From Takakia lepidozioides (lineage: Eukaryota; Plantae; Bryophyta), in contig JAKLZA010000009.1 in NCBI GenBank assembly GCA_030704615.1, positions 1 to 64,000 of the forward strand: 64,000 nucleotides of DNA, written 5' to 3'. The notes below the pieces were generated by a model. That model saw only the letters and a program-made list of their open reading frames with translations. It ran no database searches and was not told where the DNA came from. Each line of letters starts with the position of its first letter. Position 1 is the first letter of the stretch. Both the position numbers and the translations under genes were made by a program. This document shows positions 1-64,000 of this stretch, one piece after another.

Positions 1-29
1 AGGCACCATGCGGAGTCCATCGACGATTG

Positions 30-1660
30 GAAGTCCGGTACTGCATTTCCGTTCTGATTGAGAATCATGAACAAAGGGAACAGAAATGAGGCACCGCATT
101 TCCGTCCGAGTCGCACTTTCTGACATTCCAGAACGGAAATACGGCACCGCATTTCCGCCCGGGTGAGACCTTAACACTCTCCAGAACGGAAATGCGGTAA
201 CGCATTTCCATCCAGCAAGCACGGTATGTGAAGGTGGAACGGAAATGCGGTACCGCATTTCCGTTCTGATTGAGAATCATGAACAAAGGGAACAGAAATG
301 CGGCACCGCATTTCCGTCCGAATCGCACTTTCCGACATTCCAGAACGGAAATGCGGCACCGCGTTTCCGCCCGGGTGAGACCTTAACACTCTCCAGAACG
401 GAAAAGCGGTAACGCATTTCCATCCAGCAAGCACGGTATGTGAAGGTGGAACGGAAATGCGGTACCGCATTTCCGTTCTGATTGAGAATCATGAACAAAG
501 GGAACAGAAATGCGGCACCGCATTTCCGCCCGGGTGAGACCTTAATATTCTCCAGAACGGAAATGCGGTAACGCATTTCCATCCAGCAAGCACGGTATGT
601 GAAGGTGGAACGGAAATGCGGTACCACATTTCCGTTCTGATTGAGAATTATGAACAACGGGAACAGAAATGCGGCACCGCATTTCCGTCCGAGTGGCACT
701 TTCCGACATTCCAGAACAGAAATGCGGAGCCGCATTTCCGATTTGTATCTGATGCATGGAGCCCAGTGCAATTCCGATCGCTTGAGACAGCGCAATTCCG
801 ACCGCTTCAGACATTCATACTATCCAGAACGGAAATGCGGTACCGCATATCCGTTCTGACTGTAAATCGTGAACCATCGGAACTGAAATGCGGCAGTGCA
901 TTTCCATCCGAGTCGCGCCTCCCTCACAAGCTAGAACGGAAATGCGACACCGCATTTCCGCCAGGGTGAGACCTTCATACTCTCCAGAACGGAAATGCGG
1001 TTTCCGTTCTGACTGTAAATCGTGAACCATCGGAACTGAAATGCGGCAGCGCATTTCCATCCGAGTCGCACCTCCCTCACAAGCTAGAACGGAAATGCGG
1101 CACCGCATTTCCGCCCGGGTGAGACCTTCATACACTCCAGAACGGATATGCGGTACCGCATTTCCGTTCTTATGAAAAATCGTGAAACATCGGAACTGAA
1201 ATGCGGTACAGCAATTCCGTCGGAGTCGCACCTTCCGACATTCCAAAATGGAAATGCGGCGCCGCATTTCCGCCATGGTCAGACCTTAATACTGTACAGA
1301 ACGGAAATGCGGTACCGCATTTCCTTTCAGATTGAAAATCATGAACCACGGGAACTGAATTGTTGTGCCGCATTTCCGTCCGAATCGCACGTTTCGACAT
1401 TCCTGAACGGAAATGCGGCGTCGCATTTCCCTTTTGTATCTCATACATTGAGCTGTGGGACGGAAATGCGGCACCGTATTTCCGTTCAACAACTAAGGTA
1501 TGTGAAGGTGGAACGGAAATGCGGTGCCGCATTTTCTTCCAACAAGCACGGATGTGTAGCTTCGTGATGGTACTTAACGGAAATACGGCGCCGCATTCGC
1601 ATTTTCACTCCAACTCCAAATTTGAACACGTGGAGCATCGGAATTGCGGCACGTGTCTGC
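30..1660. repeat. Array of ~30 palindromes GAAATGCGGYACCGCATTTC with 53-bp period; higher-order repeat of ~212 bp (4 x 53)
   Basis: Palindrome starts at 83,136,189,242,295,348,401,454,507,560,613,666,719 and again 1092,1145,1198,1251,1304,1357,1410,1463,1516. A few spacer types recur in order. Confidence 0.95.
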
Positions 1661-1922
1661 ACTCTATCTGACTGAAGTGGCATGAGGCGGCGCGGCCTGA
1701 CCGTTGGATAATGATGTTTGTTTTTCGGACGGCAGGCGTATCCTGAACGATTCGAATTTCGTAATGACGCAAAGTCCACGAGGAGACACTTTCCTCCAAC
1801 CCTTTCGAACCCAAGTGCTGCATCACCGCCATTTCATCTGCTTTTGTCGTGTCTCCTCAGTCACCCTCTCGCGCCCTTTCCATCTGCACTCTTCGCCCCT
1901 TTTCCCTGTCTCTGTTCTTCTT

Positions 1923-4900
1923 ATGCTCGAACCTGAGAGGGAGGGAGTGCGTGCTCCAGAGAAGAGACATCGTCGCAAGCTCCGAAAATTGTACTTCGGA
2001 CGGAGGCCAATGCCGAAGGGGAGGAAGCAGATGCGTCTATAGGAGGAGATTGCCATCTCGCAGCATCAGGCCACGCAGGCAACCCAGCCACCAGTGAGAG
2101 CTCAGTGCTATCGGGATTCGCCAGCTGATCGAGCACCGAAACCCGCCTCATTTTTCTTCTGCAATTCTTAGACTGTATGCTAGGAGACTTGACTGCAGAA
2201 GATGTTTGCATGCCTAACCGGAAAGGTGGACGTGCTGGAGGGATCGCAGGAATCCAAAGAGCCGCAGGCAGAGTCCGTGGAGCTAGCTGCAGTACGCACA
2301 CCCAGCCGATCCGCGAGCACGGGTCTTCCTGCCGGTCCTAGCCCTGTGCGTTTCAAGGACGCGGCTTCCAAGGGCAAGTCCTTGCAGTTCAAAGCCCCAG
2401 AGAGCGACTCGCCTTCAAAGGTCATGGAGAATCGCCAGCAGGGGTCTAGCCCTTCTCCAGCAAAGACAAAGAAGAAGCAGCCCGTCCTTCAACTTGTTTC
2501 TGAACCGGACCAGGCCGTTTCCCCCCCACCCAGGCGAATGAAGCAGATTCAATTGCAGCAGACACCTTCACCTGCAAGAATGAGGAAGCACAAGGCAATC
2601 AGGGGGAGGGCGGAGCAGTCTCCAAAAACCGATTCCACGAGCTGAAGCCCAGTTCCTGCTTGATTTCCAACCTGCTGCAGCGAAGCCAATGGGATCAACC
2701 GGAGATCTGGTACCGGAGGAGGGTGCTGCCTCTCAACGTTCTCAGCAAGACCTGACCTACAGTTGAGGAAGACCTGACCACTGAAGGCCCGGAGGAGGCC
2801 TCTGCAATTGCACAATTGTCCGCAAAGATTCCCCAGAGTGCAGCTCCAGTTGGGGATGCTCAAGCTGCTCAGCCCCTGCCGCCACCAGCAAAAATGTCTC
2901 CGGAGGAATTCCAAAGTGTAGCGGATACAATGTTGGAGGAGACACATAGTAGCATTGGCAGAGTTCTGGGCAGCAGGGTATTCCAGCGGACTCTTCAAAT
3001 CCCACTCTGTCGCATGGTCTCCCTTCCCATCGTCAGGCAGGCACTTCCCGGAGATGTGGATAAGCTCAAGTTCGCATTTCGAGAAGGGTACCGTCTAGGT
3101 TCGCCAGCCTTCTATGTTTCCCTTGAGAATGAGGACGGCGAATCTCGTGGACCCACTGCGGAGGAATTGTCAACATGGGATACCCACTGGCACACTCGCA
3201 ACGACAAATTCGAGGCAACACTGAAGGGTGATCCCGACTTCGGCCATATGTCGGGTAAAATGTTCTTTGTGTGGGACGGGAATCACCGACTTCTCGCCTG
3301 GTGGGAGTACATCAAGCAGAACCATGCCAAGCACATTGGCTGGCATTACATGGTGGAGTGTGTCATCCTCAAGGTGAAGGCGGCAGACTCCTCCCTGCTC
3401 AAGAATGCCATGGCGGACCTCAACTCGTAAGATACTCATACCCTCCCATGCACGTTCGAAATGCGGTGCCGCATTTCGGTTTCCAATCTGTTTTGTTTCC
3501 GTGCTTTCGTGGACTGAACTGAGAGTGTGCCTTGCAGGGTCACTGAAAATGCGTACGTGCATACCCACATGGCACATATGCTGTACAGGGTGAGGAAAAC
3601 TGGTCTCACTGATCTGCACATGTTCGCGGAAATGTTGGAGCCCGAGCTCATTCAGAAAGCCGTGGCAAAAACTGACTGGACATGGTATCGTCTCACTATG
3701 GATGGAATGGTGGAGGTCATATACGAAGTAAGTCGTCCTCCCATTTCCCTCTGCTCATCCTTCCTCAATTTCCGGTAATCTTTCCACATGAATCGAATGT
3801 AACGCTTTTGCATGTTTTTGTTGGCAGTCAAACATCAAGCTGGATTTGGCCCATGCCAAACGCTTCTTCATGGAAAGTGAGGGGCAGGTCAAAACGTTGC
3901 AGTCATTGACTGAGCACTTGAAGGAAGCCGGGGTCAAGTCCAGAACGAAATACAAGTCAAAGCTTGTGAAGCTGGTGGCCATTGCAGATCCGGCACTTGG
4001 AAAGGACTTCATCCCCGAGATTGCAAAACACTATTCTCGGGCCATGCAGCCGACCATGCAGTTGGAGAAACTGCATCACCTCTCAACGGCATGTGTTGAA
4101 GCGAAAGAGAAGGTGATGTTTCAATTCACTGAAGTTCCTTCCTAGCAATAGCCACTCTTCTTCCTGCTCCTAACATTGGATCGGAAATGGCAGACACGGT
4201 GGCTGTCGATCTGGAATGCATCGGAGAGTATAAGGACAATGTGGTCTTTTCCACTCGAAGTTTCCGACCCTGCAGTGGATGTGTGGCTCAACCGCATGAC
4301 TTGGTGGTTCCAGGTAATTCAAGGTACTTCCCCAGATTTGCTTTTCTGAAATGAATTCCCTGAACTGCTACGTGACAATGCATGTGGGAATCGCAGGTAA
4401 TGACAAATGCGAAGGAGCAAGTCGTTATGCATACAAATTCGTTCGGCTTGTACGTCAAATGGGATGGAACACAGACATTGGAAGACTACGTGACACGTTT
4501 CAGATGTGCTTACAAGGACAACCTCTTCGCCAGGGAGCTGCAGACAGCAAGAAGGAGCGTGGAGTTTACACATCAGGAGGGAGCGAGAAAAGCTGCAATG
4601 CGAATTGTTTACAGGTGAAGCCCAGCTGTCCTTGTATGCAAAGCCTGGTAATGAGGTTTGTCTGGGAAATGCGGCACCGCATTCGCATTTTATGTTTTCG
4701 GTTGCACTCTGCGAGTACGTTAGTCTCAACTTTTGCTCACGCATGCTGACTGTCCTGCAGGTATATGAAATACGTGCTTCTTCAGACAGGGGCCCTGGCT
4801 CAAGAGCCCCCGTTCTTCATGGCTTGGACCGTGGCGGGCCCAAGCTGTGTCTACACACCCGAGATGCAGAAACAATGGCATGCCGCGCATCTGGTTGGCT

Positions 4901-7114
4901 GCCCGTGGTACCTGGACATGTCTGGCGGAATTGTTGACGAGTCTGAGAAAGATCTGCACGCGAAAGCAGAAGAGAAGAGAAAGGAAAGACGTGTCCCTGC
5001 TCGTCCAGAGTCGGCAAAGGAAGCTGCTGCTCTGGAACAATCCAGAAAGGCAGCTGAAATGGCACAGAAGACGGTGGATGCAGCTGTGCAGGCTCAACAG
5101 AAGGGGTCGAAGAAGCGGACTCGGCAGCAAGGAGCAGCAGTTGTGACACCCAAGAAAATGAAGAAGCAGAAACAGATAGTGCAGGTAGAGGGTGAGGAAG
5201 AGGACTCCGATGGAGACTTTGCAACCAGCCCACCCCCCGAGACGGAGCCAAAATCCCCTGTGCCCACCGTTGTCACGAGAGGGACGAGAACTCGCTCGGC
5301 AAAGAAGGCACTCTTCAACCCCCCGGGGGGGCACCCTTTCGAGCCGGTGGAAATGAAGAGGCCGAAAGTGGATCCCGATACAGTAGTCCAGTGTGTCAAT
5401 GAGAGTTTCTTGGCGGCTTTGGATGGACGGGCAGCCAAGTTGGCATACATGAAGACCATGGAGGGTCTGAAGGGCATAGCACTGAAGAAGGCGGTTGCCG
5501 AAGAGCCTTCCGACACCCCCGGGTTTCTGAAGATGGTCTCGTTCCTTGAGAGGGTGTGTGCAGACAAGGATTGCAGGAGGGGCGGAAATGCCACCGATTG
5601 GTCTTGCGATATGATCATCTTGGATATTCCAGACGGAGAGCCTGTGGAAGGACTGCAAGCTTTGCCATCTTGGAACAGGTACTCCGAGGACTTTTGGAAG
5701 AAAGGATTCGGGCTCGCCCGCATGGTGTTGGACGACAGAGGCTGTGTGGTTGTCCTGGCGAGCAGAGGCAAAAACACGCAGACATGAATTGCGAAGTGGA
5801 CCCGCAAGAGCGCCGTCCCAATTCTGAAGAAGAAGTGGACGTGCATCAACACATTGGGCCTTTGGTCGGAAGGGAAGAAGGTAATTACGACCTTGGCACT
5901 CGTCCTTTCATTTTCTTAGGAGTCTTGAAATGCGGTGCCGCATTCGATTTCTAATTGTCCCCCACTGTGTATGCAGACGAAGCAGTTCGATGCATACTGC
6001 TTTGTGAAGGAGAACTCCACCTTTGCTTTCCGGAAGGAGGGATTGTTGGTTGACCCGAACTGCGACCCCATCGATTACGACATCCTGTTCAACAACGTTC
6101 CCACGTAACTTCTCCCTCATAGCCTCACTTCAACTGAACCCCTGCGGTATTCACGCACTCGGAGCCCTGCCTTCATTCAGACAATTATGGAGACATGCAC
6201 TGACGTGGAGGGCACAGTGCTCGACCTCATCTGTGGGACAGGTATGCAGAATCTTGTTGTATGCTTTTCTGCAAACTCTCGTTATGCTTTCATTCGCAAC
6301 ATCTGAAGGGCCATGTCATAATGTGTGGATGGCATTGTAACAGGTGCCTCAATGTGGGCTGGGCGGTTTTCCGACCGGCACCTCTTTGCCTACGAGGAGG
6401 ACACAGGCGTCTGGGGATCCCATCTGGAAGGGCTGCAACGGAATGTGAAGGCTCCCATCGAAGTCAAAGACTCCTCGGATTCGTCGGAGTCGGAGGAAGA
6501 GACAGTGGACATTGATGCCGAGGAGAACCCGGAATACGAGTGAGTGCAAACATTGTAAGTTTGCAAAGCCTTCTGTGTGATTTTTTGTCAAACGCATATC
6601 CGGACTGTGGTTCTCATTGGTCTCGTTGGTGATTGTTATATGCAGGATTGGAGGATCCGGGTCGAAACATGTAAGGCCTACACTTCCTGCCAGGAAGAAT
6701 GTCCCGTTCTTTGCGAGGGCCGACTTCATGACGAGCCCGGTGAAGGACTACTCCCTTCCTAGTTATGCAGCTAAACTCGCAAATACAGCGATTAGACGAT
6801 GTGAGAATCCCAGTAAAGTAGAGCAGATTTTGGAGAGGGCTAGGGAGGACAGAAGGATAAGGAAAGAGTTGGCAACAGCTGAGGCAGGTAGACGGGTGCG
6901 AAAGTTCATATGTGATTCAGCGGATGAGAGCGATGCAGACACGGAGGACGACAAGCCAACGGAGGTGAGATGGTCGGTTCCGCAAGGTGAAGATGGGATT
7001 TTCGAAAGCCTGGCCAACGAGCAGTCCGCTGGAGATGATAAAGGCAATGATGGGGTGGAGGCGGAGCATGACAGTCAAGGACAGGACGACAATAGTGATG
7101 ATTTTCAAGATTAA
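1923..7114 (+). pseudogene. Spliced gene A: ParB/Srx-like N-terminal domain plus beta-class N6A/N4C DNA methyltransferase-like C-terminal domain (disrupted)
   Basis: GT-AG introns at 3427-3537, 3728-3827, 4113-4193, 4314-4396, 4615-4760, 5881-5976 and ~6242-6343 join homologous exons. Motifs: IPLCRM...FFVWDGNHRLLAW (~3000-3300), CDMIILDIPDG (~5605-5637), RYSRTRSPAFIQTIMETCTDVEGTVLDLICGTG/ASMWAGRFSDRHLFAYEED. In-frame stops near 2040, 5785 and 6107; frameshifts near 2650-2780. Confidence 0.8.
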
Positions 7115-7249
7115 TACAATTTTAATGAACTCTCTGTACATTTAAATTCAATTCCAGAGTATATAAACGGAATTCTCCCCGTCCTTCATGTCCCCTCTCC
7201 CATGTGCTTCTAAACGACAACATCGTCCAAACCTGGTCCCTCCCAAAAT

Positions 7250-8175
7250 CTGAAATGTGGCACCGCATTTCAATGTCTGAACGGAAATGTGGCAACTGCA
7301 AAAACCTCCTTTGGAAATGCGGCACCGCATTTCCAAAACCGGTGCAGGAAAAAATTTCCGTTTCATGGTTTAGAAACTGTTCGGACAAACGGAAATGCGG
7401 TGCCGTATTTCCGTTTCCGACACGGCAATTTTGCCGATTGCCAGCTCCTTCCATGGATGTAAATCGAAATGCGGAGGTCGAACATGGAAATGCGGTGCCG
7501 CATTTACCTTTTGGAGATGGACATTTTTCCAACTGCAGACCCATCGACGTTCTTGGGCTCCCCATTCCATGATGCTAGACGGGAATGCGGCACCGCATTC
7601 CATTGTCCAATAAGAAATTTCGGGACATCGTTGTTTGCCCAATTCCAGACCCTTTCATGGAAACGCGGCCCCGCATTCCATCGTCCTATAAAAACTTACA
7701 TTGTCCTGTAAAAACTTTCAATTGCCCGACATGGGAAATGCGGCGCCGCATTTCCAAAACAGCCATCGTTGTTTGTCCAATTCCACACCCGTGTGGGCAT
7801 TCCGTCTTGATGGACGGAAATGCGGCACCGCATTCCATTGTCCAATACGATATTTTGATGACGAACATGTAAATGCGGTGCCGCATTTCCAGAACTTCCA
7901 TAGTTGTTTGTCCAATTCCAGACCCTTCGACGGAAATGTGGCACCGCATTCCATTGTGCTCTCCGGAAATGTTGTGCTGCATTTCATTGTCCGGTACAAA
8001 ATTTCGATGACGGACACGGAAATGCGGTGCCGCATTTCAAGTATGGACATGGACAAGCATTAGCAACTGGACATGCTTGGATAGTTCAAGGTCGAATATG
8101 GAAATGCGGCGCCGCATTTCAAATTCGAAGTATGGTAATGCCATGTCAGGAAATGAAATGTTGTACAGCATTTCC
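7250..8175. repeat. Intergenic array of ~15 A-type palindromes (GAAATGCGGYRCCGCATTTC) upstream of the transposase
   Basis: Copies start at e.g. 7252, 7314, 7392, 7487, 7582, 7735, 7817, 7870, 7933, 8019, 8101. Confidence 0.9.
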
Positions 8176-8340
8176 GTTACGACGACAATGGAGGAAAGGG
8201 AGCTGCCAGAAATCGCTGCATGGAGAAAAATGAATTGCGCTGCCGAATTTCCGAGCTTCGGCGTGTACATGTTTCCTACAACTCATACATGGATTTTCTT
8301 CACCTCAGGACTCTGATATCGCTGACTCTGGTATAGTCAT

Positions 8341-10788
8341 ATGGACAGACACATTGTACAAATGAGACCTCAAATTGTAAACAGTGAGCCAATTACGGCA
8401 GTTCTTGAACACGATGAAACACAAGCACACAGAAGTGAGGTACGATGGGTGCCCCTGAATCCTTTCACCCCAGGGCTTGCCCCTCCCAGGACCAATACTT
8501 TCGTGTGCAGGTTCTGCAAACTTTCCCCGTCCTGTGTTTCTGTGTGCCACGCTCGTATGTATCAGGTGGCACACCGATGCAAGACAATGACGCGTGCCTG
8601 CATTCATATGGGTGCACACGAGCATCCTGTGTCCAAAGGAAGTTGCAGGGATAGCGTGGACATCGCTAGAAATCTGCTGAAGCAGGAGTTCCACAATGCC
8701 CCTTCTGCAACACCTTCTGCTATAGCGCTTGCAGCTAGCAAGGCATTCCTGGAGAAACACATACTGGGTGAAGGGGATGCGACACAACTTATGCTGGATG
8801 CAGATTCGCTTAATGCAGTCATGGACCATTTCTCCGTGTTGAGCTCTCCCAATATTCGAAACCAGGTGAATGCACTCAGAATGGGCACAGGCACTGCTGG
8901 ATTCATGGACAACATTATGGACCTGAAGCAGAGGAGTCGCTATGAATTCATTCAAAACAGTGTCTTCCCTGGCCAACCAGGAGGAGATTTGGCTAAATGT
9001 TGGTTAATGTTTGATCACTGCAAACGGGTGAAGGGTTGGACAACCATGGCGTGCCATGTGTATGATCCGGCGTACCAGCGTGTGCTCTCCATAGCAATTT
9101 GTGATATGCAGTCGGAGGACACTGAATCCCAAATGCTCATGTGGAATTCGCTCTTGGCCGTCATGCAGCGCAATGGAATACAAAACACAAATTTTGCGGG
9201 CTTCATGGCTGATAGTGCACAGGCAAATTTCAATGCAGTGCGACGCGTGTTTGGTTCGGGGGATCCTAAGGTCCCAATGGAAAATAGGGAGCGCACATGC
9301 CTCTTCCATTGGACTCAATCTCTGGCACGTCATACAAAGCGTTGCATTCGCCCTGACCTGCAGTTGGAGCACAGAAGGCTCTGTCTTAAGTACAAGAATG
9401 CCACCTCAATGGGAGAAGCTGAGAGCACTTACCAGGCAATCCGGGCTTGGTGGTTCTCCTCTGGTGCTGCAACAGGTACCCACGTAAAGGAGTTGGAGGA
9501 CTGGTTGGTTTTCTGGCACTTCAGGTACAGACAGTGGGGAGCTTTCATGACGACGGTAAGCCTCTTCAATCCCAAAAACAGAAATTTTGCATCGTGCCTG
9601 TTCATTTGGGGTTCTTCGATTGTCACTTGAAGAACCTCTACCATTTGTTTTCGTTCCTCACATATCCATGCAATGCCTCCTGCAGGACATGTCCTTGGAG
9701 GACTTGGCCGACATGCCATCCTGTAATTTGGCGGAGACTGTTCACAACGCCTGGATGCAGCAGTCTACCAAAGCAGGTCGTGACTTGTATGTGGCCACTG
9801 CTGATGACATGGTGCGTGCACTTACACAACAAACCAGGTACTGCAATTTTATGATGGGACGGGGTGGAGGCAAGGGCCCTGATACGACTTTGTTGATGCT
9901 AAGGACTGCGAGTAGGTCCGGAGTCCCGTCGAAGATGGCCAGAGCTCTAAACAGATGCACTGAAGGGTCCGCTCTACAATCCAGGATCCCCCATTTGGAA
10001 GGCGAGGAAAGATTTGGATCATGCAAAAGGAAATTGAACACTCTTCCAGGGTCAGATGGAGATTCCCATCGGCCAGACAGGGTCAATTTCTCTGTGCCAA
10101 AGGTGTCTCCACTGCAGACTGAGTCGTGTGCCCGCCCCTTCCCAGGTGGGTCCTCCTCCAGTGGAGCAGGTGCAGAACATACAAGCACAGCAGCGGGAAT
10201 CCCATTGGAGGAGGCGGTGGCCATGGTGCAGGAATCCGATTGCATTGATAGTGAGTGGCATATAGAACGCACCCCACCAGGATCTAGAGTGGCTTGCATG
10301 GCAATTCGGACCCCCTCATTCAAGAAATGCAAATCAAAGATATGCAAAGGCTCTAGGGGGACTCCAGCTCCAACATTCACAGGGTTGTTCCGACCTTATC
10401 ATAGTGGGGAGTCAAAGGACCACAAATTTTGGTTCTGCCCAGACGATATGGCACGATGCGTGAAGGGAACAGTTCGTCCTTTGGTGATAATGAAACCCCC
10501 TCCCCCCGCAATTTGGCCTGTGCAAATTGGGACGTCGCTGTCATCAACCAAGATAAGCATGCTGGAGGAGGGAGGGTTCTGTCTTGCACGGTCCCGGGTG
10601 GTGCCCTCATGCGCTGTCAGCACAGATGTGCCACATGCTCCGGCAATGCCGCCACCCGGTGCCGACTCCCACCCAACAAAAAGAGATGGAAAACAGTGCG
10701 CTGTTTCGCTTCGGGTGCAGATCACGAATGCAAGATGGAATCTGCTAGAATTTTGCAGGCTCGGGTGTCTCGTATCACCGAAGTCCCT
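8341..10788 (+). pseudogene. MULE-type DDE transposase A, 5' part (internal deletions relative to B, frameshift near 10700, interrupted by Gypsy)
   Basis: Motifs WLMFDH (D1), FMADSAQA (D2), RERTCLFHW (CxxH), PSCNLAETVH (E). Intron 9556-9685 is at the same position as in transposase B. Confidence 0.85.
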
Positions 10789-11836
10789 TGTTAGAGGACT
10801 GTAGGGGACTTAGACACTTATATGGGATCTGTAGGGTACCCTTAATTTTTGCACAGACTGAGACCAACAGGAGCCTTAGGGGTGACAGCAACGCACTGTA
10901 GAGGGGGGTTACACAGCCCGTCACAGTCGTCACAGCCGACACAGCCAACACAGCCCGTCACAGTCGTCACAGCCGACACAGCCCACACAGCCCACACAGA
11001 CAATCACAGCCCACACAGCCAATCACAGCCCGACACAGCCGACACAGCCAAACACAGTCGACACAGCCCACACAGCCGTCACAGCCCACACAGCCCGTCA
11101 CAGTCGTCACAGCCCACACAGCCCACACAGCCAGTCACAGCCCGGCACAGCCACACAGCCAGTCACAGCCCGACACAGCCAAACACAGCCAGTCACCGCT
11201 TGACACAGCTGTCACGATAATAGGGAACGAAGAGTAGGACAGGGAACGACTGTGGGGAACAACACCTGTGAAGGGAACATGTTAATTCACATACGACGGT
11301 TAGAGAGGGAAACGGTTAGAACCGCGGATAGGAGGATAAAGGGAGAAACGGGGAATGAAGAGGATGATTATTATTCGGGGGAAGGAGGATTTCGGAGTCA
11401 TACGGGAGCGGAAGTCGGTGAGCACGATGAAGGAGGAAAGAGGATTAGTAGATGCTTGTTATATGCAAAGCTGTAGGGATATTGTAGAGGAGAATAGAGA
11501 CACAATGGCTTCGGCCTGATACCTGATAAATCATAATCTGATACTTATACGATACAATCACACTGTGTAGAGAGATCTGAGTGAAGCTGTGGATTGAATG
11601 GAGGAGTGAAGGAAACCGATAAATTGATGAAGCAAACTGATGCTTAATTATCAATGGTAAGGTAGCTAAGATGAATGCGGAAAAGGAAACAAATAGGAAA
11701 CACCCCCATGATACACTAGCTGTAGGTCATGACTGATTGTTCTGCGCGGGCTGAGTACTTAGAGATTTCCAACTCTTCTATCTTGGAGTTTCCGCCTCGG
11801 ATAGCGAAGGGATGGGTGAGTAAAAGCCGCGCGACA
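10789..11836 (+). repeat. 5' LTR (1048 bp) with an internal CACAGCC/CACAGTC short-repeat tract (~10910-11210)
   Basis: Begins TGTTAGAGG and ends GCGACA. Near-identical to 23281-24354 and highly similar to 59458-60449. Confidence 0.97.
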
Positions 11837-12424
11837 TTTGGCGACCATACTGGGGACCTGGGACATGAACAACCAGATGTGACAGGCATCTGGTGGGATC
11901 ATGGTGGTTGGACCATTAGAGAATTTGAAGTGAATCAAATTCCCTGTGGAACGAAGGAAGAAAGATTGTCCAAACAATTCTTTCAAAGGTTCTTGGAATT
12001 GCCAGACGGATGTAAAGAAAATATTCTTAAACGAGTGCATGATGCTGATCCAGAATGGGGTCTGGAGAAAGGAGTGATAAAGATTTATCAGGTAGCCTGT
12101 AGAGGAAGAGCACGTTGGTTACCAACATTAGTTTATGTGATAGCGTTGCTATCCATTAAACGAGTAGAGTTTGAAGGCTGGGAAGAAAGAAAGGTGAATG
12201 TTTATACTCATATGCATGAAGAGCTTGTACTGGTAAAGAATTGGATTCCAAAGGATATTTTGTGGATCAAACTCACACCAAGAACAGCTTTTCAGACTTG
12301 TTTGCCATATGGTTATATGGTAACGGAGACTTCAAGTATAGCCAAGGGTGCATTGAAGCTTGAAAGAAATCCAGGCATATACGAGAGATATTACAGAAGA
12401 GAGTTTTGGTTATTGCCACATTAA
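11729..12424 (+). CDS. 231-aa extra ORF upstream of gag, starting inside the LTR; unknown function
   Basis: Open in both element copies (also 60342-61037), with one amino-acid difference (R/K). Confidence 0.55.
   Translation: MTDCSARAEYLEISNSSILEFPPRIAKGWVSKSRATFGDHTGDLGHEQPDVTGIWWDHGGWTIREFEVNQIPCGTKEERLSKQFFQRFLELPDGCKENILKRVHDADPEWGLEKGVIKIYQVACRGRARWLPTLVYVIALLSIKRVEFEGWEERKVNVYTHMHEELVLVKNWIPKDILWIKLTPRTAFQTCLPYGYMVTETSSIAKGALKLERNPGIYERYYRREFWLLPH
11839..11856 (+). promoter_or_regulatory. Primer-binding site TGGCGACCATACTGGGGA (tRNA-Arg-like)
   Basis: Lies 2 nt after the 5' LTR, starts TGG, and resembles the complement of plant tRNA-Arg 3' ends. The tRNA identity is from recall, not a search. 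Confidence 0.75.
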
Positions 12425-12445
12425 AAGAAATGAAAGACATGGGAC

Positions 12446-15400
12446 ATGAGTGATGAAAGAGAAGCTAGACGACAAAGATATTCATCAAAAAGAGAAAGCT
12501 ATCTGAAAGCTAATTATCCATATCTTTGGGAGAGAGGAATAGACATAGGGGAATCATCTGGACCTCTCACACCATCAAGATCAAAAAGTGCATCACCTAT
12601 ACCGGAAGAACTAGAGTTGGATGCCACTCCTTCTGTTTCTTTGCAAGAAAGATTAAGGGAATTGGTACAGGAAGAAGATCAATCACGAGGTGAAAGATCT
12701 GAGGTACATCCTTGGATAAAAGACTTGACAGAAATTTGATAAGAGTTGGCATGGAACACCAAAAGCAGGAACTCCAGTTTCTGAAGCAGAAGATGAAGAA
12801 GGAGATGAGGATGTGGCAGAGCCAACGGAGAGTTCAGACTCTCCAACACCATTACAGTTGAGTTACATGAGTGAAGAAGAAACCCAAGGGCAGAACTTGG
12901 AGGATGAAAACAGAGAGAAGAAATTGGAAGAGGAAGAATATGAAGAAGTAGACCCAACAGCTGAGGTTGAGACTACAACCAGGACATCCCAACCCGTTGG
13001 ACCTGGATCAAGTGGAGCACTTAGATCACAGGCCAACGAAGGTGTCGGCTCAGGGGGATCAGGCGGGCTGCCTGGATCTGGCTCTGGGGGGACAGGGAGT
13101 GTGGGAAGTAGTGCAACTGAAGCTGGGAATACTGTGAATATCGTGGGGCCAGAAGCAGGGAGTGCTCAAGGGCCACCACTTGGTGGAAGATCCACCACAA
13201 AAACAACAGGTCCAGAAGGACCAGCACCAGCAAGGGTGCCAGCACCTGTCAGTGGGCAGAAGGTAGGGCCACAGATGGCGTTACAACCAACACGGGCAAA
13301 ACCACCCTTTCCAATATATTCAGGAAAAGGGGATCCCGATGTACACATTAGCCAATTTGAGCACATGTGTATAGTGAACAATGAGAATGGCGATGATGCC
13401 AAGATGAGACTGTTTCCTTGTTCACTTATCAAGAAAGCAAGTGAATGGTATGCAAGATTCCCTGATAATCATTTCCTAACCTGGAATGGCTTGAATACAG
13501 CATTTCGAAATAGGTTCAGGACAAGTAAAACTGAGGATGAAGTGTATGGAAGTTTACAACAGCTGAAGCAGAAGAAGCATGAAACTGTTGAAGAGTATAT
13601 GGAGAGATGGAATTGATGATGAAAAAGCTGGCTGCAGTACCAGCACCCGGTTTACAGAAGACTTGGTTTGTGAGTGGACTAAGACCAGAGTTGCAGAAGA
13701 AAGTGGATATGTTACCCCATAATACAGTGGAGGAGGCATTTGAAACTGCAAACAGAATTGAGCAATTGGGAATGCTCAGGAGAGAGAAAAAGGAAGATGA
13801 GGACTCTGAAGATGAGTCAGATGAAGAAGAAGAGCAAGAACTAAAAAGAAAGAGTAAGAGAAAGGAAAAGTTGAAGAGGGATAACTATGAGAAAAGATTG
13901 GAAGAAATCTTGAAGAAGTATGCCACAGAGGCTGCAACACATTGGAGGAAGGGTGTATGGTGTGCAAAGTGCCAGAATGAAGGCCATACCACTGCAGAAT
14001 GCCACATGAAGGAGAAACACTGTACTATCTGTAAAATGGATAACCATTCTACTGAGAATTGTTACTACAACAGAAGGACAGCTGCAAGAGAACCTAGGCA
14101 AGTGAGGGTGCATCAGGTGCAGCCCCAGCCAAGAAGAAGCAATGATCAGGACCACTATGGTAGGTCTGGTGGTTATAACAATGGCATGGAAGGGAGAGGT
14201 AATTCAAGAGGGAATTACCAAGGAAATTCCAGAGGCAACTATCAGGGTAATCCAAGGGGGAATTACCAGCCCGGGAATCAGGATTATAGAAATAATCCAA
14301 GACCAGACCAAGGGCGAGGACCCAATGGTGAAGAGCTATGTTACTATTGTAATCAGCCAGGACATCGCAAGGCAGCCTGTTCATTCTGGATAAGACACCA
14401 GAATGAGATGAGAGCTCCTGTGAATGAGGGCCCTAGTGGTGGCAGCTCACATGGTTAGGCCAGGTGTTGTACCAGAAGTAAGTACAATGATAGTAACAAG
14501 AAGTAAAGCCAAACTAATACCTCCAGTAGAAGAGGAAGAAGATGAGACTGGAAGTGGCAATGATATGCCTGAAGATGAAGAGACTTGGAAGGATGAGAAG
14601 GAACTGCACAAGGAAGTGGCAGATACTATAAGGGAAATGCAAAAGAGTACTGATATTCCTGTGGCAGATTCCTCTGATTCGGATGGAGAAAAAGAGGGGA
14701 GTGAGGAAGAAAGGAAAAAAGAGGATGCAGACATGCAAAGTAATGAAGAGACTTTGGCTGCAGTAATATGTCAGACCAAAGCAGAAATTACCATTGGACA
14801 GCTATTAGCTGTGGCACCTTATTGTAGGCACAGGTTGTATCAAGCAATCAATCGAATTGCCCAAGAGACAGGAAACACAGACCTGAACAGCAAGGTGACC
14901 AGTTATAATGTGAAGCCGGAAGGGCGAGAACCAGTCATGGACTTTGATGATTCTATGCCAGTAATCCAATTGAGAATTGGAAGCACAGAACTAACTGATG
15001 TACTGATAGATGGTGGTTCTGGAGTAAATATCATGACAGACCAATTAAGGAAGAAGCTTGGTCTAAGTAACATGAAACCAGCCCCATTTACAGTAACAAT
15101 GGCAGATCAAAGAAGTGTGCAGCCATTGGGATTAATAAGAGGAGTTAAGATACAGATACAGAAAATGATCTTTATGATCACAGTAACTGTATTAAAAATG
15201 GATGAAGTCATGGAGGCTTACTCCTTATTATTGGGACGTCCGTGGCTGAAACAGGCCAGGGTATTCCATGACTGGAATTCTCAGTTACTAACTGTGCATA
15301 ATGGGATGCACGAGATACAAATTACCACAAAGAAATCTAGTAGATTACCTGCTACAAGAAGACCTCGAGGAGTCAGAGAGTATGACTGGAGGGGAGGACT

Positions 15401-18400
15401 GGATGAGGAGCAGGAAGCTACCCTATTTGCTGCACACCCAGAATGGGAGCAGGTTGCGGAGATGCGGCTGGAAAGCCTAAGTTGTTTAAGAGGTATCTGC
15501 TGTGGTGTAGTGTCGGCAACACCAATTGAAGAGGAAACCAACTGTTACCCACCACATTTCTATGAAGAAAAGGAGGGAGAGATAGAAATCCTAGAAGAAC
15601 CAGCCACTGTGAGCTTAAAGGATGAAGTGGTGACTGGTTGGACAATCACAGCTGATGAGCAGGTGAGAGAAGTAAATGTGGGAACTCAGGAGGAACCGAG
15701 AATGGTGAAAGTAGGAGCTGATTTGGAGCCGGAGTTCTTCGAAGAAGCTAAAAGCTTGTTCATCAAATACAGAGATGTATTTGCTTGGAGCTATGAGGAT
15801 CTAAAAGGGATACCACCTGAAGTCTGTCAGCATAAGATTGAACTGGAACCAGGGTCAGTACCAATCAAACAGGCGAGGTATAGAATGAATCCCAACTACG
15901 CACAAAGGTTGGAGAAGAGATAAAGAAGTTGGCTGAGGCTAAGTTTATATACCCAATAGAGTATACAACTTGGTTGTCACCCATTGTTATAGTTCCAAAG
16001 AAGAATGGCAAGCTAAGAGTATGTGTGAACTATAAGAAGCTGAATGCTTGTACGAAGAAAGATCCTTTCCCTTTGCCATTCACAGAAGCAGTATTAGACA
16101 CTGTGGCAGGCCATGAGATGTACTCATTCATGGATGGCTTCAGTGGTTATAATCAAGTGCAAGTGGCAGAAGAAGACCAAGGGAAAACAGCTTTCATCAC
16201 AGACTGGGGGGCTTATGCATACAAAGTCATGCCCTTTGGACTTTGTAATGCACCAGCGACCTTTCAGAGAGTGATAAGTGAATCTTTTCAAGAGTATCTG
16301 GATGATTTCATGCAGGTGTTTCTGGATGATTTCAGTGTGTACAGCTCTAAGAATGAGCACTTGCATAAATTGGAGTTATGCCTGGCCAGATGCAGGATGA
16401 GAGGTCTGGGCTTGAACCCAGAGAAGTGTACTTTCTGTGTGAACTCAGGGGTGCTTCTGGGACACATTGTGTGTAAGAAGGGACTCCTTGTGGATCCCAG
16501 GAAGACAGAGTCCATTAAAGCCTCTCCAACACCAGTGAATGTTAAGAGTTTAAGGAGATTCCTTGGGCAAACCAGTTATTACAGAAGATTTGTCAAAAGG
16601 TATGCACAAATAGCAGCACCATTGAGCAAGCTTCTGAAGAAAGATGCAGTGTTTGCATGGACAGCTGAATGTCAACAGGCGTTTGAGGAACTTACACTGT
16701 CAGTAACAACTACACCTGTGCTGATTAACCCTCACTGGCATGTAGTAATTCATGTTCACTGCGATGCATCAGGAGAAGCGTTGGGAGCGGTGTTAGCCCA
16801 GAATGTTACAGGGAATATAGATTCACCTGTGTACTATGCTAGCCGGTTGATGAACAGTGCTGAGAGGAACTATAGCACAACGGAAAGAGAAGCATTGGCA
16901 ATGATCTATGCAGTGAAGAAATTCAGGCATTACCTATTGGGAAGAAAGTTTATGTTTTATGTGGATCACCAGGCTCTGATATATCTGGTGAACAAACCTT
17001 GATAAGTGGAAGGATAGCGAGGTGGTTAATAATCTTGCATGAGTTTGAGTTCGAGGTTATTTACAAGCCTGGCCGTTTGCATCTTGTGGCAGATCATTTG
17101 TCACGACTAACAACAGAGAGGCCGCCACAGGAGTGGACGATCAGTTACCTGATGCGAGTTTATTTGTAATGGAGGTGCAAGGAAGTGCAGATGAATGGTT
17201 AGATTGGCAGTGGCCAATCAGATACTACCTTGCTCATGGTCAGTGCCCACCTAGTTATGGTAAGGAGCAGAGGAAGAGAATCGCTATCAAAGCTTTACCT
17301 TATACTATGGTAGGAAGCAGAATGTATAAGTTAGGACCAGATGGGGTACTAAAACGATGCTTGTACCACCATGAAGTAAATAAAGTCTTGGAGGAAGTTC
17401 ATAAAGGAGTGGCTGGAGGTCATTTTGGAGAAGAGACTACCAGTAGAAAGATACTACTCGCAGGATACTGGTGGCCTACTTTGTTCAAAGATGTACATGA
17501 GTATTGTCAGAAGTGTGATGAATGTCAGAGGCTAGGACCTTTGCAGAGATCTGGAAGAATGGCCTTGCATCCTACAATGCCTACGGAACCATTTCAGAAA
17601 TGGGGACTAGACTTTGTTGGACCAATTAATCCACCATCCAAGAATACACAAAACAGGTACATAATTACAGCCACTGATTATACTACAAAGTGGGTGGAAG
17701 CTAAAGCTTTGAGGGACAACACAGCCAAGTCCACAGCAAGGTTCCTGTACGAGAACATACTTACACGATTTGGATGTCCCTTAGAATTTATCAGTGATCA
17801 AGGAAGTCACTTCATGAATGAGACCATTGAGTTATTGACTAAAGAGTTTATGATTGTGCATAGAAAGAGTACAACATATTACCCACAGGGTAATGGACAG
17901 GCAGAGGCTACCAACAAAATACTATGTACTATCTTGGCTAAGATAGTCAATGCAAACAGAACGGATTGGGATACAAAGCTGCTGACAGCTTTATGGTCAT
18001 ACATGACTTCGTATAAAGTCACCACAAAGTATACACCATTCCAATTAGTTTATGGTATGGAAGCCTTACTTCCAGTGGAATTCCTGTTACCTACCATGAG
18101 AACGAGAGTGGGAAGAAAAAGAATTGCAAGACTCCATCAAGTCAGGAAACATGAATTATACCATGTGGAAAATACGTGCTGATGCAGCTGATAATATGAC
18201 CAGAATTCAGATGAAGAGAAAGGAACAGTTTGATGAAGGCAAGTTAAAGACTTTTAAGACGGGGGATTTGGTTCTATGGTTGCAAAAGAAAGGAAAGATT
18301 CAAGCTTCTAAGCTTAAATCACCATGGAAAGGACCTTATGTCATACAAAAGATGTATGATAACAACACAGCCATGTTACAAACCATTAACAAAGAAATGC

Positions 18401-19374
18401 TGGGAAGAGTCAATGCAAATAAGTTGAAGGGGTACAGTGGCATCCATGACAAACCCCTGCAGCATGATTTGCATGTTGAACAGCAAGAGCAGTCACGGGC
18501 TGCACCACTGTTACGAACGGAGTATGGAACACTTGTCGCTAGGCCCAGTATATATGACCGAGGTGGGCAAAACCAACGTGACACAGCCTATCACAGCCCA
18601 GCAAGGCGCAACACAGCCTATCACAGCCCATCACGGCGTGACACAGCCTATCACAGCCCATCACGGCGTGACACAGCCTATCACAGCCCAGCAAGGCGCA
18701 ACACAGCCTATCACAGCCCATCACGGCGTGACACAGCCTATCACAGCCCATCACGGCGTGACACAGCCTATCACAGCCCATCACGGCGTGACACAGCCTA
18801 TCACAGCCCATCACGGCGTGACACAGCCTATCACAGCCAAGCACGGCGTGACACAGCCTATCACAGCCGTCACGACGTGACACTGCTATCACAACTACCG
18901 CAGCGTGTCACAGCCTATCACAGCTTACCACAGTGCAACACAGCCTATCACAGCGTAACACAGTATGACACAGCCTGTCACAGCTCAACACAGCCTACTA
19001 AAGTTACACGATCCATAGAATCAGTGACAAGTGGACACATAAAAACTTCAGGAAAATGGCTGAAGGAAGAAGAAACGGAAATTAATTTAAAAATAGACAC
19101 GTGGAGGTCAGGGTGCGACACACAGCAGAGAATGAAGTGCAAGGACAGGTGTCAAAAAGAAAGAGGACAAGAACGGCCGTCAAAAGGGATGAAAGGCGGG
19201 CCCATTAATGAATACGGAAAAAGGGAAACGGAACGAACGGCAAGTACAGAAAAGCCGAATTCATGTCGCATGTGTGATCCTAGTGGACTATCCAACAGGG
19301 AAAGTCCACTAAAGAAGATAAAAGTTAAAATCCAGTCACAGCAGATACAGCCAATAGAAAACCAGAGAAAATGA
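12446..19374 (+). pseudogene. gag-pol polyprotein (Gag with three CCHC knuckles, protease, RT, RNase H, integrase), frameshifted
   Basis: Knuckles CAKCQNEGHTTAEC, CTICKMDNHSTENC, CYYCNQPGHRKAAC; protease LIDGGSG; RT MPFGLCNAPATFQ and FLDD; RNase H HCDAS...YSTTEREALA; integrase HHCC and WGLDFVGP...SDQG...QAE. Breaks near 12735, 13605, 14433, 15900, 17000 and 18120. Confidence 0.93.
18577..18995. repeat. 30-bp tandem repeat (CACGGCGTGACACAGCCTATCACAGCCCAT, ~13 units) after integrase
   Basis: Visible 30-nt periodicity; translates to repeated RRDTAYHSPS in the pol frame. Confidence 0.95.
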
Positions 19375-19685
19375 TCAAGAAAATGGAGGGAAATTGAGCG
19401 CAAGAGGCGGCGTCGTTCTGAGTAACGGGCGTCTCGACAGGACAGGCCATAAATGCTATAACTTGGAAACTATGGAGGAACTAACAGACTATACGCTCGC
19501 AATATTACTTACGCAGTGGCATAGACACGAAACGACAGAGCAGAGCTTTTCTCTTGCAATGCTTGCAAGCCCCGCAGGCTTACAAGAGATTACCCATAGC
19601 TTTCTGCGGCAACCATACGTTTATGCTTTGTGCACTACAGGCATTCCTGCAGTTGTTACAGCCAAAGCAGTTCTGTGAGTCTAAG

Positions 19686-22600
19686 ATGAAGAGAGTGAGA
19701 GGAATGGAGGAAATCAGGGTGAAGAGCACCACAATTCTGCAGAAACAAACGATGGCTACCCCACAGGCGATAAAGATACTGAAGGAGCTGAGATTGGAAG
19801 GATTGCAAAGCATGGATTGGACACTACACCATAGACAGTACATGTTACAATTTTTGCAGAACTTTGAGCCAAAGACAGGAACAACAACGGTGAAGGGAGT
19901 TGAATTAATGATTACTCCCCTATACCTCCAGCAATTGTTTCGATTGCCAGCAGGTCATGTGTATGTGGAGGAACACAGGGAAAGACTGCAAATAGGGGAT
20001 TTATTCCAAGAAGGAGTTTCTTTAAAACTCAGGGTTATGCTTGTACCAAAGCTGTGTACCCAGGGTTAAAAGACATAGGCCAAGTATTGAACGTTCTGAT
20101 TGCCCTGAAACAGAACCAACAATATTTGAGCAGATCCTTCACAGAGGAAATCCTCAAAGGCTTGAAGGGACAAGAGGTACCATGGGCGGACATAATGTAC
20201 AACGCACTGGTAGAGGAGATGAAAAGATTACAAGGTACTACCGCAAAATCTCCTATCATAGTGTCTGGCCCAATCATTGCTCAAATAATCCTTGATTCTC
20301 GCATACTTAATGCACAAGAAAGGAAGGAAATGGGAGTGTTTGAGCCAGAAACAACTGCAATGGAAGAGCAAGGCTCTTCACACAGTGAGGGTGGACTAGC
20401 AGCACAACCCGAGACTAAGAGGCAGAGAAGGGGAAAGACTGTAGTGGCGGATCCACTGGCTTCACGGATTCCGCATGATAATGTTTCCCAAGCTCATGAC
20501 CAGGAAGGGGCACAGCAGCACAAAAGAATGTTATTACTGGAAGCAGGACCTTCAGAGAGGGAGGAAGAAGTTACTTCTGCATCACAACCAACACAGCCAC
20601 TTGAACGACTTGTCACAAGGTCACAGTTATCCATGCAGCTCAACCCGAAATAATTGATTTGGAAAGTGAAGGGATAGATATTCCAACTACAGAACAGATA
20701 GTGGCAGAAATAGAGAAAGGGGACCTTCTCTATGAATATTCTGGTCTGGTCAAGGAGACAGAAATCCCAGAGGTGCAACAGTTGCCCAAGCGAAATCCTG
20801 AGGTACATATAATGCACACACCTGTGTCGGAGGTACCACAGGCGGAAGGCCATGACACTGTAGCACCGGTCATAAATGAAGTAGTTCAGGAAGAAAATCC
20901 GGTGGGACAATGGTCTGAATGGTTAGTGAGACATCATACTGTTGAAGATCAGGAGGAACAGCAGCAACCTCACCATGATGACCCTCAACAGGCAATGCTG
21001 ATGAGTTCCATAGGCAGGACACTTAATTTGTTGGGGACTTATGTCAAAACCCATGTTCCAATTACCCAATTGACAGCCTTGAAAGAAGAACTCAGGAAGG
21101 AGTTTGAGGCTCGACTTGCCACTGAGTGTGCAAACAAGGTCGATGAAGAGGTCACTCTCAAGATGAAGCAGGACTTGGCCAATACAGAAATGGCTTTGCA
21201 ATTGGCCAAGCAACAATTGATTGAGGCAGGCCTCGCGCAAGACCAGTTGCACGAAGCACATAAGCAACAGCTATACCAAATGCAGGTGCAGCATGAAAGC
21301 AAGTTGGAAGAACTGAATGCACTACATACGGAGTTGCAGACAGTGCATAACAGGATGGCGATACAATGCGCTACATTTACAACTATGCTTGACCAATCAC
21401 AAAAGAAATAACAGTCAAGCGGAAAAATGTACGAAGGCAGAAGAAGAGAATGTGGAGCACATGAAGCTCATTGTCGATATGAAGAATACAATCTGTCGCA
21501 ATGAAGATACTTTCAAGCAATACAGGCAGATGGAAGCTGAGCAAGAGAAATACACATCGTGAGTTGCAACAAACCATCGTGGCCAATAGAAATGAAATCA
21601 CGGTCAGTAACAAGGCTTCGAAGGAAGCCAATAATCTACTTGCTGCCTATGCGCAATTGGTTGAGCTACAGGCGAAGCGCATGAAGGCTTTACAACAGCA
21701 GTTGGAATTGTATAAGCTAAGAGAGGAGCAAACTCTCAGGGGAACCACAAGCAGCTTGGTGGATAACAGCCTTATGCAGGTCTGGTTAGCACAAGGGCCA
21801 GTAGAAGGCAAAGCCCCACGGAAGCTCACCCAAAGCGAGATGAATGAGCTTAGACTGCAGGTGCAGAACATTGCCACACAACTACTATAGACAATGTCTA
21901 TAGTAGGATAGCAGAGTTACAAGAGGATGTAGACGGACTCCAGACTCAAGTGGAAGACCTCACTTCAAACATCGACCAAAAGTCTATATCCCTCAGGAAC
22001 AGCTAATGGCTTCTTATTTGCAAGCCAGAACTCTGGCTTTTCAGTCTTCACAGGAGGTGCAGGAGATGCCAATGGTACAGGAACCAGTACCACCACCACC
22101 ACAACAGGTCAGTGTACCAGTAGCTGAACCTGTGGTTACTACAACACAACCACACCACACCACCCACAGCCGGAGGTATGGGGCAATGCAGCTTTTAACC
22201 CACCTAAAACTCCAGCTGCCAGGAAGTACAGTAGGGCTATGATTATGCCCTTCAACCAAATTCCCATCATGTTGGATTTGGTGGAAAGAATTTAGTCCTC
22301 CAGTCATTCGCACATTACTACCAAATCATGCGTATTTGGCTGCCAGTGGCAACCAGGACAACCAGTACTTCTTCCAAACAATCGACATATTGAAGATCAT
22401 CACTTTGCACAATACTGGCACGAGGCAGGTACCATGTTGAGGAATTGTTGCTTTCCAGGTTGTACATGGACTCATTTATACCAAGACCAAGGAAATAGCA
22501 AGTATTGTCATGGGGTGCGGGCTATACTACGCTGCTTGTTTTCTGATACGTTACCACCAGCATTGAGCAACAAAAGATGCAAGCACGCTTTCAAAGTTAC

Positions 22601-23248
22601 TCCAGTGGAGATCATTGGGTATTACCTCGGGCGTGCACCTCATATGTACCTATATGACCCAAAAGTTATGATACAGAAGGATTCTCAATTCGTTCATGGT
22701 TTCAAGCAGCCTGCAACAATTTGTCAACACAAAATTCGGACTTGATGACATTTTCTATAAGGGACATATCGCATGGAAATACTTGCACGCTGCACCCAGT
22801 AATTGGTACCCCACTCATTTGGACAGACAAGGAGCTCAGTGTCTATACCAATTTTGCTGTTCAACGGCTGTTCAACAGGTTACACCAGGTCGTAAAATGC
22901 AAACTTCCAGACATGGTAGGACAGCATTGTATGCCCCAGATGATTCCACAAAAAGTTCGAAAATTAAAACACCTGAGAGGCGATGAGGATTCTGATACAA
23001 CTGTTTCTTCACAGAATTCTTTTGACATGGGAGAAGACTATGCAATTCAGATGGAAGAGAAGAAACAAAGGGGATCTCCTATGCCGGAAAGATTACCTCG
23101 ATATCAGCCTCCAGAAGGCCTCACTTATCCAGGTAATGATCAACCATCTCCGTCAACCAGAGACAGACCTCGGGCTCGTACACACAGCCCGCCACGAAAC
23201 TCTCAACGTCAACAAGGAGGGTTGCTACTCGGAAACAGTAAACCGTGA
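19686..23248 (+). pseudogene. Large 3' extra ORF of the Gypsy element (plant-mobile-domain/Athila-ORF-like N-terminus, coiled coil, Pro-rich segment), frameshifted
   Basis: Chain of sense ORFs from 19554 to 23248. The N-terminus LQFLQNF...TVKGVELMITPLYLQQLFRLP...VPWADIMYNALVEEM resembles PMD-type transposon proteins; a long Q/E-rich helical region follows. Confidence 0.6.
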
Positions 23249-23262
23249 GGACACGGCTTTTT

Positions 23263-23276
23263 GAGGGAGGAAGGGG
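23263..23276 (+). promoter_or_regulatory. Polypurine tract
   Basis: GAGGGAGGAAGGGG, 4 nt before the 3' LTR. Confidence 0.85.
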
Positions 23277-23280
23277 TAAA

Positions 23281-24354
23281 TGTTAGAGGACTGTAGGGGA
23301 CTTAGACACTTATACGGGATCTGTAGGGTACCCTTAATTTTTGCACAGACTGAGACCAACAGGAGCCTTAGGGGTGACAGCAACGCACTGTAGAGGGGGG
23401 TTACACAGCCCGTCACAGTCGTCACAGCCGACACAGCCAACACAGCCCGTCACAGTCGTCACAGTCGACACAGCCACAGCCCACACACACACAATCACAG
23501 CCCACACAGCCAATCACAGCCCGACACAGCCGACACAGCCAGTCACAGCCTGACACAGCCAAACACAGTCGACACAGCCCCACAGCCCACACAGCCGTCA
23601 CAGCCCACACACCCGTCACAGTCGTCACAGCCCACACAGCCCACACAGCCAGTCACAGCCCGGCACAGCCACACAGCCAGTCACAGCCCGACACAGCCAA
23701 ACACAGCCAGTCACCGCTTGACACAGCTGTCACGATAATAGGGAACGAAGAGTAGGACAGGGAACGACTGTGGGGAACAACACCTGTGAAGGGAACATGT
23801 TATTCACATACGACGGTTAGAGAGGGAAACGGTTAGAACCGCGGATAGGAGGATAAAGGGAGAAACGGGGAATGAAGAGGATGATTATTATTCGGGGGGA
23901 AGGAGGATTTCGGAGTCATACGGGAGCGGAAGTCGGTGAGCACGATGAAGGAGGAAAGAGGATTAATAGATGCTTGTTATATGCAAAGCTGTAGGGATAT
24001 TGTAGAGGAGAATAGAGACACAATGGCTTCGGCCTGATACCTGATAAATCATAATCTGATACTTATACGATACAATCACACTGTGTAGAGAGATCTGAGT
24101 GAAGCTGTGGATTGAATGGAGGAGTGAAGGAAACCGATAAATTGATGAAGCAAACTGATACTTAATTATCAATGGTAAGGTAGCTAAGATGAATGCGGAA
24201 AAGGAAACAAATAGGAAACACCCCCATGATACACTAGCTGTAGGTCATGACTGATTGTTCTGCGCGGGCTGAGTACTTAGAGATTTCCAACTCTTCTATC
24301 TTGGAGTTTCCGCCTCGGATAGCGAAGGGATGGGTGAGTAAAAGCCGCGCGACA
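23281..24354 (+). repeat. 3' LTR (1074 bp)
   Basis: Matches the 5' LTR except for a few substitutions/indels and the length of the CACAGCC tract. Confidence 0.97.
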
Positions 24355-24359
24355 TCCCT

Positions 24360-24668
24360 TCTCCGGGGTATGGACGGATTTACACAGTGCTGTCAATTGG
24401 GTCAGTTCTTCATGGCAAAGAATATCAGGTTACCGTCGGGAATTTCCCTTCGTGCACTTGTCCGGACTTTGTAACGATGCGTGAGGGCGCTCTCGGCATG
24501 AGAGGGAAATGGGTCCCCTGCAAGCATCAATATTACATATACCTTGTGATTATGTGTTGCGACGGTAAGAGAGACCAATTCATCCACCAAGCCACACTAG
24601 GCTATGGAGAAGTGAACACCCTTCTACAGCGGGACACCTCGCGTGGAGCTCCGCCAACTTCTCTTTGA
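24360..24668 (+). pseudogene. Transposase A, 3' part with SWIM zinc finger
   Basis: Joins in frame to ...RITEVP before the TSD. YQVTVGNFPSCTCPDF...WVPCKHQYYIY (CxC...CxH) is homologous to the end of transposase B. Confidence 0.9.
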
Positions 24669-24984
24669 ACACATACGAGCCATGCCCGCTTCCCATGCTG
24701 GTTTGCAGGTTGCCGTGTGAAGACTTTGCATTTCTGACAAACATATGGATTTCGTTTACGGAACCAGGGCAAATGCACATGCAATTCATTGTAAGCGTCT
24801 ATCTGTGAATTGAAATAAACTGTGACAATCATTCTGAGCTCAAATCTGCCATGTTTTCATATTTCTGTTTTTGAGCGGGCATTGCACACATGGTGTGTGT
24901 TGGCCCCCTTTGTTTTGTCCACGGTAATAGGCCCTCTTCCTGCAATCCTCGCCTATAGGACCTTCTTCTCCAGCAGATTGGTGC

Positions 24985-25087
24985 CGCTCACGCTTCCCTG
25001 AAGCGTGAGCTCAGCTCACGCTTTCTAGCTTGGACGTGAGCTCAGCTCCCAGGCTCACGGGGCTGGGCTCACGCCGTAGCTACGCTC
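24985..25087 (-). repeat. Right terminus/TIR of element A with repeated CGTGAGC/GCTCACG motifs
   Basis: Several GCTCACG/CGTGAGC motifs ending GCTCACGCCGTAGCTACGCTC; parallels the CATGAGC motifs in the B and C termini. Confidence 0.65.
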
Positions 25088-25089
25088 GT

Positions 25090-28062
25090 AACGAAGATGT
25101 ATGAAGTCTTCTACTTGGCAATTGAATGGTCATAGCTTTCATAGCTTATGCCATATCAAACAAATTCAAATTCTACAACGTGGGTTAGATTACTACACTC
25201 TATGTGCCCTGCATCCCAAGGTCTGTCCTTGTGGATTCCACACTGGAGAACAAATCACCTCTTTAATGCAACTGCATTGCCCCGCATCCCAAGATCTATC
25301 ATTGGAACTCCAAGAAAGGGTGTTCAATAACCTAATTGGGTAAGAGTTCTACTAACTTCTTCCCAGTGGAGAAGTTTCATTGGATTATTGCAACTTAGTT
25401 GCCCTGCACTTCACCTCATTATGGAGCTCCAATAACCAATGAGTCAATGGATAGGAAACACCAACATTTCCTTCCGACAAACCGGGACGAAATCCTAAAG
25501 ATCTCTCCTTTAACGGGGGGGGGGGGGGGGGGGGGTTCATTGGTTAATGGAACTCACATGTAGTAGTGCTTGTACCAGACACCGTTCACCAGGTTGGGGA
25601 ACTCCACTCCCCTCAGTGTCTCTAATTGTAATGAGCCGTTGTCAAAAACCGTCTTGACAAGATAGGGCCCCATCCCGTATGAGTCGAACTTGGCTTTGAA
25701 CTCCTCGTTTCGACTGTCGAATAATAGTACCAGATCTCCTGGATCAAATATTCTCTTTTTGCGCTTAAAATCAAAGCGAGCTTTCCTTCGTCATTACATT
25801 GCCTCAATGTGCTGAGCTGCTGCTTGCCGGAGTTCATCTCGTCCTTCCAACATCTCAAGTCGTTCTTTTAATGACTCGGACGTCGCCAGCCATTCGGTGA
25901 TGGCCAGTCGTAGAGATGGAATTTCTATCTCGATTGGCATGATGGACTCTACCCCATAAACCAATGAAAAGGGGGTGTGTTGAGTAGTTACCTTATGAGT
26001 CGTGCGAAATGCCCACAAGGCCGAAATCAACTTGGTGTCACAATCCCGCTTGTGCTCCCTAATTGTTTTGGAGAGAATGTTGCACAGGGTTTGGTTGGCG
26101 CGCTCCACCTGCCCACTCGTTTGTGGATGATAAGGGGTCGTTTTGCAATGTTTGATGGAAAATGCCGCCATCATTTCCTCGATGACGTCGTTGATGAAGT
26201 GAGATCCCCTGTCACTCACTATCTCTTTGGGGCATCCGAATCGGGAAATGATATATTCATAAATGAAAGAGGCGGTTACTTGTGCGTTGGCTTTCTTAAC
26301 CGCCTTGGCTTCTGTCCACTTGGTCAGATACTCAGTGGCTACAATGATGTAGCAATTTTGTCGACTCGATGCAGGGTGCACTTCCCCTACATAGTCGATT
26401 CCCCACTTCTCAAACGGAGCAAGAGGGAGTGTGGGAACTAATGGCATTCCAAGCATGTTGTCCCTTTTGGCGTACCTTTGACAAGAGTTGCATTTTTGCA
26501 CATGCATGTGCGCATCTTTGAATATGGAGGGCCAGTAGTATCCTGCCCTTAAAGCCTTCTGCACTGTGAGCCACCCTGCAAAGTGTCCTCCACACATGTT
26601 GTCATGAGCTGATTCTAAAATCAGGGGAACCTCCTCCAGGGTGACGCATCGCCTCAAGAATCCATCCAATCCCCTTCTATAAAGTTGCCCTCCCACAAGA
26701 GCAAACTTCATGTTGCGCAGTTGTAGCCTTTGTCGTGCACGTCGATCCATTCCTGGGGGAAATTCCAGGGTGCTCAAATATTGAGCAATGTGCTCATACC
26801 ATGGAGGGACTGTCTCTATGGAGAACAAGAATGCATCTGGAAAATCATCGTTAATAGGCTCGTCTCCTGTTTTCTCCGACAATCGGGAAAGGTGATCGAC
26901 CTTAGCATTAAGTCTTCCAGGCTTGTAGACTACCTTGTAGTCAAATTCTCAAAGTAGAATAACCCACCTGGCTATTTTTCCTGACAAATCGGGCTTGTTG
27001 ATCAGGTATCGTAATGCCATGTGATCAATGAAAAATGTAAAAGGTGTCTCCAACATTTAGTGCCAATACTTCTTCACGGCAAAAATCATTCCCAGAGCCT
27101 CCCGTTCCGTGGTGCTATACCTAGTTTCAGCGAATGTCAGCTGTCGACTGGTGAAGGATATCGGATGATCATGGCCATCAGCATCTGGTTGGCAAATGGC
27201 ATAGCCTACGGGCATCGCTGAAGCACCAATGTAAACATGAAAAGGCCTGTTCCAATCGGGAGCTGCCAAAACTGGAGCGGACACCAAGCGCTGCTTGAGT
27301 GTCTCAAAAGACTCCCGACACCCTGTATCCCAGGAAAACACCTGGTTCTTCTTCAATAATTGAGTCAGAGGTAAGGCCTTTGCTGCATACTTGTCCATAA
27401 ATTTCCTATACCACCCTGTGTGGCCAAGGAACCCTTTCACCTTAGAAGATGTCTCTGGTGCGGGAAGTTCGACTATGGCGCTCACCTTTGTTAGGTCTGT
27501 CGCCACGCCATCTTTGGACACTATGTGCCCCAGTAGTAGTTCATGTGTGATTGCAAACACGCACTTCATTGGGTTGAGAGAGATCACATTCTCTCTGCAC
27601 CGGATGAAGCACTCCCGTAGTGCTGCAACGTGATCCTTCGCATCCCTGTTGCAACAAAAGTCATCTAAGAAGATGACTAAATTCCTTCTCACGATGTCTA
27701 AGAAGGCGTACGTCATGACCCTCTAAAGTGTTAGAGGTGCGTTGCACAAGCCAAAGGGCATCCTTGTATAGGAAAATGTTCCCCATGGTGAAGTAAACCT
27801 GTGGTTTTTAATACGTCAGGTTTGGATCAATGAACATCTGATTGTACCCTGAAAACCCATCCATGAAAGAATAGAGCTCCTTCCCTGCTACTTCTTCCAC
27901 CAAGGTATCTATGAATGGCAAGGGGAAATGATCCTTGTGTGTTACCTTGTTAAGGGGGCGGAAGTCCACGCATACCCTTATTCCTCCATTTTGGGTCCAT
28001 TCTTCTTTCGGACAATCACCATCGGAGACACCCATGCTGATGTTTCCACTGGGAAGATAAAT
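25090..28062 (-). mobile_element. Truncated, decayed Gypsy element (RT-RNase H-integrase, probable 3' LTR remnant from ~25466 leftward)
   Basis: Minus-strand ORFs 27808-28035, 27057-27716 (FLDD, YSTTEREALG) and 25794-26882 (WGIDYVG, SDRGSHF). RT is cut at ~28062, where a TIR-like end begins. Confidence 0.88.
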
Positions 28063-28063
28063 T

Positions 28064-28160
28064 CAGGGATGCCTCGGCGTGAGCCTGGTCACGTGAGTGC
28101 GTGAGCGCAACTGCGCTCACGCCACGTCACCTTGCGCCAATACCACATCACGGGGCTCAC
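28064..28160 (+). repeat. Putative terminus of element D (CAGGGATGCCTCGGCGTGAGC..., repeated CGTGAG motifs)
   Basis: Aligns with the A terminus (shared CGGCGTGAGCC at the same offset) and starts exactly where the Gypsy RT is truncated. Confidence 0.55.
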
Positions 28161-28557
28161 TCCACGTCACCACGCGCCCAGGAAGAAGTGGAGTGTATTC
28201 CCGCGGATTGGCACCCTTTACCGCGGAAACAAGCTGGACGACATAATAAAAGGCATTGAATAAAGGATGGATGAATGTACAGTTGGATGATAAACAGATG
28301 GATGAGTGTGAAAAATGAATGTAGATGGATGAATGAGGGATGGATAAGAGTCAAATGGATGAATGTATACATTGTAGATGAAAGCACAATGGATATGACA
28401 AGAGTGAGGGAGGTTTGTGAGATGGATTCATACATATTGCAATTTAAATGGTAGTTGATTCTTTGATTATTTTTCTTTCCAAAGGAACAACTACGGTGGA
28501 GGAAGGGGATTCAACGTTTTCCAAAGAGGATGAAACAGAATAGTAAAAGAACATAGT

Positions 28558-31500
28558 TCAGTCTGACTCAGAGTCAGTACAATGTATCCCCACTTCCTCT
28601 GCATCTAAGTCTAAGTATTTAAGAACTCCGGATCTACGCTGGCTACACCTACGGCCAGGCAGTAAATATTCAGGGGATAGGGACTCGGCCGCGTGAAGTG
28701 CCATTGCTTCGGCATAATCAGGAAGCAGAAAATTGGAAAGGGGGCTGTCGAAAACAGACTCGCCACAAATGACTGTATCTCCTGAAGATCCACCGCTGCC
28801 TTTCCTGAAAGACAGCCTGAAAAAGTTATTACTGTAACTTTGATGTTATTGAGAAATTGAGTATGACTCCCAAAGTGGGTTTAGCACTTACTCACATGAA
28901 AAATCGTTGTCGACCTGCTTATCTTTGGGATCGTCATCATTTCAAATTTGAATCCGATCAGTCTGTGTGCCTGAAGTGGAGCCAGACAAAGGGGGAGGAG
29001 CACTGTGTTGTAGAGGTCAGAATCACCCTCCATGCCAAAAAGGCTTCTTCCGCCTGCCTTGCATGCATGGTAAGTTGCTCCTGCACCAGACAGGAGGACA
29101 TGAACAGTTTGGTGGGGGGGGATTTAAGCAGATGGAACTGGTGAAAGAAAATCAATTCGGAAGGGAGAGAACGAACCTGTGGACACAGAAAGATCGACCA
29201 CCCGTGCAGAGTGGTGGCTGCATGACTCTAGCAGTATTTGCATGAATGTTGGGGATTTTTCCTTTGCACCTCTCCAGGGAGTGCCATCTGGTCTCTTCAA
29301 AGTCTGACTGGACTGCATGAAGTTGTATAAAATGTCATCGACATGCGGCTCATAGGGGGGTTGACGAAACAACCCTGGTCAAAAATCTCAAAGCTGCAGA
29401 TGGAGGATGGTGTCTTGGAGGTGCGAATCCTCCGCAGGCAGATCACCTCGAACATCCTCGTCTGCCAAAGATAGCAGGTTAGTGTGGTAAACACAATCTA
29501 TAGTGGAAGTGTGTACATCGGCTATTAAGAACTCAGGCACAAAACAATCATTTTTATCACGAATCGGTGATGATCGGTGTTGATCATGACAGATTCTTCT
29601 AGAGTGGAGCTGCAGAGAACATTGAAACTCATCATGAAAGCACAAGCAAAAGGGAGACGGCATACCAGCTGACCAGGGAAACCCCTTTCACAAGGTAGAG
29701 GCTGTTCACACAATTCCATGTGCGCAAAACTTCAAACCCTGAAGACTTCAGGTATGATGCCAATGCCCGACGACTATCTTTGTCACATGACTGAAAAAGC
29801 AGAAGTGTCCCTGCATCAGAGAGGAAATTATTATAGAACCCGAACACCCAACTCCAGTAGTTGTCCTCGAATTTGTTCCAGCCTGGCGTCTTGCCCTTTG
29901 GAAGAACTTCTGGCACAGCCTGGCCATCCGGGATGTCGAGAATCACAATGTCAGCTGCATATGTTTTCAACACACCGCACACGAAGGTGGGACCTGTGCT
30001 CACCTGCAACAGACATGTTTTTTTAAAGAACGATGGCAAGAATGTTTTCAAAGAACCAGACTGAAATACTGCCAATGAAACTTTCAGAGAAAAAGGAAAG
30101 AAACTGGAATTCTCACCAGATTGAGGAATGAGATTATGTTGTCCCAGGTAGGCGAAGGCACCCCAGTGTATCCTCTCTTTCGACTCTGCATCATCGACAG
30201 CCAACCCTCATCGACAATTTTAATCTCTCCTGCCGAATAAGAACGGGAAGGGTGTGGCTTGGCATCGAACACGCACTGAACTGTGCGGGTATATCTTCCA
30301 GCAGTGAAGTCCTGCCCACTCTCCATCTCATTTTCTTTCTCCTTCCCCTTGTCCTTTTCCTTCTCTTTGGACTTGTCTTTGTCCTTTGGCTTTGCTGGTG
30401 AGATGGCTATGACATCAAGAGCCTTGTCTTTTGGTTTGCGGCCCGCCTTCTTTCCCTTCTGCGGCGTTCCCTGAGCATCAGGCTCCTTGGCAGCCAATGT
30501 TGCTATGTTTCTTTGGTACTCTTCGTCAGTCAGAGGCGCCAGCATCTCAGCATTATTGTTCAAATATTTCATATGTTGTTCTTGAAAGGTCGTGTGCTCC
30601 GGTGGGCAGTCAAGGTACCAGCCATAGTCTCTGAAGTGAGAAGGACTCCAATCCTTCAATATCCCTGCAGTATACATGGTTGGATCGTTTGCAGGGTCCG
30701 ACCACATGTCAAGATAGTCTGGAATACCGCTCAGGTGATTTCCTTCCATAAGCACATATTTCGTGTACCTGTTAAACAGGAGATAAATCCCAACCCACCA
30801 AAGCGCGAAGTGAGTAGATGCAAGTAGCACAGAATGAAAAAAACATGGAATGAAATGGCTCTGAGAACTGCTCCAAGGACCTTTAGGACCACACGACAGC
30901 TTCGGATGTGAATGTCGTCAACGCCATTCAAAACATTCCATTCAATGATTACTGTAAATAACACCCTAATCCACGTGAATGCAAACTCTCATTTGGAATG
31001 ACACAGACATAGAAGTGAATGTTCGTCAACAACATCACTTTGGATTTGTGAAATACACTGCAATCAAGCCTACTAATTTCTCAAAAGAGGCAAATCATTG
31101 ATGGACTGGAAATCAGAAACTCGACTAAGGAACCCTTCCCAAAAACTCAATGGACATTCATAACGAACATAACACTGAGGACCTCATAATAACACTGGAT
31201 GTGAATGGCGTCAATGCCATTCACAAAATTACGAACAAGGAACCAATTAATTAGCTCCCAATCCATGTAAATTCAAATTGTCGCTGGTGAATGACACAGA
31301 CATAGAAGTGAATGTTGTCAACGACATTCACTTTGGATCTCTGATAACACAGCTAATCAAGCCTCAAGATTTCTCGCAAGAGGCAAAAGCAATGCAGAAC
31401 AACTGAATGTTTGCATTGACATTCAGCAAACTGAAGTGAGGAACCCTCACTGTAAACTCTATGGACATTACAAAAACTTATATAACTCTGAGGACCTCTC

Positions 31501-31870
31501 AACAACTCTGGATGTGAATGTCGTCAACGCCATTCAGGGACATTATCAATTCTAATCAGGGACACTGTAATTACACCCTAAGCTCCTAATCCAGGTGAAT
31601 TCAAATTCTCGCTTAAGAATGACTCAGACAAAGAAGTGAATGTCGTCAACGACATTCAATTTGGATCTATGATTACAATCCTTATGAAGCCAAATTATTT
31701 CCCAAAAAGTGCAGTAGAGTTTCCAGTATGATATTGCACCTGTACCCAACTCGCATCATGGCCTACTCTCCTCCAACCTGACTGTCAAAGTCGTTGGACC
31801 GTAAAATGTTACCATCTTTGGAGTACTCTCGGAAAAAACAGTATCTCCAGGTGAGACCTCTCCACTTCCT
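28558..31870 (-). pseudogene. 3' half of divergent ParB-MTase-like gene D/E (methyltransferase-like exons)
   Basis: Exons RKWRGLTWRYCFFREY...AMMRVGYR (31870-31740), YTKYVLMEG...WYLD (30768-30117), ADIVILDIPDG...WNKFEDNYW (30003-~29665), PWRGAKEKSPTFMQILLESCSHHSARVVDLSVSTG and GATYHACKAGGRSLFGMEGD. All are homologous to genes A and C. Confidence 0.8.
30870..31690. repeat. Intronic ~300-bp tandem repeat (~3 units) carrying D-type palindromes GAATGTCGTCAACGACATTC
   Basis: Palindrome copies at 30910, 31017, 31203, 31310, 31516 and 31638, inside intron 30769-31739. Confidence 0.85.
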
Positions 31871-32255
31871 GAGGTTTGCTATTTCATGAGCATGAGCGGC
31901 ATGAGCGGCATGAGCAGAGTAGTAAGACAATCGGTTTTCATGAGCAGAAGTACAAATTTCGAAAATAAAAAACAATAAAAATAATAATTTAATGCAATGT
32001 GTCAGGAAAAACAAATATATTATTCGGCCCCTTGAAGGGAAAAATTGCAGGTAATTCGGCCCATTTTTCCAGTGCATGTTCGGACTTAGCCAGTTTTCGG
32101 CGCAAAAATAGGAAAATTCGGCGCCATTTTTTCAGACACTGTACCAGTGCATGTTGGGCCAGTGCATGTTGGGACTTAGCCAGTTTTCGGCCCAAAAAAG
32201 AGAAATTCGGGGCCATTTTTCCATTCCAGGAATGGCCCCACAACTGCTTCTGTTC
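31871..32255 (+). repeat. Left TIR of element B
   Basis: GAGGTTTGCTATTTCATGAGCATGAGCGGC...; matches the reverse complement of the right end. Confidence 0.92.
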
Positions 32256-32579
32256 CATCCATCCGTGCTCTGAATTACCTGCAGGATGGAAATCCGGCGC
32301 CGGAATTCTATTCTGCTGCGGCTTCGAAATTACCTCTACGTTGGAAATTCCGGGGGCCGAGTTGTGTGTCATATTTCATCTGAAGGGAGGGCTTCATCCG
32401 ACATTTAATGCGTAGTTGGCATTTAAATGTCCACGCCGTCCGTTTTTATTCGGGCTGGCGACACATGGCTTCCTCGAGTACGTACCCTAAATCTGTATGC
32501 TAATCTTGGATTAATTTAAAATTCTATTCGAGACTGTTACCCCAAAAAAATGAGATCTTTTCCATTTTGGCTGGGACTT

Positions 32580-35561
32580 ATGCCGCTTTGAAGGGCGTGT
32601 CTCTCCTGAGAGAGACCTCACATCCAGGACCGCGGCGGAAGTTGAAAGCTTTTGTACTTACGGACGACGGCCAATCTCTCGCATGGCCAAACTTAAGCTC
32701 CAGCAGGAGATTCCAGTGTCTTGCTCACAACCCGCGCCAACTGAAGCCGAGTACTCTCAGGCAAGCCACTTCTGCTTCGCTTTGTTCGCTTTCGCTTTGT
32801 TGTTTCGCTTTTGTTTTTGCATCTTCATCCTGGCATCGTTGGAAAGCGTTATGGCTGGCATCGCAAAAAAGCAAGCAGCTGTTTTGTTGCGGAGAATGAT
32901 CAAGTCTGAGAGTGGTTAAAAATTAAGGAAATCCATGCTGAGCTGGAAGAAAATGATGAAGTGCCTTCAAAACATTTCACCTGTTTCCCGTCTTATGGAA
33001 TTCCTGATCATTTGTTCATCGTGTTTTTATTACCGGTTGAGTGAACCTTAGATAGGTTTGCAATGCGGTGCAAAGCCGGGCAGCTCTGGAGAAGGCTGAT
33101 TGTGCATGTCATTCTTAGGCATTGGTTGGGGATTGTTTTCATTGTTGTCCATTGGCACTCCATACTCCTAAACTTGTTTTTTGTGCAAAGCCGGCAGCTC
33201 TGAGAAGGCTGCTTGTGCATGTCATTCTTATGTGCAAAGCCGGCAGCTCTGAGAAGGCTGCTTGTGCATGTCATTCTTAGGCTTGGTTGGATTTTTTTCA
33301 TTGTTGTCCATGGCACTCCATACCTTCCTAACGTGTTTTGTTTTTGATTTTTTGTTCCCGTTGTTGTTCCACGATTGTTGCTATGGGGTTGCGTTTCTTC
33401 GTTGCGATGTTGGTTTTGTTGTTTTTTGTTTTTTTTTTTTTTTTTTGGTTTTGCACCGATGTTGGTTCTGACGATTTTGGGGAATGACAGAGTGACGACG
33501 AGCCCGGCACGCTGGTGGTATCATCGACCACTCCAACTCATCGATTTTTTGAATCGCCCAACTTGGGGCGAGAGGGCAAACTTCAACCTTTTGTTGGTGG
33601 ACGGGAGGACCTGCAGCGAGGGTACGACAGATATAGGCATTGGGGAGGTTGGTGCAGGCGGCATGGCAGGTGAAGGGGGTGAGGACGTGAGGACAATCAG
33701 ATCCGACAATGGAGGTTGTTGATGCACATGCAGTAGGGCCCCGCCCACGCAAAGAAGAAGAAGAAAGCTAAGCACATGCAATCCCCGGCGAGAGAGCCGT
33801 CACGGGCTGCGGAGGGGGGAGTGAGCAGTGCGCGCGAGGGTGTTCCTTCTCCTCAATCAAAGGTGGTCGTCCTAGAGGGCTCCCCTGCTGCTAGCCCTAG
33901 TAAGAAACAGAAAGCCCGTGAGAGGGCAAAAGAGAGGGCAAAAGAACAGGCGAGACAGAAGGCTAGCCAGGAGGAAAGAGAAAAGGCCACTGAAGAGGCC
34001 AGGTGTGCCCAAATGACAGATGCCAATGTAAGCGAGGGACGCACAGAGATGGTGGATCCCTCCAAGACACCACAAAAGAGGCAGTAACACACCGTTACAC
34101 CATCGCGGACAAGAGCAGCCCCCGCAATTACCCATACGGTGGAGAGTGGAGGAGAGGAAAGAACACCACAAAGAGCACGGATTGTGCAAGTTCGAGGTGA
34201 AGTCGGGGAGATGGCAGTAGAGACCGGGAGAGTGCTCGAGGTGGTTTCGCCGGTGGTTCACCATGTTGAGGAGGATGACACCGAGCTTTCTGACTAGGAT
34301 GACATCCTCCCGGACATCCCCAGGCCCCAAACCCGCAGCATACAGGCTGGATTTGGCGGTCCTGGTGGGCTGCCGGAGAACCCCTCTGCAGCAGACGTCA
34401 TGTCGGAGGCGGATATGAAGTTTGGCCGCTGCCAAGATGTTGGAGGCAACCCACAACAACATTGGCGGGGTGCTGGGGGGCATGGTGTACCCGGCCAAGC
34501 TTCGAATTCCCCTTTGCCGCTTTGGTGTCTTTGCAGGTGGTGAGACCTGCCCTCCCAGGCGATATCGACAAGCTGAAATTCTCTTTCCGGGTTGGATATT
34601 GAATGGGGTCTGCCCCGTTTTACGTTTCCATTGAGAACGACCATGGAGCTTCCCGTGCCCACACTTCCGATGAGGTGGACAAATGGGGTCCCCATTGGCA
34701 AAGGCGAAATGAGGAGTTCGAGAGAACAATTGCTACTGATCTCTCTTTTCCAGCACTTGTCCGGTAAGATGTTTTACGTGTGGGACGGCAATCATCGCCT
34801 CCTGGCATGGATGGAGCACATAGCCGAAGCCCACCCCAACGACCTCGATTGGCATTTCGCCGTGGAGTGTGTTGTGCTGAAGGTTACGGGGCCCAAAGAT
34901 CGCAGTCTTCTCAAAGCTGCAATGGCGGACATCAACTCGTAAGTTACAACGCCTCTTGCTTTTGGACCCTCCGATTGTAAGTCATTTCATTGCGAATCCT
35001 CATATTTGTTGAAAATTCCCATTTCAGTATTGTTTGATGGAAATGTGGCATTGCAGAGTGACTGAGAATGCCTTCATTGCCACCAACTTGTCCCATATGC
35101 TCTTCCAAGTGAAGGATGTCGGGAAGCAGGGGGTGCAAGAGTTTGCCAATTCGCTCAGTGCCGACCTCATGCGCAAGTCGGAGGCAAAGGCAGACAGAAC
35201 CTGGTATAGGCTGAGCATGGACGCCATGGTGGACTACATATTTCGGGTAAAGCTCCTGAATGTTTTGTTGAGCTAATCTGTCTCTCCTCCCCCAATAGAA
35301 GAAAAAGTGTTGAGCAGGATCTCTAATCTTATGTGCGCATTCTTGACAGACGAAAAAATTCAGCAGGATTTGGCACATGCGCGGAGGTTCTACATGGAGT
35401 CAGAGGAGAAGAATCTAACCCTCCCAGCACTCGAATCGTATCTCAAAGCTGCGGAGGTGAGGGCCCGCATAAAGTACAAGTCGCGGATGGTAAAGTACGT
35501 GGCCATAGCTGATCCCGCCCTTGGTGCCGACTTTCTGGTGAAGGTGGGGAAGCACTACTCC
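32580..35561 (+). pseudogene. Gene B: 5' half of a ParB-MTase-like gene, close relative of gene C, truncated after ...VGKHYS
   Basis: Highly similar to 49440-52035 on the minus strand; MFYVWDGNHRLLAW at ~34770-34810; several frameshifts; abrupt junction to the repeat array at ~35562. Confidence 0.88.
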
Positions 35562-35564
35562 TGA

Positions 35565-36710
35565 GTGGTGAGGCCCAAAACTGGACGATATAAAAACCTC
35601 CCAGGATGGAAAAACGGCGCCGAATTTCCGCCTGGACTTCCTTTGAGGGGGCCCGGATGGAAATTCGGCGGCGAATTTCCATCCGGGGGATGGTCTCTGT
35701 CGGACAGGTGCCGGCCTCTCCCCCCCGAGGCGACTTCGTCCGGGCGTCCTCTGTTGGATATTCGGTGCCGAATTTCTGTCCGGGGGTTGAAATGTGACGG
35801 CCAGGTGCCGGCCTCTCCCCCCTCCCCGACTGCATCCGAACCGCCCCGCACGGAAATTCGGCGTCGTTTTTCCATCCTGGGAGGTTTTTTTATCGTCCAG
35901 TTTTGGGCCTCACCACCCGACCGGACTTCCTTTGAGGGGGCCCGGATGGAAATTCGGCGGCGAATTTCATCCGGGGATGGTCTCTGTCGGACAGGTGCCG
36001 GCCTCTCCGCCCAGGCGACTTCGTTGGGCGTCCTCTGTTGGATATTCGGTGCCGAATTTTCCGTCCCGGGGTTGAAATGTGACGGCCAGGTGCCGGCCTC
36101 TCCCCCCCCCCGACTGCATCCGAATGGCCCCGGATGGAAATTCGGCGCCGTTTTCCCATTTGGGGGAGGTTTTTATGTCGGCCAGTTTTCGGCCTGCCCC
36201 CCCCCCGACACGACTTCCTTTGGGGGGGCCCGGACGGAAATTCGGCGCCGAATCTCCATCATCCGGGGGATGCTCTCTGTCGAACACGCGCCGGCCTCTA
36301 CGCCCGAGGCGACTTCATCCGGGCTTCCCCTGTTGGATATTCGGTGCCGAATTTCCGTCCGGGGGTTGTAATGTGAGGGCCAGGTGGCGGCCTTTCCCCC
36401 GAGCCGACTGCATCCGAACGGCCTCGGATGGAAAATTCGGCGCCGTTTTTCCATCCGGGGAGGTTTTATGTCGGCCAGTTTTCGGCCTGACCCCCCGACA
36501 CGACTTCCTTTGGGGGGATCCGAATGGAAATTCGGCGCTGAATTTCCATCCGGGGGTTGTTCTCTGTCGGACAGGTTCCGGCCTCCTGCCCGAGGCGACT
36601 TCACACGTGCGGCCCCTGCTGGATATTTGGTGCCGAATTTTCATCCGGGGGTAGTAATGTGACGGCACGGTGCCGGCTTCTCCCCTTCATCCGACATCAT
36701 CCGAACGGCC
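35565..36710. repeat. GC-rich array of B-type palindromes GAAATTCGGCGCCGAATTTC with ~96-bp period (higher-order unit ~288 bp)
   Basis: Copies at 35660, 35757, 35853, 35949, 36041, 36137, 36237, 36336, 36431, 36527, 36622. Confidence 0.93.
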
Positions 36711-36941
36711 CCCCACTTTCTGACTGCATACCATTGGCAGTTATTGCGCAAAGACCAGGGGCCGCATTCCTGAGACAAGGTTCATTAACACTCTGACTGT
36801 GGATTTTTGAGATAGTTGGCTCCCTGGATTTGGATCAGGCTTCGTCGCTCGGACAAATCGGCACTGCATTCCTTCCCATCGCTGCATCCCCCAGGGAGCT
36901 TGCCCGCACGCCATCCTGGGAGTTTTGTGTGCACATCTCCC

Positions 36942-39900
36942 ATGGCGGAAAACCCGAGCGCTACAGTGTACTGCCCTCCTCACGAGCATAGAGCTTCATT
37001 TCCGTGCAGAGGGGACATCTGCCGGGTGATGGAGAAATATCTGTGCGTTCGATACCACCTGAAACCGGGGTCGGTTTTTCTGGAGGAGGAAAGGAAGGAC
37101 TCAAACGGCGTTGTTGTCGAGAGTATTGTTGTGCTCCACGATGATTTCGGCGATGGCAGGGAATGGCGAGTTCCACCATCGGACAACGTCGTATACAGGG
37201 CTGTTGGGGACTTCATTTGCCCGCCAAATGCACCTTCTATTCTGGCGCCTTCCACGAAACAATCCGCGAATCAGAGAGTGGCTACCTCAAAGAGAGAAGT
37301 ATCCAAACCCATCCATGAAGACGAGTGAGAACCGGGTTGTTCACAACCTGTCCGACTCAGACGAGGTCATGGAAGTTCCGAGGTTGTCTTGGAGATTAGG
37401 CAAGTCCTCAATGGACGTTAGTGGACGAGGGAGTCATATTCCCAGCACGAGCACTGCAGTTCGATCTATTCTTGAAATTCTGCGAGGGCTTCACATGGAG
37501 GGACACCGCTTGGAGCTGGCCGGGCTGGACTACAGCAAGTTTGCAATTAAATCGGTTACATGCCTTCCCGCAGACGTCGATGGTAATATCTTCTTTAAGT
37601 TCCCTCCTCGGACGGACTACTCGAGGGCGTCCGGAATGTTGACAGATATGGATAGAAAACATGATGGTCATCCTTGGTGCGTCACCAAAACCACCAGCAT
37701 GAAGATGCTCGATGGTGTGCGGGTGCGCTACGTTGTTTGTGCGGGTGCGTTGCGGTGTTTCTCCCCAACTTGCTTCCATTTTAAATCCAGAGGTCACAGG
37801 AACGAGACCGATTGGACAAGCACAGCTCATCAACCATTTCGAGCTTCCGAACTCCACATTTAAGTGTGCGCATTGCAAAGAACACCACATTGCATGTCTG
37901 TTTGTAATGCCAAGCAGTTCTATGTGTTGCACCGTTTCCCTGACCTCACCCGAGCTTGCATACACATTGGTTCCCATTGTCACAAATTGGCGAGGGGGAA
38001 CTCGCGGGAGGCTGCCCACGAAGCAGAGCAGCTCGTTCAGGAGGAGGTTAAGTTGAGACCGGGTGCCAAACCCAAACAGATACAGCTCCAAGCCGCCCAT
38101 AAGATGGCCTTGGCCAGAATTATGTCGGAAGACGGCTCCGATAGAGTTCATCTCGATGAGAAGGAAATGGAGGCATTGCTGGAGTCGGTGTCCCACGTAT
38201 GTTCACCGAATGTCCGAAACCACATTGTCTCATGCAAACAGAAAATTGGGCGTGGCTTGGATATGCACTCCATTCTGGAGGTGAAGCGACGATGTGGATA
38301 TGACTACATTCATGGAAGTAGGTTTCCAGGACAAGGGACTGAGGCAGATCGTTGTTTCATATTCAAAATGTCCACGTGTGGACCTGGCAGCGGTGTCGAA
38401 CTGGTCCGACAGGATGACGAGTGGGGACTTGTCAAACAGTTGGGTCATGTTCGACCATATCAAGCGAATTACAAATCACCAGTGGGTGACAATAGGTGCA
38501 CATGTCTACGACACCCACTGCAGGATGCTAATGACAATTGCTATTTGTGAGATGAAAGGAGAGGACACACAATCGGAGATGCTTCTTTGGCAGGGAATAA
38601 ACGAACAGATGGCCAAGGCGGGATTGCCCCTTCCCAATTTCCGTGGTTTCATGGCGGACAACACACAAGCAAATTGGGCTGCCATCCGAAGGGTGTACGG
38701 GCAAGACCCCAATGTTCCCATGGAAGGCAAGGAGAGATCTTGTGGGTTCCATTTTCTGCAGAGCCTTTCGCAGTACACAACCAGGCTCGTGGCGCCAGAT
38801 TTCAGAGAGGAGCACCGTTCCATGTGTCTTGCGTGGAAGTGCGCTCCCACCTTGGATGATGCAGAGACACAATTTGCATGTATACGGGCTTGGTGGACAT
38901 TGTCAGGTGCTGTAAGGAAATCAGACGAGGGAGCAATGGTCAGTTGGCTAGCATGGTGACATTATTGTTTCCTCCAGTTTGGCGACTATATGCGGGAGGT
39001 GAGTTGCACGAATTCGCGTCCCGTTGAATATTATTCTTGGCATTATTTGTAACTTGCTTGTAACCTCAACATGTGCTTGTGCAGGAAATGTGTCTCGACT
39101 CCGACACCGACATGCCCACGACAAACATGGCCGAATCAGTGCATTCTTCCTGGCGTGCCTCCTCTGCGGCGCATCTGGTGGACATCCTCACTGCCACAAC
39201 GGAGGACATTGTGAGGTTAATTATGCAGCAATGCAGGTACAACGAGTTCTTGAAAGGGAAACAGTGGGGCTTGGGGCCGGACAGGCAGGAAATGCTGATG
39301 CGGACTCCAGATCGAAGAATCCTCGGAAGTGGGCGGCGGCCTTGCGAGAGGGCCTTCGGGACACGCCATTGCTTCGAAGAGGCCAACATTTGGAAGGAGA
39401 TGTTCATACCCGTCCAGTGAGACGAAGACTTGACGAGGCACCTGGCGGGGAAGAGGATTCATGGCGAGCTGACAAGAATATTCGCACGCTCCCTCGTGGT
39501 CCCGTGATGTTGCCCGAGGAGGTCTCGTCGAGCACCGCAAGTCCTGCACGTTCAAGATCGCCATCTCATTTGAGCATAGGGCACGTGCCCGAGGAACATA
39601 ACGAGCCATCTGTAGTAACGCAGTACAACATACCCATTGTGGAGACAAGAGTGTCGGAGTCACAGTGGAGAATTGCAAAGACATTGCCGACATTTCGAGG
39701 GAAGTGCTGCGCCATTCGGGTAGATACGAGAGCACATTGTGGTGAGATGATTTGGAGGAACCCACACGGTGCTGTACCTGCACCTTGTTTCAGCGGCAGA
39801 TTTTTTACTCCCACATTTGCTCACGCCACAACGCAGACGTTTTGGTTCTGTAGGCACGACATAATGACCTATGTATTTGGCAAGCCCAAGTACGAGATTC

Positions 39901-40499
39901 AGGGAATGCCGGAGCCTCCGGGCGTCTGGCCTGTTGCACTGGGTTGCAGCCTCTCTCAGGATGAGGCGGATGCTCTATCTGCAGCAGGATTTCGAATGGT
40001 GCAACGCACAGACGTCCCGGCCCACGCATTTCCAGTTCCTCAGACCCAGCCATTGCAGACTGCTCGGTCCAGTAGAGACGGATTGGACAATTCTGCACAT
40101 CCCACAATACGATTCGGAAGAGTGAAGAGACGACACCCTCCCAACAAGTTGAATGAGACTCGGATTGCCAATGCTCTTGGGATGGCTTGCACTATTCAGA
40201 GCTCTGTGGACATACCTCCACCCGGCCTTGGGCGTGTTTATCGGATGGCAACGGCCGGCTCGGCTGTACGCGACGATGTATACACAATTACGATTGGAGT
40301 GGAGCCGACTTGCAATTGTAAGGACTTCTCGTTGATGGAAGCAAAAAAGGGTTCAAAGTATTGTCCGTGCAAGCATCTGTATTACATTTACCTGAAGAGG
40401 TTGAGGATGAACGTGACTATTGATGACTTTATTCATGCACCGGCGTTGAGCGTGAACGAACTGCACAATCTCCTCCTTAGGGATTCCAGAAATCATTGA
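36942..40499 (+). pseudogene. MULE-type DDE transposase B with C-terminal SWIM finger (frameshifted)
   Basis: WVMFDH, FMADNTQA, KERSCGFHF, PTTNMAESVH; intron 38999-39084; SWIM YTITIGVEPTCNCKDF...CPCKHLYYIY; N-terminal Cys/His-rich region. Confidence 0.88.
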
Positions 40500-40629
40500 T
40501 GGGGCAAAGGGAATCCTCCATATGGATATTTTCAATTGCATTTTCATGTATCAGACTTTTTTTTGCAGTGTAATGAAATGCACCCCAAAACTCCTGGAAT
40601 GAGGCAATATTCCATTCAAACTGAGATCC

Positions 40630-41284
40630 AACAGAAGCAGTTGTGGGGCCATTTCTGGAAAAATGGCGCCGAATTTCTCTATTTTGGGCCGAAAACTGGC
40701 TAAGTCCCAACATGCACTGGTACCCCTGTGTTTGGAAAAATGGCGCCGAATTTCCCTATTTTGGGCCGAAAACTGGCTAAGTCCGAACATGCTCGGGAAC
40801 GATGTCTGGAAAAATGGCGCCGAATTTCCAGTTACATGGCCCAGAACTGCCCAACATCTGTGCAATCCCCGGCACCATGTACCGAAATTCGGCGCCACAT
40901 TTCCAAATTTTGGGCTTACACACCTGTCATGAGGGGACCTATAGCCGCGGAATTCGGCACCATTTTTCGCCAGAGAGACCTATTACCGCGAAATACGTCG
41001 CGATTCTTTCCGGTTACGGACCCTATTACGGCGAAATTCGGCACCATTTTTGCACATGTCGCTGGGAATTGGCATGAGCGGAAGACGAAATATCATGAGC
41101 ACAACTCTCAAAACTACAATTTCCCCTTCAAGGTGTCGAATAATATATTTGTTTTTTCTGACACATTCCATTAAATTAATGTTTTATAATGTTTTTTATT
41201 TTCGAAATTTGTACTTTTGCTCATGAAAACCGATTGTCTTGCTACTCCGCTCATGCCGCTCATGCTCATGAAATAGCTAACCTC
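40630..41284 (-). repeat. Right TIR/subterminal region of element B, with B-type palindromes
   Basis: Ends ...GCTCATGAAATAGCTAACCTC at 41284; has about 300 bp more than the left TIR. Confidence 0.9.
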
Positions 41285-41743
41285 GTTGGCTAACAAGGAT
41301 GACCGTGTATGATATCCCAAAATTTGTCATCAAACTCTTGTTCATTTACATATATTTGTCTAAGACTGTGCGCCAAGATTTCTGGGATTCGCTGTTATTT
41401 TTAAATATTGAAACCGTTCTAATAAAGAACACGTCGTTTATTTTGGGCGACACACGTCAGACATCGATAACTGAATACGAACAGCTGTACACTAATTGTT
41501 GGCATGTGCACTAATAAGGGAACGACTATGTGTAACGGTCACGCGAGAGGGAATCTGATGCTTCTAGAGACAAGCAACAACGCACGCAATCCCGCAAGAA
41601 ATCGGGAGTCACTTCGTTTTTCTACTTTTCGCGCTTAGAGGGAGAGTGGTAGTCAAGCTGGAGAGGGTTCCTTCTACAATACGAAAGAGAAGAAAGTCTC
41701 TTTATTTTACTTCCCTAGAGAGAGACGCAGAGCAAGAGAAGAA

Positions 41744-44517
41744 ATGACGAGGCGTCGTTTGTTGGAGAACACAGGGCCAAGGCAACAGGTGAACGCGGAG
41801 ACTGATTCACAAGAGTAGACCGAGACTGAGGCAGCGGCTTTGACACAGTCGGCGATAACAGTGCGCGTTGGAAACCAGCCTGTGGATGCAGAGATGACTC
41901 GCAGGGAAACTAAAGGAGGTGGAAGTACGAGGAACGCTGAACCGAGAGAAGGTCCAGAAACCCTAGAGCAGACAGAAATTCCAGCAGATGTGAGAGGGAA
42001 GAGGAAAGCTGCAAAAGGGGTCCAATTTCAAAACCTAAGAAGGCGCCAGTAAGTTTTCTCTAACTTACATTTCATTGTTGAAGATCTGCGTAGAGATTGA
42101 GTGGAATGTCCCAGAAAGGGATTGTCGCTACCGACCATCACCACGAAACAACGGTGATTTGCTTTCTATTCCTCTGTTAAGGGTTTACCGCACAATGAGT
42201 GGGTGACTGACGGTACCGTCATTCACCGTTGTTCAGATCATACAGTCTGTCTGATTGCCTTTCAAGTAGTCCTTCCTCTTCCCTTCTTTAGCAGGAACAT
42301 GTGATTGAAGTCTATTGAATTGCGAGCGTCGTTAACGCCATTCGATTCTCCTCATGAGATTTATTTACCTATGTGTTTGAAGAGAGAGTGAGGGTCGGCA
42401 TATTCAGTCATAATGTATTGCAATGCATTTTCTTTGTATGAGGTTGAATAAATAGAGAAGTGGAAAGGCGGTACCGCCAATCAAAGATTTGAAGACCATA
42501 CTGTAGATTCAGGTAGAATATCGATTGGAAAGTACTCTCGACATAGACAGGAAACCGTGAATGCTTGCGACGGTAATCACAATGGAGTCAATCTGAATAA
42601 TCTGCACTTACTGTCCGCCCTAAACTATACTGAATGTCGTTGCCACCAATCACTTACACATATATGTCATTACACAACACCGATCCGACAGGTCCTTATC
42701 TTTTGTGATTGTCGTTAACGCCGTTCGCTATCGCTCTCGCTTTTGTTTTGAATTCGGCAAGATCAGCTTTGCTTGTGTAGATGGTTCTGAATTTGTTTCA
42801 CACCATTCATAGTGAGTTTCTTCGAGACAAAGTGATGGTCGTTACCGCCGTTCACTATTTGCAAATTACTCAGTCAGATTTGAATGGCATCGTGCAGAAA
42901 ACTGTGAGGTCCAAGCCTACAGGATCAGAGGGGAAAGGATCTGGAGATGGGGACGAGTCTGGAAAAAGCTCAGAGAATACAGATGAAGCAGATGAATCTG
43001 AAGTGCACTACCTTGACAAGGTGAAAGAACTCATGTCATTCCAGAAGGTAAACTCTCGGGAGGTTATAAGGGACATGCTCGTATCTGGAGGGCGTCTGGA
43101 CATCCCTCTGTGCCGGATGATATCTATGCCTGTTGTCCGTCCACCTCTTTCCCATGACATAACAAAATTGGAGAGTGATTTTGTGCATGGATACAGACTT
43201 GGTGCACAAGTTTTTTATGTGTCACTGACGGATATAAATGGGAAAAGCACATTAGTGTCTCCAGAGATCAGTGATAACTAGGATGAGTGCTGGAAAGAAG
43301 CCAATGAGGAGTTCGAGCTGGGCCTCATGATGGGAAAGAACACCCAGCAATTCTGCAACCACATGTTCTACGTCTGGGACGGCAACCACCGATTGCTGGC
43401 ATGGATGGGATACATCCAGAAACACCATGCGAAAGACAAAGACAAGCATGTTGTTGTGGAGGCAATGGTTTTGGATCCAAGAAACAACATCGCTAGGCTT
43501 CTTACAGCTATGCACGACGTGAACAAGTAAGTCATCCTAGAGATTTCATTCCCTCTATAGTGTCTTGTTAATCCCAAAAAAAACAGTGTTAAGGAATGCA
43601 ATGTTTCCAATGTTTTTGCAGATCGACAGAGAAATCGCATGTGACAACAAGCTTGGTCCACACACTATTCCGAATTCAGAGGATTGGTCTGATGAAGCTG
43701 GATGATTTTCGGACAGTACTCCCCCCCAATATAATCAACAAGTGCGAAACAGGAAGAGCTGCAGGCACTTGGTATTCTTTGACTCGAGAGGCCTTTCTGG
43801 AGTACATATATGCGGTAAGCCCGAGTCTGTACTCAGTTTACTTTTCGAATACATGTTTGTAGTCCCTTCGGTGTTAATCACTATTTGAATCAATGCAGCT
43901 AGAACTGGCAGAGGCAGCTGAGAAGGGAAAATCCGAATATTACCGCACTACACCAGAGGAACTAAGGACATCAAAGGGTGTGGAAGCAGCAATAAAAAAG
44001 GAGTTTGAAATGCGAAGAACCAAATTGATGTCTGCCTTCGAAAAGCAGCTTAGATCCTGGACTTGGTTCTGAGTTCCTTCAGCAGATCAAATCTCACTAA
44101 GACAAGCATGTGCATCCGGAGATGCAGCAGGAGAAATTGCACCGGCTAGCCGTATCCATGGTCGACCCACAAACAAAAATAAGGTGGCTGGAGATATGGA
44201 ACTCAGATTAGACAATAAAGGACTTGAATCAGTTCCCAAAAAGCACCATACAGCCTGGCACAAAGGTGGAAGGAATCAGTGATTTGGTGTTTGATAACTA
44301 GCTCTACAAGGCTACATTTTGGAGTCAGGTGTGTATTCAAATAAGCCGTTTTCTTTTCTTCAATTATGTGATGAGTATCTTATTTGCAATACTGACAAAT
44401 ATACAATTTGCAGCTCGAAAAGCGCGTCGTCATTGTGCTGGATCAGACTTTGAAGGACTTGAACATTTCGATTGTTTCCCCTCCCCAAATGTCATTGGAG
44501 GCATACATAAGGAAGTG
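41744..44517 (+). pseudogene. 5' half of divergent gene D/E (ParB-like exons)
   Basis: LDIPLCRMISMPVVRP...HMFYVWDGNHRLLAW (~43095-43405); introns at positions matching gene A; last exon ...MSLEAYIRK(W) is cut at a TIR and continues in frame at 31870 on the minus strand. Exon 1 (41744-42048) is tentative. Confidence 0.82.
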
Positions 44518-44613
44518 GGGGGCTGCTATTTCATGAGCGGCATGAGCATGAGCGGAAAAAAAAAAAACATGAGCAGACCATTGTGAGTCTACGGAAATAG
44601 GGTTAGGAGGCAC
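44518..44613 (+). repeat. Isolated ~95-bp transposon terminus (GGGGGCTGCTATTTCATGAGCGGCATGAGC...)
   Basis: Near-identical direct copy at 45907-46002; related to the B TIR. Confidence 0.85.
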
Positions 44614-44616
44614 AGA

Positions 44617-45906
44617 CTTTGCCATTGGCAGCCAAATGCGCATGATTTGATAGTAATGTGCCAACGACTGTGGAGGACTAAATTCCTTCCAAGCCAAATC
44701 CAAGACAATGGGAATTTGGTTGAAGGGCATAATCATAGCCCGACCTCCCGTGCAGCAGGAGTTCTAGGTGGGTTAAAAGCAGCATTCCCCCATACCTCAG
44801 GCTGTGGTGGCTGTGGTGTGGCTGTAGTAACAACAGGGTCAGCTACTGGCACAGTGACTTGTTGTGGTGTTGGTGGCACTGGCTCTTGTATCATTGGCAT
44901 CTCTTGCACCCCCTGCGAAGAAGACTGAAAAGCCAAAGTTCTCGCTTGTAAATAAGAAGCCATCAGTTGCTCCTCAGGTACAAAGACTATCTTGTCAATA
45001 TTTGATGTCAGGTCCTCTACCTGAGTCTGCAGGCCGTCTACATTCTCTTGTAGCTCCGCTATTCTACTATAGACATTGTCTATAGACATTGTCTATAGTA
45101 GTTGTGGCAATGTTCTGCACTTGCAGTCTGAGCTCATTCATCTCACTTTGGGTGAGCTTTCGTGGTGCTTTGCCTTCCACCGGTCCTTGTGCTAACCAGA
45201 CCTGCATAAGGTGGTTATCCACCAAGTTGCTTGTGGCACCCCTGAGAGTCTGCTCCTCCTTGAGCCTGTACACATCTATCTGCTGCTGTAAAGCCTCCAT
45301 GCGCTTCGCATGAGGTTCAACCAAACTCGCATATGCAGCAGCCAGATTATTGGCTTCCTTCCAAGCCTTGTTAGCCACAGAGAGTTCATTTCTATTGGAC
45401 ATGAGCGTTTGTTGCAATTCCAGGATGTACCTCTCTTGGTTAGCTTCAACCTGCCTGTATTGCTTGAAAGTATTCTCATTGCGAAAGATTGTATTTTTCA
45501 TATCGACAATGAGTTTCGTTTGCTCGACATTCTCTACCTCTGCCTTCGTACATCTTTCCGCTTGACTGTTAATTTCTATTGTAGCTTGGTCAAGCGTAGT
45601 TGTGAGTGTAGCACATTGTATGGCCATCTTGTCATGCACTGTCTGCAACTCCGTATGTAGTGCATTCACTTCTTGCAACTTGCTTTCATGCTTTACCTGC
45701 ATTTGGTATAGCTGTTGCTTATGTGCTTCGTGCAACTGGTCTTGCGCGAGGCCTGCCTCAATCAATTGTTCCTTGGCCAATTGTAAAGCAGCTTTTGTAC
45801 TCTCTAAGTCTTATTGTTTCTTGAGAGTGACCTCTTCATCGACCTTGTTTGCACACTCAGTGGCAAGTCGAGCCTCAAACTCCTTTCTGAGTTCCTCCCT
45901 CAAAGC
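44617..45906 (-). mobile_element. Fragment of the 3' extra ORF of a related Gypsy subfamily
   Basis: Translation (AKEQLIEAGLAQDQLHEAHKQQ...GPVEGKAPRKLTQSEMNELRLQVQNIAT) matches ~21075-22345. Confidence 0.92.
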
Positions 45907-46135
45907 GGGGGCTGCTATTTCATGAGCGGCATGAGCATGAGCGGAAAAAAAAAAAGCATGAGCAGACCATTGTGAGTCCACGGAAATAGGGTTAGGAGGC
46001 ACGGAAATAGGGTCAAGTGAAGTTGGAATGTGGCACCAGTGGACTTGAAATGCAACATTTTATTGCAAATTTTGTGGCAAGCCACGTCTATACAAGTGTG
46101 TTCTAACTGTCATAGCCGGAATGGGCACTACTCTC

Positions 46136-49100
46136 CTACACCCTCCGAGGAACTTGCCCCACCTTCTTCCTCATGCCCCTCATCCCCCTCGTCCTCCGAG
46201 CTCTATGATGCATCAGTTCCACTATGCCTCTCAAAAATCCCGTCCTCTCCTTGGGGGACTATCCACCTCACCTCCTGGGAATCTTCTGCGTCTTCTCCCC
46301 CACTTTCCTTAGCAGAATCCAAGACAAATCTACGAGCCCGACGGGCTCTAATAGCTGTTGCCTCCTCCCTCATCTTCATTTTCTTGAGGCTTGCCTCGTC
46401 TAAAATCTGCTGTACACGACTACGTTCGGAACACCTCCTAATGGACACCGAAGCAAGCCGGTTAGCATAAGTAGGAAGGATGTACTCCCTTTCTGGACTA
46501 GGCATGAAATCCCCCCTGGCAAAAAAAGGCACGTTCCTCCTGCCCATGAACTCCGGTGTAGACGTCCCTCCGGCAGTACTTGGCATCCTACAGTAAGAAC
46601 AAATCCACTTCAAGAATGTCAATACCAGCACAACCACAAAGGGTTTTCAATGAAATAAGAGAGCGGAGGGAGGTGCCTCACAAAATCTGGAGGGAGGTGC
46701 CTTACAATGCCACCACTCACTCGTAAACCAGGGGCTCCTCGGCCTCGATCCCAACTTCCTCCCCCTGCTCCTTCTCGGATTTTTCCTCATCCTCCGAGGA
46801 TGCCTCTTCCTCTTTCGGCAGTCGTTCAGCCGCTGCAAGTTCGGAGTTGTGGAGGGCAGTATCTGGCTCGAAGGCGAACACATGCCTGTCGGACAACGTC
46901 CCTGCCCACATTGAAGCACCTGAGGAACAAAGCGGGCGGTTAATAGCTTGCGGCATGCAATTGCAATCGGGCCAGGGGACAAACTGAGCACGTGAAGGCT
47001 TACCCGTGCCGCATGTGAGGTCCAGAATCCGCCCTTGGACATCCGAGCACGTCTCCATGAGGGTTTGGATGAAAGCAGGGCTCCGGGTCCGGCTGTACCG
47101 CCACGGTTTGCCTGTCTTTGTGTCCTTCGGCATACTAGAGTGGGGCACATAGTTGTAGAGGACATCGTAGGTTACAGGGTCCACAGCGGCATCAACAAGA
47201 CGACCGTCGTTGCGGAATTTGAACGTAGACCCTCTCTTCACAAAGCAATATGCCTCAAACACCAATGTCTGCACATCCAACAAAGAAGGGATCAACTCCA
47301 GGGTCTACTTAACATACACCACAATATGAAGTGAATGCAATAGATTGATAACTTACACTTTGGCCCTCTGTTCGCAACCGCTGCATACTGATGCAGAACC
47401 ATTTTCTGAGGAGGACCGGGGTGACACTTTTCGGTGTCCACCTTGCCACCGCATTCTCTGTTGTCTTCCCTCTCGTGGCAAGGACAACCACACATCCACC
47501 GTCATCCAGAAGCATCCCCGCCAGCCCAAACCCGGCTTTCCAGTAGTCCTCAGTAAACCTGTTCCAGGTGGGCACACCATGCAGGCCCTCCAGCAGCTCC
47601 CCATCTGGAATGTCGAGGAGAATCATGTTGCAAGCTCTCTCCACCTCAACCCCCCCCCGAGTGCTCTTGCAATTCGTGCCGTGAAGAATTCCATCATGGC
47701 TTCAAAACCAGGGGTGTCTTTAGGCTCTGTACCGCCAGCCCTCTTCTTGGCTTTCCCCTTCTGCTCCGCCAGAGACTTGTTGTGTGCCACCTTCTTCGCC
47801 CTGGCAGCGAGAGCGTCAAGGAAGCTCTCATTGACGCATTGGATGATGGTTGGAGGTTCTAGCTTTGGCCTGTGCGTAAACGTCACCGCCGAATACCGCC
47901 GTGTAGGCTCGCCCTGAAATGCCAACTTCTTGGCAGAGCCAGTCCCACTCCGAACTGACTTGGGAACCCGGACGACCGGTGACTGGGTAGGAGCAACAGA
48001 AGTCGCAGGACCTTGAACAAAGTCGTCGTCCGAGTCACTCTCTTGGGTCCCCTCCTGCGCCTCCTCTGATGCCCTGATGGTTTTCTTCTTTTTGGGTGTT
48101 ACTGCACTCACATGTTTCCTTGTCCTTTTCCTTTGGCCTTTACTCTTCTCATGCAATTTCTCCTGAATTCCTGCCTGAGCAAGCTCTGCCGCTTTCCTGG
48201 AATTCGCAAGCGCTTTTGCCTCTTTTGCACCCAACAGAGGCAGCGGAGCCCGGTTTCGTCGGAATTCAGCATCCAGCTTCAATTGAAACTCGGATGGGTC
48301 GAGCGAGCCGGGCGGAAGGTCCACATACCAAGGGCAATCACGCAAATGTTCCAGATGCCACTCCTTCACAATATCGTCAGTGTACATGGAGTCAGCCCCA
48401 GGGTTCCTCCATGCCAGGAAGAATGGTGGCTCGAAAGACAGATGACCTTTCTCCAAAAGGGAGAACTTGCAGTACCTGCATTCATGAAAAACACAATGAG
48501 GTCCCTGAAATGCATATTCCGCACCATTTTCCCAGGTTGGGGCGGATGTGAGTGGGCCTAGAAATGGAAAAATGGCGCCGAATTTCGGTTTTCGGTGACT
48601 GCCACCCTAGGGAGTTAGCCATCTTGGGAGCCCTGAACTGGAAATTCGGCGCCATTTTTCCCGGTTTGGCCCGAAGATGGCTAAGTCCCAGAACCGCAAT
48701 AGGGCCTAGAACTGGAAAAATGTCTAGGGACTTAGCCATTTTTGGAGCCCTGACTGGAAATTCCGCGCCATTTTCCCTAACACCACATGAGGCCTCTAAC
48801 ATCCTGAAATGCAAGGACTTGAAAGAAAGACAACGCATATGTACCTGTACAGAAGGCGCATTGCTGCTTTGTCCGCGTTCGGCTGGTCGGTGAACTTGTG
48901 GCTCCGGCGAGCATCTGTTATCTCCCGAAAGAATAGGTTGGTTTTGTAGAGCAGAAAGTACCTCGTCACATAGTCACGTAGGCTCTCTGCTGCAGGAGAT
49001 ATCTCCATCTTGAACTGATGTGCTTGTGTGTCCAGCTGCTCTTACGCATTCGTCGTCACCTGTGGAGATTCTCCATCAGATCGCTTTCCTCAAAAAATAC

Positions 49101-52035
49101 AATGAATCCACCCCCTACTAGAGTAGAAGCCCCAAACGAAGCGTGGGGAAGTACCTGAAACCACCATGTCATGCGGTTCATCCACATGTCGAATGTGGGG
49201 TCAGAGAGTTTGTCCGGTTTGGGGAAGCTCCACATGTCCCTGGTACTTAGGGAACCATTCCAGATTTGGAGCCACCGGGTCTGTCCAACCACCCAGCATA
49301 TTCGTAAGCGCCAAACACCACAAAAAGGAGTTGTTGCCACCACAATTTGGTTAAGAATGTATCACCTTTTCTGTTGCATCCACAGAGGATGTGGCTAGAC
49401 GATGGAGCTTCTCCAATGTCATCGTGGGCTTCAGAGCGCGAGAGTAGTGCTTCCCCACCTCCACCAGAAAGTCGGCACCAAGGGCGGGATCAGCTATGGC
49501 CACGTACTTTACCATCCGCGACTTGTGCTTTATGCGGGCCCTCACCTCCGCAGCTTTGACATACGATTCGAGTTCCGGGAGGGTTGGATTCGACTCCTCT
49601 GACTCCATGTAGAACCTCCGCGCATGTGCCAAATCCTGCTGTATTTTCGTCTGTCAAGAATGCGCACATAAGATTAGAGATCCTGCTCAACACAATTTCT
49701 TCTATTGGGGGAGGAGAGACAGATTAGCTCAACAAAACTGTCAGGAGCTTTACCCGAAATATGTAGTCCACCATGGCGTTGACGCTCAGCCTATACCAGG
49801 TTCTGTTTGCCTTTGCCTCCGACTTGCGCAGGAGGTCGGCACTGAGGGAATTGGCAAACTCTTGCACCCCCTGCTTCCCGACATCCTTCACTCGGAAGAG
49901 CATATGGGACAAGTTGGTGGCAATGAAGGCATTCTCAGTCACCCTGTAGTGCCACATTTCCATGAAACAATACTGAAATGGGAATTTCCATCATATATGA
50001 GGATTCGCAATGAAATGACTTCCAAATTCAAAGTCCAAAAGCGAGAGGGGTTGTAGCTTACGAGTTGATGTCGGCCATTGCAGCTTTGAGAAGACTACGA
50101 TCTTTGGGCCCCGCAACCTTCAGCACAACACAATCCACGGTGAAATGCCAATCGAGGTCGTTGGGGTGGGCTTGGGCAATGTGCTCCATCCATGCCAGGA
50201 GGCGATGATTGCCGTCCCACACGTAGAACATCTTACCGGACAAGTGCTGGAAAAGAGGATCACTAGCAATCGATCTCTCGAACTCCTCATTTCGCGTTTG
50301 CCAATGGGGACCCCATTTGTCCACCTCATCGGAAGTGTGGGCACGGGAAGCTCCATGGTCGTTCTCAATGGAAACGTAAAACGCGGCAGACCCCATTCGA
50401 TATCCATCCCGGAAAGAGAATTTCAGCTTGTCGATATCGCCTGGGAGGGCAGGTCTCACCACCTGCAATGACACCAAGCGGCAAAGGGGAATTCGAAGCT
50501 TGGCCGGGTACACCATGCCCCCCAGCACCCTGCCAATGTTGCTGTGGGTTGCCTCCAACATCTTGGCAGCGGCCAACTTCATATCCGCCTCAGACATGAC
50601 GTCTGCTGCAGAGGGGTTTTCCGGCAGCCCACCAGGACCGCCAAATCCAGCCTGTATGCTCCGGGTTTGGGGCCTGGGGATGTCCGGGAGGATGTCATCC
50701 TGGTCAGAAAGCTCCCTGTCGTCCTCCTCAACAGGGTCAGCCACCTGCGAAACCACCTCCAGCACTCTCCCCGTCTCTACTGCCCTCTCCCTGGCTTCAC
50801 CTCGAACTTGCACAATCCGTGCTCTTTCTGGTGTTCTTTCCTCTCCTCCACTCTCCACCGTATGGGTAATTGCAGGGGCTGCTCTTGCCCGCGATGGTCT
50901 AACCGGTGTGTTACTACCTCTTTGTGGTGTCTTGGAGGGATCCACCGTCTCTGTGCGTCCCTTGCTTACATTGGCATCTGTCATTTGGGCACCCCTGGCC
51001 TCTTCAGCTGCCTTTTCTCTTTCCTCCTGGCTAGCATTCTGTCTCGTCTGTTCTTTTGCCCTCTCTTTTGCCCTCTCACGGGCTTTCTGTTTCTTACTAG
51101 GGCTACCAGCAGGGGAGCCCTCCAGGACGACCACCTTTGATTGAGGCGAACTGACACCCTCGCGCGCACTGCTCACTCCCCCCTCCGCAGCCCGTGACGG
51201 CTCTCTCGCCGGGGATTGCATGTGCTTAGCTTTCTTCTTTTTCTTTGCGTGGGCGGGCCCTACTGCATGTGCATGAACAACCTCCATTGCCGGATCTGCT
51301 CTCCTCATGTCCTCACGCCCTTCACCTGCCATGCCACCTGCACCAACCTCCCCAATGCCTATTCTGTCGTACTCTCGTTGCAAGTCCTCCCATCCACCAA
51401 CAAAAGGTTTAAGTTTGCCCTCTCGCCCCAAGTTGGGCGATTCAAACATGCGATGAGTTGGAGCTGTCGATGATACCACCAGCGTGCCGGGCTCGTCGTC
51501 ACTCTGTCATTGACAAAAATCGTGAAAACCAACATCGGTGCAAAAACCAGCATCGCAACGAGCAGCGCAACCACCATAGCAACAATCGTGTAGCAAAAAT
51601 GAAAACATAACAAGTTTAGGAAGTATGGAGAGCCATGCAACAACAATGAAAACAAATGCAACCATTGCCTGATAATGACATGCACAAGCAGCCTTCTCCA
51701 GAGCTGCCGGATTTGCACACGCATTGCAAACAATCTAAGGTTCACTCAACTATCTAAAGTTCATCCAGCGAAGCCAGGATGAAGATGCAAAAACAAAGCG
51801 AGGTAACAAAGCGAAAGCAAAAAAGAAATCGAACAAACCAAAAGCAGAAGTGGCTTGCCTGAGAGTACTCGGCTTCAGTTGGCGCGGGTTGTGAGCAAGA
51901 CACTGGAATCTGTTGCTGGAGCTTCAGTTTGGCCATGCGAGAGATTGGCCGTCGTCCGTAGTACAGAGCTTTCAACTTCCGCCGCGGTCTGGATGTGAGG
52001 TCTCTCTCAGGAGAGCCACGCCCTTCAGGCGGCAT
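46136..52035 (-). pseudogene. Spliced gene C: ParB/Srx-like plus beta-class MTase-like protein (most complete copy; few lesions)
   Basis: Exon 1 MPPEG...RRKLKALYYGRRP...EYSQ; 473-aa ORF with MFYVWDGNHRLLAW; CNMILLDIPDG (~47600-47630); PWRYSRTRSPAFIQTLMETCSDVQGRILDLTCGTG; GASMWAGTLSDRHVFAFEPD. Exon structure is colinear with gene A. Stop near 49044 and frameshift near 47640. Confidence 0.85.
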
Positions 52036-52229
52036 AAGTCCCAGCCAAAAAGATCTCCGTTTTTGGGGTACATGCCTCGAATAGCATGTTAAGCCAAGAT
52101 TAGCATGAGATTTAGGGTACGTATCCAGGAAGCCATGTGTCGCCAGCCCGAATGAGAACCGACGGCGGTGGACATTTATTGCCCAACTGCGCAATTAAAT
52201 GTCGGATGAAGCCCTCCATGTCGGATGAA

Positions 52230-52813
52230 AATCGACGTAAAGAGGCCCGGAATTTCCAACGTAGACGTAATTCGGAGCGCTGCACGATGGAATTCCGGCG
52301 CCGGATTTCCATCCTGCAAGTAATTCGGAGCGCAGCAGGATGGAAATTCAGCGCCGAATTTCCATCCAGCAAGGTAGGGCGGCGCTGGAAATTTCCCTCA
52401 CGCAGGTAATTCAGAAGCGGATGGATGGAAATCCGGCGCCGGATTTCCATCCGCGCAGGTAGGGCGGCGCTGGAAATTTCCCTCACGCAAGTAATTCAGA
52501 AGCGGATGGATGGAAATCCGGCGCCGGATTTCCATCCGCGCAGGTAGGGCGGCGCTGGAAATTTCCCTCACGCAAGTAATTCAGAAGCGGATGGATGGAA
52601 ATCCGGCGCCGGATTTCCATCCGCAAGGTTGGGCGGAGAGCGGAGGGATGGAGATCCGGCGCCGAATTTTCATCTAGCAGGTAAGTGCAATCCCGGATGG
52701 ATGGAAATCCGGCGCCGAATTTTCATCCAGCAGGTAAGTGCAATCCCGGATGGATGGAAATCCGGCGCCGGATTTCCATCCAGCAGGTAAGTGGAATCCC
52801 GGATGGATGGAAA
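52230..52813. repeat. Upstream array of C-type palindromes GGATGGAAATCCGGCGCCGGATTTCCATCC (53- and 85-bp units)
   Basis: Core starts at 52290, 52343, 52428, 52513, 52598, 52651, 52704, 52757 and 52810 (truncated). Confidence 0.93.
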
Positions 52814-52818
52814 AGGAC

Positions 52819-53437
52819 TGTTGCAGGGTACAAGGTAGCAGATGAAGATCATTCGAAAAGAGACGATTCACTTTGAAGTTAAGTTTTACTTTCAAGTTTG
52901 AGAGAGATGATGGAGACTAAGCAGAAGAAACATGGATTATACTGAGTAGGTTTAGTAAAGTGATTAGTGAGATGCGTGTACAGTGTACAGATCATGTTGA
53001 TACCAAGCGGCCTTCATAGTAAGCCTGTGATATAAAGGAGATAGACTGGATTTACGAGGAAGAGCATATACAGTTGAAACCAACGATTAAGAGAGTAACA
53101 CTGGAAAACGTTTGAGCTGCAACAAGTGTAGAGAGAACGATCATTATGAGAGATGATGCCAGGATACCATGAAGTTGTCACGAGATAGTCACAGATAGAG
53201 AGAAGGTGCACATAAGAGAGACAAGATGAGGGTAGTTGGGCTGGATCGCAAGTAGAACTGATCCGGACAAGCCCTGTAAACGCCAGATCGAGAGGAAAGG
53301 TGGAGATATAAAGCCGGGTAGTATGTATTGAGGGATGGATCGCACAAGTAAACAAAGTAGCCAAGGATCACTGCCATGAAGGATGCACGGAATGTGAGTT
53401 AAGTGACTACCCGTGCACATGGCGAACGAAGGCAGAC
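52819..53437 (+). mobile_element. Probable LTR (52819-53419, TGTTGCA...TGCACA) followed by a PBS-like TGGCGAACGAAGGCAG
   Basis: TG...CA termini with short inverted ends, immediately followed by TGGCG; interrupts the C array. No second copy in the window. Confidence 0.55.
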
Positions 53438-53799
53438 GCCCTGGGCATTTGCAGGATTGGGTGGATCAAAAGCGGCACATGTTGAGTCCACCGGAAGTCC
53501 ATGGAATTTTATTTTTTTGTTGAGTCTATTGCTTTCAGTTTTTTTTTAAAGATAGATAGTAGTATACATAACATTTTTAGTAAAGAGTCCCTTGTCAGAT
53601 ATTAAAAACATTCTTTACTAGATATTTTAATTTTTAATTTGAAAAAACATTTAGACGTCAAAATCTAGAGTTTACAACCACTTGTCCATATACCACATGG
53701 CACCTCTAGATTATAGGTTTGTATGCTTTTTTTAGTAAAAAATGACACCTCAAAAACCCAAAACATAAGATGTTATGGACAACGTTTTTATGTGCAAAA

Positions 53800-55620
53800 T
53801 AGTCTATAGTAGTACAGGCCACAGCAGGGCCATCTACTCAAGAGGTAAACCCCGTAAGTGTTCTGGTGGCATCAACTTTGGTAGCAGTGGATGATTTCCA
53901 AATCATGCCATGCAAGCAGGATGGGGAGTGACTAAAGTATTCAGAGGAATATTTTAAAATGATGGTAGTCCCAGCCCACCAAATCCCAGAAATACTAGAA
54001 AAGGTATTCAAAACCTTAACCTCCTGTAGGTCATTGGGTCAATTGCATCTGCTCAATCAAACTCTCATACCTTTGAGATACAGGATGAGGCCACTGGCTA
54101 GGGAGGAGACATGGTCAGGGTCAGACTTGGTTGAATTCTAGCGCCAGGCTCCCCTGGAGTACAAGGAGCTGGTAGCTTACATGTGGGCAGTGGGGCAATT
54201 AAAGATTAATCCTACCCTGGCAGTAGACATTGTAATGGGCTGCCCAAGTTTCTATATTGGCAGTTACTTGTACCGGATGTTCGTGACAATGAGGGGAAGC
54301 TGGCAGCGCTATGAGAGTATTGAAAAAGATACTCACTGGGAATTACCCAAATTCCAGCCACCAGAGAGAGTCGCAGGCACTTCAGCATATATGAACAGAC
54401 CACTATATGCTGAAGCATGGCGCCAGGCGAAAGACCACTTTTCACCATTGGTCTTGGACAAAGACCACCCTTTCAGAGAAACAGGGACGCGAGCTGTTAA
54501 CTAGTTAATGGGCAGCAGGGCGACTAAAAGCATTATACCCTGGACCAAGGAGGAGCTGCACACCTACTGAGAAATCTTGACCACCAAAATCGACATGATA
54601 CGTGGGGACGGAATAGCAGAACACCCTGATGACGAAAGCTGGCCCACTCACGAACCACAGGAGCAACCAGACAGTGATGACAATAGAAACAAGAAGCTGC
54701 CACCACGACAATCCTGGGACACACTTCCTACCCAGCAGACAGGCATGCCACCACCCTACATCCCCAAGAGATACAACAAGCACAAGAACTGACGAAATTG
54801 TGCGGACACAATTTCAAAAGAGGGGGGGAATAAATGATAACGGCTAAGCTAGGGGGGCCAGACAGCGAGGGTCACGACGGGACATACCGGGTGGTGATTG
54901 GTGTACATTACCTGGTCACGGGCAAAAAAGGCTAAGTACGCGATATTTAGCAAACGGCGGAACAAGGGTACATTACCCTGGGAGCAGTAGTGTGGGTAGT
55001 GTAGCAACCGTGGGCCGTGAACCACGATATCACACGGCCACGTTAGCATCGGCTTTTACTAATAGATGAAGTAGTGGACCGTGTACCACTATGGCACACG
55101 ACCACTACAACGAGCCACTTTTTTAGCAAACCCTTTAGGTTGCGTAGGCAGTTAGGCAAACGGTCATTAACGACTGCAGGCTGTAACATCTCTTTCGAGC
55201 ATAGTATAAAAGGGCTGCACGCAATTTAGAAGGTATCAATGATCAGTGTGTATTCAGTGGACTCAGAGTGATTCGATGTAGACTTATGCTATGATGTGAT
55301 GAACTCTAAAGTAAAGCCATGCTATTCGAAGTATCTCTGTGTAGAGTGAACGTGAGATGGAGAGAATGTGCATTATGAGAGAACATGAGATGGTGAGAAT
55401 GTGTATCATCTCAAAATAGCTCTTGTTTTGTCTTGACTACCATCTGATTGTATGAACAAAGAGGCTTCAGTCTTTCCAACTAAGCTCTTTTGGCCAATGA
55501 GACTGTAGGTTGGGCTTAATCAATAAGATTAAGCAATCTGTAGAGATATTGGTTCATACGACGGCCACGGTTTAGCTATCTTTAAAACGATTACTTTGTA
55601 ATCGTTTCTGCAAGCATACC
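53800..55620 (+). mobile_element. Decayed 3' end of another Gypsy-like element (3' ORF remnant, PPT, probable LTR from ~54834)
   Basis: ORF remnant with AVDIVMGC resembles IASIVMGC in the 3' ORF near 22500; purine tract AAAAGAGGGGGGGAA precedes TGATAAC. Right boundary uncertain. Confidence 0.45.
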
Positions 55621-55681
55621 ATCGGACAACCTCTGTTGCATGTCTTTGGAGATGGGCAGTAGTGCTGAGAGCCTGTTTTGT

Positions 55682-56630
55682 CTAAGTCATAAACCAGCGG
55701 TTAACATGTGCCATTAACCGATTCAGCTGTTCCAAGACTGCATCTTCATCGTCACACATAATCTCAAGCAGATTGTTAGAAGGTAATGCATTTGCACCTT
55801 GTTCATTTTTCAACCTACAGTCTGGTTCAAAATGCCCTAGAACCTTGCAAAAGGTACATCTGATTCCACAAGTTTCTGTCCGGTGACCATAGTGATTGCA
55901 TTTTGCACATTTCACTGGAGTCTTCTATGTTGGACAATATGCAGCCACATGACCCTGCTGGCAGAGGTTACACATCCGAATTCCACGAACTGGAGTTTGA
56001 CTACCAGAACCTGCCGTGTATACATTCTTCTTTTCAAAATACTTACTTAGTGTTAGATTCAAAGCATCTAGGTGCTGATCAACCTGCCCAGTCACCAAAA
56101 CCTCTCCTACATCTTCCCCGTCCAAAGGTTCGAAGGGTGTTTCTCCAATCTTGGATAATCCTCTCTCCACATCCATGGCGGTTTCCATTGCTTCATCAAT
56201 ACTCTGAAATCGGGTTCCTAGCATCAGCTTCATTATCTCATGCCTAAGACCCCCCATAAACCTTCGACGTTGTTCTAACTTAGGAATTTGCCCTTTGACA
56301 AACAACCAATTAAGTCGGTCAAAGTAAGCCTGAACCCTTTGTTGTGGTTCCTGCTTCACTTCGTCCAGCTTCATCTTTAATCCGCCATATCCACATGCCC
56401 AAACTTTGCCAACATGGCCACTTGTAAATTCTCCCAATCTATTGGTTCGGGTTTTGACGCCTATACCAGTCATCAGCTTTACCTTTGAGGTTTAATCTTC
56501 CCACCTTGAATATCTTGTCATCTGATAAATCTCTTACATCTCCCGCCATTTGCAATTTTTTGATCCAATCAACCACATCCTCTGATTCCCTACCATAATA
56601 GGGTGCATCTACCCCTGACGGGCTAGCCAT
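55682..56630 (-). pseudogene. Retrotransposon Gag remnant with CCHC zinc knuckles
   Basis: CNLCQQGHVAAYC, CAKCNHYGHRTETC, CTFCKVLGHFEPDC; LKGKADDWY and RRFMGGLR gag-like motifs; frameshifted. Confidence 0.75.
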
Positions 56631-59600
56631 TTAGTTACGTTGCTTTTCTTCGGTTTTTTCTTCAAATTGACAACAACACTATTCTATCTTACTCTTCTAT
56701 GTCCTAATTTCTAGTACTTGTACTCCAGACTCCGTTCTGAAGCACTTCATCCCGTCCGCTTACTACTACTCACTACAACAGATTGCGGCTTTTATGACTC
56801 CCATGGGTGCGCAGTCACGACAGATTTGTGGCAGAAATGCCATTTGCAGTCGTAAATGCCTTTGAAGTCATAACATAGATCACGACGAAGCCGTTTATGC
56901 GACTATATGACTCCGAACTAGTTTGACCAGGAATATTGCCATGGTGGATATGACTACCAGTCGGGGTCATGCCCATACTAGAATGACGTGCACATATTGC
57001 TAGACGGACATATGACTTCATGACTGCCACTCTAATGCATTCTGCCAGATCATCACATGGTGAGTCTCTGACATGGAACAACTTATGAGGTGTCTACATA
57101 TGATTGGTTAAGTGGTTTTGATATTGTGGTGCGGGGGATGCAAGTGAAGGGAACGGTTGCACACGAAGCAGATTAGTAGGCCGTTTGCGCTTTGTGGAGA
57201 AGAATGGAACGTGAAGCCCACATGCTAGAGAGGCGATCCAGAACCTCACTCTGTTTGTGACGTTACGTTTAAATGGTGGCGTGCATTTCAGTGTTTGGCG
57301 GTCGCGGACAACATCAAAAGCAAGCCTCATACTGCGGAATGACAGACGGACAAAATGATGCATTCAGGGGATAGACAAATTCATGCAAATCATTGAATTC
57401 ACTCATGAGAGTGATGCAAAACATTGCTCAACAAAAGTCTCTGAGCAGTGACCAAGAACACCAACAAAATATGAAATCCAGTACACTCTAACATATCGCC
57501 CTGTGCATGCCGTCCCTGTAGCAGGCCGTCCCTGCGCTTGACGCCGTGTGGTAGTGGAATAGAAGCTTGGCAATACGATCTGTTCATATCCACCCAATCG
57601 CACGCTAGAACATGGCCCAGCTGAAAACAAAGATCCAGGTTACGAAGCTGCGAGTAGCATTATGAGGTTGCAGACAAAGTTCAGACACAAAATGGAAGTG
57701 CAAAGGAGATGCACGATTATCATAGGTTGAAACCAATAGGACATGGGAGCTTGAGGAGATGGTACCAAGCAGAATAACCGTAGAGATGCGGGTACTTCTG
57801 CCCACAGGCAGCGAGTTTCTTGCTGTAAGCGGAAAGACAGAAAAATGAGGGACGGCCTCCCTCCTATGGATCCCGCTCTCTCCCAACCAACAAAGGACGA
57901 CTATATAGGCCTCTTCGGCATGCCGGCTGATGCGCAGTGCTTCAGCTTGCAGTGCAGCATCACGAAGCTTGTGCTTTCGTTGAATTTCAGCCATGCTCCG
58001 ATGCCATGAAGCAGTGTGGAGAGTTTGACGTCGACGGCGCATGAGGACGCTCTTGGAATGCATAACAATGGTGTTGAAAGAAAACAACGCTTGTGGAAAG
58101 AGAGCAGGAGAGAGGAAGAGACGAACTTGCGAGTATAAGAATTGGAGGGAAGGGCAGACATATACCCCTATCTCCCGCCATCCTAAGAACCAAGCAACGG
58201 AACGGGGCGAAGTTGCGAGGCTGGGGAGTGCATGGCGCATCAGTCCGAGAGCAAATTCCTAGAACACAAATCGTAATTTCATGTCAGGTGAGGGGAGGCA
58301 GGGAAGTACTAGTCTTGTTGTCAATTACTCTTGCGAAGGTGAGCCTCATAGCAGAAGGCCGGGTTCCTCTCAATCGTATATGTCATACATTCCAGGGAGA
58401 TCTCTTGAAAACAAAATTAAGCTTGCAGATTTTCGTGTATCGATGCTAGGTTCCACAGTGAACATTGACATATAACCATTTACACATGGAGCCGGTGGTG
58501 GTGGGGCTGCTCTACCAGTACAAACTGGTCGAAGGCTACAGTACGTGTCGTGCTATTGCAATTGCCATACATTCCATTGGGTTTGATTGATAAAATAATA
58601 TTAAGTTTGCCATGGGGGGTGTTCTAAGAATGGGAGAGCCCATGAATTCAGCTTCTTCTATAATAAAACAACTGAGATAACAGCTCATGTTGTTCTCTCT
58701 AATGTACATATCCCCAATGACCTGCCCCAAGCTAGAACAGCAGCAGGATGACATCAGTGAATAATGATGTGGTGCAAGGCATGGAACACCTGCAGGGCAG
58801 CAGCATTGTATTGTTGAATGTACTACACCCTGCTTGAGCCATTCACAGATGGGGGACTCTACAAGTGAGTCACATGGTGTTATATCAGGGGCATGAGAGA
58901 AACTGCCCATAAAATGTATCTACGCAAAGAAACCATTCAACCAGCCAAAGCATCATCTACGCGGATTGCCGGATTCTTTTGGGGAAAAATGCAAACATGA
59001 AAAGTAAGGACCAAGCGTAAAAGCACTCCACTGGTATTCAATGGTCCATAAACACAAGCCTGCCCAATATAAGACCCACAAAATCACTGGGGCAATTATG
59101 TAATGTAAACTGGAAGGCACATGCACTTTGTCATTGTTCCATTCTGTCAACAATGTACCCAAAGGCAGAACTGATGTGTAAATCTGCATGCCATACAAAA
59201 GTCTATAGTGACATAAATGTCATGTCACGTTGCCAGACAGACACGCCATGTAAGTTGGACACCTCCAACACCCTGCAAAAAGGACACCCCCAAGGGCAAC
59301 CCTTAGTGCCAGTCTTACGAAGCCCACATTATTCATGAATCAACCGGGATTACATGTTGAATTTTGCCCATTAGCACCCTTCATATACTTGAGATAGAGA
59401 AAGCCAGTTGGGGGGAAAAGTCATACCTCATTCCAGGTACTAGTACATGTCCACATCTGTTAGAGGACTGTAGGGGACTTAGACACTTATACGGGATCTG
59501 TAGGGTACCCTTAATTTTTGCACAGACTGAGACAAATAGGAACCTTAGGGGTGACAGCAGCGCACTGTAGAGGGGGGTTACATAGCCCACACAGCCGACA

Positions 59601-60341
59601 CAGCAGTCACAGCCCACACAGCCGTCACAGCCCACACAGCCAACACAGCCCGTCACAGCCCACACAGCCGACACAGCAGTCACAGCCCACACAGCCAACA
59701 CAGCCCGACACAGTCGTCACAGCAGACACAGCCCACACAGCCAGTCACAGCCCGGCACAGCCACACAGCCAGTCACAGCCCGACACAGCCAAACACAGCC
59801 AGTCACCGCTTGACACAGCTGTCACGATAATAGGGAACGAAGAGTAGGACAGGGAACGACTGTGGGGAACAACACCAGTGAAGGGAACATGTTAGTTCAC
59901 ATACGACGGTTAGAGAGGGAAACGGTTAGAACCGCGGATAGGAGGATAAAGGGAAGAACGGGGAATGATGAGGGGATCATTATTATCATTATTCGGGAAG
60001 GACTTCGGAGTCAGGCGGGAGCGGAAGTCGGTGAGCACGATGAAGGAGGAAAGAGGATTAATAGATGCTTGTTATATGCAAAGCTGTAGGGATATTGTAG
60101 AGGAGAATAGAGACACAATGGCTTCGGCCTGATACCTGATAAATCATAATCTGATACTTATACGATACAATCACACTGTGTAGAGAGATCTGAGTGAAGC
60201 TGTGGATTGAATGGAGGAGTGAAGGAAACCGATAAATTGATGAAGCAAACTGATACTTAATTATCAATGGTAAGGTAGCTAAGATGAATGCGGAAAAGGA
60301 AACAAATAGGAAACACCCCCATGATACACTAGCTGTAGGTC

Positions 60342-61037
60342 ATGACTGATTGTTCTGCGCGGGCTGAGTACTTAGAGATTTCCAACTCTTCTATCTTGGA
60401 GTTTCCGCCTCGGATAGCGAAGGGATGGGTGAGTAAAAGCCGCGCGACATTTGGCGACCATACTGGGGACCTGGGACATGAACAACCAGATGTGACAGGC
60501 ATCTGGTGGGATCATGGTGGTTGGACCATTAAAGAATTTGAAGTGAATCAAATTCCCTGTGGAACGAAGGAAGAAAGATTGTCCAAACAATTCTTTCAAA
60601 GGTTCTTGGAATTGCCAGACGGATGTAAAGAAAATATTCTTAAACGAGTGCATGATGCTGATCCAGAATGGGGTCTGGAGAAAGGAGTGATAAAGATTTA
60701 TCAGGTAGCCTGTAGAGGAAGAGCACGTTGGTTACCAACATTAGTTTATGTGATAGCGTTGCTATCCATTAAACGAGTAGAGTTTGAAGGCTGGGAAGAA
60801 AGAAAGGTGAATGTTTATACTCATATGCATGAAGAGCTTGTACTGGTAAAGAATTGGATTCCAAAGGATATTTTGTGGATCAAACTCACACCAAGAACAG
60901 CTTTTCAGACTTGTTTGCCATATGGTTATATGGTAACGGAGACTTCAAGTATAGCCAAGGGTGCATTGAAGCTTGAAAGAAATCCAGGCATATACGAGAG
61001 ATATTACAGAAGAGAGTTTTGGTTATTGCCACATTAA
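60342..61037 (+). CDS. 231-aa extra ORF upstream of gag (copy 2)
   Basis: Same ORF as 11729-12424. Confidence 0.55.
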   Translation: MTDCSARAEYLEISNSSILEFPPRIAKGWVSKSRATFGDHTGDLGHEQPDVTGIWWDHGGWTIKEFEVNQIPCGTKEERLSKQFFQRFLELPDGCKENILKRVHDADPEWGLEKGVIKIYQVACRGRARWLPTLVYVIALLSIKRVEFEGWEERKVNVYTHMHEELVLVKNWIPKDILWIKLTPRTAFQTCLPYGYMVTETSSIAKGALKLERNPGIYERYYRREFWLLPH

Positions 61038-61058
61038 AAGAAATGAAAGACATGGGAC

Positions 61059-64000
61059 ATGAGTGATGAAAGAGAAGCTAGACGACAAAGATATTCATCA
61101 AAAAGAGAAAGCTATCTGAAAGCTAATTATCCATATCTTTGGGAGAGAGGAATAGACATAGGGGAATCATCTGGACCTCTCACACCATCAAGATCAAAAA
61201 GTGCATCACCTATACCGGAAGAACTAGAGTTGGATGCCACTCCTTCTGTTTCTTTGCAAGAAAGATTAAGGGAATTGGTACAGGAAGAAGATCAATCACG
61301 AGGTGAAAGATCTGAGGTACATCCTTGGATAAAAGACTTGACAGAAATCTTTGATAAGAGTTGGCATGGAACACCAAAAGCAGGAACTCCAGTTTCTGAA
61401 GCAGAAGATGAAGAAGGAGATGAGGATGTGGCAGAGCCAACGGAGAGTTCAGACTCTCCAACACCATTACAGTTGAGTTACATGAGTGAAGAAGAAACCC
61501 AAGGGCAGAACTTGGAGGATGAAAACAGAGAGAAGAAATTAGAAGAGGAAGAATATGAAGAAGTAGACCCAACAGCTGAGGTTGAGACTACAACCAGGAC
61601 ATCCCAACCCGTTGGACCTGGATCAAGTGGAGCACTTGGATCACAGGCCAACGAAGGTGTCGGCTCAGGGGGATCAGGCGGGCTGCCTGGATCTGGCTCT
61701 GGGGGGACAGGGAGTGTGGGAAGTAGTGCAACTGAAGCTGGGAATACTGTGAATATCGTGGGGCCAGAAGCAGGGAGTGCTCAAGGGCCACCACTTGGTG
61801 GAAGATCCACCACAAAAACAACAGGTCCAGAAGGACCAGCACCAGCAAGGGTGCCAGCACCTGTCAGTGGGCAGAAGGTAGGGCCACAGATGGCGTTACA
61901 ACCAACACGGGCAAAACCACCCTTTCCAATATATTCAGGAAAAGGGGATCCCGATGTACACATTAGCCAATTTGAGCACATGTGTATAGTGAACAATGAG
62001 AATGGCGATGATGCCAAGATGAGACTGTTTCCTTGTTCACTTATCAAGAAAGCAAGTGAATGGTATGCAAGATTCCCTGATAATCATTTCCTAACCTGGA
62101 ATGGCTTGAATACAGCATTTCGAAATAGGTTCAGGACAAGTAAAACTGAGGATGAAGTGTATGGAAGTTTACAACAGCTGAAGCAGAAGAAGCATGAAAC
62201 TGTTGAAGAGTATATGGAGAAGATGGAATTGATGATGAAAAAGCTGGCTGCAGTACCAGCACCCGGTTTACAGAAGACTTGGTTTGTGAGTGGACTAAGA
62301 CCAGAGTTGCAGAAGAAAGTGGATATGTTACCCCATAATACAGTGGAGGAGGCATTTGAAACTGCAAACAGAATTGAGCAATTGGGAATGCTCAGGAGAG
62401 AGAAAAAGGAAGATGAGGACTCTGAAGATGAGTCAGATGAAGAAGAAGAGCAAGAACTAAAAAGAAAGAGTAAGAGAAAGGAAAAGTTGAAGAGGGATAA
62501 CTATGAGAAAAGATTGGAAGAAATCTTGAAGAAGTATGCCACAGAGGCTGCAACACATTGGAGGAAGGGTGTATGGTGTGCAAAGTGCCAGAATGAAGGC
62601 CATACCACTACAGAATGCCACATGAAAGAGAAACACTGTACTATCTGTAAAATGGATAACCATTCTACTGAGAATTGTTACTACAACAGAAGGACAGCTG
62701 CAAGAGAACCTAGGCAAGTGAGGGTGCATCAGGTGCAGCCCCAGCCAAGAAGAAGCAATGATCAGGACCACTATGGTAGGTCTGGTGGTTATAACAATGG
62801 CATGGAAGGGAGAGGTAATCCAAGAGGGAATTACCAAGGAAATTCCAGAGGCAACTATCAGGGTAATCCAAGGGGGAATTACCAGCCCGGGAATCAGGAT
62901 TATAGAAATAATCCAAGACCAGACCAAGGGCGAGGACCCAATGGTGAAGAGCTATGTTACTATTGTAATCAGCCAGGACATCGCAAGGCAGCCTGTTCAT
63001 TCTGGATAAGACACCAGAATGAGATGAGAGCTCCTGTGAATGAGGGCCCAGTGGTGGCAGCTCACATGGTTAGGCCATGTGTTGTACCAGAAGTAAGTAC
63101 AATGATAGTAACAAGAAGTAAAGCCAAACTAATACCTCCAGTAGAAGAGGAAGAAGATGAGACTGGAAGTGGCAATGATATGCCTGAAGATGAAGAGACT
63201 TGGAAGGATGAGAAGGAACTGCACAAGGAAGTGGCAGATACTATAAGGGAAATGCAAAAGAGTACTGATATTCCTGTGGCAGATTCCTCTGATTCGGATG
63301 GAGAAAAAGAGGGGAGTGAGGAAGAAAGGAAAAAAAAAGATGCAGACATGCAAAGTAATGAAGAGACTTTGGCTGAAGTAATATGTCAGACCAAAGCAGA
63401 AATTACCATTGGACAGCTATTAGCTGTGGCACCTTATTGTAGGCACAGGCTGTATCAGGCAATCAATCGAATTGCCCAAGAGACAGGAAACACAGACCTG
63501 AACAGCAAGGTGACCAGTTATAATGTGAAGCCGGAAGGGCGAGAACCAGTCATGGACTTTGATGATTCTATGCCAGTAATCCAATTGAGAATTGGAAGCA
63601 CAGAACTAACTGATGTACTGATAGATGGTGGTTCTGGAGTAAATATCATGACAGACCAATTAAGGAAGAAGCTTGGTCTAAGTAACATGAAACCAGCCCC
63701 ATTTACAGTAACAATGGCAGATCAAAGAAGTGTACAGCCATTGGGATTAATAAGAGGAGTTAAGATACAGATACAGAAAATGATCTTTATGATCACAGTA
63801 ACTGTATTAAAAATGGATGAAGTCATGGAGGCTTACTCCTTATTATTGGGACGTCCGTGGCTGAAACAGGCCAGGGTATTCCATGACTGGAATTCTCAGT
63901 TACTAACTGTGCATAATGGGATGCACGAGATACAAATTACCACAAAGAAATCTAGTAGATTACCTGCTACAAGAAGACCTCGAGGAGTCAGAGAGTATGA
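61059..64000 (+). CDS. gag-pol polyprotein, apparently a single open frame (Gag plus protease visible), truncated by the window end
   Basis: Lacks the three indels that break copy 1 (at ~61349, ~62221, ~63050). The frame from ATG 61059 is consistent with the protease frame at 64000. Confidence 0.85.
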   Translation, partial: MSDEREARRQRYSSKRESYLKANYPYLWERGIDIGESSGPLTPSRSKSASPIPEELELDATPSVSLQERLRELVQEEDQSRGERSEVHPWIKDLTEIFDKSWHGTPKAGTPVSEAEDEEGDEDVAEPTESSDSPTPLQLSYMSEEETQGQNLEDENREKKLEEEEYEEVDPTAEVETTTRTSQPVGPGSSGALGSQANEGVGSGGSGGLPGSGSGGTGSVGSSATEAGNTVNIVGPEAGSAQGPPLGGRSTTKTTGPEGPAPARVPAPVSGQKVGPQMALQPTRAKPPFPIYSGKGDPDVHISQFEHMCIVNNENGDDAKMRLFPCSLIKKASEWYARFPDNHFLTWNGLNTAFRNRFRTSKTEDEVYGSLQQLKQKKHETVEEYMEKMELMMKKLAAVPAPGLQKTWFVSGLRPELQKKVDMLPHNTVEEAFETANRIEQLGMLRREKKEDEDSEDESDEEEEQELKRKSKRKEKLKRDNYEKRLEEILKKYATEAATHWRKGVWCAKCQNEGHTTTECHMKEKHCTICKMDNHSTENCYYNRRTAAREPRQVRVHQVQPQPRRSNDQDHYGRSGGYNNGMEGRGNPRGNYQGNSRGNYQGNPRGNYQPGNQDYRNNPRPDQGRGPNGEELCYYCNQPGHRKAACSFWIRHQNEMRAPVNEGPVVAAHMVRPCVVPEVSTMIVTRSKAKLIPPVEEEEDETGSGNDMPEDEETWKDEKELHKEVADTIREMQKSTDIPVADSSDSDGEKEGSEEERKKKDADMQSNEETLAEVICQTKAEITIGQLLAVAPYCRHRLYQAINRIAQETGNTDLNSKVTSYNVKPEGREPVMDFDDSMPVIQLRIGSTELTDVLIDGGSGVNIMTDQLRKKLGLSNMKPAPFTVTMADQRSVQPLGLIRGVKIQIQKMIFMITVTVLKMDEVMEAYSLLLGRPWLKQARVFHDWNSQLLTVHNGMHEIQITTKKSSRLPATRRPRGVREY

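What the first reader, a model, noticed from the sequence alone, without database searches (positions are those of the whole stretch)
5605..6410. Methyltransferase-like domain has a conserved non-canonical motif IV (DIPDG instead of DPPY/SPPY)
All three divergent copies read LDIPDG (A ~5620, D ~29930, C ~47607). The SAM-binding motif is DL(I/T)CGTG or DLSVSTG rather than DPFxGSG. Established: the aromatic residue of (D/N/S)PP(Y/F/W) stacks on the flipped base. Its consistent replacement by Asp suggests altered chemistry or substrate, or a catalytically dead base-binding reader, rather than random decay (inference).
Basis: partly seen in the sequence, partly recalled or inferred. Interest (0 to 1): 0.7.

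Follow-up and report, generated by a model that had tools for sequence, protein, structure and literature searches.

The report
Transposon methylase with closed base pocket
A high-copy land-plant jumping gene carries a bacterial-type DNA methylase domain whose two predicted base-gripping residues have become oppositely charged while its main predicted cofactor contacts are kept, so it likely no longer methylates DNA bases and likely serves as a structural part of a protein predicted to bind the element's own palindromes.

Summary
LDIPDG stands in copies A, C and D, and it is motif IV of a beta-class amino-methyltransferase: it aligns gap-free with CcrM DPPY, and a modelled homologue matches CcrM at Z 19.1. 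Only the fourth residue is unusual, since phage enzymes read DIPY and DFTMGSG. It is not decay: synonymous sites are saturated (pN/pS 0.35), the high-copy A family shows no amino-acid variant in the motif, and a probable RNA run holds a spliced contig. Of 106 readable homologues, 2 are aromatic there and 76 are Asp/Glu; a Ceratodon clade keeps DTPF/DQPY. The other base-stacking residue (CcrM Thr191) is Lys/Arg in 9 of 9 acidic full-domain rows and 0 of 8 aromatic rows, while the SAM-binding Asp and Glu persist. Best reading: a SAM-binding pseudo-methylase with a closed base pocket, in the ParB-like accessory protein of a Mutator-like element. A changed substrate is not excluded; a base reader is unlikely. 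Copy A itself is broken by two private stops. ParB-plus-methylase genes are published for algal transposons, and this scan noted the plant family and its missing motif before, in other genomes.

The parts
5623..5637 (+). Motif IV, D-I-P-D-G of copy A (equivalent to CcrM D31-P32-P33-Y34)
   Evidence: in run X1 the only listed change in these codons is a synonymous one at 5631
4761..5880 (+). Long exon of copy A: charged linker plus first half of the methylase domain; premature stop at 5785-5787
   Evidence: the stop is absent from over 99% of laid depth in X1
5881..5976 (+). GT-AG intron, same position in A, C and D; holds one palindrome copy (5928-5945)
   Evidence: the homologous intron of C is spliced out in run X8
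5977..6241 (+). Second methylase exon: motif X-like R-Y-S-R-T-R-S-P (6145-6168; Arg at 6154 = CcrM Thr191 position) and motif I D-L-I-C-G-T-G (from 6223); premature stop at 6106-6108
   Evidence: the stop is absent from 98% of laid depth in X1
6344..6524 (+). Third methylase exon with the motif II Glu (6394-6396), the SAM-ribose contact
2996..3421 (+). ParB-like N-terminal domain of copy A (VWDGNHRL motif); the assignment is weak
   Evidence: 62% identical to the C copy, which hits phrog_1033 ParB-like at E 0.004; model uninformative
29..1598 (.). Tandem array (about 53-base period) of an 18-base palindrome upstream of gene A
   Evidence: 96 two-strand matches in the window against a shuffled mean of 0.04
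7253..8250 (.). Second cluster of the same palindrome, between gene A and the transposase
8341..10804 (+). Mutator-like transposase relic, cut at 10789 by an LTR retrotransposon
   Evidence: family label rests on a weak SWIM hit in the homologous copy (E 0.053) and on recalled motifs
46200..51479 (-). Copy C of the ParB-like/methylase gene; DIPDG at 47600-47614; frameshift just upstream of the methylase domain
28980..30790 (-). Copy D, 3' part only; DIPDG at 29923-29937
31871..41284 (+). Element B: terminal inverted repeats, truncated ParB-like gene (33300-35560, 92% identical to C), palindrome array (35565-36716), Mutator-like transposase (36816-40499)
42781..44376 (+). Copy E, ParB-like 5' part only

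Best explanation
DIPDG is motif IV of a beta-class amino-methyltransferase domain that has likely closed its flipped-base pocket but likely still binds SAM, so it likely works as a non-methylating structural module of the ParB-like accessory protein of a Mutator-like plant transposon. Shown: fold (on a homologue), register, purifying selection, fixation in the high-copy A family, splicing in the C family, linkage to transposase and palindromes. Inferred: in CcrM the target adenine is sandwiched between Tyr34 and Thr191. Here those positions are Asp/Glu and Lys/Arg, which would pair across the pocket and fill it. The Asp of motif IV and the Glu of motif II, which matter most for SAM binding in M1.HpyAVI, are kept. 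Further inferred and untested: the N-terminal ParB-like domain binds the element's own palindromes, and the protein helps its family stay transcribable or mobile, as VANC does for VANDAL elements; the methylase fold supplies scaffold or DNA-contact surfaces.
For: Register and fold: profile A2 aligns DiPe to CcrM DPPY without gaps (E 2.4e-9) and hits M1.HpyAVI at E 2.3e-11. The model of a Ceratodon DAPE homologue (pLDDT 83.9; the Asp ends strand 56-62) matches CcrM at Z 19.1, rmsd 3.2, 228 aligned. Aromatic loss is family-wide: 2 of 106 readable hits are aromatic, and 0 of 18 loci found by the ParB exon alone. Coupled change: Thr191 position is K/R in 9 of 9 full-domain rows with D/E at Tyr34, H in 2 plant aromatic rows, and T/C/T/H/A/N in 6 phage rows. 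The Lys118 position is lost in 14 of 14 plant rows. Motif IV Asp is kept in 12 of 14 rows and the motif II acid in 10 of 10 rows that reach it. Roles of these residues: PMC6787082 and PMC5173035 (passages). Non-aromatic substitution at motif IV position 4 harms activity: PMC10050889 and PMC2647291 (passages). Selection: A vs C pS 0.78, pN 0.27, pN/pS 0.35 (bootstrap 0.28-0.43), close to the ParB-like exon (pN 0.23, pS 0.80). Position 4 varies among D/E/T/N/S before Gly, as a turn residue would (turn preference recalled).
Against: No activity or binding was measured. The coupled change could be one ancestral event: the ingroup base is unresolved, and one clade of non-aromatic rows is neither shown nor rejected (p-AU 0.33). 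Counter-examples: decayed metagenome loci pair Arg or Gly at position 4 with Lys, and P0114 has Thr with Met. Lys118, His189 and the motif I Phe are also changed in the aromatic Ceratodon proteins, so the family may use a rebuilt but active site. Keeping SAM contacts for so long is unexpected for a pure scaffold. The ParB label is weak (one PHROG hit, E 0.004). No repeated palindromes were found in 26 long metagenome loci. The model is of a homologue, not of the window's protein.
Confidence: 0.5

Rival explanations
1. The domain is an active SAM-dependent methyltransferase with a new substrate (a chromatin protein side chain or a non-base nucleic-acid group); the acidic residue would help hold a cationic acceptor.
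For: SAM contacts are kept (motif IV Asp, motif II Glu, and G-T-G in A and C). D/E fills 76 of 106 position-4 slots and the Trp of PxWN 106 of 106. Strong purifying selection. Red-algal transposon accessory genes join this domain to a SET domain (bioRxiv 2025.02.11.637652, passages).
Against: Position 4 is not invariant (28 of 106 are T/N/S/K/M). The glycine that HpyAVI needs for SAM binding is S/N/A in 7 of 14 plant rows, His189 is lost in all 14, and some rows have lost the motif IV Asp. I found no precedent in my searches.
Confidence: 0.24
2. It still makes 6mA or 4mC on DNA, with the new Lys/Arg (cation-pi) or another aromatic replacing the Tyr stack, and marks the element's own palindromes.
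For: The two groups that hydrogen-bond the target amine in CcrM (Asp31 side chain and the next backbone carbonyl) can be kept. The Lys193 position is K/R in 12 of 14 rows. The published proposal for the algal proteins is self-modification (PMC12477816, passage).
Against: Mutagenesis of other amino-methylases shows loss or reduction of activity without the aromatic. An acidic residue next to a flipped base is unfavourable (inference). The Lys118 network around Tyr34 is gone.
Confidence: 0.15
3. It is a catalytically dead reader that binds a flipped (possibly methylated) base.
For: The fold and the loop after motif IV are conserved. Precedent for inactive transposon-borne adenine methylase domains in DIRS1 (PMC4738411, passage).
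Against: The residues changed are exactly those that stack on the base; those kept mostly contact SAM.
Confidence: 0.07
4. The motif is neutral decay in dead transposon copies.
For: All window copies are broken, and most metagenome copies carry stops.
Against: The same motif persists across saturated synonymous divergence. The two stops are private to copy A, and no non-synonymous variant of 10% share or more is listed in the motif among 4098 laid contigs. A spliced contig exists. Named moss, liverwort and fern proteins lack the aromatic too.
Confidence: 0.04

Closest known systems
ParB-like plus N4/N6 DNA methyltransferase accessory gene of Ectocarpus Sola1-1_Ec32 (PMC12477816; passages seen)
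   Same: ParB-like domain plus N4/N6 methylase in one ~1100-aa protein carried by a DNA transposon, proposed to bind and modify its own element. There it lies on the strand opposite the transposase, as in 11 of 55 metagenome loci here.
   Different: Here the host is a land plant and the transposase is Mutator-like. In this window gene and transposase lie in tandem. The passage seen says nothing on the state of motif IV, and I did not compare sequences.
Plavaka accessory genes PAG2/PAG3 of Bostrychia and other red algae (bioRxiv 2025.02.11.637652; passages seen)
   Same: PF01555 methylase and ParB-like domains carried by DNA transposons, with tandem arrays of inverted repeats beside the ParB-like gene.
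   Different: There the methylase is fused to SET and the ParB-like domain to a 2OG oxygenase, in separate genes; here ParB-like and methylase are one gene.
Beta-class amino-methyltransferases: CcrM, M.BceJIV, M1.HpyAVI, rotifer N4CMT, Marchantia DN4MT1
   Same: Fold, motif order IV...X-I-II, motif IV Asp, motif II Glu.
   Different: These carry (D/S)PPY (DN4MT1 TSPPY; N4CMT SPPY). The plant family has D-hydrophobic-P-(D/E) and Lys/Arg at the Thr191 position. I did not compare DN4MT1 by sequence.
VANC anti-silencing proteins of Arabidopsis VANDAL Mutator-like elements (PMC5735166; abstract seen)
   Same: Accessory gene of a Mutator-like element, with family-specific short motifs in tandem arrays in the element's non-coding DNA.
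   Different: No sequence relationship was tested or claimed; anti-silencing is not shown here. A functional analogy only.
Inactive methylase-fold proteins: METTL14 and DIRS1 methylase domains (PMC4738411; passages seen)
   Same: Amino-methylase fold kept with disrupted active-site motifs.
   Different: Different lineages. Here the main SAM contacts persist, and no catalytic partner is known.

Membership tests
Beta-class N4/N6 DNA methyltransferase (PF01555) | Permuted Rossmann fold with motif IV before motif I | tested here: met
   Model of homologue P0033 against CcrM Z 19.1, rmsd 3.2, 228 aligned; motif order in the window
Beta-class N4/N6 DNA methyltransferase (PF01555) | Catalytic motif (D/N/S)-x-P-(Y/F/W) | tested here: not met
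   D-I-P-D in 3 of 3 window copies; aromatic in 2 of 106 hits; met in Ceratodon P0003 and P0005
Beta-class N4/N6 DNA methyltransferase (PF01555) | SAM-binding motif I FxGxG and motif II acid | tested here: inconclusive
   GxG and Glu kept in A and C, Phe replaced by I/T as in 3 of 6 phage enzymes; D has S for the first Gly
Beta-class N4/N6 DNA methyltransferase (PF01555) | Pfam gathering score | tested here: inconclusive
   Single window exons give no hit; P0003 and P0005 pass; non-aromatic P0033, P0085, P0099, P0020 hit below the cut-off
Beta-class N4/N6 DNA methyltransferase (PF01555) | Methyl transfer to adenine N6 or cytosine N4 | not testable with these tools
   needs an assay
Transposon ParB-like/methylase accessory genes (Ectocarpus Sola1 type) | ParB-like domain fused N-terminal to the methylase | tested here: inconclusive
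   Fusion shown; ParB identity rests on phrog_1033 E 0.004; model pLDDT 49
Transposon ParB-like/methylase accessory genes (Ectocarpus Sola1 type) | Carried inside a DNA transposon next to a transposase | tested here: met
   Element B has terminal inverted repeats around both genes; transposase matches in 11 of 55 metagenome loci
Mutator-like elements | MULE-type DDE transposase with SWIM finger | tested here: inconclusive
   SWIM E 0.053, below cut-off; no MULE Pfam hit on the fragments
Mutator-like elements | Long terminal inverted repeats and a 9-11 base target duplication | tested here: inconclusive
   Inverted repeats of about 400 bases in B; no target duplication seen by eye at its ends
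VANC-type anti-silencing system | Protein binds own motifs and removes DNA methylation from its family | not testable with these tools
   CpG observed/expected 0.54-0.81 in A, B, C genes against 0.25-0.34 in two gypsy stretches but 0.63 in a third: weak and confounded

The most novel reading that the evidence does not exclude
Land-plant transposons rebuilt a captured phage DNA methylase into a SAM-dependent protein with a new active site: the Tyr/Thr base sandwich became an Asp-or-Glu/Lys-or-Arg pair. It either methylates a chromatin target other than a DNA base or uses SAM occupancy as a switch, and its ParB-like domain guides it to family-specific palindromes to counter host silencing.
Probability: 0.22. 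Interest if true: 0.8.

Novelty: new variant of a known kind. Interest (0 to 1): 0.5.

Why it matters
Published notes on algal ParB-plus-methylase transposon genes propose that they methylate their own element. The plant family suggests that most members lost the base-stacking residue and were still kept under selection in mosses, liverworts and ferns, so the useful function is probably not 6mA/4mC writing. The family also supplies natural controls: Ceratodon holds aromatic (DTPF, DQPY) and acidic (DAPE) paralogues, so 'writer, retargeted enzyme or scaffold' can be tested side by side. A second, VANC-independent, sequence-guided transposon self-protection system would matter for plant epigenetics.

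Tried and rejected
No genome was held for this window, so copy number comes only from public run contigs. The word search with the C motif exon found nothing. Pfam on 21 window ORFs or exons gave no methylase or ParB hit; single exons found no relevant PDB sequence. The viral contig scan with the ParB exon confirmed none of 67 candidates. The model of the ParB-like exon was low confidence (pLDDT 48.9, 6 sequences) and its fold search had no match at E 0.001 or better: uninformative. The homodimer-plus-SAM prediction gave no verdict (score 0.01, alignment not used): no evidence either way. No run is on record as RNA; X8 and X11 are guessed RNA. A-family contigs in X8 and X11 were short or unspliced, so splicing is shown only for the C family. 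My simple palindrome count found no repeated palindrome in the 26 metagenome loci over 9 kb. The CpG comparison was inconclusive. A compensating role for the invariant Trp of PxWN was considered and set aside: it is present in aromatic and non-aromatic members alike, and phage enzymes have a Trp there too. The CcrM Glu135 position could not be aligned unambiguously. The motif-exon tree (90 rows, 98 columns, no outgroup) places the aromatic rows in two separate groups among non-aromatic rows, but the outgroup tree cannot tell retention from regain. Ten literature searches; the ones aimed at a land-plant ParB-methylase transposon gene or its motif loss listed no such paper. Iyer et al. 2011, cited for green-algal examples, was seen only as a reference entry. 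No supplements were read; those of the Ectocarpus and Bostrychia papers may show the motif state of the algal proteins.

Full report
Observation. A six-frame scan finds DIPDG three times in the window, each as LDIPDG: 5623 (+, A), 29937 (-, D), 47614 (-, C). The SAM motifs are DLICGTG, DLSVSTG and DLTCGTG as stated. The gene is spliced: two GT-AG introns lie at the same places in all three methylase domains. In guessed-RNA run X8 one 770-base contig skips exactly the two C introns, and another skips the upstream one. None of the window copies is intact. A has stops at 5785 and 6106; C lacks 7 bases relative to two runs just upstream of the domain; D is a frameshifted 3' fragment.

Context. The domain is the C-terminal part of a long gene whose N-terminal exon carries a VWDGNHRL motif. 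The C copy of that exon hits a phage ParB-like family weakly (E 0.004). Five relics of the gene lie in the window (A, B, C, D, E). Element B is bounded by inverted repeats (31871-32254 and 40630-41284) and holds the truncated gene, a palindrome array and a transposase-like frame with a SWIM-like finger. A shows the same order: array, gene, array, transposase, then an LTR insertion. The A palindrome has 96 two-strand matches within 3 mismatches against 0.04 expected; B and C carry a related but different one. In 11 of 55 metagenome loci found by the ParB exon, a related transposase lies head-to-head upstream. Named homologues come from Ceratodon, Riccia and Adiantum, so the host is a land plant, probably a bryophyte (inference).

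Is DIPD motif IV? Yes. A profile of 74 family sequences aligns D-i-P-e to CcrM D31-P32-P33-Y34 with no gap (E 2.4e-9) and finds only methylases among its 16 PDB hits. An AlphaFold model of the spliced Ceratodon homologue P0033 (DAPEG; pLDDT 83.9) puts the Asp at the end of a core strand. It matches CcrM at Foldseek E 6e-12 and VIA Z 19.1, followed by M.BceJIV, N4CMT, M.MboIIA, M1.HpyAVI and M.PvuII. The window's own C exon also recalls PF01555 clusters by language-model features (0.92).

What is really unusual. Six annotated phage or plasmid methylases that best matched the Ceratodon protein read DPPY, DPDY, DIPY, DPPF, DVPY and DPPY, and 3 of 6 read DFTMGSG at motif I. So Ile at position 2 and DL(I/T)CGTG are ordinary; the anomaly is position 4. 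Of 113 hits I dropped 2 probable false hits (P0042, P0060) and 5 that do not cover the column. The 106 left read E 40, D 36, T 11, N 7, S 5, K 4, F 2, M 1, with Asp at position 1 in 88 and Pro at position 3 in 90. That search is biased toward the query: the aromatic Ceratodon proteins P0003 (DTPF) and P0005 (DQPY) score 23-25 bits, under the 35-bit cut. As a check that does not depend on the motif for sampling, I read motif IV downstream of ParB-anchored metagenome loci: 0 of 18 readable loci (of 55; about 11 distinct, mostly decayed) were aromatic.

Not decay. A and C are 59% identical over 217 codons, with pS 0.78 and pN 0.27 (pN/pS 0.35, bootstrap 0.28-0.43), close to the ParB-like exon. 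Family A is very abundant: 4098 contigs of run X1 lie on 741 bases. The two stops are absent from over 99% and 98% of the laid depth, so they are private to this copy. In the motif codons only a synonymous change at 5631 is listed, and the run's single G>T place is 5778, so a Tyr codon at 5632 does not reach 10%. For the spliced X8 contig, 3 of its 7 differences in the motif exon are listed and none touches the motif; depth shows it is the only contig there, so the motif is probably unchanged, but 162 rows were not shown.

Mechanism. In CcrM the flipped adenine is stacked between Tyr34 and Thr191, its amine bonds to Asp31 and the Pro32 carbonyl, and Lys118 helps stabilise it (PMC6787082, passages). 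In M1.HpyAVI the motif IV Asp and motif II Glu are the residues whose loss abolishes SAM binding (PMC5173035, passages). Non-aromatic substitutions at position 4 harm activity in other amino-methylases (PMC10050889 and PMC2647291, passages). In 14 plant full-domain rows and 6 phage rows, the Thr191 position is K/R in 9 of 9 rows with D/E at Tyr34, R/R/M in the 3 rows with T/S, H in the 2 aromatic plant rows, and never K/R in phage rows. A further protein, P0022, also pairs E with R. Family A keeps that Arg with a synonymous change (6156). Lys118 is gone in all 14. The motif IV Asp is kept in 12 of 14 and the motif II acid in 10 of 10. The base pocket, not the SAM pocket, has been rebuilt, and an acid-base pair on its two faces would close it (inference; not measured). 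Against this: the rows are related, so the pairing may be one event (non-aromatic clade p-AU 0.33); a decayed metagenome subfamily pairs Arg or Gly with Lys; and several SAM-side residues (His189, the motif I Phe, often the first Gly) have drifted, also in the aromatic paralogues. I give 0.5 to a SAM-binding pseudo-methylase scaffold, 0.24 to a retargeted enzyme, 0.15 to a still-active DNA amino-methylase, 0.07 to a base reader and 0.04 to decay. The role of the whole protein, binding its own palindromes to protect or mobilise its family, is an analogy with VANC (PMC5735166, abstract) and is untested; the CpG comparison was inconclusive.

Known relatives. [quoted passage not shown] Red-algal Plavaka elements carry the two domains in separate genes beside inverted-repeat arrays (bioRxiv 2025.02.11.637652, passages). 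Marchantia DN4MT1 and rotifer N4CMT are active SPPY enzymes (passages) and were not compared by sequence, apart from the N4CMT structure match. Searches listed no paper on a land-plant family or its motif loss. Earlier AI notes of this scan describe the same plant family in other genomes, several already saying that the catalytic motif is missing; they gave me the Mutator, VANC and Ectocarpus leads and are not independent support.

Verdict. A real, family-wide and selected change of motif IV; a new variant of a known kind. Interest 0.5.

Noticed in passing
window 31871-41284: Element B has inverted repeats at both ends, with gene and transposase in tandem, whereas 11 metagenome loci have them head-to-head. 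Its methylase half is deleted, and no target duplication was seen.
   Followed up: partly
window 29-1598 and 7253-8250 versus 35565-36716 and 52286-52813: A and B/C families carry related but different 18-base palindromes, also inside introns of the gene (3459, 4667, 5928; 48568, 48642), as expected if binder and site diverge together.
   Followed up: partly
window 10789-22352 and 59458-64000: Two 97%-identical retrotransposon copies with long open frames; one interrupts the A transposase. Earlier notes describe DNMT3-carrying gypsy elements in this genome; I did not check whether these are such.
   Followed up: no
window 44518-44616 and 45907-46005: A 99-base, 97%-identical duplicate of the C element's end flanks a 1.3-kb gypsy fragment (44619-45906).
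   Followed up: no
P0003/P0004, P0005/P0119 and P0033/P0137 (Ceratodon purpureus): One moss species holds paralogues with DTPF, DQPY and DAPE; the aromatic ones look intact in two strains. Their genomic context (transposon or domesticated) was not examined.
   Followed up: partly
P0070, P0072: A second aromatic group (DLPF) groups with the Adiantum DLPT protein in the exon tree (95/91), apart from the Ceratodon aromatic pair: a possible regain of the aromatic.
   Followed up: partly
window 30885-31707: Imperfect tandem repeats of about 290 bases upstream of copy D.
   Followed up: no
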